NCBI GenBank assembly: GCA_030141605.1
Contig: JAQGDQ010000042.1
Coordinates: forward strand, 496,001 to 560,000
DNA length: 64,000 nucleotides
Source: Tubiluchus corallicola
Lineage: Eukaryota; Animalia; Priapulida
Reading direction: 5' to 3'
Position numbers and translations under genes: made by a program. The notes under the pieces are model-generated. The model made no database searches, had not been told where the DNA came from, and was given only the letters and a program-made list of their open reading frames with translations. Position 1 is the stretch's first letter. Every line of letters begins with the position of its first letter. This document shows, one piece after another, positions 1-64,000 of the stretch.

Positions 1-1567
1 AGTCAACAAAAGTTCAACACTAGTTTAAAATTTAAAAGAAACCAAAAGTACCGCTAACATATAAAAATATTTTACAATAACAAACAATGTGAAGTCATTA
101 TATTTGAAAACAGCATTATAATTAATAGTCTGTAAAGCTCACATTTCAATGTGTCACATCTATGTATCGAAGATGTAAAAGGAAAACAAATGCCATGGCT
201 CAGAAGATACATTGCTATGATTTACTCGTAAGACCTAGCTACAGTATTCCCCCTAAATCAATACTGCTTAAAAACACTAAGTGTTCATACAACATTTTTT
301 ATTTAATACTACCCTATTAGTATGAAAAAAATAAATGCAAGATGGTGCACCTGACACGGTAAGTTGTAACAATAATCATAATACAAGCCTGAGATTCACT
401 ATTACCATGCTGTTTGTAAATTGAAAATCACGGCAAAAGGGGTTTTAACTTTTTACCATGACACTAGCCAGCAGTGACCCGTAGATTTGACAAAAAACAA
501 TAGATTAACAATAACAGTAAAAAGTATCAACTGAATACGAGTGTGAGATTTCTTTCCTTTATATGAGAAAATTGGAAGCACCTATGCATGGCAAGTCTGC
601 ACACGAGAAAACAGTTCTGATCATGCAAAATTTCAATGTCCATTAGAAGAAACTGTCTGCAATGCAATTCACATTCAAGTTTTCAATATTTATACTAAAC
701 TTAATTACAGAGGAAATGCAATGCAACTGTCACCCAAACAGCTTAAAATTACTTCCAAATACCACTTTATATGCACTGATGCAAGTATGCATATTAATGC
801 AGCCTGCAGTCGAACATAGTACAAAATTTTTGCACACAATACCAGTTAGGAGCAGCTTTAACAGTGGACTGCAACACAGCCATACAGGGTGCATGGGCAT
901 GGTCATAATTATTTTTATGCAAATGGCTTTATTTGCTTGAGGTTTAACATGTCCAAACTTAGCTGCACAAAAATTGCACTAAATGGCAAATAATAATCAA
1001 ATTTCTTGTAAAAAAAGCATCACTTACGATGCAGTCATAAGAATGATTTTTAACAAAGTCTACTAAATAACAAAGTTACAAATGACAATTAAAAATTCTC
1101 TAATTACACTTAGTGCAGTTCCTTTCCTAATCAACTTTTTTTTTGTTTTTTATAATCAACCAACTTTCATTAAAACATGTTGTTACAAATCATAACAGCG
1201 TACATAACACTATCATCAAATACTTCAACAGTCATCAATAATTAAAACAATCGAACAATCACCACTCACTGTTTCACACGTTACTCATAATATTGCAACT
1301 GATTAAAAAAACTCAAAGGTGACGAGAGTAAAGATGTTAGCATTCCCCACTAAAACAAACATTAGAGAAATATAGTAAAATTTGTATGGAATATAAAATT
1401 TAGTAATTTGTAATTTTGTTAAAGCATGATTTGGTCTGACAAGTCTAAAACTACCTAACAAACTTAATACAAGTTTTCAAACAAGGAAATAATTTTAGTT
1501 GCATTAATGTCTAAACATTGCTATGAATAAAAAAATAAAAGACAAAATTATATATATAGCAAATAAA

Positions 1568-1725
1568 GGATTCAGTTTGCAGCCTGCCAAACTGTACAAA
1601 AAAATCATAATTTGCAAAAACTAAAAAGCAACTGAGTGTTGGATTCAGTTTGCAGTGTGCCAAACTGACAAAAAACATGATTTGCAAAAAGTAAAACTAA
1701 ATGCTGAATTCAATTTGCAGTGTGT
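1568..1725. repeat. Tandem repeat of about 65-72 bp, roughly 2.3 copies
   Basis: GGATTCAGTTTGCAG(C/T)..GCCAAACTG..AAAA..CAT.ATTTGCAAAAA at about 1568 and 1641, with a partial third copy at about 1705. Lies in the presumptive 3' UTR of paralogue A. Confidence 0.75.
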
Positions 1726-1932
1726 AACTACACTTAAAAGCTTGAGAAGATTTAAATTAGCGAGCTAATTTTTCCTCAGTAATGCCTTTTGGCAGCCTTA
1801 TGTTACGCTGAGAGTCTAAAATTAACTTGCTAATTTATAAAAAGGAGATAAGATAAAATCTGTAGGACTTATCTCTAAAATAATTTGAATGAAAAACAAC
1901 AAAAACTAAAAATCCACCTAACAAAAATCTCA

Positions 1933-4900
1933 TTAGACAAGCAAACTAAACCTAGCAACAACGAGTAATAAAGCAGATGTGAGCAAAGTCATCACAACAG
2001 GGTTTACTAATGTCGATGCCCCATTGCACAGGTCATGCTTACAGCCGCATATCTCAACATTCAACGTGTAAGTTGGTGTCTTTTCGGCACGTGACACACA
2101 GTTTCCTTCTTCTATTTCATTGAATAGGTCTATATCATCTTGAATCTTCTGCCGTCTTTCGTCCTCTGTTAGTGAGCTGATAAAATAATAATTATAAGAT
2201 GTGTATCACTACATCGATAACATTTTTGTCTGCATGTTTAAAGCTGATCAAACAGAAGAATAGTAGCCAATGGATATCAGCTAAACTTGCTGGACATCAA
2301 AAAGTGACAAAAGGAAAACAATTGCTCAGTATGCATAGCAAAATGTAAGTGAAATAACTCATTACCTAACATAAACTTAGGCAACAATGTAGTAAGTTAC
2401 AGATTTGTGACGCTATTAGTCTATTATATAGGTATTAAATAAAACAATGCTTTCACAATATAAAACAATAGCCTTATATAAATTAATCAGGTTGAAGCAG
2501 CAAGAGCCATCGTTGACTGTCCTTTCATTAAACGAAAAATATATGGCATAAATCTTTTGAGATCTATACCTTGTTCATACTTTGAACAATCTTTTGTTTG
2601 TACTTACGTTTTATCTACTTCCTCTAGCAAAGCAGAACGAATTTCTTTACCAAGAGACTGAGTATAGCACATTCGTTTATAGTACTGATCATCTCTTCCT
2701 ATAAAAAGAGTAAAGTTTTTAGACATAATTTCTTTTGCACTGACTATCTATCAGTACTTTCATAATTGTTGGGGTTCCAGCAAATTTACAAGCTATCTTA
2801 CATAAACGGTTCCTAGAGAGAAATAGTTGAAACGAAAATTGGAACACCCAAATCGACGTTTGCCCTACCAAAACATTGTCAACCTACACTACCTTGTGTA
2901 TTATTTCTATGAAATTATTTAAAAAGTTATAGAAATTGTCAACTGGACAAAACTTTGGGCATGCTGCAACCTACAATTTTGAAAAATAAACAAATTAGCT
3001 TCTTATTTATGGATGTAAATCTGTATATACATATTGTTATATAAGTCATTATAACCTCATACATGTGTCATACGCACAAGTTTTTATACCATTTTTAATA
3101 TTTTTTATTACACCTCCCGAAGAAAGTTGCCTGGTGAAAATCGGAAGCAGGGAATTTTGATTTATTTGCAGGATTTTAAAACTGATCACAAGTTACACAT
3201 GAAAATCACATTTTATTTGACATAAAAAATACTTGTTTTCTACTAAATCTATTGTATGCGGAAAAATACATGTTAAAATGCTATAAATTAAAATTTTTTG
3301 AATTCTCGTATAATGTACCTTACATGCAATTTTCAGTTTTTTTAGTTATATTGTGAAGCTCACTTTTGCTACTCACCGCTCCACGAATATTTTGCTTTGA
3401 TACAATATAGGCAGTTGTGTCCCTGGTCTATGAGATTTCTTTTATCACTAAACGGATCTTTACAACATGGCGAAGGATTCCTACATCCAGGAGTGACGGA
3501 GTTGTCTTCAGAAGTGTTTTCTGGCCGGAGAAGCGCTGTTTTGTCGCTAGATCCACATGTATAGCAAGCAAGTTCAGCAAAGGAAGCTAAACAGAAATGA
3601 TTAAATTTAGTTAAGAATTTACATTGTGAATTTAGAAATCTTTGAAAGTGTTAATAATTTACAATAACCTAAAGATTGTAGGGGGGAATGGATGGAATCG
3701 TTCATTGGATAAGTTTTAGGTTAAAGATTGAAGTAATTGTACTAGACATTTGTTATAAAAAAATCAATAGCTGCGTGTTACAATACAAAATTAGTGCTTG
3801 TGTTATCAAGTCATAAAACTAGTATGACAAATTAGCATTCAGTGGTTTTTCTGTGATTTTTGTCTTTTTTCACATCTAAAAAGATTTTGCAGGTGAACTG
3901 AAACACAACGAGCCATTTCATTTCTTCATTGTGAGACTTTTGTTAGTTTTACTTTTTTGTTCAAAAATTTTAAGGAATATGTCACCAAGCAGAAAAGCAA
4001 GAAAAACTCGTCACAAGCCTTCATAGTTTGTGGACTGTGGGATGCCAGCAAAAATTACAAACCATGGAATTGTAAAGCAAATAAAGCAAGTGCTGTTTTT
4101 TATATACTTTTCGTTCATATAGAGTACAGTACAGCCCTGAAATTATTTTACCATCCCTTCTCTTAAAATCTATTTTTATTGCACTGTGTGATTTATTTTA
4201 TTGTATACTCCGCAGATGACCCGTATTTTATGTAAAATAAACAAAATAAAATTCACTTAATTGACAAGCACAACCTCCCTTTTGAACTGCACACCAGTAG
4301 TTTCCCATTTCATGCTGCCATGGGAAATCATTAGCAAGCAGGTTCAAAAGGGTGGTTTGCATTTGTTATATTTTCACACCACATACCTTTCAAGCTAAGA
4401 CTTTTGCATGAGAGATTTAATTACCTTTAAATATTTGCATTTGGGGTTGACGCAAAACCCTGGCTTAAAAATCACGATGATTGAAAGTGTAATAGCGCTG
4501 AAATACTTATTAAAAAACAACAACCAGTAATAATTGGCATCCAGCTACTTAGAACTACATTATCTATAGCTACGGTATACTTGACAGCATCCATACGGAT
4601 TGATAAAGCCAAAGAGACTAGATTGATGGACTTAATATCAGCATATTGCCATGACAGAACTAATGCTTCATCACTTCAACATCATACAGTATGTCATTGT
4701 TTAATGACTCCCCGTTATAGGACGTTTCTTTTTAACGGCGCTGATCTTTTGATACCTTTTATTCACTTAACAGTGCATGTTTCAATTTAACAATGATTTT
4801 TTTGGCCTTCAAGTGATGAAATTTTGTTCGCTGCACTCGCCCTATTAAACAAAAATCACGGTAATAATTTGCCCTACTAAGCAGTGATAGGCCCCCAATG

Positions 4901-5637
4901 ACCATTCATTTCTGAACACTCACTTATTGCTATAGTGCTTGCCCACGAGCCTAGAGATGAAGGCGAAATTAAGAAGTGGGACAAGATGGTGCTAGTTAAT
5001 CCTTAGTGTTGAAAAAAAGTTTTAGCAGAAAAAAGAGACTACGCAACCAACGCTAGATTTTTTTGTAAAAAGCACAAGCATAAAAAAAAGTAAGAACTGG
5101 AACAATGCGATCAATCAGAAGAAGATACATCTACGCAAAAAAGTGTCAAAATGTTTCAAATTTGAATTTTCACTGCAAATTTTGGTTCTCTTTAGTATTA
5201 GTTAAAAACTGTCAGAAATAAACGTCATAAAGTGTTTGATTTACGGGCCAAGTATTATTAATTTTTGTCCGGCAAGGTAACTGAGAGTTTTGCATAGCCA
5301 GACATTATTGACTTTTGTCCTGGCAACTTAGTGAGCCCTCTTATGTAGGCCAAGCATGATTGATCTTTGAGTGGGTAATCGCAACTAAATACTTATACAT
5401 TGTTTTCTATGGAATGCATTATTTCACATAACGACGCGTTTTGCTAGAACACATTAGCGTCGTTAAGCGAGGACTTACTATATTACATACACATGATACA
5501 GCAGAAATACTACTACCGGCTATATAGCCAACTTGGCATACAACAACTAATCCGCTAAACGGGCAATTATTATTACCTGCAAGACTGGCACAAAAAACAA
5601 GCACCAACAATGTAACATTCATCGATGTAGTAGTCAT
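1933..5637 (-). CDS. Ly6/uPAR three-finger, quiver/sleepless-like GPI-anchored protein, paralogue A (4 coding exons, about 201 aa)
   Basis: Exons 5637-5577, 3586-3377, 2698-2608, 2176-1933, all GT-AG, phases 1,1,2, giving one open frame. Signal peptide MTTTSMNVTLLVLVFCASLAA; then CYTC..C..CCKDPF..CLYCIK..RMCY..C..ICGCKHDLCN; then a hydrophobic GPI-type tail GASTLVNPVVMTLLTSALLLVVARFSLLV*. Confidence 0.88.
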
Positions 5638-6338
5638 ATTTCTCGTGATTTATTGTCAGCTACTTATAATTATCAATTTTTTGCACAAAACCCCTGTATA
5701 AAGTAAGAAAACGACCTCCAATGCTCCACCTTCCTGCTGGCTATTATCCTTTACCAGTCCGATCTAACCGATAACTACATGCTAGGCTAGCAAGCCTCTG
5801 TTCTGAGACTATCTCAACAATGTCTCATGTTTCAGCCAGACAATTACACTAATCAGCGACTTTCAGGGTTTTGTTACATTTCTTGGAAAACTCGGATTTT
5901 ACCTTAAAACTTGAACAAATAACTTATAAAGCTAGTGTATTTTGGAAAAAAATGCAATGTATTTCTTATGTTGCTAGGCATTTTTATGATTTTAAGTTGA
6001 CACTGACTTTATTTGGGCATCCTATATTTTCCTTCTCTATAAAGGAAAATATTATTGAAACCTACTAGCTAGTCAATAATCACTGGCAATAAAGTTTGTA
6101 TAATTAGATAGATGTGTTCTTATAACGTTTTAATATATGGTAAATGAATGTAGGTAAAAATGGCACAGAATGACAACTGGAAAAGTATGTAAAACAGCAC
6201 AAACCAAAATTACGCAGAAAAAATAGCACAGGAAAAAATGGCATAAATGGAAAAGTAGGTAAAAATGGCACAGAAAAATGGCGCAATTAGTATGTGTTTA
6301 GGGTTAGGGTACAGTGATGGATAATTATTTAGTTATTT

Positions 6339-7674
6339 TTACCTCTGCCAAGGAAGTTATACTTCAACACAGTTTGTTTGTCTGTTTCTTTGGTTGTCTT
6401 TGTCTATTATGACCAGGGTGCATAAGATTATAGATATGTATAAAATAAATAAAATAGCTTATTTTATGGATTTTTGAAATTTTATTTTATGGATATCAAT
6501 AAAATAGAAATAGACTATATCTGGAACGACATGCCCAGGGGGAAATCAATTAAAAAGTAAAAACAGGAGTGCTTGAAACGTGTTTTTAAACACGCAGGAC
6601 TTAGTTTTAATTTTATCGGTTTCATATCACTTCAAATTTAATCAAATTTTACGAGACAATGCCTTGTAATTCATCACTTCAGTTCAAATAATTCGTCTAT
6701 TTGGTACGAATGTAGCAGAATTCCCTCTAGGCTGAAGTTTCCGATCCAATGCCTGTATTCAGTTTTGATTGCCTATTGCTTTGCACCTTCTTTTTCTTCC
6801 TTTCCGAAATGTAAACAAAACAGACACTCTACAGAGAGTACGTCTCTGGTGGCTGAGTTTCTCACAGCTATTTTCAGACCGAACTCCAGCTCATGCTTTG
6901 GTTGAAACTTCGCCATCTTGATAACAAAAAGACAATCAGAAAAAAAAACAATGTAAAATAGCAAATCCGGAAATGCGCTTTTGTTGGTTTGTTTTCTTTC
7001 TCTTTCTCTCCTTCTAACGTTCGTTTTCAGTGTTGCCAATGCTTACAACTCGTTACTTTGTACAAAAATCACAAAAAAAATATTTTTTTATTTTATGCAT
7101 TTCTTATTTTATGGATTTTTCAAATTTTATTTTATGGATTTTTGGTCTTATTTTATGGATATCCATAATCTTATGCAGCCTGATTATGACAGTAAGCATA
7201 TTACGCTAAAACTATACAACAGATTTCCAAGAAACTTTGGAGAAAGGCACGGGTACAGGGTGCCAAAATAGGAGTATTTTTACCGTTCTTTTTTCTCAAA
7301 ACTTGATCGAACACCACATACAAAACGTGGAGGTCTCAGAGGAAATACTTAGTACTTATTTTTTGTTATCTCCACTGGACATACGAGTTAGTTCCAGTTC
7401 CATTTCGAGAAATTCTCGCTTGGATTACTATCGACAAAATTAATGGTTAAAAAAGGAAGATAAACACCATGTGGAACATTCGTGCATTATTGAAATCTAT
7501 TTAATGAAGAAATATTTGTGTCTTTTGCTAGTCTATATAATACCAATGCTTGTGCATATTTATATGTTTGCTTCTTTGTCTCTGGGTAAAATGTTTTAGT
7601 CGAAAAATAGACGAACAAGTATAAGGTTGATCAGCTTTGGCAGAGATCTGCTTCCTTTGAGCGCAATTGTAGTT
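6339..7674 (+). mobile_element. Helentron/HINE (DINE-1-like) non-autonomous element, interrupted by a hAT insertion
   Basis: 5' TTACCTCTGCCAAGGAAGTTAT followed by a GTTT/GTCT microsatellite. 3' sub-terminal inverted repeat TTGGCAGAG (7637-7645), then a short hairpin-like segment and TAGTT. Confidence 0.6.
6414..7182 (-). mobile_element. Non-autonomous hAT deletion derivative carrying a probable transposase N-terminal remnant
   Basis: TIRs CAGGGTGCATAAGATTAT / ATAATCTTATGCAGCCTG and a perfect 8-bp TSD ATTATGAC (6406-6413, 7183-7190). Minus-strand remnant MAKFQPKHELEFGLKIAVRNSATRDVLSVECLFCLHFGKEEK (CxxC) ends in a stop. Confidence 0.88.
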
Positions 7675-9069
7675 TTATGGAAATCAACTGTATCAAATTA
7701 ACGTATGTGACATCTTTTCCTACGTTTATGTTTCTGCCATTTTACCTGTGCCATTATTTTCCTGTGCTGTTTTTCCCGTGCCATTTTTACCGTGCCGTTT
7801 TCACCTGTGCCATTTTTACATGTACTAACAAATGCGTCGACTTAAGATCTCTTACATGGCAGAAAAATATCGTATCGACGTGTCAAGGTCAGAAGTGGTC
7901 CTGACAAGCCACTGTCATGTCAGTGCCTAGTTTTCTGCAGGATTACTGCTGTGTTTATCTGTCTTGAGAGCAGATTACTTTCATTGTAGAATTTGCATGA
8001 CCTAAGTCTAGCCTACGGTAGACGTAATTGGCGTAAGGTGGTGATGGTGTGTCTAGTTCATTAACAGCTCCACCGCAGCTCCGCCCACAATTGCAATGAC
8101 AATAAAGAGATCAGCACTAATGCTGCCTGCATATTAGCTTACATCCAAGTTAACCTGGTTTACATTTCGTTTCGAAGTAATTTGGGTTTCTATGTGCTAT
8201 CTTAAACATTGTCCTTAAACATTTAGACATTAAACATAAATTTATACAACGTAGAAACTAATGGTTCATTTTTCATTTTTTGGGCGTTGCAGATTCGAAA
8301 TTTTCTCCTTGTAACCGGTTTCCCTCTTGTCTTTGGAGTTCTTTTCCCAAAGACGTATCGCGAGTTCATTACAACTTTACAGATAAAGAACCGCATAAAC
8401 GGAAGGTATTGAGCTTGCATTTTATTAAGCCTATACTATGTACAAAGATTTTTCTCTGTGCAAAAACGTTTTGTCACATTAGACGTCCTAATCTCTTCCA
8501 AGATTATTTATATGCTAAGCACGGTACTTTAATACTCTGTTCGCCATATAATCAGGAATCAGTGAATCTGTGCCAGTCACGCAACTAGTCAGATTAGTAA
8601 ATCGCTAAACAGCCCGCCTGTAGTGGCCATTCAGCCACATGTTTTCTAACCAAATCCATTAGAAACCAAACTCTTGTTTTGTTTTGTACCTTTTGTTTTT
8701 AACTTTACATTTTTAACTTGTAAATAATTAAAGACAAACAGCTTCTGGGCATGGTTTTATTACTATTTGCATTCAATACTGTGGGTCACAATTTCTCCAG
8801 CTACAATCTGCACTGTGCGGGTTACTTCACAGGTAAATTCGTCAGAGGTTAATTTGATTGTTTCCACGTTTTTTAGTAATTTAGCTAAATTATGTACTCC
8901 GTTGGAATTAAGAAGACAATTCGGAAATGAAAGAAATCAGTGGAAGCAAAGTAAATTATTCGTCTTTACTAACAAAAGGAAGTGTGCTTTCTGGTGTGCT
9001 CTTTATTATTTAAATAGATGGTAATAATTAGTTATCCTTAAAAACTCTCAGTTAGGTTGCCATCTTTTT

Positions 9070-9170
9070 AATAATTTTGTCGGTATCCTAGGTTATGCAG
9101 CTGATGTCGCTTTGCTAAGTCCAATTCTGACTACCCTAAATGGATGTTAAATATTTGTGTGAAATATCCT
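9070..9170 (+). mobile_element. Tiny degenerate non-LTR reverse transcriptase fragment
   Basis: Translates as NFVGILGYAADVALLSP, then MLNICVKY after a frameshift; this is a decayed YADD region. Confidence 0.55.
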
Positions 9171-11101
9171 AATGGATTATTTTCGATAAAATTCGTGCTC
9201 CGTGCTAGTAGTCATACAATCGTAAATGGTGAACCTCTAAAGTGGTATAATAACGTGACTCCTCTTGGTCATAAATTGTATCATGATTTGACTGCACATG
9301 CTCATCTCTCTTGCTTCTGATGTTTTGTAGAACAAACTTTTTAACTTTCTTGAAGAAAAATTTTAAAAAAACGCTGTAATATGAAATCTGCGGCAATTGT
9401 AACAATAAACACATTAGTATGAAAAACGCCAGGCAAAGATCCGCGGACTTTATGCAGTAACTGAGTCCCGAGACTGGACGCGGATCCATCACTATAATTT
9501 CTAAAACTGAGACGCGGATTACTTCGATTAGCATGTTTAATTAGCACAGTGAGGGCTTGTTGTGCGTAAAGTTAGACATCGGGAGACTCTTGATTTTAAT
9601 GGTAACCTCCCTTTTCTGGTTAACCTCCCTTTTCCCCTTAACCACGAACTGCGATAGCAGTGACATAGAAAATCCCTATACATACCTTTGCTTAGATCAA
9701 TTTAGAGGAAGCTAACAGAAAAATGCCCCTTGAACGCGACTACTACAGAAGAGAAACAATGCCAACTTTCTTTTATTAATGTTATGAAGTCCAAGATTGC
9801 GAGATTTTTGTTGAAATTTTATTTTTGTTTGTACACAGGTAGATCTACAACTATTAATTTTTAACCGCTCTTTTGTAATATTCTGAGACAGGTAAACACC
9901 ATAAGTAATGATAAGCACAACGCAGAAAATTCGCAAGCATTTGGGTACGATTCGAAATGATGGCCAAAAATGCAGTTTATGGGCTCTGAAGAATGGCACC
10001 CATTTTTTGGGTGTTGAAGGGCTATAATCCTTAACTTTTAAAGTCATTTTTGCACAAAAATCCCACGAGGTAGTGACATAAGGACGCAAATAAAGAAGCA
10101 TTCTAAATAGCAATGGCGGATCATCGGTGAAGAAAAATACGAAATACAGTTGCATTAATTTAAATTCTGTTTCTAAAAACAGTCTCCACTTTCAATTTAC
10201 GATTTTTTTAATTCTTTTAAAATCGATATACTTATCATAGGAAATGGAAACTAATTCTCTATTACATAAAATGCATCGACTTAAACAATTGGTGACCAAA
10301 GCAGTGGTGTATAGTAGTTTTGTAAGTAATTATACTCGGTAATTATTGGCAGATTTCTATTGAGTGCTTTCCCATCTATTATAACGTCATTATTAGTGTA
10401 CAGTTTAGCTTAATTACATATATTGCTTCTAAAACTTTAAGACTATTTTAAACAAATATTAAACAACTAGTACAACAGCTACTTACAATTTTTATTTATT
10501 TCATATACTTGGCACGAAATAAAGCTACTACCAATATCCAGATTAACAATGTGAGGCAAATTTTCCTGTTGCTATTCCATTTTGTGGGTCGTTTCTGTAA
10601 CAAGCAGTAGAAATTGCACATTTAGTTTAAAATACATAACTGTACGTAAGTGCAGCTTGTTGAAAGGAAAATACAACAAAAATTTTCTGCAAAACTTTAA
10701 TTGTAACAACTACTTTTTTCAGCATTGATTTTTATTGTCATTTTAGTTGAGTCACTTAGCTGAGGCGATTCATATCCTTTCACGTCCTTAATTCATGTTC
10801 TGGTGGCTTTGCAAAAATCCCGAATGCATACAGTTTCAAAAAACTGGTTCAGTTTTTGGCCATTCAATTAAGATTATTTATGTATGTATGACAATCAAAC
10901 TGTTAACTTTTTATTAGACATGATTTTCATTACATTATTTCGTTGCATAGAAAAGTACATACATTGCAGCCAATCGAATAAATCATTGGGGGGGGGGCGT
11001 GGTGAGTACACCAATGTAATGCTCAAAAGGTTACGTGATGCATACTTAAATCTACCCACCCGTATCGGTCAGAATTTGTTTTGTTTGGCGTCCATTTGTT
11101 A

Positions 11102-11111
11102 GCGCATGCGC
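11102..11111. promoter_or_regulatory. NRF1/ewg-type palindrome GCGCATGCGC
   Basis: Perfect palindrome about 70 bp upstream of the ATG of paralogue B, in a locally GC/CpG-richer patch. Confidence 0.5.
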
Positions 11112-11181
11112 AGTAGGAACCACACACCTGGTTTGATTTACCTGAGTGGAATTCTCGCGGCGGACATGATTTAAAGTCAGT

Positions 11182-13988
11182 ATGACGTTAATTAACGTGC
11201 ATCGATATATATTCTTCGTTGCAGTTGTTACTGGTACGAGAGTTTTTATATCTTTCGGTTGTGTGCATGCGCTCAGATCCAGGAAGTTTTATAATCAAAA
11301 AAACAGTTTGTGTATACATCTCATAAATCTAGGCGTGGTTTCAGGCGCTTATAGCATTCTCTTCAAGAATATGAGATTATAGGACCTAACTAACGTTTCA
11401 CTTGAAGAGATTTTATGGAGCCGACTGACCTGTTTATAGGATCTAATTTATAGTACTGTAATAATAAATCCACTTAACTCATTTCATACAGTGGCTTAGT
11501 TGTTAGTGTGCATATAACATAGTGGTCATATGCATATAAGCATGTAGTGGGAGTAATGTGATCAATTGTTTCACGTTTGTCATTTTTTGGCAGTTATACT
11601 GGGTACACGATTAACACAAAATTGCAAGTTCTGGCTATATGATAATTATAATACAATCTAATTGTTTACATACTTTTTATACTTGTTTCAGTTGTTGTAA
11701 GCCAGCAATATGGCGTCCGAGATCAAGGCACCTTGTTTGGTCGAAGAACTCGCTGTTATGCTTGTGGTTCAAGTGAAATGACAAGCTCAAAATGTGGAAA
11801 ACGTGAAATTCCCACTGGTATTCCTTGCTGTGCTGATCCATTCAACCGTTCAAGTATAGTAGCAGCACTCAGAGAGGGAAGCAAGACAGGAGATGTTGGA
11901 TCTGAAGGCATAGAGGAGGAATGTGATTATTGTCTGAAGGTCAGATATACTTGGAGGTGTAAGTACTGTGATTCGCTGATCAAAACCATTCTCTCTTCTC
12001 TTTGTATTAAAAAATATACTAGATTCTGTTGACTCAGTGTTGATTTTAGATGACAGTGACACTAATGCTATAGACTGTACTAATAACAGTGTGATATTAT
12101 GCATAACATGGTGACATCTGTTGACAAGAGCTTAAAAAGCAGTATAAGTTAGTGCCCGTTAATAAGATAATTAAAAATTATAGATCTGACATCTTTACAT
12201 CTAATGCAATGAATAATGCATCATCTAATGTACTGGCCCAAATCAATATCAGTGGGAACTGGATAGAAGATACAGGTGTGTCTTCTGCTTTTATGTTATA
12301 CACATAGAATTCGTAAATCGTTGGATTATCAATAAGACTTGTAAAAGTCCTATTATACACAAAGATTGCTTTGTTGTATGGAGAACAATGTTTTTAGCTC
12401 TTTTGTTTTGTTGAGTAAGAATTATTTTTTGGCATTATGTAACTATAACTTCTAAATTGATGAATTTGATATTTCTCCAACATGTCCAACATTGCACAAA
12501 TTGAAACTTCCCTGTTGAGCATTGAAGTTTAAGAACTTGTTTTATCCAGTGCAAGCCTTGTCATCTGTAATCCTTCCACGGTGTCAGTTTACATAATTAT
12601 ATATATTTTTGAAATGGTTGTTTCATCATTTACTGCACTTGAAATTTCTTTCTAACTGATGATTTCTTTTTCACTATGTGACTTTCTATTGCTACTTCAC
12701 CAACTTGAAGTTGCACACAAGGAAGTTAAGACTGGTGAAAAATAATATATATAACCAATAGTGTCTCTGATGTTTTAACTTTTAAATGAAATGTTTTTAC
12801 TGTTGAATATTTAACTTTTAAAGAAATGTTTTTACTATTGAATATAGATCTCTAGCAACATTGAGTAAGCCAGAGCAAATATTTTCATTTTTGTTGTAGT
12901 CAACTTAACCAGTCTTTTTGGACCAAAGTGTATTCATAAATGACTGACATGAACTTTCATTCGCAATTTGTCATACTGCACATAAAGTACTGTCAATGTC
13001 AACTTTTGTAATTATTTCGTCAAATCTGCACTGTAGATTCTTTTACTATTTTAATTGCATTGTGATATTTATGTTACAGACTGATGAAAATTTTATACAC
13101 TAATCTTTTTAATGGTTCTCTGTTAATTTTTAGGGAGACGTCCTGATGTGTTTGTAAGAAGATTATGTTACAATAGCCGCTTACAAACATCGGTAAAAAC
13201 TATAGAAGGGATTCTCAATGTTAGATACAATGCGGACAAGTGGTGGCCGTAAGTAAAGTACTAATACCTACTACCTATTAATGTTGGTGGTTCCATGAAT
13301 CTGCAAAGTTATCAAAGACGATCAGTGCAGGCAGATGTAACTGTGGTACTGATTGTTTTATGTTGATGTACCTGGATTTCTATCTAGTAGAAATATCGAA
13401 ATACAGTACACCATTATGTGTGTTACTGAACTACTTTATTTGCAATGCGTTCTGAGGCATTAATAAATAACACTGATAACTTTTTAACAAGTGAGAATTA
13501 GTACCTAAATTAAACACCAGCATAAATCCTAGAGTATGTTTGATTCTTCTATTGTGTGGGAAATCCTCATTTTCAGCTCATCAGTCTGTAGTATCACATG
13601 ACCATTTCAAAAAAAATGAGTCAGCATCTCATTGACATCTCTTGGCCAAGTACTATGTTTCGAATACCTATCACTAGTAGCAGAGCTAGAGAAGGCTTAC
13701 TCTGCATAGTCCAAAAGTAGGATTAATCACACGTACTGTACCTAAATAAAGTATCTTGTTTACAGTGATACAAGCAGAGAAGACAGATGGAAATCGGATC
13801 GGTTGAGAAGAGATAAAGATGCATTAGAAGCAGGCAAGTGTTTGAAAAAACGCGAGGAAACAGCCAGTCATGATTTGTACATCGAAATATGCTCATGTTT
13901 TGGAGATTTGTGTAACATAGCTGTTCATTGCAGGATTTCACTTATTGTTATGGTTGCGTCCCTCTGCATTACTTTCTTCAGATTGTAA
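11182..13988 (+). CDS. Ly6/uPAR three-finger, quiver/sleepless-like GPI-anchored protein, paralogue B (4 coding exons, about 218 aa)
   Basis: Exons 11182-11233, 11692-11958, 13134-13248, 13766-13988, GT-AG, phases 1,1,2 (same as paralogue A). Signal peptide; CYAC..C..CCADPF..CDYCLK..RLCY..C..ICSCFGDLCN; hydrophobic C-terminal tail. Confidence 0.88.
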
Positions 13989-15987
13989 TGATGGTGCTGC
14001 CAAGCTAACCCGTCCATAAAGTTTATTTCTATTAAATTCACAGATCAAAACCACTTGATAATTATCTTTACAGGATAATATAGGAAATAGTCATAATACG
14101 TAATACTCAAAAATGACTTTAAAGCCACCCTTATTCTGTTATTAGGACACTTAATTACTACTTCAGATTACAGTATAACATCGTGAACATGCTTTATTGC
14201 GCACACGCCGAAAATGCAAACTCCCAGAACAAAACGAACTTTCAATATGTAGCATGTATAATAGTTTCGAATACTGTATTCCGTTATTGCAGATTTTTTA
14301 TCGTGCCCTATTGCCAATATTACTGTATATTTATCAATTGTTATAGCCAGCCGTCTGCAAATTCATTTACAGTTAAAGTTAAACCGCCATTCCTGAAGTT
14401 GCAAAAATTGTTGGGTATGCACTATACAGCAAGTTGTTAAAGTCACGTCGATAGGGCGTCATTTTTGTCAACTAGTTGCGCAAAAACAGTGAGTCACTCA
14501 GCAGCTTAACACCCCATCTGTTTCACCTACGTATGTACACTGGCAGCGCACTAATGTGATGCTGCAAAAACATTTTTTACTAGGGACAAACAGAAATTTT
14601 GTGTAAAAAAAATTGAACGACTTTTTTTGGATCTCATTTACTTTACTGAACATCTCAAGTAAATTTACAGCTGAACCTGTGCATGCAATTTAATACCAAA
14701 CGTTCATCAACTTTTAGTTTATTGAAGCCAAAAAATGTAATTTCATTGAAAGTAAATATACTGCAAAGTAGTAAATACTTGACAGCATCTTCTAAAAGTA
14801 CTTTTACGTTCTTTCTGAATCCACACATTGTACATTGTTACACTTTTGTTATAATACATGCTTGTCCATCTAACACTTGTATACACATGATTAGCCGCAT
14901 ATGCTTATGTAGTACCCCTGTACTTTTTTCGGCATCCCTAGCAGGTTTGCTATAACGATCCTGTACAGTATATTATCGTTGTAAAATGTAAATGTTCACC
15001 GTGTCTTTAAAGGAGCTATCAAAATGGCTGTATGAAGCCCAATAGTATAATTACACGAAGTTTGAAATACTACTTGTTTGTTAGGTAAGTGCACTGTAAA
15101 TATTCTGCATAATAGCCTATTTGAAATTAAGTTATGTTTTTAATACTGAAAGTACTCATTTTATGCGATTTGTGCACAATATTTTATAGGTCTGATAGTG
15201 TAGTACTTTAGTGGAACTTGTTAAAGTTACCGAATCTCATCCATATTTTCTGTTGTATTACACAGTTAGTTTTATACGAAAATAATACTGTACGGCCTAA
15301 TGATAATTTTAAAAATTCAAATGTACAGTTATACTGTTTACATTGTCTGCATGCACCACTATTTTTTGGACATTTTTGAGTATGAAATACTATTAATATT
15401 AACTTCAATTTTATACATTTTATATGAAGACAAATATGTATAGTATATTAGACATGGAGGGGAGATAGTTATTTGATTACTGATAATAAATATTTTGACT
15501 TTTGTAGAAATGCTTTTAAATTATTGGTACCGTGCAGCAGTCGGTGATGGTAATAGATACAGGTAGATAATAATATACTAAAACAAAATTTTGGAAAACA
15601 ATGACATAGTGTTGTTAAAAATAACATCCAAACATTCATCTGTTAAATGCACACGATTTAAGTCAAAGTTTTGTTAATTATCAATAGAAATTTACACTTT
15701 GTCTAGGACAGAAGCCAGTATGTGTACCTGAACTTCTGTATTACCACAAATTTATCCATAGTATTTAGTAGCACCAGCCACTTTCGTACAAAAATTTATA
15801 ACAAATCCTCTAAACAGTAGCTTCCCAGGCAATGACATGCATTTTCATTAAACTACAGAAATGCTCAAGAGAAATAACATCCTCTCTCTCTTGCTTATGG
15901 AAATACAAGTTACTCGGGGAGGAAATTACATAAAAACTCTTGACACAGCAGACTAAAGTATGCAAGGTTCTGTGTAACAATGAACAT

Positions 15988-16345
15988 CAGGGCCAGATTA
16001 TTCTATATGGTAGTATAAACTGCAGCCTATTTCCCTCAAGCTTTAATAAAATTTAGTAAGAAATCTGTCTTTTCACAGTGAATGTGTTGAACTATGTGAC
16101 AATTTTGTTTGCAATAAACAGCAAAAAGTGGATTTCTTACAGAATGTTTTTACTGACACACGAAAATTAGCTACGCTAGTTTATTTAAAGAATGTGCAAT
16201 AAGTTTACTTCAAGTTATGTAGATGCTGCTAAAATATATCACGAGTAAAAAATATTCAAGTCGTGCGGACGAGTTAGAGAGTGGTTTGAAGGGGTTCAAT
16301 AATTTCATCAGCCTAGGGGTCTTAAAAAGTAATAATCCGGCCCTG
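15988..16345. mobile_element. hAT-type MITE (CAGGGCCGGATTA family)
   Basis: TIRs CAGGGCCAGATTATT / AATAATCCGGCCCTG; degraded 8-bp TSD (5/8). Same end family as 22441-22810. Confidence 0.7.
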
Positions 16346-17478
16346 GCGAACAAAGCGTTGTCTCCATTTACTTGCCTTGAACTACAACCATGTTTAATGA
16401 GAAAGCGCTTTGTTCTTTAAGGCTTTTGGTACAATATATCCATTTACAATTTGCTATTATACACTACTTTGTAAATTAGCACATTCAAGCAAACACCTAG
16501 CAATGTCTACTAGAAGATTTTGTAGGGTATAAAAATACACCGTTACAAGCACCAGAGTTACAAAATCGAAAATTTGATATTTTAAAATAATCTCATATTA
16601 ATTTCACCCCTCATAATGTATCACTTTCACACTGAGAAAATTATTTCCTTTTCCCAAATTACGATCCAATATGATATGCCACTTTTAACCACCATCACTT
16701 CAAATATACCTCAAATGTTTAAGTATATAAGTAATAAACCAACAAGGAAACCATTTAGACTACAACAACAACATTGCAACATTACAATATGTAGTTTCAC
16801 ATAATAAAACAAATTAAGTAGTACTAGAGTCAGTTGTTAATTTTCATTGCAAAAGAACATGATTTATAATGTCTACAGTAAATACGACTAGGACACCACT
16901 AATACCTAAATAACGAGACAAGTATATAACATATTTGTATAAAAACAACAAAAACAAAAAAACAGAAAATGTGTTGTGTTTCAATGAAAAACATTGAATG
17001 AGATAAAGAGAAACCCACAATTCTGTTATAAGACTTATTTGCCACTAGCACTAGTAGAGGTATGATGACATTTCAGAGAAAATTTAATGAGAAAACTAAT
17101 CAAGTTAGCCAATACAGTATTGTGCATATGAGAAAAACACCTAAAACAGCCCTATGAAATGTGCAAAATCCTGTGTGCCATAAATAACCTTCATGCTTCA
17201 TGATATGTGAGTGAGATGCTAATTTCAATACTTAAATTTTGAAAGTGTTCCAGAACAGCACAATTACCTCCCTATGTGCATCTACTATACCATCAGTAAA
17301 AACAGATTAACAATTTTTTAGAAATATTTGTGCAAAGAATTCCCACTTTGCATTAAGTCAACACGATATTGATATAAAAATATAACGACTGATTTTAGAA
17401 CTAATAATTTTAGGACTACTCTAGTTAGTCCTTTCCTTATAAAAATGATTCTGGTAAGCTAAATTATCTCCTTTAGCA

Positions 17479-20400
17479 TTATAGTTCTTCATGAATTGCT
17501 TGGCCCCAGTTGGTTACTTGACTGCCAAGAAAGACTTCATATTTGTTCAATGCTTCTTCTTTGGACAACTGCATATCCTACATATAAAAAACGAAAGCAT
17601 GGATGAACAGTAGTACAGCAATTATATTCTACTGAATATTCCGTAACTAAAAGAATAATACTGTACAAAACATGACAAATACTCACTTCAGCATCGATAT
17701 GTTACTGTATAAACTGAATAAAAAATAATAATGCGGCACTATTGAAAAATAGGCTGTTAATATAATCAGGATCTTACAGTCAGAAATTTCCATATTAAGG
17801 TTTATTACCACACACCAGTTTTTTTAACAAATTTTGCAATTCGTCAACAGAGTCGTGATGGAAAATAGATTTGCTATTTTGCAACATGCTGTTTATGTCC
17901 ATTGCAACTCAGAATAAAGTCTGCCATTTGTCAACAGTGTCACCGCTGTCACGTGATCAATTAATAGTAAAATGTACAGTAGGCAACAGAAAGCAGCTGT
18001 TGAAAAACTATTAGCTGCACTTACACAGTACAGTAAATGTACAATGTAGAGTAGGTAAAATGTTGTTGTTTGTGTGTATTTACAGTAACTTGTTAGTAAT
18101 CATTCACATAATTCTGAATGTTTAGTGGTGAATAATAAAACAGATAATGGATAGTTTTCTTCGGGCACAGCACATGTATAGCACCTGGAGAATACTGCTG
18201 GTGACAATCCCTTGGAGTCATAAACACACGGCTGCCCTCAAACAAGTGTATGTATATTACTAAACCTTACTAGTATTACTAACTAGTGATACTTTTCTCA
18301 CTAAAACACTATCATAGTATTATATAGCTATGAAGAAAATGTGAAGTCTTAACATAATTACTACTATTACTGGCTCGTAATTGCAAAGCAACAAATAAGA
18401 AAAAAGTTGACCATAACATGGCGGTAAGCAAGCAAAATAGTTAGTATCAGATGTGATGGGACCATGCATGGTGAGACATAGCCAGTATAGGACATGCATT
18501 CTCAAACAAATGTATGCTAAGATTTTTTATACCTCGATTTGCTGCTGGATATATATTATGAGTGATAATACTGTATATAGAGTGCCCAAGAAGGCTTGGG
18601 TACTAATATTGAGATCATGACTTATGATGGCAAATTTCCTTGGTTTAGCCAAAATCCGTACAAAAACAGAAATTGTGAAAACAGGCATCAAATAGGCATG
18701 AAACGATCTCTTTATAAAGAAAATGTAAATTGTAACAATAGTCAAGCTCACTTAATGCATAAGAATGCAAAAACAGTCATTTTACAAACAACCAAGACCC
18801 CAAAGTTTGATTTGTCAACACAGATTACAAACTACAGAATCTTGATAGTTACACTTACACGATCCTCATCAGCTGAGTAAATGAGATGATTTGCCTCTGC
18901 ACGAGCGTGGTCATAATTAACAGGTAAAATCCATTCTTGCACTTCAGCTGGACTCATTTTACCATCACCATCTACATCACGAACTTTGGCAAAATTTTCT
19001 CTTTCATGCTGCACCCAGTCAGGTTCGGGTTCACCCTCACGCTCAGGCCGATACATATCAGCTGCAATGAATGAAGTAGAAAAAATAAATGTTACTAGAA
19101 CACTGTGAATGAGCACAACCATTGCTGTTTTCATTTCTTAGTGACACTAAAGATTTTTGCATACACAATCACAAGGACAGATTTTGTACGACGGCAGCAG
19201 AGATGGGCGGATATTACTTTCTCGTTTACCTGCAACTGCAAAATCCGCAACTATACATGCCCACATCTGCACACCCCGCGGATTGAGTAAAAATTGAATA
19301 TCCACATATCCGCAAAAATGTAGGCAACAACTAGGCCTGCTGTGTGTGCCCTATAAAATGTTTTTTGTATGAAGGTAGGAGGAATCAATAATAAATTACT
19401 AGCCAGACCCCAGTTTTGCTTGTAAACCCTCAACAACGACTCACACTGCATGATGTACATAGTATATCACTCAACCATATCAACCACATCGCAACACAAA
19501 CCATACTACACCTGAGAAAAAATTTTTGCAATTATAAGCAATGTTTTGCGTCTAGGAATTTCCAGGCAAAGTTTCAGGAAGCAGCGAAAAAGCAAGAGGT
19601 GATGAGAACATCTTAAATTAAAGCAGTATTGAAAGGTGTTTAATTTGATAGCAAAACTTAATGCGTAAGGAAAGGCTCAACGAACTGAAATTGGGTAAAC
19701 TTTTTGTGCAAACACTGAATACTGTGCATAATTAGCTTTTGCATGCTGCAATTTAGCGTAAAATCCGCGATTTCAGGCAATAAAAATCCGCAGTCCGCAT
19801 ATGCGCACATAATTCACTATACGCAATCCGCAAATCAGCAAAATTAGTGCGGATTCCGTAAACGCGTGACTGCAAATCCGCTATTCACCCATCTCTGAAC
19901 CGCATTTCTGCTAAAAATTTGCAACAAAAAGAGAACATACCTATGTATTCTTCTCTGCTTAAATATCCATCACCATCTAAGTCAATACTCTCCATTGTTT
20001 CCTGAAGATTACATAAGGAAAAAGTTAAATTTAATTTAAAATCGACAAAACCAGATTTTCTCAGCAATTCTGTTTCATTGCATGTTTTAACCAAAAATAC
20101 AGCACATTATTAGCACATAGTACCTAAATTATCATCCAACTTTCTGTACATCTTTATTGTATTGTTTTCTGCATATTTAAAGTAGTATGCATAACATTTT
20201 TCTATGCTGCTGGCTTTGATGTATGACTAGACCTATCGGCTCATAATGGTTACCTTGTTTTCTTTATTCATAGGTTAGGCAGGAGTCAAATCAGGCAATC
20301 AGTCTGGTTTAATTTGCAGAGCCACTTATTTCACAGATCTAAGGTTTCTGACCACATAGTTAAATCTACTATTTCACTAAAACACACTACACGTATTTAA

Positions 20401-23400
20401 AGTAAGCAGAGTTGCAAGCACCCTCGTTCTTAGTTTGGTGCCCTACCCAACGATTGACAACTTTTGAAAGGCATTAGTTATATGATGATGTTGGTGGAGC
20501 TAAATGCACTATTCGATACACAATCGTGAACAATGCACTAAGTTAGCTGGCTGGCTGGAGACTGGTATGGTACAGTTGAGGTTACGGAGCTTTGGTTGCC
20601 AGTTTTGTCCATGGTAAGAGTAGTCCATGAGAATGGCGGGATGCTAAATCAATTGCTCCACTTGGGGAAAATTTCGGTTGTGAATTTTATGCCGTTACAG
20701 CCATGAACTCAGAAAAATGAAATTTATAAATGTAAGACTGTTTATCATGACATAGAAATGCAAAAGATATCAAGTTGCTTGTTTACTTGTAAGTGCAAGT
20801 ATTGAAATAATCTATTTTGGAAAAATTTATTTTAATTTAGTCTAAAAATTAAAAACGGTAATGCATCATTTTACGTAATATAACTAAACACGCACTACGA
20901 AATCCAAACATGCAAATTTGCTAACTAAAACTTACAAGAACAATAACTTCATGCATATGCCTTGATTCTTCGGGATGTAAAAAGTCTGTAAACTCTTGTC
21001 TAGAAAGGCCACCATCTTTGTTTATATCAGCTTGATCCCATCGTCTCTTGTCTCTAGCCAACATCTCCACAAACCGCGTGCCTTCTTCATCATCTAAACA
21101 AGTAAATAACAATGACGAACAAATATGAAACTTCGAACACATTGCTCAAATGATTTTTACCTAGGGATTAAATGATTTCATCAAAGAAATAATACTCAAA
21201 GCAAAAGGCCGACCTAAAATAAAAACTTCTGTTCAACCCCCTACATATTTTTAAAAAATTCTTACGCAAATCACTGTAACAGACTCACTTACCAGTCTCG
21301 GGGCGGTCACCATAAGTGATCTTTTTAAAATCATCCCAAGTTATAAACGCCGTGTCAGACTTGCCGCCGTAATATGACCACTGATTCTCAACATCATCAA
21401 CTACATATCTTTGTTGAAAAGAAACAAACAGGAATTATTAATTATAACACTTCTGCTGCATAATAATCTTCTCATTGTTTCTGCTACGACACACAAAAAA
21501 CATGAAATGATTTTCCACATTTCAATCTTAATACACTGTCAGAAAATTTGATTAGATTTTTAACATTGAAGAAGCTCAAATATACTCACTTTTTATGAAC
21601 TGTTCTTATCCAGTCAACAAGTTCCTCCTCGGTGATGATGTCATCACCATTAACATCTACTTTGTCCATAATGGCTCTAAAATATTCATGATTTAATTTT
21701 TGGAGGTATGTGCTAATGAATGTTTACTTGTAATTATAAAACAAATGACACAAAGACTATATAAAGGATAACATTTAAGATTTCACTATATACATACTAG
21801 CATGACTTTATTACTTTATTCCCTGGTTTTCACCTGCTTCTTACTCCTCAGTCATAAGCCATTTCCATTGGAGAGAGGGTAACTATAGTCTTAAGTATGA
21901 TTTAAATACAGTCTAAAGTCACTAGTAGCGATCATACAAATCTAGTTGCTATACATAAGAACACTAAGACTAGTGACAATTGACAACATCTCTCATTATG
22001 ATCATGCATGTTTTTTGGATGCACCAAGAAACAACAACCTACTTTTCTGAAATATGTCAGACTCAACTGACAATATTTCCAGCACTTATCTTTGACTTTT
22101 AAAGGGGAATGGAAGTGCACCTGTTAACCCAGCTAAAGCTTTATTTTATCACAAGTAGTTAAATTAGTTGGTTTTTTGTTGCAAAAGCAGCTTGCTTCAC
22201 ATCACCTTCATTTTCACCTGGCATGATGTCACTGGTGTCACTGCAGCAAGATTAAGAAGTGTGTTGCAAAATAAACAGTGGCTAATATACAGCATTTACA
22301 GACAGACAGATTTATCTATTAGCCATTTTAATCTAGTTGTGGTGGTTTAACTTATATATGAATGGATTTAGGTAGGGTCTATGTGGAGACATTCAAACCT
22401 GTAGATGCCCAAAACAGGGAGATTTAGCTACAGATCTAATCAGGGCTGGATTATGACCTTATGGGGTCCTAGACTAATAAAATTATGAGGCCCCCTCAGA
22501 CGAAGCTGCCCGCTAAAAAATGACTCATTCGCACCCATTTTAAATATTTTTTACTTGCGATGTATTTTAGCGACATTTATACACCTTGAAGTAAACTTAC
22601 CGCACATTTTTTAAATAAACTAAAACAGCTATCTTTTGTTCGTCAATAAAAATATTCTTTAAGAAATACCACTGTTTTACTAATGCAAACCAAATTAGCA
22701 CATATTTCAATATAAATTTTTAACCAAATGTTACCAAAGCTTGAGGGGCCCCCAAGATTGAGGGGTCCTAGGCTGTACCAATAAACTAGCCTATTGGATA
22801 ATCCGGCCTGGGTCTAATCGAGATGAGTGCTGTAAATTCCCATAGAGCGTTTTTGCATCTCTAGAATTTTTAAATATCTGTTTTAATACCAAATCTGTCA
22901 GTAGAAATGGTTTTCAGACAGCACTTTTTAACTCTTTTCAAGACATACTTTAAACAAATGGTCCTCACATTTTCAGACACTTGGGAAAACTTTGGCATTT
23001 GGGCAGAAGAAAGGTTACCTTAAACCTTTAAACCAAAATGTTGCACATAAGTATGTTTAATAATTAGGTATTACAATGGCAACTAAGCACAACCCCCACC
23101 CATATTCTATGTGCTGAGTACCCAGATGATTTTTTTCATGTTGTCTAGATGGTAGATGGACGATCCTACTTTGTGCAAAGTGAAGCATGTTCTACCTCAA
23201 TGTGATCCCATTTTGTGAGATGTTTATGTTGAGTTAACAGTTGGTGGAAAACGGAAAGTAATATTTCAAAATTTGGAGAATTGGAATGTCTATATGTCAA
23301 GTTTTTTGTCATACAAAATTTGCGACTGATCAATGTCTATATTCCCCAATACCATAACCTAATTATAAACAATAATAGGTTCAAAAATTCATTGATGGTT

Positions 23401-25118
23401 TGTAAGCCTCATGCCTCTTCAGCAATTCAGTGTTTCGTCACTAATGGTGACCTTACCATTTTGCCGTGTACAATGTAGGCCTATTTTAAAATTTATTGGG
23501 ATTTAATGTGTTGATTTATGGCTTCGTATCATAATTATGCGGGCGTAGCCTTACACAGCAGTTAAGAACAAATCAGATACTACTTTGAAAAGCTATTACA
23601 TTCTATGCAGTACAATTTGCAAATTTGTTGAAATGTGAAATTGCAGTAGCCATAAATAATTTGTTCAAACAAATATGTTTAAATTTTGCAAGCTGATATT
23701 TCATTTAATAAAAATTTTATTTCTTGACTATATTCATTTGCATAAGTGGTACATGCTACCAAACAACATTATCAAGCCATGATAGTGTCAAAACTCTACA
23801 CGACCAACATCTACAAGAAAGCAGGGGTTTCAAGAGACTGCTCACAAGAGTAACACTTGCTCTACAATACGTACACCATAGGTACAAATATAGAATTTTC
23901 TCTTGCTGATAACTGGCATCAACTTTGTAAAGCAAATCAATGTTCCTGGTGATTCGTGTCATCAATGACACAAACGGTGGTGTGCACTTACAACTTAGTT
24001 TAAATTCAATGAAATCCACACATTTTATTTTCAATGTAAGAACGTTAATTTAAAGTGTAACCATTCCCCATTAAGAATGCACAAAACTAGTTGTGCAAAC
24101 TAGAATTTATGGATTTAACATTTTACACATAACAGGCAACCATGCTGTATAAGTGTTTACCTTAACCTCTCCAGCACTTCAGCTTGAGGCAAATCTCTAA
24201 AGGTCTCAGCCTCATCTGGTCCCAAAAATGCATCTGCATCATAGTCTGGGTTGTGCTCTCCATGTTCATAGTGCTGTTTGTCACTAAACTAGAAATGAAT
24301 AAAAAGCCATAGATTTTTACATTGTAATCTGGCATTGTTGTACAGTGCTTGTCTACTCCAGAGATCTTGGGTTTAAATCCCATTCACACATGGATTTTTT
24401 GAGTCCTTCTTCACTTGCACAGGATTCTCTGACCACCTTTCCAGATCTACACAGCATTAACTAAATAAGTACTGGAGAAAGAAAGGTAGCCAAGTGATGA
24501 GGTAGCATACAGATATCAGCCTGTACACCTCATGTGTGTACTAAGGTTATAGACACAAGCTTTACAAAATTGACTAAGTAAAAACATGATTCAAACAGAA
24601 GAATAAACTGTTGTTTCTTAACTAAAAAATAAACAATAAAAAGTTGACTGAGACTGTGCATGCATAAACTGGCAAAGACAAAGCCTTCAGTGTATGTATG
24701 AGCTGCTTAGCCAAAGACAGTAGCACATTTTATGTTTAATTAGGATACCTTTCAATTTAGATAAGAATAATCAGTTTCTGATTAATCATTCAGAGCAGAT
24801 CTCATAGAAAAAACTAAGTACAACGTAACAACACACAACATGTAATGTCATATGCAAAGAGATGACCTTGCCATAGCCCCCACCATAAACAACATTAACA
24901 GATTTATCACACTATATTAAAAAAAACGAGATGATACTAGTCATGATTTGCAGTTGAAAAAATATCCTACATATAAAAAAGAGTGTGCTACAATACTGTC
25001 GAAAATTACTCTATAAATATATACATAATAAATAGTAAAGAAATACCTGACCACCAATGTCTGAGACTACACCTGAAACCACAAGGCAAAGCAGTACGAC
25101 GACAGAGAGGAACTTCAT
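17479..25118 (-). CDS. CALU: Calumenin/reticulocalbin (CREC family) multi-EF-hand ER calcium-binding protein (8 coding exons, about 307 aa)
   Basis: Exons 25118-25047, 24288-24161, 21676-21590, 21408-21293, 21093-20936, 20001-19941, 19061-18859, 17577-17479, all phase-consistent. Signal peptide MKFLSVVVLLCLVVSG; HNPDYDADAFLG; EF loops DVNGDDIITEEE, DINKDGGLSRQE, DLDGDGYLSREE, DVDGDGKMSPAE; FLHPEE; FLGSQVTNWG; C-terminal HEEL. Probably co-orthologous to CALU/RCN1/RCN3. Confidence 0.95.
19198..19897. mobile_element. hAT-type MITE in a calumenin intron
   Basis: TIRs CAGAGATGGG / CCCATCTCTG, sub-terminal ATCCGC repeats at both ends, degraded TSD (5/8). Confidence 0.75.
22441..22810. mobile_element. 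hAT-type MITE in a calumenin intron
   Basis: TIRs CAGGGCTGGATTAT / ATAATCCGGCCTG, GGGCCCC sub-terminal motifs, TSD GATCTAAT/GGTCTAAT (7/8). Confidence 0.8.
24325..24565 (+). mobile_element. Degenerate tRNA-derived SINE-like sequence
   Basis: B-box-like GGGTTTAAATCCC followed by a SINE-core-like body; heavily decayed. Confidence 0.35.
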
Positions 25119-26372
25119 TTTCAAAACCTTTTTTGGTTAATTCTTTATTGATGAATGTATGCTGAAAATCAAGAAGAAGGTTAAGCTGGCCAGCACAACG
25201 GGTTTGCAAGTGCACTTGTATAGAAAATTGAATTTGTTTAAGACAGAAACGTTTTGCGCATGTATGGAATATTAACCAATATAAAAATAATTTGGTCACC
25301 TGTAGATGACTGCTTGTGTGCAGTGAAAACATGACTATAATAAAATTCGCTGATAAGGCGGGATCTGTATCAAACTAATGTCGTTCTTACTGCACGAACG
25401 TTTAAAAACGCACTCATGCTACCAATAATTCAGTCGACGTCAAAAATATTATAGTTCCTAATTCCACCAACAATACCTTATACAAGGGCTCGTATTTCTA
25501 TTTTCTATCCACTTTTACATTTATCCCAGTTACAGCACAAAAATCAAAGGTGCACAATAAAAAATCGAAAGTGCACTGCAAAAGTTCATATTTATATACA
25601 TAGCACAGGTATTAATCATAAATAATTAATCGAAGCAACGATAACTTACGCAATAAAACTGTGATTTAACGTTAAAAATGACAGGTTCAAACACTGAGTA
25701 GGAACTTAGTTTACATACCACGATTGCAATCAAAACCTCAAAATCGAAAGCCACAGAAACCACGAAAGATCAGCATCGAAAAAACAACAGACACGTTCTA
25801 GCCACCAGCCTGGAAGTGCTGACGTGTACTTACTGTACTAATGGCCAAGTTAATGCAACAGCTTGGCAACGCAATAGGTGAATGACTTTTCTGCTAAATA
25901 ATTAGCCATTAGCGTACCGGAACTAGTATTTCTACCAGAAATCTCGGACTTTTTAGCGAAACCAGCCAGTGAAGCAGGGGACGGCTGCAAGTGCCATCCA
26001 GGGCTGCCAATAATTGTATGAATGATGCTGATTAATCGCATTGGAGACTAAAAATTATCGTACTTTCCCCAAATCCGGGATTATACATGTTTGCAAGCAA
26101 ATTATTACTGTTGCAGAATTTTGCACTTGTTAATTAATTGTAACACCAAAAACTGGCACTAACAAGTGTTAAACTAAATTTATCAAAACAAAATAAATGC
26201 TGCTCATTTCTGCATGTGCAGAATCAAGCCTTATCATTGTCATCATGAACACTCTTTTTTAAAAATACTGCCTTTTTTCAGAAAACTGTAACCATTAACT
26301 GTGATCCCAGGATGATTCGGTCTAGAATGAAGTTTAATCAGAATTTTCCAGTGGGCAATGCGCATATTCATG

Positions 26373-26763
26373 TAGGGGTGAGCATTCCCTGCCTGAAAGC
26401 GAATTCGAATCGAATTTCTGACATTCAAACCGAATTTCGGTATTATGAATCCGAATCGAGTTCGAATACAGTTGTCAATATTTTTGAATAAAGGAAAATA
26501 ATTTTCGAATATCATATTAATTAAGAAATGGTTTCACAAAGACCATGCATATTACACGAATTTATTCTGCAGTAATTTAAAACATTAATAATAAAATTAA
26601 TATTTGTTTAAATATTGTGTGCAGAAGTCACAGCTAAATTGTGTCGATTGCTTGCTGTTTTAAACGTTTTAATAATAAAGAATGCATGTATTTGAAGTGC
26701 TGAACTAAAAAACTCATTCGAATCGAATTCGAACTCAAATCGAATGTTCGATGCTCACCCATA
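26373..26763. mobile_element. hAT-type MITE with TTCGAA sub-terminal repeats
   Basis: Ends TAGGGGTGAGCAT / ATGCTCACCCATA, with clustered GAATTCGAATCGAA motifs at both ends. No TSD recognised. Confidence 0.7.
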
Positions 26764-26782
26764 ACAAACAATAGCGTAGCAG

Positions 26783-27317
26783 ATGTACAGTTCAAACCTC
26801 ACAAAAGTTTTTGAGAAAAGGAAGATTTCTTTGGAAACAAAAATTAGAATATTCTCAGCCTTAGTTGAAACTGTATTTCTGTATAACTCTGAGCTCTCGA
26901 CAATAAAAGCAAAGCATAAAGCTGAAATTGATGCGTTTCAAAGGCAAAATTACAGAAACGTTTCGGGTACTAGATGTCCAAACATAATTTCAAACAAAGA
27001 TCTCTATGAAAAAATAAAAGAAGAACCTTGGACAAGAAAAATAAAAAGACGCCGTCTAAGATGGATTGGGCATATGCTTAGACTACCTGATGATATTTCA
27101 GTGAAGATAGCTCTTGAGCAAGCCATAGAACCAGCGAAAAAACCTGCAGGAGGACAAATGTTAACATATTTAGATTTTGCACAGAAAGATTTAAACACTT
27201 CAGCATTGATCCTTAGAAATAAATGCCCTTGGGGCACTGCGCGAGCAGGGAGTCCTGGCATAGGGAGGTGAGCAGAATCATGTCCCTGGACGTATGAGTC
27301 ATTGGATGATGATGATG
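26783..27317 (+). mobile_element. 5'-truncated RTE-like LINE (RT C-terminal fragment)
   Basis: ORF motifs TKIRIFSALVETVFLYNSE, IDAFQR, ISNKDLY and IKRRRLRWIGHMLRLP, followed by a (GAT)n tail. Confidence 0.85.
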
Positions 27318-27588
27318 TAAAGTTCAAAAGAGTACCCATGTTGTAGTTGAATGTTGTGCAGTAGCGAGAAAGTGAGTTATTTCGTTTTATTGTTCATATT
27401 TTTCAATTATTACTATTTACATTTGTATTTTAATAGACGTAAGTAGTAAAAGACCAAAATGATATTTCTAGGCGAAGATAAAGTGCTCTTAGATTGCGAT
27501 TCTATGCTGATCAAGTATGAGTCACAGATAGTTTGATGTCGTACTGTCGGCGAATAGATGTTAAGCGAGTACACACACAGAAACAGTC

Positions 27589-30312
27589 CGGTGGCGGCTC
27601 ATGCATAAGCACTGCGGAACTGCAGCACCCCTTATTTCACTAGATATTATCGATAACATTTAATTACTATTTTTTACTTCTTTCTTCATACTTGTTCATT
27701 AAGGCTTAAGCTTAATGTCTGTAGCCATCCCCTACTACTAGTACTAGTTTATAAAAAATTACAAAAATCCTTGTATGGAATTGTGCCCTTCACAGATCCA
27801 GTGATGTGAGAGATAAGAAGCTGCACACTAAGTAGAGAGAGAACGCTGTCGCTCCTGTAGTACTTGGCCCTGTTGTGCAAGTGTAAGGTAGTGTCTCTGT
27901 TTGACTCAGTGTGTGTTGTGCATCATGTTCTTGAATGTGATAAAGAGTAGAATTACATGATTATCATGCTTCCAGCTATTCTGTTTAATTCATAGTTTTT
28001 TCACTTATTTTATTTACAGAAAATTTAAATAATTTAACCATGGCATCCTTGCATCTCCAAGAAATAAGTCCTGTGACTGTAAGTGAACTTCAACAACTTA
28101 AGTTTTCACAGTTGCCTCTCCATGAGAAAGTTACAGTTAAAAAAAGAGGCCGTTCAACACCTGATATTCGAATATCTCAACCAGGAATAAGCAACAACAA
28201 GAAGTATATTCGTAGCTTTAATTCTGGGTGGTACCAACGGAAAACTTGGCTTTGTGGCTGTAAAGTAACAAATGCGTTGTATTGCTTCCCATGTTTGATG
28301 TTTGGAGGTGATGTGACATGGACAAAAGACGGTTTTAGATGTCTAAACAAAATAAAAGAAAAAACTGAAAGACATGAGAAGTCACAGAAGCACATTAATA
28401 ATGTGGTTTCTTTGTCACTTTTAGGAAACGTAAATATTAATGAGAAACTTAGTGACACATACAGACTTTCAATCATTGAGCATAACATGAAGGTTAAAAA
28501 GAATCGTGAAATTTTATCCAAAATAATAGACTGTATTTTCTTTTGTGGAAACTTTGAATTTGAAACTACCTTATGCGGACATGATGGAAAAGACGATTCA
28601 GTAAATCCAGGAGTATTTAGAGGACTAATAAATTTTGCATCTAAATTAGATCCAGATTTGAAGAGTCATTTAGAGACCAGTACGGTCTTCAAAGATGTTT
28701 CTAACACCATTCAGAATGAGATACTTGACTGCCTGCTACAAATATACTATGAGGAGATAAGGACGGAAATTAGAGAAGCTTCCTTTGTAGCTGTCATGGC
28801 TGATGACACAACAGATGTGTCGGAACACACTCAAATGATCATTGTTCTACGGTACGTGTTGCACGGAGAAATAATTGAGCGGTTTTTGGGATTCTTTATT
28901 CCAGAAAATCAAACTATAGATGGCATATCAAAATGTATTCTAGAACAATTAGACATAATCCTTCAAGGAAATGGACAAAAACTGATAGCTCAGACATTTG
29001 ATGGTGCAAATGTCATGAAAGGCAAAAAAGCAGGAGTTCAAGCAAAAATAAAAGCAGTTTATAGTAATGCACATTTCATTCACTGTTATGCACATCAACT
29101 CAATTTAATAATGAGAAATGCAGCAAGTATTACACGGAATGCTAGAATATTTTTCTCTAACATTTTGGCTATTCCAATATTCTTCTCAAAATCACCGCAA
29201 CGTGTATCCATCCTCAAGAAACATATGGATGCTAGAATTCCATGTCCATCTTCTACAAGACGGAACTTTGACATACAGACCGTAAAGGGAGTTAATGAAA
29301 ATTTGCAACCTTTAAAAAGCTGCCTTACTGAAATTCAGTCAACAACAAATGCAGATGATACCATTGCAGAAGCAACAGGAATTTTAAACTACTTGAATGA
29401 TGATAATTTCATGTTTTGGTTGGAGCTTTTTCATCAGATTATGCCTCATGTTGAAGTAATTTACAACCAAATGCAATCTCGAAAAATCAATGTGTTTAAA
29501 GTCTATGAATATGTAACAGATTTCGAAACTGCTATTTTAGAAATAAGAAACTCAAAGTACTGTGAGAATCCTTCAAAGACAATCATGGCAGAAGCTAAGG
29601 AAGTGTGTGACTGTATATGTGTTGATATAATGCACAGATATTCTTTCACTAAACACTTAGTAGCTGCTAAATTGTTCAACAAGAAAAGCTTCACTAGTTT
29701 TAAGAATGAATTGCCTAAAGAAGAGATAGCGCTGACCACTGAAGCATTTCCCATGATTGACAAAGAAAAGCTTGAAACTGAACTAAAAGTATTCTATTGT
29801 AGATCTGATATGCATGAATATTGCAACTTAATTGAGCTGCTGAAATTTATCTTAGAAAATAATCTATATGATGTTCTTAGTGAAATTATGAAACTGATAA
29901 AAATCCTTTTGACAATGCCCATGACGACATCAGATCCAAAACGCTGTTTCTCAACACTGAAACGAATAAAAACTTTTCTAAGGAGCACTAAGAATCCTGA
30001 AAGACTAAACGCACTTGCAGTGACTTCAATGGAGAAAAACTTTCTGAACGGTCATCCAGAGATCAAGGAGAAAATTATTAATGTTTTTGCACAAAGTAGA
30101 ACAAGAATGGATTTTGTTTTTAAATGAATGGATCAAGCTTGAACTGTAACAATTTAGGCTGTTAGTAAGTAAAACATATTTTTTGTTTAGGATTTTATCA
30201 AGTTTTTGTATATATTTTCTCTTTATATGTTTGTTTTGTTTTACACAATATTAAAACAATGGTTAAAAATTTTCTGAAGACCCACAGTAATTTTAGCTAC
30301 GAGCCGCCACTG
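27589..30312 (+). mobile_element. Full-length hAT (Tip100/ZMYM1-like) element
   Basis: Imperfect TIRs CGGTGGCGGCTC (27589) / GAGCCGCCACTG (ends 30312). Flanking 8-mers AAACAGTC and CGTGTTTT do not match. Contains a 695-aa transposase ORF. Confidence 0.85.
28040..30127 (+). CDS. hAT transposase-derived protein (TTF-type zinc finger, DUF4371-like region, RNase H fold, hAT dimerisation domain); predicted catalytically inactive
   Basis: Uninterrupted 695-aa ORF with YCFPCLMF..HEKSQKH, ADDTTD, FDGANVM, HCYAHQLNL and RCFSTLKRIKTFLRST. The expected TRW reads TRR and the expected ERxFS reads KRCFS. Splice acceptor at 28019 and ACCATGG start context. Confidence 0.9.
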   Translation: MASLHLQEISPVTVSELQQLKFSQLPLHEKVTVKKRGRSTPDIRISQPGISNNKKYIRSFNSGWYQRKTWLCGCKVTNALYCFPCLMFGGDVTWTKDGFRCLNKIKEKTERHEKSQKHINNVVSLSLLGNVNINEKLSDTYRLSIIEHNMKVKKNREILSKIIDCIFFCGNFEFETTLCGHDGKDDSVNPGVFRGLINFASKLDPDLKSHLETSTVFKDVSNTIQNEILDCLLQIYYEEIRTEIREASFVAVMADDTTDVSEHTQMIIVLRYVLHGEIIERFLGFFIPENQTIDGISKCILEQLDIILQGNGQKLIAQTFDGANVMKGKKAGVQAKIKAVYSNAHFIHCYAHQLNLIMRNAASITRNARIFFSNILAIPIFFSKSPQRVSILKKHMDARIPCPSSTRRNFDIQTVKGVNENLQPLKSCLTEIQSTTNADDTIAEATGILNYLNDDNFMFWLELFHQIMPHVEVIYNQMQSRKINVFKVYEYVTDFETAILEIRNSKYCENPSKTIMAEAKEVCDCICVDIMHRYSFTKHLVAAKLFNKKSFTSFKNELPKEEIALTTEAFPMIDKEKLETELKVFYCRSDMHEYCNLIELLKFILENNLYDVLSEIMKLIKILLTMPMTTSDPKRCFSTLKRIKTFLRSTKNPERLNALAVTSMEKNFLNGHPEIKEKIINVFAQSRTRMDFVFK

Positions 30313-30379
30313 CGTGTTTTGAATTTTAAGTCATTATTGCTTTTTACTAGGAAATGTAACTAGTGCTCAAAATAATCTG

Positions 30380-33300
30380 ATGACTTGGACAAGACTGGTA
30401 AACACTGTATGGAAGGCTGGCACAGTTGGTTTATGCATTATGCAGTATGGATGCATTGCACACTGTGCTCTTGAATATGGTGCTGATTTTGTTATTGTAA
30501 GTTATACTTTAGTTATCGTTATAGTAGTCCAGCAGAAAACTTATAAAAGGCATTTAACTCTGGACTCACTTTTCTTAGAAATAATTCAAATTAGAACTGT
30601 GGTTGTAGTTTGGTGAACTCAGAGGCTTTTGTAAATGAAAACATAAATTTCCAAATGGTCATGAAAACAACTTGTATAATCAACAAATAGCAAAGGTTAA
30701 GCAGCAGTGGATTAAGGGCAACATCTTATTAGTGTAAAGGTGGGAGAGAAGCTAAAAAAACGCTTAATCTATTTCTAACCTGAATTTTGTACATGATGTA
30801 TATATGTTTGTTGGGTTGGTTTACTTTTGTTCTTTACACTATATTTACTTTTCTGCAGTGCAATATGTAGGACCTATGTAAATTGTTCTGATATGATGTC
30901 AGTTATTTTGGATTATAATTTTATTTTTGTACATGTACGTGTTCTGTACTGTTGTACTGATGTGAAAATAAATTGCAGATAAAAAATGGACCTTTCTGGT
31001 ATTCAAGACTGATTTTGCACTTCTATTGTGAGCTACCAAATATGGTCCCACTTTTGGAAATATCTGAGCTTGGACTTGTAAATGTTTTCTTGTGTTTTTA
31101 TTTAATCATTTTTGTTTGGTTTTTATTTAGTGTACAGGTCCATCTATGGAACCCACTATCAAGTCACACGACATTGTACTTACGGAACATCTAACCATCC
31201 TGCTTAACAGAACAAAACGGTAAAGTTTTTATTTTTGCTTAGTTAGATGCCAAAAAGCATTTTTTTCTGTCTGAAAGTTGCTACAAATTTGGTATTATAT
31301 TCAAGGGCACAGCCAGCTTCTAAAGTTAGGGGTTCTAAAACACAGGGAAGTACATAATTGGTTATGTTGTATTTCAAATTAGAACACAAAAGTTTTACAC
31401 TAAGCTCTTAAATCTCAATACATAATAAAAATATGTGTGTATTGCTTATTATTATTCATTTTGCATCATTACATACAGATACAGCACATATATTCATATA
31501 CACAAAATATAACAAGGAAAAGTTAGTATAAGCACGTGCAATATAGAAAGAAATTACTATGCATAAAATAGACAATTTTTAAGAATGACAATGTACATAT
31601 CGTACATAAAAATATCATTAGTTTTCATACATCCTTCATAGATAATCTCGTAAACACACATTAAAAGCATTAATAACAGGCTTTTTGACATTCATGTTAT
31701 GAAATCTTAAAGATAAACCATATTTTCTTCTTAAGTGACAATCGTTAGTTAATTGAATATTGTTGATCCTTTTTTCTTCCCCTTCTTCTTTGTGAATTTT
31801 CTTTAAAAAATTTTATTTTCTATAATCAATTAGAAAGTTTGCAGGCATAGTACCGCAATAATTCATTAAAACCTTGACACTCATTACATCTATAATTGAA
31901 AATATTCTTATAGGCTGTGTTTCAGGCAATTTAGGCAACATCTCCTTGCTAGAGTTGACTATATCGAGTTCAACGATGCATAAAATTTGTTTTTATTTAT
32001 AGCAATGTTCGCTTTAAAAATTTTATCTGATTTTATATCAGTTCCTAAGTATTTGACTTTCTCCTTTCAAATCAGTGTTTTGCCACAAAAAATTATTTTA
32101 CCAACACCAAGAACCTGGATTACCTATATATAACAAACCAAGTTTTACTGGGATTAAATGTAATAGACCAATCCTGGCCATACATTTCACAGATTTTCAA
32201 CATTTTTTTAAGATGATTATTTGAACCAGCCGTTAGGGCAATATAACTGGAGTACATGACTGATCCCACAAAAAGTTTTACCAACATGACACCCCAAACC
32301 TAATACGCGCTGTTGCTTTGTTAGATCATCCGAGTAAATTGCATGCAAAACAGGGGACAATGTGCCTCCTTACTTAATGATACGAAATTCAGAACTAAAT
32401 TTGCTGTCACACTATACAACAGCTTTTGCTTTGTTATACCAATTGATCAGTATTCTAATAGAACATTGAGGTACATTCTTTTCCAGCCATTTTAAATACA
32501 ATCCATCTTGCAGTACTTTATCAAAAGCTTTTGATGCATCTAAGAAGGTCATACAGACAGGATTATTTTTCTGGGTGAAAATGACACATACTATTTCTTT
32601 AATACTATAAATGGCGTGTGAACAACTGGCATTGCTTTTATATCCGAAAGGAAGCTGATTACTTCAGAGATACTGTCCAAACTTCATTAAAAACACTGTT
32701 TCATACAATTTTGAGATTACTGGAGACAGAGTTACTGCACGGTAGTTATCAAAATTTGTAAAATCACCTTGATTATTTTTTATTACAGGTGAAATTATGC
32801 CTTTGCCAAAGTCATTAGGTGCATAACCATGAATAAGCATAACGTTAAATAACAATGTCAGATACAATGCTGAAACATACAATGCTGAACAAAAAATTCA
32901 ACCAATGCTTGTTGATTTCTCGAAATTCTGTGCCGTTCTACATTCAAATCTCCAACAATTAAAAATTTTGCAAGTATTATGTACCACCCTTATAACATCT
33001 ATTAATGTTAGCACCTCTTCAAATAGGTACGCATTTTCTTCATTCTAATCGTCATCATTAAGACATGTACACAGTTACCTCTATTACATCCCCTATACTT
33101 TACTGCTAAGCATCGCTAATTATTAGTTTTAACAATTTCTACACACCTTATTCTCGCCAACATGGAACCTTCGATCTTCGATTGCAGTATGTAGCACTCA
33201 TCCAACTCTACGTCATTCTCCATTAGATGTTCTATGATGTCGTATTTAGTTGTGTTTTCACTTAACCTGCTGACAAAGAACTCTACCACCCGTCTTCTTG

Positions 33301-36300
33301 GTGGCCGTTGTTTTCCCATTATGTCAAAGTCGCTTCCAGATTTCCTGCTACCTGTAACAGCTGAAATTTTCTTTCGTTTTAAATTTTAGCCAGTGTCCAT
33401 TTTTCTGAGTATTCGGTAGCTGCTTCTGAGATTTGCTGCTACCTTTATTTCATTGGTTTGACGATGTTTCAGCTGTTATTAAAGTAGACTTGGTTGAATC
33501 CTCAACACTGCCTTGAGGAGCCTCGTTATAGCTAGTGAATCTGGGAAACGCTCCAAGTGAATACTTGGTTGGTGGTCTGCTCTTTCTTGCCCTTTTCAAT
33601 TTTCTTGCTGAAAGTTGAGACTGTTTCTTTCAGTGCCTTTAGTTCATAGCTAAGCACATTTATATCAACTTCTTGCGGTGTTGCTAGTGGGACACATTTA
33701 AGATCACCTGCCACAAATATCACCGCCGGCATGTCTAAGCTTCTGTCTATGTACTCGTAAAGTTTCAAAATATCTTTAACTTCCAGTCTCTGTTTGCTTT
33801 CTTCCTGCCTGTGCATGATTTTTTGTAACCATTTTTCACCTGATCTATTTATCTCCTAAGCACGACTAAGCGTAGTTATATAGAACTGCTTTAGCCATCT
33901 CTAATTCTGAATCTTTGAAAAGTCAAGCATTATGGACTTGTATGGCAGGCTGCCGAACTTGTTTTGCACAAACCGCAAGTATTTGTTTATGCAAACATCC
34001 TCTTTGTTTACCTGGCTGCTATAATAGGAACCCATTATTGGACGCTATTAACGTACTCTGCCCATAGACAATATACTAGTGCCGTGCGTAGACCGGTTTT
34101 TCCCTCCAATCTTCTCTTCTTATAGTCTTTACTGTATCTAGAAATTTAAATTTTCACTAATACCTTCTTTCACAAATTTAATAATTTGAGTAATTAATAA
34201 ATTAATTCTTTTAATTTTAAACTTAAAATGAAAACAAAATAAAGCATTGCGAAAAATGTTCCATGAAGGAACTACAACAATCTCTTTCATCTAGGTTTCA
34301 TCTTAGCAAAGTAATCTATAGTTATATTAAATCCTCCCCAGTAGCTAATTCTCTTTCAATGGAGACCAAAGCGAACCCAGACAACCTATCCTTGTACATT
34401 GTAGACCAAAGATAGGACTTTATCTGTTTCAACCCGCAAAATGATCATTCAGTAATCGCACAAGTGAACTAAATAATTAAAAAAATGCTGAAAAGGCGCC
34501 AATTTCGAAAAAAACGTGCTAGGGGTGTGGTTGCTTCCCTTGCTCCCATTAGTTACGCCGCTGATTATATTAGTGCATAATTATAAATTATCTAGTTCAA
34601 AGCAAGTGTAGGATACTTCCTTTATGTATTATACCATAATAGTTAACAAAATTTAAATAATTTCAGTTATTGTTAAATGGTAAATAAGCAACACGGCTAA
34701 TTAAAACAAATGAAGCCATGTCAGGTGAACAGAGGACAAGCTAATTGAGAAACTTCATATGAGTGCTGCTGTTTTACAGGTGTAGGTCTTCTCAGTCCAA
34801 AACTGGATTTTTGAAGCCATGTTGTAGTCAAACAACTGCCAAACAACTTAAATTCTTGTGAAAGTGGCATCTGCCTAAGTGGTTCAACCTTAAATCACAT
34901 GGGCCACTTGGGGTTTGCACAGTATTATTTATGTCTAGCACTGTACTAACGCAACGTTATAATTGTTGAGATTTGTTTTTTAGTGGTGATGTGGTCATAG
35001 CTAAGTCACCCAGTAATCCTCGGCAGTATGTTTGCAAACGAGTCGTAGCTATGGAAGGGCAAAGAGTTACCAAGAGCTACTTTAATACTGAATTGGTAAG
35101 ATTAAATTCTGTGCTCAGTCACAAATATGTTGAAAATGTCACAAAAGGTATTACTGCTAATTGTTGTGTAAAAATGCAACTCTGGCCTTTATTCAATATG
35201 TTTCATTTGCTGCTGATCTGAGAAACATGACAGCTATTCAACTGGCAGTTAAATGAAACCCGGGTACAAGTACAAATTTCACCAAATAACTCTAACTTAT
35301 CAAGGTTCTAACTATGCCATCTATAAAGGGAATGGTAAATTTAGAATTCAGCTATAGCAAAAATTACATCACAATTACAAAACTGCGGTGCCTAAATACA
35401 TGATGTAATCAACACTGTGTAATTCATTTTGTGATTGTCTCTGCTATTTAGGTACCAAAGGGTCATGTGTGGTTGGAAGGAGATAACAAGCATAACTCCA
35501 CAGACTCCAGAGAATATGGTGCCGTGCCTAGAGGTCTTCTAAGAGGAAGGGTTATATGGAAGGTACATAAAGACAAATAAAATTTTATTTGTTCGCTTAA
35601 CATTATATAGTTTACATGAAGATTTTGATACATAAAACAGTAGCACTGTAAGCACATTGTTCTACCAACAGTATAATAATAAAGAATTATGTAGCAGAAA
35701 CTTCAAAATAATAGAAGTTACTATTTTAAAGGCTGTTTCATTTGTTTGGTTTCTCAGGCAGACACTTTTAAATATATGCAGAGAAGTATATTTAGTAGTC
35801 CCTGTTTCGGGCTGAATCTCAGCCAACTTTTATTATCGTACTTAGTCTCATTGGTTTGTCATGAAGTCCTAACTCTTGGTTTGAAGAACACACTGAGGTG
35901 GATAGACTGACAATGCTAAATGTTGCACAATATTGGAATTTTTGACACCCATGTTTGAAGGAATGAAGTACTTAATGAACTAATAAAAGGAAGCTTAAAT
36001 ATTAACTATGGCCAGCTTGTAGCAAATTATCTAATAGATACGTTTACTAGCTGGCTGCTTTGTTGATTGGCTAGCAGATATTTTCTCTGAGAATTCAAAA
36101 TTGCTGTATTTGGATTTATAGATCTAGTTATCTAGTTTTTTTAACTATTTAAATGTACTAATGTATCTGTGTGCTTGTTTTACTTAATAACTAAAAAATA
36201 AAGTTTCTAATGTCAAAATTGGTGTGAAGTGTTTTCTCAAAGGACATATGTAATATCATAGCTTGTTCTAGCATCTGATGCTTGGGGCATTAAAAATTGT

Positions 36301-37031
36301 TATCATCATCATCATCAGTATGTACCTTATTATTAGTCTTTGGCGGCTTGTATATAGGTACAGCAGCACCCCTATTTCCACTCAATATTATTGATAATAT
36401 TCAATATAAGCCTTTTCCTTTAGTTCTTTCCTTATACTTGCATGGAGCCAGAGCATGTGAGGGTAGTACTGTTTTGCCTCACAGCTCAGCACTGTGGTGT
36501 GTTTGGCTGAGATGAAATGCTCTATGCTGCACTGCTTGCATCAGCTGTTAGGTAGAGAAAGTACTGTTGCTCACACAGTTTGTTGTTAGTTGTCACTTGC
36601 TTAAAAACCGTGTACCGGAATACTCTTGAACTGCGGCAATTTAGGCTATTTGTAAGCAAAAAATTTTTTGGTTTAGGAGTTTACCAAGTTTGTGTATAAA
36701 TTCTCGGATGTTTATTTGTTTAAAATTACAATTACAAATTATAACATTAAAATTACATGTTTGTTTCGTCTTGCGCAGTATAACAATACTAAACAATTGC
36801 TAAATAATTGATATTAAACAATGGCTAAAAATTTTCTAAAGCAGCAACTCCACTTATTTTAATTATTGGCCGCCACTGTTATTACTATCATTGCCTTGTC
36901 ACAGACATCATAATTATAAATGTGTATTATTGAATTGCTGTAAAACATTTTGATTTGCTTATTTTGTGTTTTTGTAGGTCTGGCCACTTGAGGATTTCGG
37001 TGCTATGAAAAGCACCAGCAAAGTTTCTTGA
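30380..37031 (+). CDS. IMMP1L: Mitochondrial inner membrane protease subunit 1 (S26 peptidase; 5 coding exons, about 160 aa)
   Basis: Exons 30380-30496, 31131-31219, 34984-35095, 35452-35562, 36978-37031. QYGCIAHCALEY, CTGPSMEPT (catalytic Ser), GDVVIAKSP, CKRV (catalytic Lys), VPKGHVWLEGDN..NSTDSREYG, VWPLEDFG. An acceptor at 30350 implies an upstream non-coding exon. Confidence 0.96.
31302..34563. mobile_element. hAT-type MITE split by a LINE insertion (IMMP1L intron)
   Basis: Perfect 8-bp TSD ATTATATT (31294-31301, 34564-34571); degenerate TIRs CAAGGGCACAGCC / AGTTACGCCGCTG. Confidence 0.7.
31445..34250 (-). mobile_element. Decayed non-LTR retrotransposon (RTEX/CR1-like) with ORF1 and RT remnants, apparently internally deleted
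   Basis: ORF1 remnants at 33116-34036 (FVQNKFG, FVAGDLKCVP, FFVSRLSENT). RT remnants at 31900-32900 (NYRAVTLSPVISKLYE, FLDASKAFDKV, GGTLSPVL, VKYLG). (TAA)n tail near 31445; many stops and frameshifts. Confidence 0.85.
36338..36878 (+). mobile_element. Non-autonomous derivative of the 27589-30312 hAT family (IMMP1L last intron)
   Basis: 5' end (TGGCGGCT..GCAGCACCCCT.ATTT) and 3' end (AATTTAGGCT..; AACAATGG.TAAAAATTTTCT..GCCGCCACTG) match the ends of the large element. TSD TTATTAGT/TTATTACT (7/8). Confidence 0.85.
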
Positions 37032-37970
37032 CATCAGAAATGGATTTAAGGAAACTGTAGTCTTCATTTTTCGTGACAAATTCTTTTACTCATTGCAAAC
37101 AGCAAAGCACAAATTGCATATGTTGCTTGTGACTAAAATATTATTATCATTAGTACTACTTGTTTTCCCCCATAGCTTTGACCTTGTATCTCTTTGTCAC
37201 AAATGTCATTGTTGTGAATGGAAAAGAACACTTTCGATCCTCATTCATCAAGTGCTTTGTGAATGTATATGCAGAATTCAGGATTTGAATGTAGTGAACT
37301 ATAACAAAATGCATATTGGTAAAAAAACCCAGATGTGTGCTTCAGTCTTTCTGAATAAATCAATAAAGCGAATATTTTACATTTATAACAAAAGGTTTGT
37401 CTTTCCTAATTATTACAATAATCTGTTATGGTTTCTTGAATTGTGATTAGGGCTTGAAAGTAAGATAGTGCTTTTCTGAGACTTGTCTCTTGACTTCTTT
37501 TACGATTGTAATTAGGGCTGTTTGGATATAAATAATAGTAATGACCAAAATTGACGATGTCCAATTATCCGGGACGGGATGTACCGATGCTCATTTGATC
37601 TGGTGTCCAATTTTGCTGTAGCGTATTGTCTTGGGGCCAGATTCACTAAAGTTCTTACTAACAATTTTTTTCCTAAGTTTGTGCATATGAACTTTTTAGC
37701 ACTACTCAAGGACTCACTAAGCCAATTTTTGTAAAAATCTTCTTCTTAAATTTGTTCGTAACTTTATGCAAGGATTAGAGCTTGCGTAAGTGCAGTTGAA
37801 CACATTGTGCATGGCTCATATGGCTGACATTTTTGTGGAAGAGGAAAGGTTAATAAAATGCACAGAAAATATATTTTTTGCAATAGATTAGAATTAGACC
37901 TTTCAAAATAAAGTGAAATTCGAACTGTAGTCCACACAGCAGACCAGCAAGCCTGCATCTTTCTCCTCTA

Positions 37971-37993
37971 TGTCTCTCTCTCTCTCTCTCTCT
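37971..37993. repeat. (CT)n microsatellite
   Basis: Run of TC dinucleotides seen directly. Confidence 0.9.
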
Positions 37994-38754
37994 GCCTGTC
38001 TGCTGGTCTGCCTATCCATCTGTATGTCTATCAATCAATGTAGTTATCTACAACCTGCCTACTTATCTACCGCTGCCCTGCCTGACTGGCCATTTGACGG
38101 AGCCTATATACCTACCTGCCTATTTATTTATCCATATTGTTAACTTGTTTTTCGTAAAAACAAAATGAACGTGTCCTAAACTTAGTAAGAGAAGCCTAGA
38201 GATGTTTTCTTAAGGGTAGCTAAGAGAATGTGCATCTAGTACTAAGTAACCTAGTACCTAGTATTTATAATGTGTTCACGGAATCTGAATAAGCGTTTAT
38301 AAATGCGTCTACAATACTAAAATCTAATAAACGGTGCCCAAAGTTAGTACAAGCTGACAGAAGGTCGGGTGTTATTTTGTTGTATTGTGCTGTAATTACG
38401 TATCAAAAAGGCGAGTGTTACTTTGTTGTATTGTGCTGTAATTACGTAATAAAAAATGCGCTGATTCCGCTGAAAACACCAAACTCGCCCCGTACCTATG
38501 GAGATTTTGGCCGGGGCTGTATTTTAGCAACGTAAAATGTTTGTACGAACAAAATAGATAAGTACTTCATAAGGAGTTTCTCCGAATCCAACTTAGGAAA
38601 TTTTCGTATGAACTTATATATAGTAGTAGTAGTAAATCTCCAGTAGTTATAATATAACTTTTGAGACAAATAGTTCTTCGACTGTAATTGCGACAATTGC
38701 ACATTTAATAGATTGTCATCAACACCTAGGTGACTCCACTGGCAAGTTTTCTCA

Positions 38755-39650
38755 CTATAATATGTAATCCAGCATCCTTGTTATAGGCATGTTCCAATTA
38801 GCACGGTGATTAAATTTCAATGGATGATGTTCATAGTGTCTATCTAATTTTGATTTAAATAAATTTACAGATGTTGCTGTTCTCACATCACAGGGCAATC
38901 TATTCCAGATTTCTGGCATCGTACAAGAAAAATAGTCGTATTTACCAGTTTTGTGTGCAGTTCTTGATTTATGAAGAATAGGACCTGATCTTGCTGTACG
39001 ATGTACTTCTAATTTAACAGGACAATCATCACAGCTGTAAACTCCAGATACATATTTGTATACATCAATTAGTTGGCCACGTAAACGTCTAAAAGCTAAT
39101 GTAGTTAAACCTATTCGTTTTAACTGACTTTCATACGTCAAGTTCATTAGTTCCGGTAACATATTGAAAGCTCTCATTTGGACAGTTTCGACTGGGTCCA
39201 CTATATATGCCCTAGGACTATTCCAAATACTACTTCCATACTCCACTTTTGATCGCACAAGTGCCACATATAGAAGCTTGAAAGTTTGCAGATCTAGGTA
39301 CTTGAAATTCCTCCTTATTAAAGCATTGTTTCGTTTGGCACTCTTTATGATTTCTGCTATGTGATCTTTAAAATTTAGTTTATTATCAAGTAATAATCCA
39401 AGGTCTTTCTCACAAGCACTAAAGTCCAATTCTGCCGGAATGCCACTTGCATCATACATTTTGTATTTATACTCATATCCTGCTCCCACAGATACAACCT
39501 TACACTTGTTGGGATGGAACTGCATACCATTTTCAACTGCCCAATCACAGAGCTCTTCTAGATCCAATTGAAGATCATTACAGCTGGTAAAAGAATCAGA
39601 TTCAGACCAGATTTTGCTGTCGTCGGCAAAAAGACGAAGAGAATTACTCA
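38755..39650 (-). mobile_element. CR1-like LINE 3' fragment with an open RT C-terminus
   Basis: LFADDSKI, LQLDLEELCDW, NKCKV, EKDLG, LYVALVRSKVEY, RRLRGQLIDVYK, WNRLP, FKSKLD. Confidence 0.9.
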
Positions 39651-40425
39651 CATAGACATAGACATAGACATAGAACATTTATTTTCTCCATTTGTTTGAC
39701 ATGACAAGTTTTTTTAAATATTACTTAATTATAGTAGTGGAGCAGGGCAGGGAAGGACCATAGGGTCATCTAGTCTCCTGCCCTGTCTTATAATTAAATT
39801 AGTATATTAAAAGTAAATGGTGAGACTGCGGATAACAAAATCAAATAGGAAAGAAATAATAATATTAAACAGTATAAATGAAAACAAAGTATAAATGAAA
39901 ACAGTATAAGTAAAAACAAAAAATAATAAAGTTAGATGACACCTAAATCTAAACAAAACAATACAATTAATACAAGTAATTATGATTATTACATATATTT
40001 TCACATAGGGGCCTTAATGACAGGGGATTTTGACTGTATGGAGAGATAAAATAAGTATCAAAAAAGTGTAATATAGAAAATTTAAGAGAAAAAGTTAGTA
40101 TAAGAAAGAGCAACAATTACTTAGGAGATGAGAAAAAAACACTTGATAGCTTGCTTATTAGTCTTACAAGTTATGTATTACAGGTATATTCATTTAGTAA
40201 GAATTTTCTGTATTTTTTGGAAGCAGAAAATAAGCTACCTCCAAAGATATCTTTTGGCAACGAGTTCCATAATTTAACTCCTCGTGATTTTAAGCTATTG
40301 AAACCATGTCGGGTAAAAAATCTCTCCACAAAATACTGTTCATTAGAAGTAGCTCTTGTGGAGTAGGAATGTATATCAGAAACATTAGTGAAATATTCAC
40401 TAAAAAGTTCGGGTAATAAATCACA
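39651..40425 (-). mobile_element. L2/Crack-like LINE 3' fragment with a (CTATGT)n tail
   Basis: LLPELFSEYFTNVSDIHSYSTR and GVKLWNSLP, a long 3' UTR and a microsatellite tail at 39651-39675. Related to the element at 59340-62086. Confidence 0.8.
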
Positions 40426-41354
40426 CAACTAGGCAAGTCATTTATAAATACCATATATGCGTACGAAAGTGTTTACGAACTTTTTCGCGAGCATTTTAGT
40501 GAATTACGGTGCCTGGTGGTCATCAAAGAAGTTTAGAGTTAGAGCTATAATTCGGAAAGATTACATATGTTTAATTTGCTATTATCACGGATAGGTGGAG
40601 ACAGGCGTTATTGCTTTTCAGAGCAGTGTTTGTAAACAGAAACTTGAGGAGCTTCTGGAACAAAAGGCATTTTTCAGAAAACTTGTCATAAACTTACTGA
40701 AGGAAATTTGCGCGTGATCCATTAAATTTTGTCGTTTTGCACATCGTTAAGTCACAAAGCGGACGTGAAAGACATTTGAGGCCATACAATTTCCAAAGGT
40801 AAACTTCAGTTTTTTGTAAGTCATGTTTTTTAGCATACCGAGCATTGGAGCAAAGAAACGTCCGGAATTATGGCTTAATTACTAATTTAGTCTTGTTGTT
40901 TATTCACTATGTTTTAGGTGGAACGTGGACCGTTAAGAGGTTTATTCGAATTTCAAGTTTTGAAGCGCCAACAAAATATTTTTGTCGAAGTGAAATTTAT
41001 TTGATGCTAAAGAAAGGGAAAGACTAAAGCATCTTTGCAAAATATTAACTCTAATTTCATTCATAATGAATATAAATTAAGTATCTACTCCCCTTTTTAT
41101 CGGCTATCTTTTAGTTGTGAGTCGCTGTAAATGACATGAGAGCAATATATCTAGTAGCATTGAATACACTTTTGTATTTTTTACATTATTATTAAATATT
41201 ATTATTAATTATTATCATCATCACATTCGGTACAATGTAATGACGTGTCTTGAAGTCTTGAATAATATACTTCTAAAAGTCTTTGACGACATACTAGAAG
41301 TTTGGGGTACACATGGTTAGTATACACGCTGCAACTCGCTAACTGGTGATGGCA

Positions 41355-42270
41355 TTAGATGATATGAGAAGAGGTGAAACAAGCAAAACAAACATGGTAG
41401 GTGTGGGCTAAAGGCAAAGTTAGATTTACAGGCATGTTAGGTGGGATGGCACCTTCATGGTAGAAACAGCAGATGGTGCTGTGCTCGGAAGTGATTTCTC
41501 TGATATCTGGTGGAAGTTTGTTCCACAAACGTATTGCTCTGGGGTAGAAGGAGTATAAATAGATATTGGCGCTTCCTGATGGCTGAACAAATTTGGTGTT
41601 ATCTTTGAGAGATGGGGTGATGTAAGTTGGTAAATTTATACCTATCCTGTTATGCATTATAATATGAAAGGTGTTTAGTATCGTTTGTCGGCGTGTAATT
41701 TCTAGTGTTTCCCACCCGAGTTTGGAGATCATCTTAGATACTTCAGCATTTCTGGTATATTCATTTCGTACAAATCGTGCTGCATTTCGCTGGACTTGCT
41801 CGATGCGCTTGATGTCAGTAATTGCGTATTGGTTCCAGGCTACAATACCATATTCTAGTTTGGGTCTAACCAGGGCTTGATATGCTCTTTCTTTGACTTG
41901 TTGATGACATGGATGTAGTGTCCTGCAAATGACATTAAGTGTCCTGGTTGCATGAGTGACAGTTTCCTGGCAGTGCTCACCCCAACTAAGATTTGTGCTG
42001 ATGGTAATACCCAGGTATGGGTGTGAAGGAACGTGCTCCAGGATTTTGTCTCCTATGCTGTAAGGAAAGTAATATAGGTTTTTCTTTTGAGAAATAGGTA
42101 GGATTTTGCATTTATCAATGTTAAAGTCCATAAGCCAGTTTCCCCCCCCCCCCCCCATAATTGGAGCCGTGAGAGATTTTGTTGTAGAATATGGTGATCT
42201 TGATTACTCCATATAGGTCTGTAGATAATCGAGTCGTCACCGATGTCATTTACAGCGACTGAGCCCAAAA
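41355..42270 (-). mobile_element. CR1/L2-group LINE RT C-terminal fragment
   Basis: GDDSIIYR, FNIDKCK, PYLGITI, AYQALVRPKLEY, IEQVQRNAARFV, SFYPRAIRLWNKLP; frameshift at a poly-G run. Confidence 0.88.
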
Positions 42271-42409
42271 TCGTTACACAGCACTGTAACTAGAGAAGCA
42301 AAGGCTGTTAAAATTTCATTAGTTTTGAAACATGTTAAACTAAGATGTTCTCTTTTTCTAAGATTACAAGCAATTCTAAGAAATTTTCTTTGGATAACTC
42401 GTAATATAT

Positions 42410-43125
42410 TTATATTAGTTGTATATGTGTGTCCCCAAAGGACTAGATAATAACTAGATATCCATGCATTTGCTACCCCTTTAAGACCATAATGATATTG
42501 TTTAGCAAGAAGTATTTTATGACTAACAGTATCAAAGGCCTTAGAGATGTCACAATATATCCTACGGCTACTTTATTTTGTTCAATACATTTAGTTATAC
42601 TCTCTACAATGTTTGTCAAAGCCAATTCGGTTAAGCTGTTTTTCCAAAAACCAAACTGCTTATTATTTATTATGTTTTGATGATCCAAGTAAGATAATAT
42701 TTTATTGTAAACAATTTTTTCCAATATTTTTGAATGGTACCAGCGAGATAGGTCTATAATTATTAACGTCCAGAGAATCTTTGGATTTGAAGATAGGGAT
42801 GATAATCGATCGTTTTAACTTAGAACAGTGCCAGTTCTACGTGAATTATTAATTATGTGTGTAAAACGGGTAATAATACTTTCAATTACATCTATAATAA
42901 CTTTGGGGCGCATTATTTCTTTCATAATTCCCCAAGTTTTCTTTAAATTGGCTTTAACAATGTTTAACTTATTTTGATAATAAGTCGATTTAGCATTTTC
43001 AATAATGTTATTTAATTTATTGCAAATTGTTTATAGTCGGTCCCAGATGCGTCTCAGGTTTGTTTGATTAACAAATTATACATTTTATTTTTGCGCTTGA
43101 TACTGGTTAATATGGCTGGAGTTAT
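42410..43125 (-). mobile_element. Decayed L2/Crack-like LINE ORF2 fragment
   Basis: NYRPISL, KILEKIVYNKI, QFGF and NLKKTWGI motifs with frameshifts. Confidence 0.75.
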
Positions 43126-44197
43126 CTCAAAATCATGTGAGATTCACATGCAAACCATAGAGTTAAAAACACTATCCAGCCTTCCCCCACCCAGCACCTC
43201 CCTCGCTGGTATCTCAAGTACTTCTGTCAGTTAACATGCAAATTGTTTATTCTCTTTAATTGCATTTGGCCTAGAGATCTGGACCATGTTGCTCATTCAT
43301 AAAGCACCAATGTGCTATCAATATAATGAAATGCATGCATTGTGTATCATACAGTACTTATCTATGTTGTGTATTGCTATTGGCAGTGGTGCTACTTCGA
43401 TTAACGGAATGCTACCATATCAGATTAGTATACCCTATGAATTACTGATGTCATATTTTTACAATGTGTAATATTACTGATGCATACAACTTAGTTACTA
43501 TCATGCCTCTCCATTTCAGTGTGTTTATTGTGTAAGCCTTTTGCACTTATATCGATGGACATGCACCAATACCACTTATATTAACCAGCTATTGTCTTTT
43601 GTAGATTTATTCATATGTCAATTATTATTTTTAAATTATATTTCATTAATTTTAATTTCAGTTATCTTGCAATTCAATTGTCATTTAATCTTTTGTCTCA
43701 TAGTATCTATGTAATACCAGTAGAATGGTCAGAATGTATCAGGATGCACTTGTCTTATCTGCTGGATGTGATGTTGTCTCACAGGTGGGTCCGAGGCTTA
43801 AGGGAGGCTGAAATGTAACTGGATGGCATTGCATTTTCTCATAGCAATCCTTAGATTCTGATAACAGTGTTGTTGATCACATCCTGGTAATCAGCCTCGA
43901 ACCATACTGTGAAGCAATACCTCAGTGCGATTCCTGGCACTGACTAGCTCACTTCTCTAAAACAATACTGATTAGTTTTGGGTTGGTGTTCACCATTGTT
44001 ACATGAGATGATATTAGGATCTATGTATGTGCACCTCAGAGCACAAAAACTATACTTTAAATATTATAATAATTATGTTGATTGCTGATTGTTCTTGGAT
44101 TTCAATGAATTTTTTTCACAAAACTGTTAATAGTCTTGTCAGGTAAGATGTTACTGAAGTGTGATTTCTTTTCTTGTTAGTTTAAGATTTATAACTA

Positions 44198-44724
44198 CAG
44201 TCAAACCTCGCTATAATGGACTTTAAGGGAGCGCTCAAAAAGTCCATTATAACGAGAGTCCATTATACCGAGTGGTACCATATCTGAAGCCAGACTACCT
44301 TACAATAGATACAATAGGATAATAGAAATCAACAGTAAAATGAAATAATGTTTATAATTGAACGTCAAACGGTTTTATACAAATGCCATATTTGATACAA
44401 GGGAATCTATAATTTTGTTAGATGATTAGTCAGCTACTGTCCAAAAAAATCTGTGATTTTTGCCTGTTTTTTTGTGCCAGCATCACTCGCAATCTTCGTG
44501 GTAATGTCTGTTCTAATGGTAATGTGGATCCATTATACATGGGTCCATTATAGCGGGGGAGAAAATGCACTGGGGAGCAGAAAATAAGTCCATTATAGCG
44601 AAAAGTCCATCATACTGAAGTCCATTATACCGAGGGGATAAAAACAAAGAAAAACGATAGCTGAAAAACGGGAACGGAGAAAACGTCCATTATATCGAGG
44701 GTCCATTATAGCGAGGTTTGACTG
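44198..44724 (-). mobile_element. pogo/Tigger-type MITE
   Basis: Long TIRs CAGTCAAACCTCGCTATAATGGAC / GTCCATTATAGCGAGGTTTGACTG, TA TSD, and a minus-strand remnant KKQAKITDFF typical of pogo C-termini. Confidence 0.92.
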
Positions 44725-44840
44725 TATTTCCAAAATTTAAGTTTTAATTTTCAAGCTTGTCTTTGCTTTTTTTACTATTTAGCTGTACTGAAGCAGAGGA
44801 GCAATTTTATTACATCATTGATGTTATTTGCGGAACAGTG

Positions 44841-46773
44841 ATGACGTCATATTTACAAAAAGTGAAATGTTGGACCTGGCGGGTAAGCCTAGAAGTTGAA
44901 ATAAAACTTGTAATTACTACACTGTTATTTGCTCTTTCTAACAAAATAAGTTATGCAGAAAAATTAAGTATCATGTTAGGTGTTGATGTGTTATTTTATA
45001 TAGTAAAAAGGCTAAAATCGTAAGTATTATTGTTAAATGTAGTGTGTCTATGTAAAGAAGAATATAGTTCTTTGACGTTTTCCTTCTCGGTTGGAAATTG
45101 TTTTTTAGGCTATGAGGCTTTTATCTCTGATTTTACATAACAACAAAAGGGTACTAGTTTGTAGTGCTTCACCTTTTGTGTCATAGATGTCAGCACATGA
45201 TGCATAATATACTGTTATTACCACTGTTTACCATTTGTTAACCTATTACGCTTATCGGATATTGCAAAAACTTGATTATTACGTTTTATTTAAAATGTAA
45301 GGGCTTTTTATTTGTTACTGTACAGCAACAAACATTAGACGATGGAAGTGGTAATACACAAGAATCATTTTCCATTGACCCCAACACAGTCAAAGAGAAT
45401 GATGCTTTGGAGATGACCTCAAATAAGAAGACAGATGAAAGGTTAGGTATGTGAAGCTTAATGTGATTGTCACATATACTGTCTAAAGATACTACAAAAT
45501 TTGCCACATAACTGAGCATTATTTTGCTAACAGCGAGTGACGTCGTGATTATTTTTAAACATAAGTAACAATGTGATTTGTTTTTAGAGCCTGAACCACA
45601 GAGTAGTCTGGCATGGAGATTGTCAAGTGGAGCTGTAAACGTTACAACTGGAGTTGTGTCAGGTGTAGTAAGTCTAGGTAAGTAATAATAGTAATAGATC
45701 AGTTGATTTTTTAAATAACAGTTTGCAGTTTAGAAACCGAATAGTTGTGTTTGCACATTAAATCATACTAGTCGACATTTTTCACTGCGTGAGATTCTGC
45801 TTCTGTGACAGGAGATGCATTAAATTTATTTACTACGTGTATTTACAATTAAAAATGATTATCAAGATAATTAACCATACGGTTTGTACATAAGTATGTT
45901 TGTGCTTGACAGTAACAGGTTCTTTGAAATCTGTGGGTCAAGGTCAACCAATATAGGTGTGATTCATACCACTCACTTCATCATATTAAGACCTTTCATT
46001 TGATATATATAGAACCTACATTTGTATCCATGACCTCTAATATCAGTTTTTTACTATTGTCATTTTAAACCTGTGACATCTAGGTGAAAGATAAACAATG
46101 TTCCCATGGCTCATACCACTCAATTAGTCTGATTGGTGCATTTTGTTTGATATTGTACACACTTGCTGCTGCTTGACAGTGAAAGCATATGTCTCCCTGA
46201 CTCTCAGTTTCGGTTTTTGCCTTTTGAGTATGAGCCATTTGAGAGTAGGAAAATTTTACCTTACAGAAAAAACAAAGATCGAGGGGTCGGGGACACCAGT
46301 ATTTTAGCTGTGAAGTTTCTACATTAGATGAATTCAGACATTTTATTTTGTTTTTCATTTATCAGGTTTTTTCATATTATGCTTATGGTATCAATTGTTA
46401 ATAAACAATTATTGGCCTAATTATCTCATGTTATCATGTTATCTCATATTTACAACATGTTAGAACGTTAAACAAATGTTAATGTTACTGTACTTTTCTC
46501 GTTATTAGAACTAACAAAATTTCCTTATTAGTTAAGTAAGGGGGAGCACAGAATTGTGCACACTGCGTACGTGATTTAATTTCAGTCATTTTCTTTTTTC
46601 AAGTGAATACATTATCACTTTTAAGTCATTTTAGCTTTCTTTTTTCAATTGTCTTTAATTTAGGCGTTGGTGTAGTGAAGGGGAGTGCCGAGAAGGGTCT
46701 ACAAGTTGCTCAAGGCGCTTACAGTTACATGCCAAAGATGCCTGCAGTACGTAAAAAGGACCATACCGATTAG
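44841..46773 (+). CDS. TMEM263: Transmembrane protein 263 (UPF0444) homologue, about 120 aa; start exon tentative
   Basis: Exons 44841-44882 (tentative), 45326-45446, 45588-45677, 46664-46773, phase-consistent. SSLAWRLSSGAVNVTTGVVSGVVSLGVGVVKG and C-terminal RKKDHTD resemble TMEM263 (GMLSRVTGG..KKDKSD). Confidence 0.75.
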
Positions 46774-47456
46774 AGATCAAATGTGTCACACAAAATTTTC
46801 ATTGAGATGAAAATTAATAAAATTGTGACGGTCTCTTTATTATTTACCAGTAATTAATTATATCAAAGTATCTCATGGAAAGTGATCTATTTTTCTTATT
46901 TTTGGCCAATGCAGTTTATCCGACTGCATTAGTATATAGTATATTCTGGTCGTTGGGTTGTGTATATTATTGTGTTTTCATTTACATCTTATTAAGATCT
47001 TTCAAACTGTTGCAGAAGCGTTATAGCCACTTTATTATAGGGAAGAACTGTAGTTTATTGCATGTATAACATAGTATCTTATGAAGTGCCTTCTTTCCAG
47101 TTGTCACAAATTTTGTGCCTAATAATGTATTGAAGTATATAAGAAAATTGTCATAGTTCATATGGCCTGTATTCTTGCATAAGTTGTACTTTATAGTTAA
47201 ATTCTATGAAGTATGTTCTAAAAACACAAACATGTAGAAAGCATTCTTTATACACTTTGGCATTCAAGCCAAGAATCTAGACAGTCAACTGTTGGACCAA
47301 ACTTCTTTTTCTATCAGCCATATTTGTTCATAAGTTTAACATATTGCAGTCATAAATTATATATTTAGACTGCTTGTAGTATTTGAAAATCATTAATTAA
47401 TAATCCTAAAGCCAAACTTGTGTGTAATCAAACCTAATGTAATTTAGAGTGTAAAG

Positions 47457-47961
47457 TAGTGTCGCTCTGGATATCCAATTCGTATCTAAAAATGGTGATA
47501 TTCGCGAGATTTTGCAGGTATTCGTATCCGATAGTTATAAAAATTTAACATCCGCAAATATTTGTTACTCGGTTTTTGTAATCTGCAATTGCAAATGGTT
47601 TCGAATAATTTAACAGCCGCAAATAAATAAACAAATAACTAAAATATTACCAAAAAACTTTGCGATCGTTTTAGCCTATGTTTGCGTTTTTAAGACGAAA
47701 AATTTACGCACATCTTTTTTCGTTTGTGTGCGGTAATACGGTGTATCTTCGGGCTATGTCCTTTAAGATGGTAGACTGAATGAAAACGCTAAAGTTTGCA
47801 AACATTTACTAATTTTTCATTATCCGAAGTGATCCGCATATTCGATCCGAATTTAGCTAACTTATCCAGTTATAATCCGAATCTGGAAGTCAATTTGAGG
47901 AAATATTCGATGATATCCAGTATTCGCTATCTGGCAAAAAAGTGTATCCGGAGCAACACTA
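47457..47961. mobile_element. hAT-type MITE
   Basis: TIRs TAGTGTCGCTCTGGATA / TATCCGGAGCAACACTA, ATCCG sub-terminal repeats, TSD 6/8. Confidence 0.8.
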
Positions 47962-48384
47962 GTGGAACGTTCAGGTCTCATTAGTTGAATCTCAAATTAC
48001 ATTTATGTAAATGATAAACGATATGCTTCCATGTAGTTGACCAACTTGGCCGTATAAAGATAATTGCATTAAACACAAATTATAGTATTTGCTTGTGCGT
48101 GTAAAGTTGAAATGCTCAACTCTTTTCAAAGCCTTTCTCTTTATTTTGAGGCCAGTTGGTGCTGTTGTCGTTATAATATTGTGATCTCTCTCTAGGTGTG
48201 TCTGCTAGTCGCTAATGTTACTTCTATTTGTTGTGTTGTACATGGTGTTACCGTTTTTCTGGAAAATTTATTTGTTTTCTTTAATTAATTTGTTATAACT
48301 TGGTTCTGGTGGTGAGCATTTGTGCCGTTTTAAATTGTTCAACTTTGAATTTTGTTTGGACTTGATTTATAATTTGAAGAAACT

Positions 48385-48540
48385 TTTCATCAAAGTTGAG
48401 TTGTTAAATAGTTTTTCACACAATTAACAGAACTGAAATACTTTGCAGATATTATGTGAAGGTTTTCATCAAAGTTGTAGTTATTAAACAGTTTTTGACA
48501 TGGTTAACAGAACTGAAATATATTGCAGACATTGTGTTAA
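48385..48540. repeat. Tandem duplication of about 78 bp
   Basis: TTTTCATCAAAGTTG..TTAACAGAACTGAAATA..TTGCAGA occurs twice. Confidence 0.8.
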
Positions 48541-49149
48541 CTTCAAGTTATCTGGCTCGCCTGGCAGATTGTAGATTCCTATAATTGAACAAAATGCATT
48601 AATTATTGTTATCTAGATTGTCTGAATATTTGTCTTATGATTGGGCGTATTGTGAAATATTGGGCTAGCTCTAGGCAGTGGAAGCTGCAGAATGATCGGT
48701 AATTTATAAGCAAAGGTACAAGTTATTTTACGGAATTTATGCCAAACATCTGCCGAGGATGTCTAACAAATACTTTAGAGCAAAACGGAAATAGTTTAAC
48801 AAAAAGCGAGGTGAGTTTGATACAAAACAGCATCCTGCCAGATTACTTGGTAATATATTCTCCTTAGTCATGTAACACTACTCATAGAATTGTTTTTACA
48901 GTTATTTGTTACAACAGTTTGCATATGCAAAATTCAAATTGGTGAAGTATTTGTAAAATGTTTTAGTAATTTGCTTGTTATAGAATAACCAAAGTTTACT
49001 CGTTTGTGCAAATTTTTGAGGGTGTGTGAAAGATTATGTTTCCTACGAAAATATATAAATAAAAAATGTGAATACGGGTTTAATTTACACATTACTTTTT
49101 ATCCTTGTACTTTTTTCTGCTAGTAGCTGCAATCTATGTAATTCGTTTC

Positions 49150-49560
49150 TGTCCACCGCCACCGGCCTCGATGCATCATCCCTCAAATTTAGAGTTCTGT
49201 CTGCTAAACGTTTTTTGCAGTATATCTATATACGTCAGTAGCTGACCCATCTCGGCTTTTTTGTCGGTTCGAGAGTTTTGCGTTTGATAAGAAGAGGAGA
49301 CTCTTAAGGTAATCTTAGTGCATGCCCAGCCCAATGCAATCTTCTTGTATTTGTTTACTCCATGGATTCTTCTTGACGACATCATACAGATCTTCATTGG
49401 ATATTCTGTCAGGTCATTCAGTACCCAATATTTTTCTATAGAGACGTCTTTGAAAAGCGTCAATTGCTAGAAGTGCTAGACCTTGATGTGCTTATCCACT
49501 TTCCTGTTACTGTAGTGAGAAGAAAACTGCAATTATTCTGAAAAACTGATAAAAAAATAA
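49150..49560 (-). mobile_element. RTE-like LINE fragment, same family as 26783-27317
   Basis: Minus frame reads AIDAFQRRLYRKILGTE*PDRISNEDLYDVVKKNPWSKQI. Confidence 0.8.
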
Positions 49561-49878
49561 ACACAAAGAAGTGCCAAATGTGACAGTGACTGCTATTTAT
49601 TAATTACGAATTTATGATTGTATAATGTACAAAAATAGACTTTAAATCTGACTTGCATTCACCAAACGAATTATTAATAAATTTGCTTCTGAATTAAAAT
49701 TAGCCTACATTAAATTTGGATGTTTGACATGGATTAAGATTCTAGAACAACTGTTACATCATCTGAAGTTAGTAATAGTACATACATTACATGTGAAATC
49801 ATAAAGCAACAGAAAATTTGCATTAACAAATTAAATATAATTTTAACAAAATATTCGCTATGACATTTTTATTATTTG

Positions 49879-50404
49879 CAGTGACATAGCTAGAACTTGT
49901 GCTGCCACTTGAGTCCGAGTGAAAGTTTGCCCCACTCCCGCTTAGTCTCCCACTAAAAATCTTTATGTACGAAAATTTCACAATTGTCTGGCAGTTGCGG
50001 AGATATAAATTGAAAAAATAATAAAGTACTACTGAAAGTTTGCTTATGAAAAAATAAATTCACCATACATGCAACATGCTTCGAAAATTACGATTAGCAA
50101 AGGCTTCTTCAAATGCTAACAAAGGAAAGAGCTTGATTATAAAAGTATTTCACATTCAACTGATGATGTATACTGTACAGAGACTAAAAGCAACAACTAA
50201 GTATGTTACAAATATTACAGCGATTAACTAATTATTATCTTCCATCATCGCTTTGTAAACAGCATTTTCACGGAAAATTAAATTGTCACAGGCTTTGCCT
50301 TTCTACTGATTTGACAGAATTAACTTTTTCAAGGCACTTGAACAAACTGCCGCCCTCTAAAGTGACCCCTGAAGTGGACTACTACCCTCTTGGGTACGCC
50401 ACTG
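49879..50404. mobile_element. hAT-type MITE
   Basis: TIRs CAGTGACATAGC / GGTACGCCACTG and a perfect 8-bp TSD ATTATTTG. Confidence 0.85.
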
Positions 50405-51096
50405 ATTATTTGGAGTTTTTGCATCATATAGAGCCTTGTCAGATTGTAAAATCGAATTGTGAAAACAAAACCAGTTTAACTCAATAGTGAATATCAGAAT
50501 ACCCCAACACTATCTTCACCAGAGTCTAGATTGACAACTCTACTTTTCATGTAGGATGAGTATTTACAGGATGAGAAAGGATTATGTAAAAATTTTCCAT
50601 AACAACAGATCATTGATCGTTGACTTGTACAATACTGCATGGAAGTTGCTTGAATTACCCGCCTTCAATTTCTAAGATGGCTAAAAAAAGATTCACATAA
50701 GACGAAATGTAGAAAACTTTAATTAAATAACTAATGTATCATCTTTTATATTTGTAAGAATTCTACTATATCTCAAAATAGCAAAGTGCAACAGTATCTG
50801 CACTTTACCTGATAGTTATTAGTTTACTTAAAGTTTAGCAAAAGATCGAGAAATGTTCTCAAAAGTCTGAAGTTCGCAATGTAAAATTTACGTGCAGCAA
50901 TAAATCTAAGTATTGCATTTAATTTAATGACATCATTATTAGCTTGTGGAAAATTAATAAATGACGATCAGCCATTTTTAATTTACCCATCTGTTTGGTG
51001 CTTATTACGTTATATAAAATTCTTAGATTTATAAAAATCTCAGTTATACATTACAGAACATTTTTACAACTTGCAATTTTTAAAAAATTTCTGCAT

Positions 51097-54000
51097 TTAT
51101 ACAGCATCGCCCTGACCGCTCTCCTTATTATGTTTCTCTAGTGATGGTGCCTGGTAATCTTGTAGCATTTCCAAATGACGTTTGTACGAAAGTAGCCCTA
51201 ATGCCATGGTGTCAACACCTTTTTCTCCTTGTTCATCTTGAAAAATCTCTATATTTCCAGCATTAGCCTACAGGAACAGGAAAATAAGTCAAAAAAGCAA
51301 CATTTACTTAAAAGATGAGAAAACCAGTGAATAATTTGTTGCTCAACCAAGACTTAGACAGGGCTCACAAAACTTTTTGTCAAGTATAGGAATACCTTAC
51401 TCTACAATGTTAATCTAATTAGTTAGTGAACACACCAATTACACCACATTATTAAAATCAATGATAGAAAGGTGGAAACTTTTAGTTTCAGTTCTCAGTA
51501 CATTTCGTACACACGATTACTTACATACACTTATAATGCAGCCAAATTAAAATGTACTAATATTTATTATTAAACAATTCAATTTTTATTAAAAATTCTA
51601 ATTTACAACTGTTTAAAAACATGTCCAAACATATTGACAGCAATCAGCTGTCATTATTAGTGGTACACTATACAAACAACAGACCAGTTAAATAGGCAGA
51701 GCCTACAGAATAGAAAATTAGCCACTAATTATGTATTTACAAAAAAGCCATTGTAATGAATAAACAGACTCGTACACTGTTACAGTATCTATTTCTACAA
51801 CTGTTTATTCATTACTTTAGCTTCATTGTAAATATATAATTAGTGCATAATTTTCTATACTGTAGGCTCTGTCTATTTAAACTGGTTTGTTGTTTGTATA
51901 GCCTACCACTGATAATGACAGCTGATTGCTGTCGAAACATTTGGTCATGTTTTTAAACAGCTGTAAATTAAAGTTTTTAATGAAAGTTGTGTTGTTTTAA
52001 TAATAAATGCTCAGTGCTTGTGTATACTAATATTTAATTCTTTCCAATTTTACTCGAATGTACTGGCTTTACCAAATAAATTGCATTACTTTTATAATAA
52101 ACCAAGATGATTATATGAAAACTTTTGTTATGTTGGTAACTGTCTAGTATGGCTCTTTTGAGACAATGAAATTGATGGCCAATTTTTTATTTTTAAACAA
52201 AGACTGCACTAGTTCAAGCTCCTGTGACTGCATGTTAGACAATGTAATGTGGTATTTAGTTTTGCTTTCAGGCAGCAGTTTGACAGTTTGCAAAATATAC
52301 CTGCTCAACTAATATAATTTTTTTATACAGTATAATCTGCTTATAACAAGTTTCAAGGGACCATCAAAATTTGCTCGCTATAACAGTCTCGTTATAGTTG
52401 AGGTCAATTATATGAGTGTACATGCTATATACAGGGTTCCCACAGAATTTTAAAATAAATTTCGCTGACATTTCACTGACCAAATATTGATTTTCCATGA
52501 CCAAGATAAGCAAAAATTGTATTACCAGTATATACATTCAGACATTTTTGTGTATGGACATTCATACATATACTGATATGTAATGTGTCATCACAGTTGC
52601 AGTAGTGCTAATGAAATTACACTAATCACATTAAATAAACTTTCTTAATCCAATCATTATTTTTGGAACAGAAATCGAAACTGGGAGAAGCCATAGAAAA
52701 ATTTCATTTGAACACAAATCGCTGAAAAAATATGTTTGGGAAAAAATTGGTTCACAGTGATTATTTTTGCAACCTTTTCCAATTTCCCTGACTTTTTGCC
52801 CCATTTTCGTCATTTTCCTCGATTTTTTACTAAATTATCCTTTTCCTTGACTTTCCAGGATAGCCTGTACTTTCAAGGATTTTCCCTGACCGTGGGAACC
52901 CTGCATATGGAAATGAAGCCCATAAGGCTGATATGATGTTAACGATGACAGAGCACTTTCTTTTGAGACTTTCATGTTGCATGCAAGACCACTGGATGTG
53001 TGCGCGAGTTGAAAACACGCCTAGCTTTTATTTAAATAGGCGAGACCATTGAACCAGCATGGCCTTAATAACTAAATCTACACTCTGGCTAGCCATTTAA
53101 TGTAAAATCACTGTATTTGTTTAAAACATACAGAGTAAACTTATAGTGTTCAAACTCATTTCTAGGATTACGTCAGTATTTTATGTTATAAATCCCTGCA
53201 TAAAATCGCCACGCGAGTTGCTTTTCTAAGTTATCACTGCAGAGTGTTTCATATGCTGATAGCTGAGCGTGTTTTATGTGCGTTTTAACTGCCTGCCAGA
53301 GACCCTGGATGCTTGTGTGGGCGGAAAATGACTAGTTTTTATTAGTTTAAGCCTCGATATGAACATCTCTGTTTTTATTTAAATAGCTGCGCAACTGCAA
53401 TATGATAATTTTTCAAGATGGGGCATGTGTATGGCGACTTGGTTTTACGTGCTCTTATTTTCTTCAGTTTGTTATCATTAATTATTGTGCAATCATCACA
53501 TACTTACATTTATGATAAAAAAGATTTGTTTTTGATTGAATTATTTGTGTTAATCTTCCTTGTTGTTTCCATAAGCTATTGCAGTATGTAAAACCACATA
53601 AATTTCATTGTTATGTATTATGCTATAATGACAATACATTACTTACTGCTACTACTTATTTATGACTATGAGCATTTTAGCAGGACCAATACTGGGTAAT
53701 AATTAAACCTGCAATCTGGCTAACCTATTAGTTAGATAATGCAAAATCAAGATATATATTTAATAGTATAATCAATAAAATTAAATTTTGAAAAGTCACA
53801 AAATTAGTTTGCAAAGCAGGAGTTTATTTTTTGAAAAACTCGGTTATTTTTGCGTGCTTTACATTAAACTTCACCAGATCTTAGTTTAAGACGACAAGTT
53901 ATGAAAGTTATGAGAACCTTTCAGTTGCCAGTGAAGATGCAGAAAATTGCTGAAGTTTAACAAAGGCTTCAACTATGTCATTCAAGCTAGCATGTTGACA

Positions 54001-57000
54001 AGCTGGTCTTTGTTGTGTCTGACTCATCATCTGCTTCATTCTTACAAGTCACAATTACAGCAGCGCAAATAGCTGGGGACGTCACCAGCACGCCTGCATG
54101 TGCCGTACTTGATATACATTGTTTCAAGTGCAATCAATAACTTAATTTCCACCCAGTCCGTTGGCTTTTTGTCCTTGGTGAATGGTGTCTATTCAATTTT
54201 ACTCAGTGTTTTAGAACTCGCGCTCGTTATATGCAGTGTAAATACGATCACGGGGCCAGAAAATTTCCTCGTAAAAAGCAAGATCTCGTACTATCGGAGC
54301 TAGCTGTAAGCAAGGTTTAAATATATTGCTTAAGTCTAAGAATTGGTGGGACTTTGAAATTTCCTCATAACAACCAGGGGCTCGTTATAAGTAGATTATA
54401 CTGTATTAGATTACATGTAGCTCAGCACACAGGTTTCAGTGTATGAACAAGGAATTTTTACAAATTCCACACTTTTATCATGTTTCTTCTTATAAGCTTT
54501 TTCTACCATACTAAAAATCCAGAGTAAAAATTACTAATCTTGCCACCAGTAGTTACAAACAAAACTGCTTATGCAAAATGAAGCAACAATCTGACTACAC
54601 TGTTTTGCAAGTTCTAAATCTAGCAATGCAAGATTTTGTGTGGAGTGTAACCATCTCCTGTGAATAAACTGTGGAGCGACTGATGAATTTATTTTATATT
54701 TTGGATGTCAGAAATTCAAACGAATGCTATTGATCAACAAATAATGCTCGCTTTGTTAATTAAAATCAGTTAAAATTCACTTGGTTTTATCGATTCTCAA
54801 CCGGCCATTGTGAAAACCGTTCCAAGGCAAGAAAATTTTATTTTACATGAGCATAGACATGACCAGTGAAAAACAGCCTGCAGAAAGGTTGTTGCATTCA
54901 TTTCTATGGGCAACAAATGATGCTTCGAAGTTACTAGGGATTTCCGAAGGTTTACTCTGTAGAATAATGTCTTGAAAAATGAGCTGGTAAAAAATGAAAA
55001 GTAGTACACTCAAAATTTGCAACAATATAAAATTAAAGTGAATTTCCATCAGTTACAATAGTGTAACCTGGGCGGAAGTAGGTGTTAAGTTCGAGTCCTA
55101 GTGGAGATGCAAAATTTTTCAAGATTTTCTCATGTAGTATTGCTTTCATGTGTTTATTAGATTTATAAAACTTCCTACAAGTGTTACTATAATTCACAAG
55201 TCTCCTAACATGGCCTAAACTAAAATCACACAATCACAATCATTATCATCAAAAGCATCAAAAATTACAAATTTACCAATTGCAGGGATGCCAAGAATAA
55301 TCTGCTGGTCTCATATGTATCTTTTCCGGATACTATCTGACGAAACGGGATCCTGCCTCTCATGGAACTAGGCGTGGCAGAAAGAGCTGACAAGATTGTT
55401 GATCCGTATGTGTGGATGTCAAAGTTAGATCGATGATCCTAGCAGTTAATATTTTGTTAAAATGCAAAAATCGTATATTTTGGATCTTGAGCAGAATATC
55501 ATTTACTTGCAATACTGCATACATTTAGCAAATGCTTCGGAATGATTCCTACACAAATACAACTTTAACATATTAGCAAAAATAATAGGGAGATTAAGAA
55601 TTTAGATAAAACTGTATTTTATCATATGAATGACAACTATCTTACTTCTTCGTCTAATTTTGGCAAAATTTTAGACTCCCATTCGTTAACTCTCCGCGCT
55701 AGTTCTGTCACATTAGCGTATTGCTCAGCACTTTCCATATATCCTTCCTGTTAAAAAACATGCACAATAGTAACAAATGAGCTAGAAGCTTAACATGCTT
55801 AAAATGTTCAAGTTCAAACGCTAAATAACTCCCAAAGGTACAACCACAACGAAGGTTGTAAGTACCACTGTCATTTTACTCGTTCCTAATGTCTTAGCTA
55901 AAATTTAACAAAATAATTCTGCTGGACTATTTCCCATACAATACTTAAAAATAATTATCAGTATACCACTCGTTTTCTGACAAGTTCTTCATAACTAGAG
56001 ATTGCTTCCATAGCACCCTGTGTGAGAGGAGGCTCAAGTGCCACATCACCACTGTCATCATCTGGACCATCATCTACTCCATCAGACACAGCAGGAAACC
56101 CATCCACATAGTTATCATCTTCGGCAACATCAGCAACTATAGCAGATTAATAACTGTTTAGCTGGCTTCTTTTCTTTTGTATAGCTATTTGGTTAATAAG
56201 AAAAGATTTTAATGCAAGAGTTACACCCCAAACGGCGAACCTCTAGCAAAAAATAGCAGTGAATGCAATTTCAGGCTACAAGACGCCATTAGGGGAATAC
56301 CATAATAAGCCTTTCACAGTTTTGCTATGCGCACGCGCAGTTGCTGTAGGTCAAAAGTTAACAGAACCTAGTGAGTCTTTCTTAACTACAACTGTTATGT
56401 GACTTTACGTACCTAATTACATGTAGGCGAAACACATAGTTATGTTTATTATTATGCTACACGTGTATAGTTTTTAAATTATAATATTATTCTCATCCAA
56501 AAAACAGCTAGCAAAACAGCAGCAGCAATCCACATAAAATGAAGTAACTGAAACAAAAATGAACGCCAAGAACTGTTACTAATACAACAGCATGGGCTGC
56601 GAGGCATTGTCAAGTGTAAACAAATCTGTTTGTCTGGTTCAGGCAATGTTGTAAGGTTCTAGTGTTAACATGGGGTAGCAAAAATGAGACTCGGCCACCC
56701 TTTCCTTAAACCCGTCGGGTACCGGATTGTTAAGATTCAATCACAGACAGTGAATAAATTGTAATCATTTATATTCACAAATAAAAAAATCACTAGTGCA
56801 TTTCAACTGTATTATCTTAGCAACAAACACATGCTTAGGCCCTGAACACGAGCTATGAGTCTCAAAAGTTAGTGTTTTGCCACTGCACTGTCTTATCTCC
56901 TAGACTTCTTATTTACTTGTATTACATACTTTATCAATAAATGAGCTACAGTGTAGGGATTATAACAATCTGTTGTGGTTTTTGTGTGTTGTTAAACTTA

Positions 57001-60000
57001 ACAATCCCTTGTTTGTGTCATTGTTAGTGGCCAGAAAGCTTTTTAAATGTTAACAAACCAATTCGTTTGAACAATTAACCGTTTGTGAAGAAATTACAGT
57101 TTGTTTTTGGTAAAGTTTTGTAGGCAAAAATGGTTCGATCTGTTGTGCACTTGCAACGCAACTGATAGAGACATAGTGGCTGCCGGCTTGCTAATGCTGA
57201 ATTAAGCTATTATGCAGTAGTTCAAAATAATAATGACTAATAATTTACTAATTTTAGGTTTAATGTATTTAAGTGCAGTCTGCTTGTAGGTATCTATTGT
57301 ACAGTAGTGTGCCACAGAAAAAGTGGCATTTAAATTTTGAATGAATTCTTAAACAATGGATATACTATTAATAATATTGTCTACATTTTCATTGTCGGAA
57401 CTGGGCAGAAATATCAAGCTTGGGTAATGAAAAATGCAGGTAAGTACCCGAGTACCCAGGGTGTCAGATGGAAACACTATTAGGTTCACCTAACCTTTGA
57501 CCTTTCACGATCATCACCAATTGATGGAACTGGGAAAAGGCTTATTACTGTTAAAAGTCAAAGTCAATCCTACTTTATGAAGCCTTAGATTAACCTGACC
57601 ACAAATCTTAGAAAAAACTTCTAAACCTTTCTGGTTCTTGCACTTCCTTCACACAAGTGGTAGTTTATGCAAGAACAGGTTGTGTATAATATTGTGACAA
57701 TAGGAAGAATTTCTGATTCATTTCACACATTTTACTCAATAGACTGCTGTAAGACAAGAAGCCTTAGTTACCACAGAACCTTGGTTAGACATACATCTTT
57801 CGTTTAGACAACAACCAGTTTTTTGCATATTAATCTATTTTACTCCAGCAGCAGAGTTATAGCTTCTGACCCCCTTTCTGTATAAAAAAACGTTTTGGCC
57901 TTCGAATGGCTAAGCCCAGCAGACAGGAGCAAGGTATGGAAGTTGTTTACAAATTTGTCACGAGAGAAATCATGTGGTGTCCAAGGACGTACTTTTCTCA
58001 GCTTCTCGTTGTTTCTGCATCTCAGCTTCTCGATGCTCAATCTCGGCAATCTCTCGCAACCGCCCCTGAGCAACCTTGAACAAAGACAAACTAAATGAGC
58101 GTGCAAAATGAGAGTAATTAACAAGAGCGGTCAGACAAAACTATATCGTTTACATATGCACTGAGCACAAAAACTATTACATTAGGTGATTAAATATCAA
58201 AAGGTCCCTTAGATAAATACAATAGCTACAACAACTGCTAGTGCACTATAAGCAGAAATCGACTGGATTTTTCCGCATTGACTACCTGCCATGAACAAAA
58301 CAAACAATATTTAAACTCTAAATACAAAATTTAACGAGGCAATTAGCAATCATTAAATTTTGTATTTAGGGCTTAAGATATTTTTCTGTTGAAGATGGTA
58401 TGAAGACAATGCCAAAACAACCAGTTGATTCCTACTCAAGTTTTAGTGTGCAGTATGATGATCATGTCTTTAGTGACCTTTGTCTTAAACTTTAGATTTT
58501 CAGTGATAAAGATGAGATTTCCAATGATAAATTAAGGTTCTTTAGATTTTCATAGTAATATTAAGATCATTCAAAATAACATTAACTGACATTCTTTCAA
58601 GGTAAAAGATTCTACACACCAACTGTTTTTTCTTCTGCCTCTGTAACTCTTGGCGTTTTTTCTGTTCTGTAATAAATTGTTTCTTTAATTCTGTGCACAT
58701 CGGTCGCTTGGTTGGATTTTTTGGCAACTTGATTACATCATTTTGCTCAACTAAACCAAAACAATGACACTGTTAAACACCTTACATTTTATCATTAATA
58801 ATTTCTCTCCTCTTCACACAATTATGCAGTTATTCTGTGGTGTAGTGGTTAGCACAGCTGCTTGAAAACATGGGTTGAAGTACCAGTGGAGGTGCAAACC
58901 CTTTTCAGACTTTTTATTTGGTATTGCTTTAGCCTGTTTATGTACTTGAAACAGAAGCTAGTGAGTGAATTACATACATGTTTCTAAGCAGTAGATGATA
59001 ATGTGATGTGGTTTAACTGGAAGCTTCTTCGGCATCTTCTTCGCTTTTTTTTCTTGTGCCTTTGATGACTGCTTCTTTTCTTGAGCTTTTGAAGGTACTT
59101 TGAAAGGTCGACCTGTTGATTTATTTCAATATACACAGAATGCAAAAGAAATGAAATAAGACTATACACAGATTGCAAAATGTCTACCAGCATGTCAGGT
59201 GATGACAACATCTCAACACAGCTTCTAAAAGATGAATCGCCATAATACTGTATCAAAAATATTAACAGTAACATAGAAAGGTACCGTTAGCATCATAGTC
59301 TTCCACATGCAACTTGCAAGCATTCCATAGTAACAATAGCATTCTAACAATAGCATTTCCAGGCATTATACTTTACCAAACCGCTGACCACTTGCCTATC
59401 TTTTGCATTGTCAAAAACTCAATTAGTAAACGTGCAAATTCAAAATAACAATTCGTGACAAGAGTAAACTCAATCAAGACGCTTTCTTAAATGACTTAAC
59501 TTTTAAACTAAACAACGAATCTTTTGTGACAATATCAATAAACGAAGCATTTCAAAAATTCATGAATATAATTACAGAAACTGTTAACTACCATGCACCG
59601 TATAAAACCTTGTCGAGAAAACAAACTAAGACATTTTACAAACCCTGGTTAACTCAAGGTATCCGAAATCAGAAAACTTCTATCAGAAAAAAAGTCATTT
59701 ATACAAAACTCGTACATTATCAGACAGCTTATATAAAAATGAATATTATCGTACTTATTGTAATAAATTAAATCGAATAAAAGAACAGTCAAAACGTAAC
59801 TATTACTCAAAAGTGCTCCAAGGAAATAAAAATAATATGCGATTAACATGGAAAACCATAAATGAAATTACAAACTGTAAAGTGAAAAACCATTTTCAAC
59901 CTAGCAAGTTAACACAAAATGGTAATGAGTACAATAACCATACGGATATAAGTGAAATACTAAACCAGTTTTTAGTAACACAGGTAGCAATATGGAGAGA

Positions 60001-63000
60001 AAGATACCATACACTAAAGTAAAATTTGATTCTTTTTTGAAGAACCCAGTAAATAGCACATTTTTTTATGTACCCTATATTAGAAAATGAAACATATGCA
60101 GAAATCAATAACTTAAACATTAATAAATCTGCAGGTCCAGAGAATATTCCAATTCACTTTTATAAACTAGCTGTCAGCATTATTACACCATACTTAACGA
60201 CACTTTATAATAAATCGATTACTGATGGCATATTTCCTAACATTTTAAAACTAGCAAAAATAATTCCAATTTATAAGTCCGAATCACCCGAAAATCCCAC
60301 TAACTATAGTTACCTATTTCTTTACTCTCACCAAAATATTTGAAAAACTCATCTTTATCCGGCTTGACAAATTCATTTCAACAAACAAACTACTATCAGA
60401 ACACCAATTTGGTTTCAGGAAAAATCACTCTACTGCCTTAGCTGTGTCTGAACTAACCGATAGAATTCTTAATAATATCGACAAAAATGTATTTGTGTAT
60501 GGCATCTTCCTAGATCTGTTCAAGGCTTTTGACACTGTACAACATAATATATTACTGCAAAAAATGAAACATTATGGTATTAGAGGCTATCCCAAAATTT
60601 CTTTGCATCTTACTTGCACAACAGACAACAGTACACTTCCACTGGAGATACTAACTAAAATCTAACTACTATAACATGTGGAGTACCACAAGGCTCTACT
60701 CTAGGCCCGATATTGTTTCTTTTGTACATAAATGATCTTGTTAACTGTTCTAAATTCCACACTAGAATGTTTGCAAATGACACTAATCTATTTTTAACAG
60801 ATACTAAGATAATTAACTTACAAACCTCAGTTAATAGTGAATTGCATAAGATTAATCAGTGGATGAAAGCTAACAAACTGTCTATTAACTATAAAAAGAC
60901 AAAATACATGTTGATTACGCCTGGCCGCAAAACAGATGCATATGAAAATTTCCAAATTTCAATGAATAATCAAATATTAACTAGGTCTAAAGAAATTAAA
61001 TACCTCGGTATGTTCATTGATGATAACTTAACATCGTCTACACAAATAAAACACATAACCAACAAAATTAGCAAAATCAAGGGCATAATTGCGAGGATAA
61101 GACACTACGTAAATACAGATGTACTAAAACTAATATACCATGCTTTGGTTTATTCTTATCTTCACTATGGGATTCTTGCCTGGGGCACTGCATCTTCAAA
61201 TACTTTAAAACCAATACAAACTCATCAAAACATTATAGTTAAGCTGATGACATTTTCTGGTAGACGGGAACATGCAACACCATCTTACATTAAATTTGGC
61301 CTCTTAAAACTGAATGATATCTACAAACCCGAGCTTGCAAAATATGTATACAAATTTAAGAATAACTTACTACCAGAATTGTTTCTAAATTACTATATGC
61401 CGGCATCTGACATTCACAGTTACAACACTAGGTTTTCTAATAGCAGTTCTTTCTTCATCGAATGATTTAATAGATCTAAGGGTCAAAGGTCGTTAAAATA
61501 TCAGGGATCAGTATTATGGAACTCCCTACCTGCTCATATAACTTCTTTACGTCTGCATTCACTAAATAAACAGTACACTAAGGCACTTCTTGAAACTTAC
61601 AAATAAATCAATTTTTTGTCTATTAGATGTACATTCTTGTGGTAACTTTTGCTGAAAAACAATTTTTTATAAGGTGCAAACTCACTTTCTATAATGTCCA
61701 ATAATGAACACACTTCTTATATTACAGGCAAACACAGTCAGCAAAATGGACATAATGATTTCACTCAGAAACAATTGTGAGGTATTTTCAATGAGTTGCT
61801 TAGTAGTTCATAAATTTGTCATGGTTTTTGGTTTTTGATTTTTTTGCTGTTGTTGTATTTTTGTTTTTGTATTTCTGCACGTTTATGTATTTTTTAATAT
61901 AGTTGTGTCTCCTGTCATTAGCGTCTTTTTTGTTTACTGTCCTTTGAGAAGGGTGGTTGACTCGATAACCTTTGGTTTTTCGCCACCCTTTCTCCCATGT
62001 CGTTTGTATTTTTGTGTATTTTATTGTCAAATCATTGTAAATTTATGGAGGAGAATAAAAATTACTATTACTATTACTATTACTAACCTGGGTTTGGGTA
62101 TTATCACAAGCATGAATGGTGAGAGCCAATTGTAACCTCACAATAATGAACCAATAACAAAATTAGAAAAGATAGACAAAGTTTAATTTTGAAAATTTGA
62201 TCATAACAGGAAAGTAAGTAAACACCTTTCTTGAACTGCTTGTCAAACGAGCTGTCACACCGATGAGGGTCACTCATTTCCCAAACGTTAATCACCTAAC
62301 AATAAATAAACACAATTATTATGCAACAAAGGCAGATTGCAACATTTAATTAGCAAGCAAATTGGTCAGCAAAACAGTTTTGTTCTTGTAGGCAAAATGA
62401 TATTCACAACTTTCAATATAATTCAGAAAGCAAAAATATCGTCAATTAATTGGTATTATACAGATGACATGATATAGCCAATTAAAAGCTATCAATCAAA
62501 AAATATTATACGCAAAATTCTATCACTCTTGTTACGTAATGTACGTTTTAGACCATGACATAGTTTATGGTATGTTTTACTTTTTCGAATTTTTTATTTA
62601 TTTTAATTTTCTGTAACGTTTTATAATTAAATTTTTTTAAGTGAAACTTATCGTAGTTCAGTTGCACGTGTGACAGAACAACTCCATCTTTCTCACTGTT
62701 TCCCATGCAAGTAATGCAAGTACACAAAAATATTAAAAGACCCATGTTTTATGTTAGGACTTCTACTAACTATAAAATTGAGCATTTCATACCTAATAAC
62801 CATGGCATTTCAAGTATATACAAACTTCAATAACGTTTAAACAACAATGGACAATTATTTAAACCACAATATCCTTAACTTTTAATACTTATGACTTTAT
62901 CACAGTCATGCAAGGATCTTTCTAAATGAAAATGTACTAGAATGCTATTGTTGGTTTGCCTTCAATAACTTTCTTTACCTACTCTGAAGTTACTGTTACT

Positions 63001-64000
63001 GCACAGTTTAGAGAAACTTGTTTTGTTTACTTTGTTTACATTTTCTTTAGCTTATAAGTTGTAAATAAAGTTAAGCCAGTCAGTAAGAAGGCTTAATATC
63101 AAGTTAAATGATTTTTAACAAAAAATTTAATGAAGGCTAAAATTCTGTTGCTATTATATATTATACTGCATGCAGAAAGAAAATTATACAGTAATTTGCA
63201 AGACTGTGCATCTTGCATTATCAAGCTCTAATGTCTAATTTTAGCAGTGCTTTAACGCTTATAAATAATGCTCACAAAGTACCTGAAAGTGCTTGTACTA
63301 CCCGTACTGTAAATTATTTGATTAAAATGCAAAGGCATTTGTTCAAAAACTCAAATTAGATAAATACAAATTTGTGCATACACACCGGTTTTGGGGGAGT
63401 ACGAGGAGATGCCTTTAATGCTTCAGCTCTACGGGCAGATTTCCTAAGAGGCGAGCTGCCCTAAAATAAATTAAAACTACAAATTCAGAAAGTGAAATTT
63501 TTGAAAGTAAATTTCACAGGAAAATCAGTCTTTGTTTTAGAAATACTTCCGTTTTCAGGTCTTATTTTCCTGCTAGTTCAATGGTTCTAAATTCGATAAA
63601 GAAAATTTTAGATAAATTAATGCATTTAGACAATTTTTCGATCCTTTTTTCTGGATGGGGACGTTTACCCTCTCAATAAATGTTGTCACCAAGACTCAAG
63701 TGGTCTGACCAGACGAATGTTGTTAACAGGAAGTGAACTTAATAGCTTCCGGTAGAATTTCCAACACTTCTGTTTTCCGCACTTGTGAAAAATTAGATTT
63801 TTCTCAATTTTCCACCAGTAAAGTATGAATTTGACAAATAGAATGGTTTCGAAAAAGTATGTTGTACAAGGTTATTCTGTACAATGTAAATTGTATGGAA
63901 TAAAAAAAGTAGCACTTACTGAGCAACAAAATGCTCTAAATGTACTCACTTCAACCGGCTCTTCTTTTACACCTAGAGCAGATTCAAGCTCTTTTGCATT
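51097..64000 (-). CDS. NCAPH2: Condensin-2 complex subunit H2 (kleisin-beta), 3' part; 5' exons lie beyond the window
   Basis: Exons >64000-63950, 63460-63386, 62295-62226, 59112-58978, 58750-58620, 58074-57993, 56136-55967, 55747-55646, 55438-55277, 51267-51097, phase-consistent. FKKGRPFKVP, SYEELVRKRV, TELARRVNEWESKILPKL, FDIHTYG, LFLASLQLANAGNIEI, VDTMALGLL and YQAPS match the NCAPH2 C-terminus. Confidence 0.93.
51562..52008. repeat. Long imperfect inverted repeat (arms about 205 bp, loop 33 bp), likely a Penelope-like pseudo-LTR pair
   Basis: 51562-51767 is the reverse complement of 51801-52008. Flanking 12-bp direct repeat TACTAATATTTA (51555, 52025) and a hammerhead-like motif at 51905-51945. 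Confidence 0.8.
52328..54403 (-). mobile_element. pogo/Tigger-type non-autonomous element
   Basis: TIRs CAGTATAATCTGCTTATAAC / GTTATAAGTAGATTATACTG, TA TSD, minus-strand acidic remnant EADDESD and KHAKITEFFKK*. Confidence 0.85.
52432..52903. mobile_element. DNA-transposon MITE (hAT-like) nested in the pogo element
   Basis: TIRs CAGGGTTCCCAC / GTGGGAACCCTG with TTTCCCTGAC sub-terminal repeats; TSD not conserved. Confidence 0.8.
59340..62086 (+). mobile_element. L2/Crack-like LINE, 5'-truncated with a frameshifted ORF2, in an NCAPH2 intron
   Basis: ADHLPIF (end of the endonuclease), KPWLT, TWKTIN, KLAKIIPIYK, HQFGFRKNHST, FLDLFKAFDTV, GVPQGSTLGP, LYINDL, MFANDT, IKYLG, YGILAWG; 3' UTR and (TACTAT)n tail. 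Confidence 0.93.

What the first reader, a model, noticed from the sequence alone, without database searches (positions are those of the whole stretch)
27589..30350. Candidate domesticated, catalytically dead hAT transposase in the 5' region of IMMP1L
Seen in the sequence: a 2088-bp ORF with no stop or frameshift, while nearly every other long element in the window is fragmented. Key motifs are altered: the catalytic Glu of ERxFS is Lys (AAA, 29939-29941), the Trp of the RW motif is Arg (CGG, 29261-29263), and LRGHDE reads LCGHDG. TIRs are imperfect and there is no TSD. The zinc finger, HCxAH and dimerisation region are retained. A polypyrimidine-CAG acceptor (28019) and an ACCATGG start precede the ORF. 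Established: hAT DDE enzymes need this Glu and Trp, and ZBED6 and PGBD3 are precedents for intron-hosted domesticated transposases. Inference: an old, immobile insertion kept as a DNA-binding host protein.
Basis: partly seen in the sequence, partly recalled or inferred. Interest (0 to 1): 0.78.

Follow-up and report, generated by a model that had tools for sequence, protein, structure and literature searches.

The report
Dead hAT transposase upstream of IMMP1L
A cut-and-paste transposon, from a family likely spread horizontally among invertebrates, sits just before a mitochondrial housekeeping gene with an unbroken reading frame but without its catalytic glutamate; it is likely a decaying copy whose frame has so far survived, although early recruitment as a host DNA-binding protein remains possible.

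Summary
Observation confirmed: 2,088-bp ORF, Glu634→Lys, Trp408→Arg, LRGHDE→LCGHDG, one TIR mismatch, no TSD, 37 bp before the acceptor-like site of IMMP1L's first coding exon. It is a hAT transposase. Relatives 77-89% identical occur in insects, crustaceans, spiders and a snail, while host calumenin is 45% from its nearest named match, so horizontal spread is likely. The same organism holds a ~12%-diverged gapped long copy and many internally deleted copies. Domestication is unproven. Against: 60 of 634 residues differ from the family, spread over all domains, at rates like those of 50 short relatives, and a second sample differs more in the ORF than in its flanks (5/1539 vs 0/1699). For: an open frame is unlikely without selection (about 0.15-4%), both indels are in frame, and sampled changes lean synonymous (12:9, p=0.07). 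Best reading: dead copy, frame surviving (0.55); young domestication 0.35. The scan noted two similar intron-hosted dead hATs in other genomes.

The parts
27589..30312 (+). Full-length hAT element, 2,724 bp, no target-site duplication
   Evidence: TIR positions; loose ends of other copies pile at 27591 and 30312 (table 7); no TSD
27589..27600 (+). Left TIR, one mismatch (second base) to the family 12-mer
   Evidence: table 7
27995..28019 (+). Pyrimidine tract and CAG, acceptor-like, 20 bp before the ATG; use not shown; region also present in other copies
   Evidence: sequence; covered in runs X6, X7 (tables 2, 4)
28040..30127 (+). Transposase ORF, 695 aa: zinc-finger residues, DUF4371, RNase H-like core with Asp255 and Asp321, CxxH, insertion domain, hAT dimerisation region
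28553..28564 (+). 6-bp tandem duplication, in frame, specific to this copy
   Evidence: sequence; two-residue insertion absent from the 19 aligned relatives that were compared where they cover it
29261..29263 (+). Arg408 in place of the family Trp (RW motif)
   Evidence: shared by run X3
29939..29941 (+). Lys634 in place of the catalytic Glu; neighbour Glu632 is Asp
   Evidence: other copies in X1, X3, X6, X7 read G at 29939 (table 3)
30100..30105 (+). 3-bp in-frame deletion near the C terminus, specific to this copy
   Evidence: table 4
30301..30312 (-). Right TIR, exact match to the family 12-mer
30340..30496 (+). IMMP1L acceptor-like site (AG 30349-30350) and first coding exon (ATG 30380; donor after 30496)
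   Evidence: X24 contig covers 30392-30496 and splices to 31131
31131..31219 (+). IMMP1L coding exon 2
34984..35095 (+). IMMP1L coding exon 3
   Evidence: Peptidase_S26; X24 loose end matches its start
35452..35562 (+). IMMP1L coding exon 4
   Evidence: Peptidase_S26
36338..36878 (+). 541-bp non-autonomous derivative (MITE) of the same family in the last IMMP1L intron, 8-bp TSD with 7 of 8 matches
   Evidence: 76% and 81% identity to the element's two ends; TSD
36978..37040 (+). IMMP1L last coding exon (start; end approximate)
   Evidence: translation

Best explanation
This is an immobile, catalytically dead copy of a hAT DNA transposon, likely acquired by horizontal transfer, that sits just upstream of IMMP1L's first coding exon and is likely decaying without a host function, its reading frame having so far escaped stops and frameshifts. 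Shown: hAT fold and domains, Glu634→Lys, no TSD, related deleted copies and a gapped ~12%-diverged long copy in the same organism. Inferred: part of its divergence arose while the lineage was still an active element (synonymous and conservative changes); after insertion roughly 50-60 further substitutions hit it at random, including the catalytic Glu. The transposase once mobilised itself and its MITEs in trans. A transcript from the calumenin/IMMP1L intergenic promoter region would normally splice over it to the acceptor at 30350.
For: Family context: relatives at 77-89% identity in a planthopper, carpenter bees, a termite, mantis shrimp, prawn, lobster, woodlouse, spiders and a snail form a poorly resolved star with this copy as a 0.11 terminal branch (quick tree), whereas a 96% proxy of the host calumenin is 45% identical to the nearest named protein. 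Pattern of change: 6/121 highly conserved, 14/194 medium and 40/319 variable sites differ, indistinguishable from 50 short relatives pooled, 82/1497, 213/2460, 550/3868 (Fisher p=1.0 and 0.45), and far from intact-motif relatives P0004/P0006/P0007 (2-3 of 132 at conserved sites). Replacements are no more conservative than those of the short relatives (p=0.39). Changes fall in every domain: 17/148, 8/75, 5/103, 19/190, 11/118. Run X3 differs at 5 of 1,539 ORF bases and 0 of 1,699 flanking bases (p=0.024); of the 2 sites listed, one changes conserved Ala200 to Thr and one is silent. Several other open-framed relatives lost other motifs, so motif loss in an open frame is common in this clade.
Against: An open frame is improbable without selection: mean 4% if only the conserved-site rate reflects the neutral phase, 1.2% using conserved plus medium sites, 0.15% if the whole branch is neutral (indel rate inferred from gap counts of the gapped copy). 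Both indels are in frame. Sampled changes are 12 replacement to 9 silent against 74% replacement expected (p=0.07; 10:8 for those private to this copy, p=0.07), while the in-genome copy shows 7:1. Conserved sites changed less than variable ones (p=0.022) and replacements are more conservative than random base changes (p=0.012). DNA transposons are reported to evolve neutrally within a genome (PMC7070016 passages), so the silent excess needs either a second invasion or host selection. Sense orientation next to a housekeeping gene start is where a recruited copy would be expected.
Confidence: 0.55

Rival explanations
1. A young domesticated gene: a transcript from the host promoter region splices into the element's acceptor (28019) or retains the intron, and produces a cleavage-dead but DNA-binding, dimerising protein. 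It would bind the ends of the family's many MITEs and act as a repressor of the family or as a transcription regulator, as proposed for CSB-PGBD3 and MER85. Expression, binding and selection are all inferred.
For: Open 695-codon frame with survival chance about 0.15-4%; two in-frame indels and no frameshift; silent-leaning sample 12:9; of the 6 changes at highly conserved sites two hit the active site and three are conservative; zinc ligands, CxxH and dimerisation region intact and the model folds confidently (pLDDT 91); insertion present in two samples (X1, X3); abundant deleted derivatives as potential binding sites (tables 5, 7); precedents PGBD3 and ZBED6.
Against: Site-class rates and conservativeness equal those of short relatives; changes occur in the DNA-binding part too; ORF variation between samples is not lower than in flanks; the finding was picked because its frame is open, among an unknown number of long transposon copies in the genome; a confident model built on 139 homologs does not test this copy's stability.
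Confidence: 0.35
2. The copy was for a time the family's source gene, transcribed from the host promoter region, and lost catalysis only recently; the frame is open simply because little neutral time has passed since.
For: Silent-leaning and conservative changes fit long function followed by late loss; location beside a housekeeping gene start would supply germline transcription.
Against: 20 changes at conserved or medium sites, including the RW Trp, LRGHDE and the catalytic Glu, imply many separate hits; no near-identical daughter copies in X1 (table 8); TSD unrecognisable and left TIR changed.
Confidence: 0.08
3. The protein is still an active or helper transposase.
For: Asp255, Asp321 and CxxH are intact; the RW Trp is dispensable for cleavage in Kat1.
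Against: Lys replaces the third catalytic acid, which is Glu in 117 of 120 homologs; mutating the DDE residues, including the Glu, abolished Kat1 activity (PMC4763223 passages).
Confidence: 0.02

Closest known systems
hAT superfamily DNA transposons, 'ZMYM1-like' DUF4371 + Dimer_Tnp_hAT transposases (nearest named: Lycorma delicatula P0002 81%, Cryptotermes P0016 84% partial, Oratosquilla P0014 79% partial)
   Same: Domain set, 12-bp TIRs, 2.7-kb size, 8-bp TSD on the sister MITE, internal-deletion derivatives.
   Different: This copy lacks the catalytic Glu, the RW Trp and a TSD.
Hermes transposase (PDB 4D1Q, 6DWW, 8SJD, 2BW3)
   Same: Best Foldseek matches, E 6e-9 to 2e-7, probability 1.0; DDE core with CxxH and insertion domain.
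   Different: 13-17% identity, TM-score about 0.33; a residue-level match of Trp408 and Glu634 to Hermes W319 and E572 was not computed and rests on motif position (W319 is named in PMC4763223; E572 is recalled).
PGBD3 / CSB-PGBD3 with MER85 (PMC2268245, passages)
   Same: Transposase ORF with its own upstream acceptor inside a host gene, a changed catalytic acid, decayed long copies and hundreds of MITEs of the same family.
   Different: PGBD3 is piggyBac, fused to CSB exons, conserved at least 43 My and more conserved than flanking DNA, and expressed; none of this is shown here, and no fusion partner is predicted because the element lies before the IMMP1L start codon.
ZBED6 in intron 1 of ZC3H11A (PMC5834713, passages)
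   Same: Intronless transposon-derived ORF near the 5' end of a host gene, same strand.
   Different: ZBED6 is conserved across placental mammals with a known target and phenotype; this copy is about 10% from active-type relatives and has no shown orthologue, transcript or target.

Membership tests
hAT superfamily | Short TIRs (10-25 bp) and 2.5-5 kb length | tested here: met
   12-bp TIRs, 1 mismatch, 2,724 bp; definition from PMC3942097 passages
hAT superfamily | 8-bp target-site duplication | tested here: not met
   None for this copy; met by the sister MITE at 36338-36878 (7 of 8)
hAT superfamily | hAT C-terminal dimerisation region and Hermes-like fold | tested here: met
   PF05699 27.1 bits, cut-off 21.4; Foldseek to Hermes
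Active hAT transposase | DDE triad | tested here: not met
   Asp255 and Asp321 present, Glu634 is Lys
Active hAT transposase | CxxH motif and RW tryptophan | tested here: not met
   CxxH intact; Trp408 is Arg
Tip (Tip100) group of hAT | Groups with Tip100, BuT2, RP-hAT1 in a transposase tree | not tested
   No named Tip references were among the rows; the Tip100 label is recalled from the DUF4371 architecture
Domesticated transposase gene (ZBED6/PGBD3 type) | Fixed, syntenic orthologue across species | tested here: inconclusive
   Same insertion in run X3, whose species is not given; no protein at 90% identity or more; no genome held
Domesticated transposase gene (ZBED6/PGBD3 type) | Purifying selection after immobilisation | tested here: inconclusive
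   Open frame and 12:9 sample favour it; site-class pattern equals short relatives; X3 variation not reduced
Domesticated transposase gene (ZBED6/PGBD3 type) | Expression of the ORF | tested here: inconclusive
   Only one probable RNA run of the same species label could be laid, as contigs
Domesticated transposase gene (ZBED6/PGBD3 type) | Lies in a host intron and uses the host promoter | tested here: inconclusive
   Acceptor-like site at 30350 implies an upstream exon; candidate donors at 27372 and 26015; no joint across the element seen
Domesticated transposase gene (ZBED6/PGBD3 type) | Sequence-specific DNA binding and host phenotype | not testable with these tools
   Needs binding assays and knockdown

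The most novel reading that the evidence does not exclude
A domestication caught early: a horizontally acquired hAT, only about 10% diverged from its mobile relatives in other phyla, is expressed by exon trapping from the calumenin/IMMP1L promoter region as a cleavage-dead protein that binds the family's many MITE ends, a PGBD3/MER85-like repressor or regulator that arose independently in an invertebrate. Other open-framed, motif-dead members of the clade (planthopper, two carpenter bees, P0009) would be parallel recruitments from the same invasion wave.
Probability: 0.35. Interest if true: 0.6.

Novelty: new member of a known kind. Interest (0 to 1): 0.3.

Why it matters
As a dead copy it is ordinary, though it records a hAT family that likely crossed phyla recently and left many MITEs. 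If the frame is selected, it offers a rare young case for testing whether transposase domestication starts as dominant-negative repression of the element's own MITEs. Mobile-type relatives at 84-86% identity and a decayed in-genome copy supply natural controls, and one RNA-seq set plus one sister genome would settle it.

Tried and rejected
No whole genome is held, so copies were not counted directly; summed contig depth is not a copy number. Expression: run X24 (RNA is a guess; same species label; 6 differences in 192 exon bases) holds a spliced IMMP1L contig at depth 80 but nothing laid on the ORF at 90% likeness; lack of cover is not counted as evidence. The first 27 bases of that contig match nothing in the window (best 19 of 27, elsewhere), so the upstream exon was not located. 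Run X23 gave only repeat pieces and no unique cover, so it tests nothing about the insertion site. Runs X6 and X7 (organisms B, C) hold many ~85% copies but little or no cover of the IMMP1L flank; synteny is neither shown nor excluded. Protein searches found no hit at 90% identity or more (best full-length 81%, best fragment 89%); the species may simply be unannotated. Fused, longer forms of the transposase were not searched. The metagenome scan gave 1 locus from 19 candidates, L001 at 69%, too distant to polarise silent sites and not used. A sequence search of the PDB found no transposase; the fold search did. A broad Pfam scan of the window's other short frames failed and was rerun on only 10 proteins. 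The tree is the quick version; the careful search did not finish. Literature: 'IMMP1L + transposase' gave 4 papers, none about this by title or abstract start; 'hAT + horizontal transfer + Cryptotermes + crustacean + transposase' gave 1 unrelated paper; two searches for Hermes residue names gave 0. No supplements were read.

Full report
Observation. The ORF runs from ATG 28040 to TGA 30127 (2,088 bp, 695 aa). It is the longest of 14 stop-to-stop frames of 120 aa or more in the window; the next longest are reverse-transcriptase-type fragments of 307 aa or less. Codon 634 is AAA, codon 408 is CGG, and residues 178-183 read LCGHDG. The two catalytic Asp, the CxxH motif and the zinc-finger Cys/His are present. 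The element spans 27589-30312, with a 12-bp TIR that is exact on the right and has one mismatch on the left, and no TSD. The right end lies 37 bp before an acceptor-like AG at 30349-30350 that precedes the IMMP1L start codon at 30380. IMMP1L is confirmed by Peptidase_S26 hits and by a contig spliced from 30496 to 31131. A calumenin-type gene lies on the opposite strand upstream.

What it is. Pfam gives DUF4371 and the hAT dimerisation region above their cut-offs. The AlphaFold model (pLDDT 91) matches Hermes transposase best. Relatives at 77-89% identity come from a planthopper, two carpenter bees, a termite, mantis shrimp, prawn, lobster, woodlouse, spiders and a pond snail. A quick tree of 33 rows shows them as a poorly resolved star, with this copy as a terminal branch of 0.11. 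A protein 96% identical to the neighbouring calumenin exon is only 45% identical to the nearest named calumenin. The transposase is therefore far closer to those of other phyla than a housekeeping gene is, which points to horizontal spread (inference). Other agents' notes call the host priapulid-like; I did not test this.

Copies in the host. In run X1, which matches the window exactly and may be its source, the coding core carries an identical contig and a second contig differing at 190 of about 1,563 bases (12%) with gaps; these three pieces may not be one copy, and a third copy shows near 29917-29950 (tables 3, 8). The other copies keep the Glu634 codon. The ends are covered far more deeply. 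Eight of the 15 listed joints skip 2.0-2.4 kb of the interior, and 75 and 46 contigs run off into different flanks at the two ends (tables 5, 7). So the family left a few long copies and many deleted derivatives. One such derivative, 541 bp with a 7-of-8 TSD, sits in the last IMMP1L intron.

Selection, results for. With the mutation spectrum, the chance of no stop falls from 0.19 at 40 substitutions to 0.0065 at 125. Adding a frameshift rate inferred from the gapped copy (at least 5 events per ~95 substitutions, my reading of gap counts) gives a joint chance of 4%, 1.2% or 0.15%, depending on how much of the branch is treated as neutral. Both indels specific to this copy are in frame. Of the 33 variant rows listed inside the ORF (40 shown of 1,168, chosen by the tool for support), 21 are changes on this copy's side: 12 replacement and 9 silent, against 74% replacement expected (p=0.07). 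Eleven rows belong to other copies or to X3, and one is ambiguous. Restricting to changes not shared with the in-genome copy gives 10:8 (p=0.07); that copy shows 7:1, a difference that is not significant (p=0.20). Conserved sites changed less than variable sites (p=0.022), and replacements are more conservative than random (p=0.012). DNA transposons are reported to evolve neutrally within genomes and under purifying selection during transfer (PMC7070016, passages), so a real silent excess would need a second invasion or host selection.

Selection, results against. 60 of 634 scorable residues differ from the majority of 58 close relatives: 6/121 conserved, 14/194 medium, 40/319 variable (61 sites not scorable). 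Fifty short relatives, which I take to be mostly broken or cut-off copies, give 5.5%, 8.7% and 14.2%, not different from this copy, and their replacements are as conservative (p=0.39). Intact-motif relatives change only 2-3 of 132 conserved sites. The changes are spread over all five regions, including the zinc-finger part. No relative shares many of this copy's derived residues (at most 4 of 37), so no orthologue is on hand. Run X3 carries the same insertion and differs at 5 of 1,539 ORF bases and 0 of 1,699 flanking bases in the listed pieces (p=0.024); only 2 of the 5 are named, Ala200Thr at a conserved site and one silent. This is a small sample of low-depth contigs. Finally the finding was chosen for its open frame out of an unknown number of long copies genome-wide, so a 1-4% event is not decisive.

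Mechanism. Most likely (0.55): an active hAT lineage entered the host, mobilised itself and its MITEs, and one copy landed before IMMP1L's first coding exon. A host transcript would splice past it to 30350, and random changes have since removed the catalytic Glu without yet breaking the frame. Rival (0.35): splicing into 28019 or intron retention expresses a dead enzyme that still binds ends and dimerises, and the host keeps it weakly as a repressor or regulator at MITE sites. Minor rivals are a recently silenced source gene (0.08) and residual activity (0.02). That the element lies in a 5'-UTR intron is inferred from the acceptor-like site; candidate donors at 27372 and 26015 are untested, and the 5' end of the X24 contig matches neither.

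Comparison with known cases. It is a hAT by TIRs, size, domains and fold, but fails the tests for an active enzyme (DDE, RW) and for a TSD. Tip-group membership is recalled, not tested. It resembles PGBD3 (own acceptor, altered catalytic acid, MITE family; PMC2268245, passages) and ZBED6 (intronless ORF in a first intron; PMC5834713, passages), but cross-species conservation and expression, which define those genes, are not shown. The Kat1 paper (PMC4763223, passages) supports the need for the Glu but shows the Trp can be dispensable. hAT definitions come from PMC3942097 (passages). Other papers were seen only as search listings. The scan has noted two comparable intron-hosted dead hATs in other genomes, so the pattern recurs; a look-up by sequence and one near this place found nothing.

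Verdict. A real feature, correctly described. It is a new member of a known kind under either reading. Interest 0.3; 0.6 if selection and expression are shown.

Noticed in passing
window 36338-36878: 541-bp MITE of the same hAT family in the last IMMP1L intron, about 100 bp before the last exon, with a 7-of-8 TSD; two insertions of one family in one small gene.
   Followed up: partly
window ~20900-25800 (minus strand): Calumenin/reticulocalbin-type gene divergent from IMMP1L, with a CpG-richer stretch at 25000-27000 between them; RCN1 and IMMP1L also lie in one region in vertebrates (recalled), possibly an old linkage.
   Followed up: partly
P0003, P0005 (Xylocopa), P0002 (Lycorma), P0008, P0009: Several long open-framed members of this clade lost different motifs; P0009 has 16 of 133 conserved sites changed and small in-frame insertions in an open frame, and the Lycorma model has a host-like N-terminal extension. 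Possible repeated recruitment, or gene-model artefacts.
   Followed up: no
window 30392 (run X24): The IMMP1L contig begins with 27 bases that match nothing in the window and replace the predicted start codon region: a different 5' exon, a divergent lineage or a chimera.
   Followed up: partly
window 26780-27317: 3' fragment of a high-copy LINE with a GAT-repeat tail, ending 270 bp before the hAT left end (RTE-like label recalled).
   Followed up: no
window 51562-52008: About 450-bp palindromic element (83% self-complementary), likely another MITE; inverted-repeat elements also at about 26375-26760 and 58251-58436.
   Followed up: no
window 11652-12029 (+): Exon-like frame encoding a signal peptide and a cysteine-rich stretch (Ly6/quiver-like by recall); no Pfam hit.
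   Followed up: no
window 30354-30359: Start-stop uORF (ATG TAA) in the predicted IMMP1L leader, 26 bases before the start codon.
   Followed up: no
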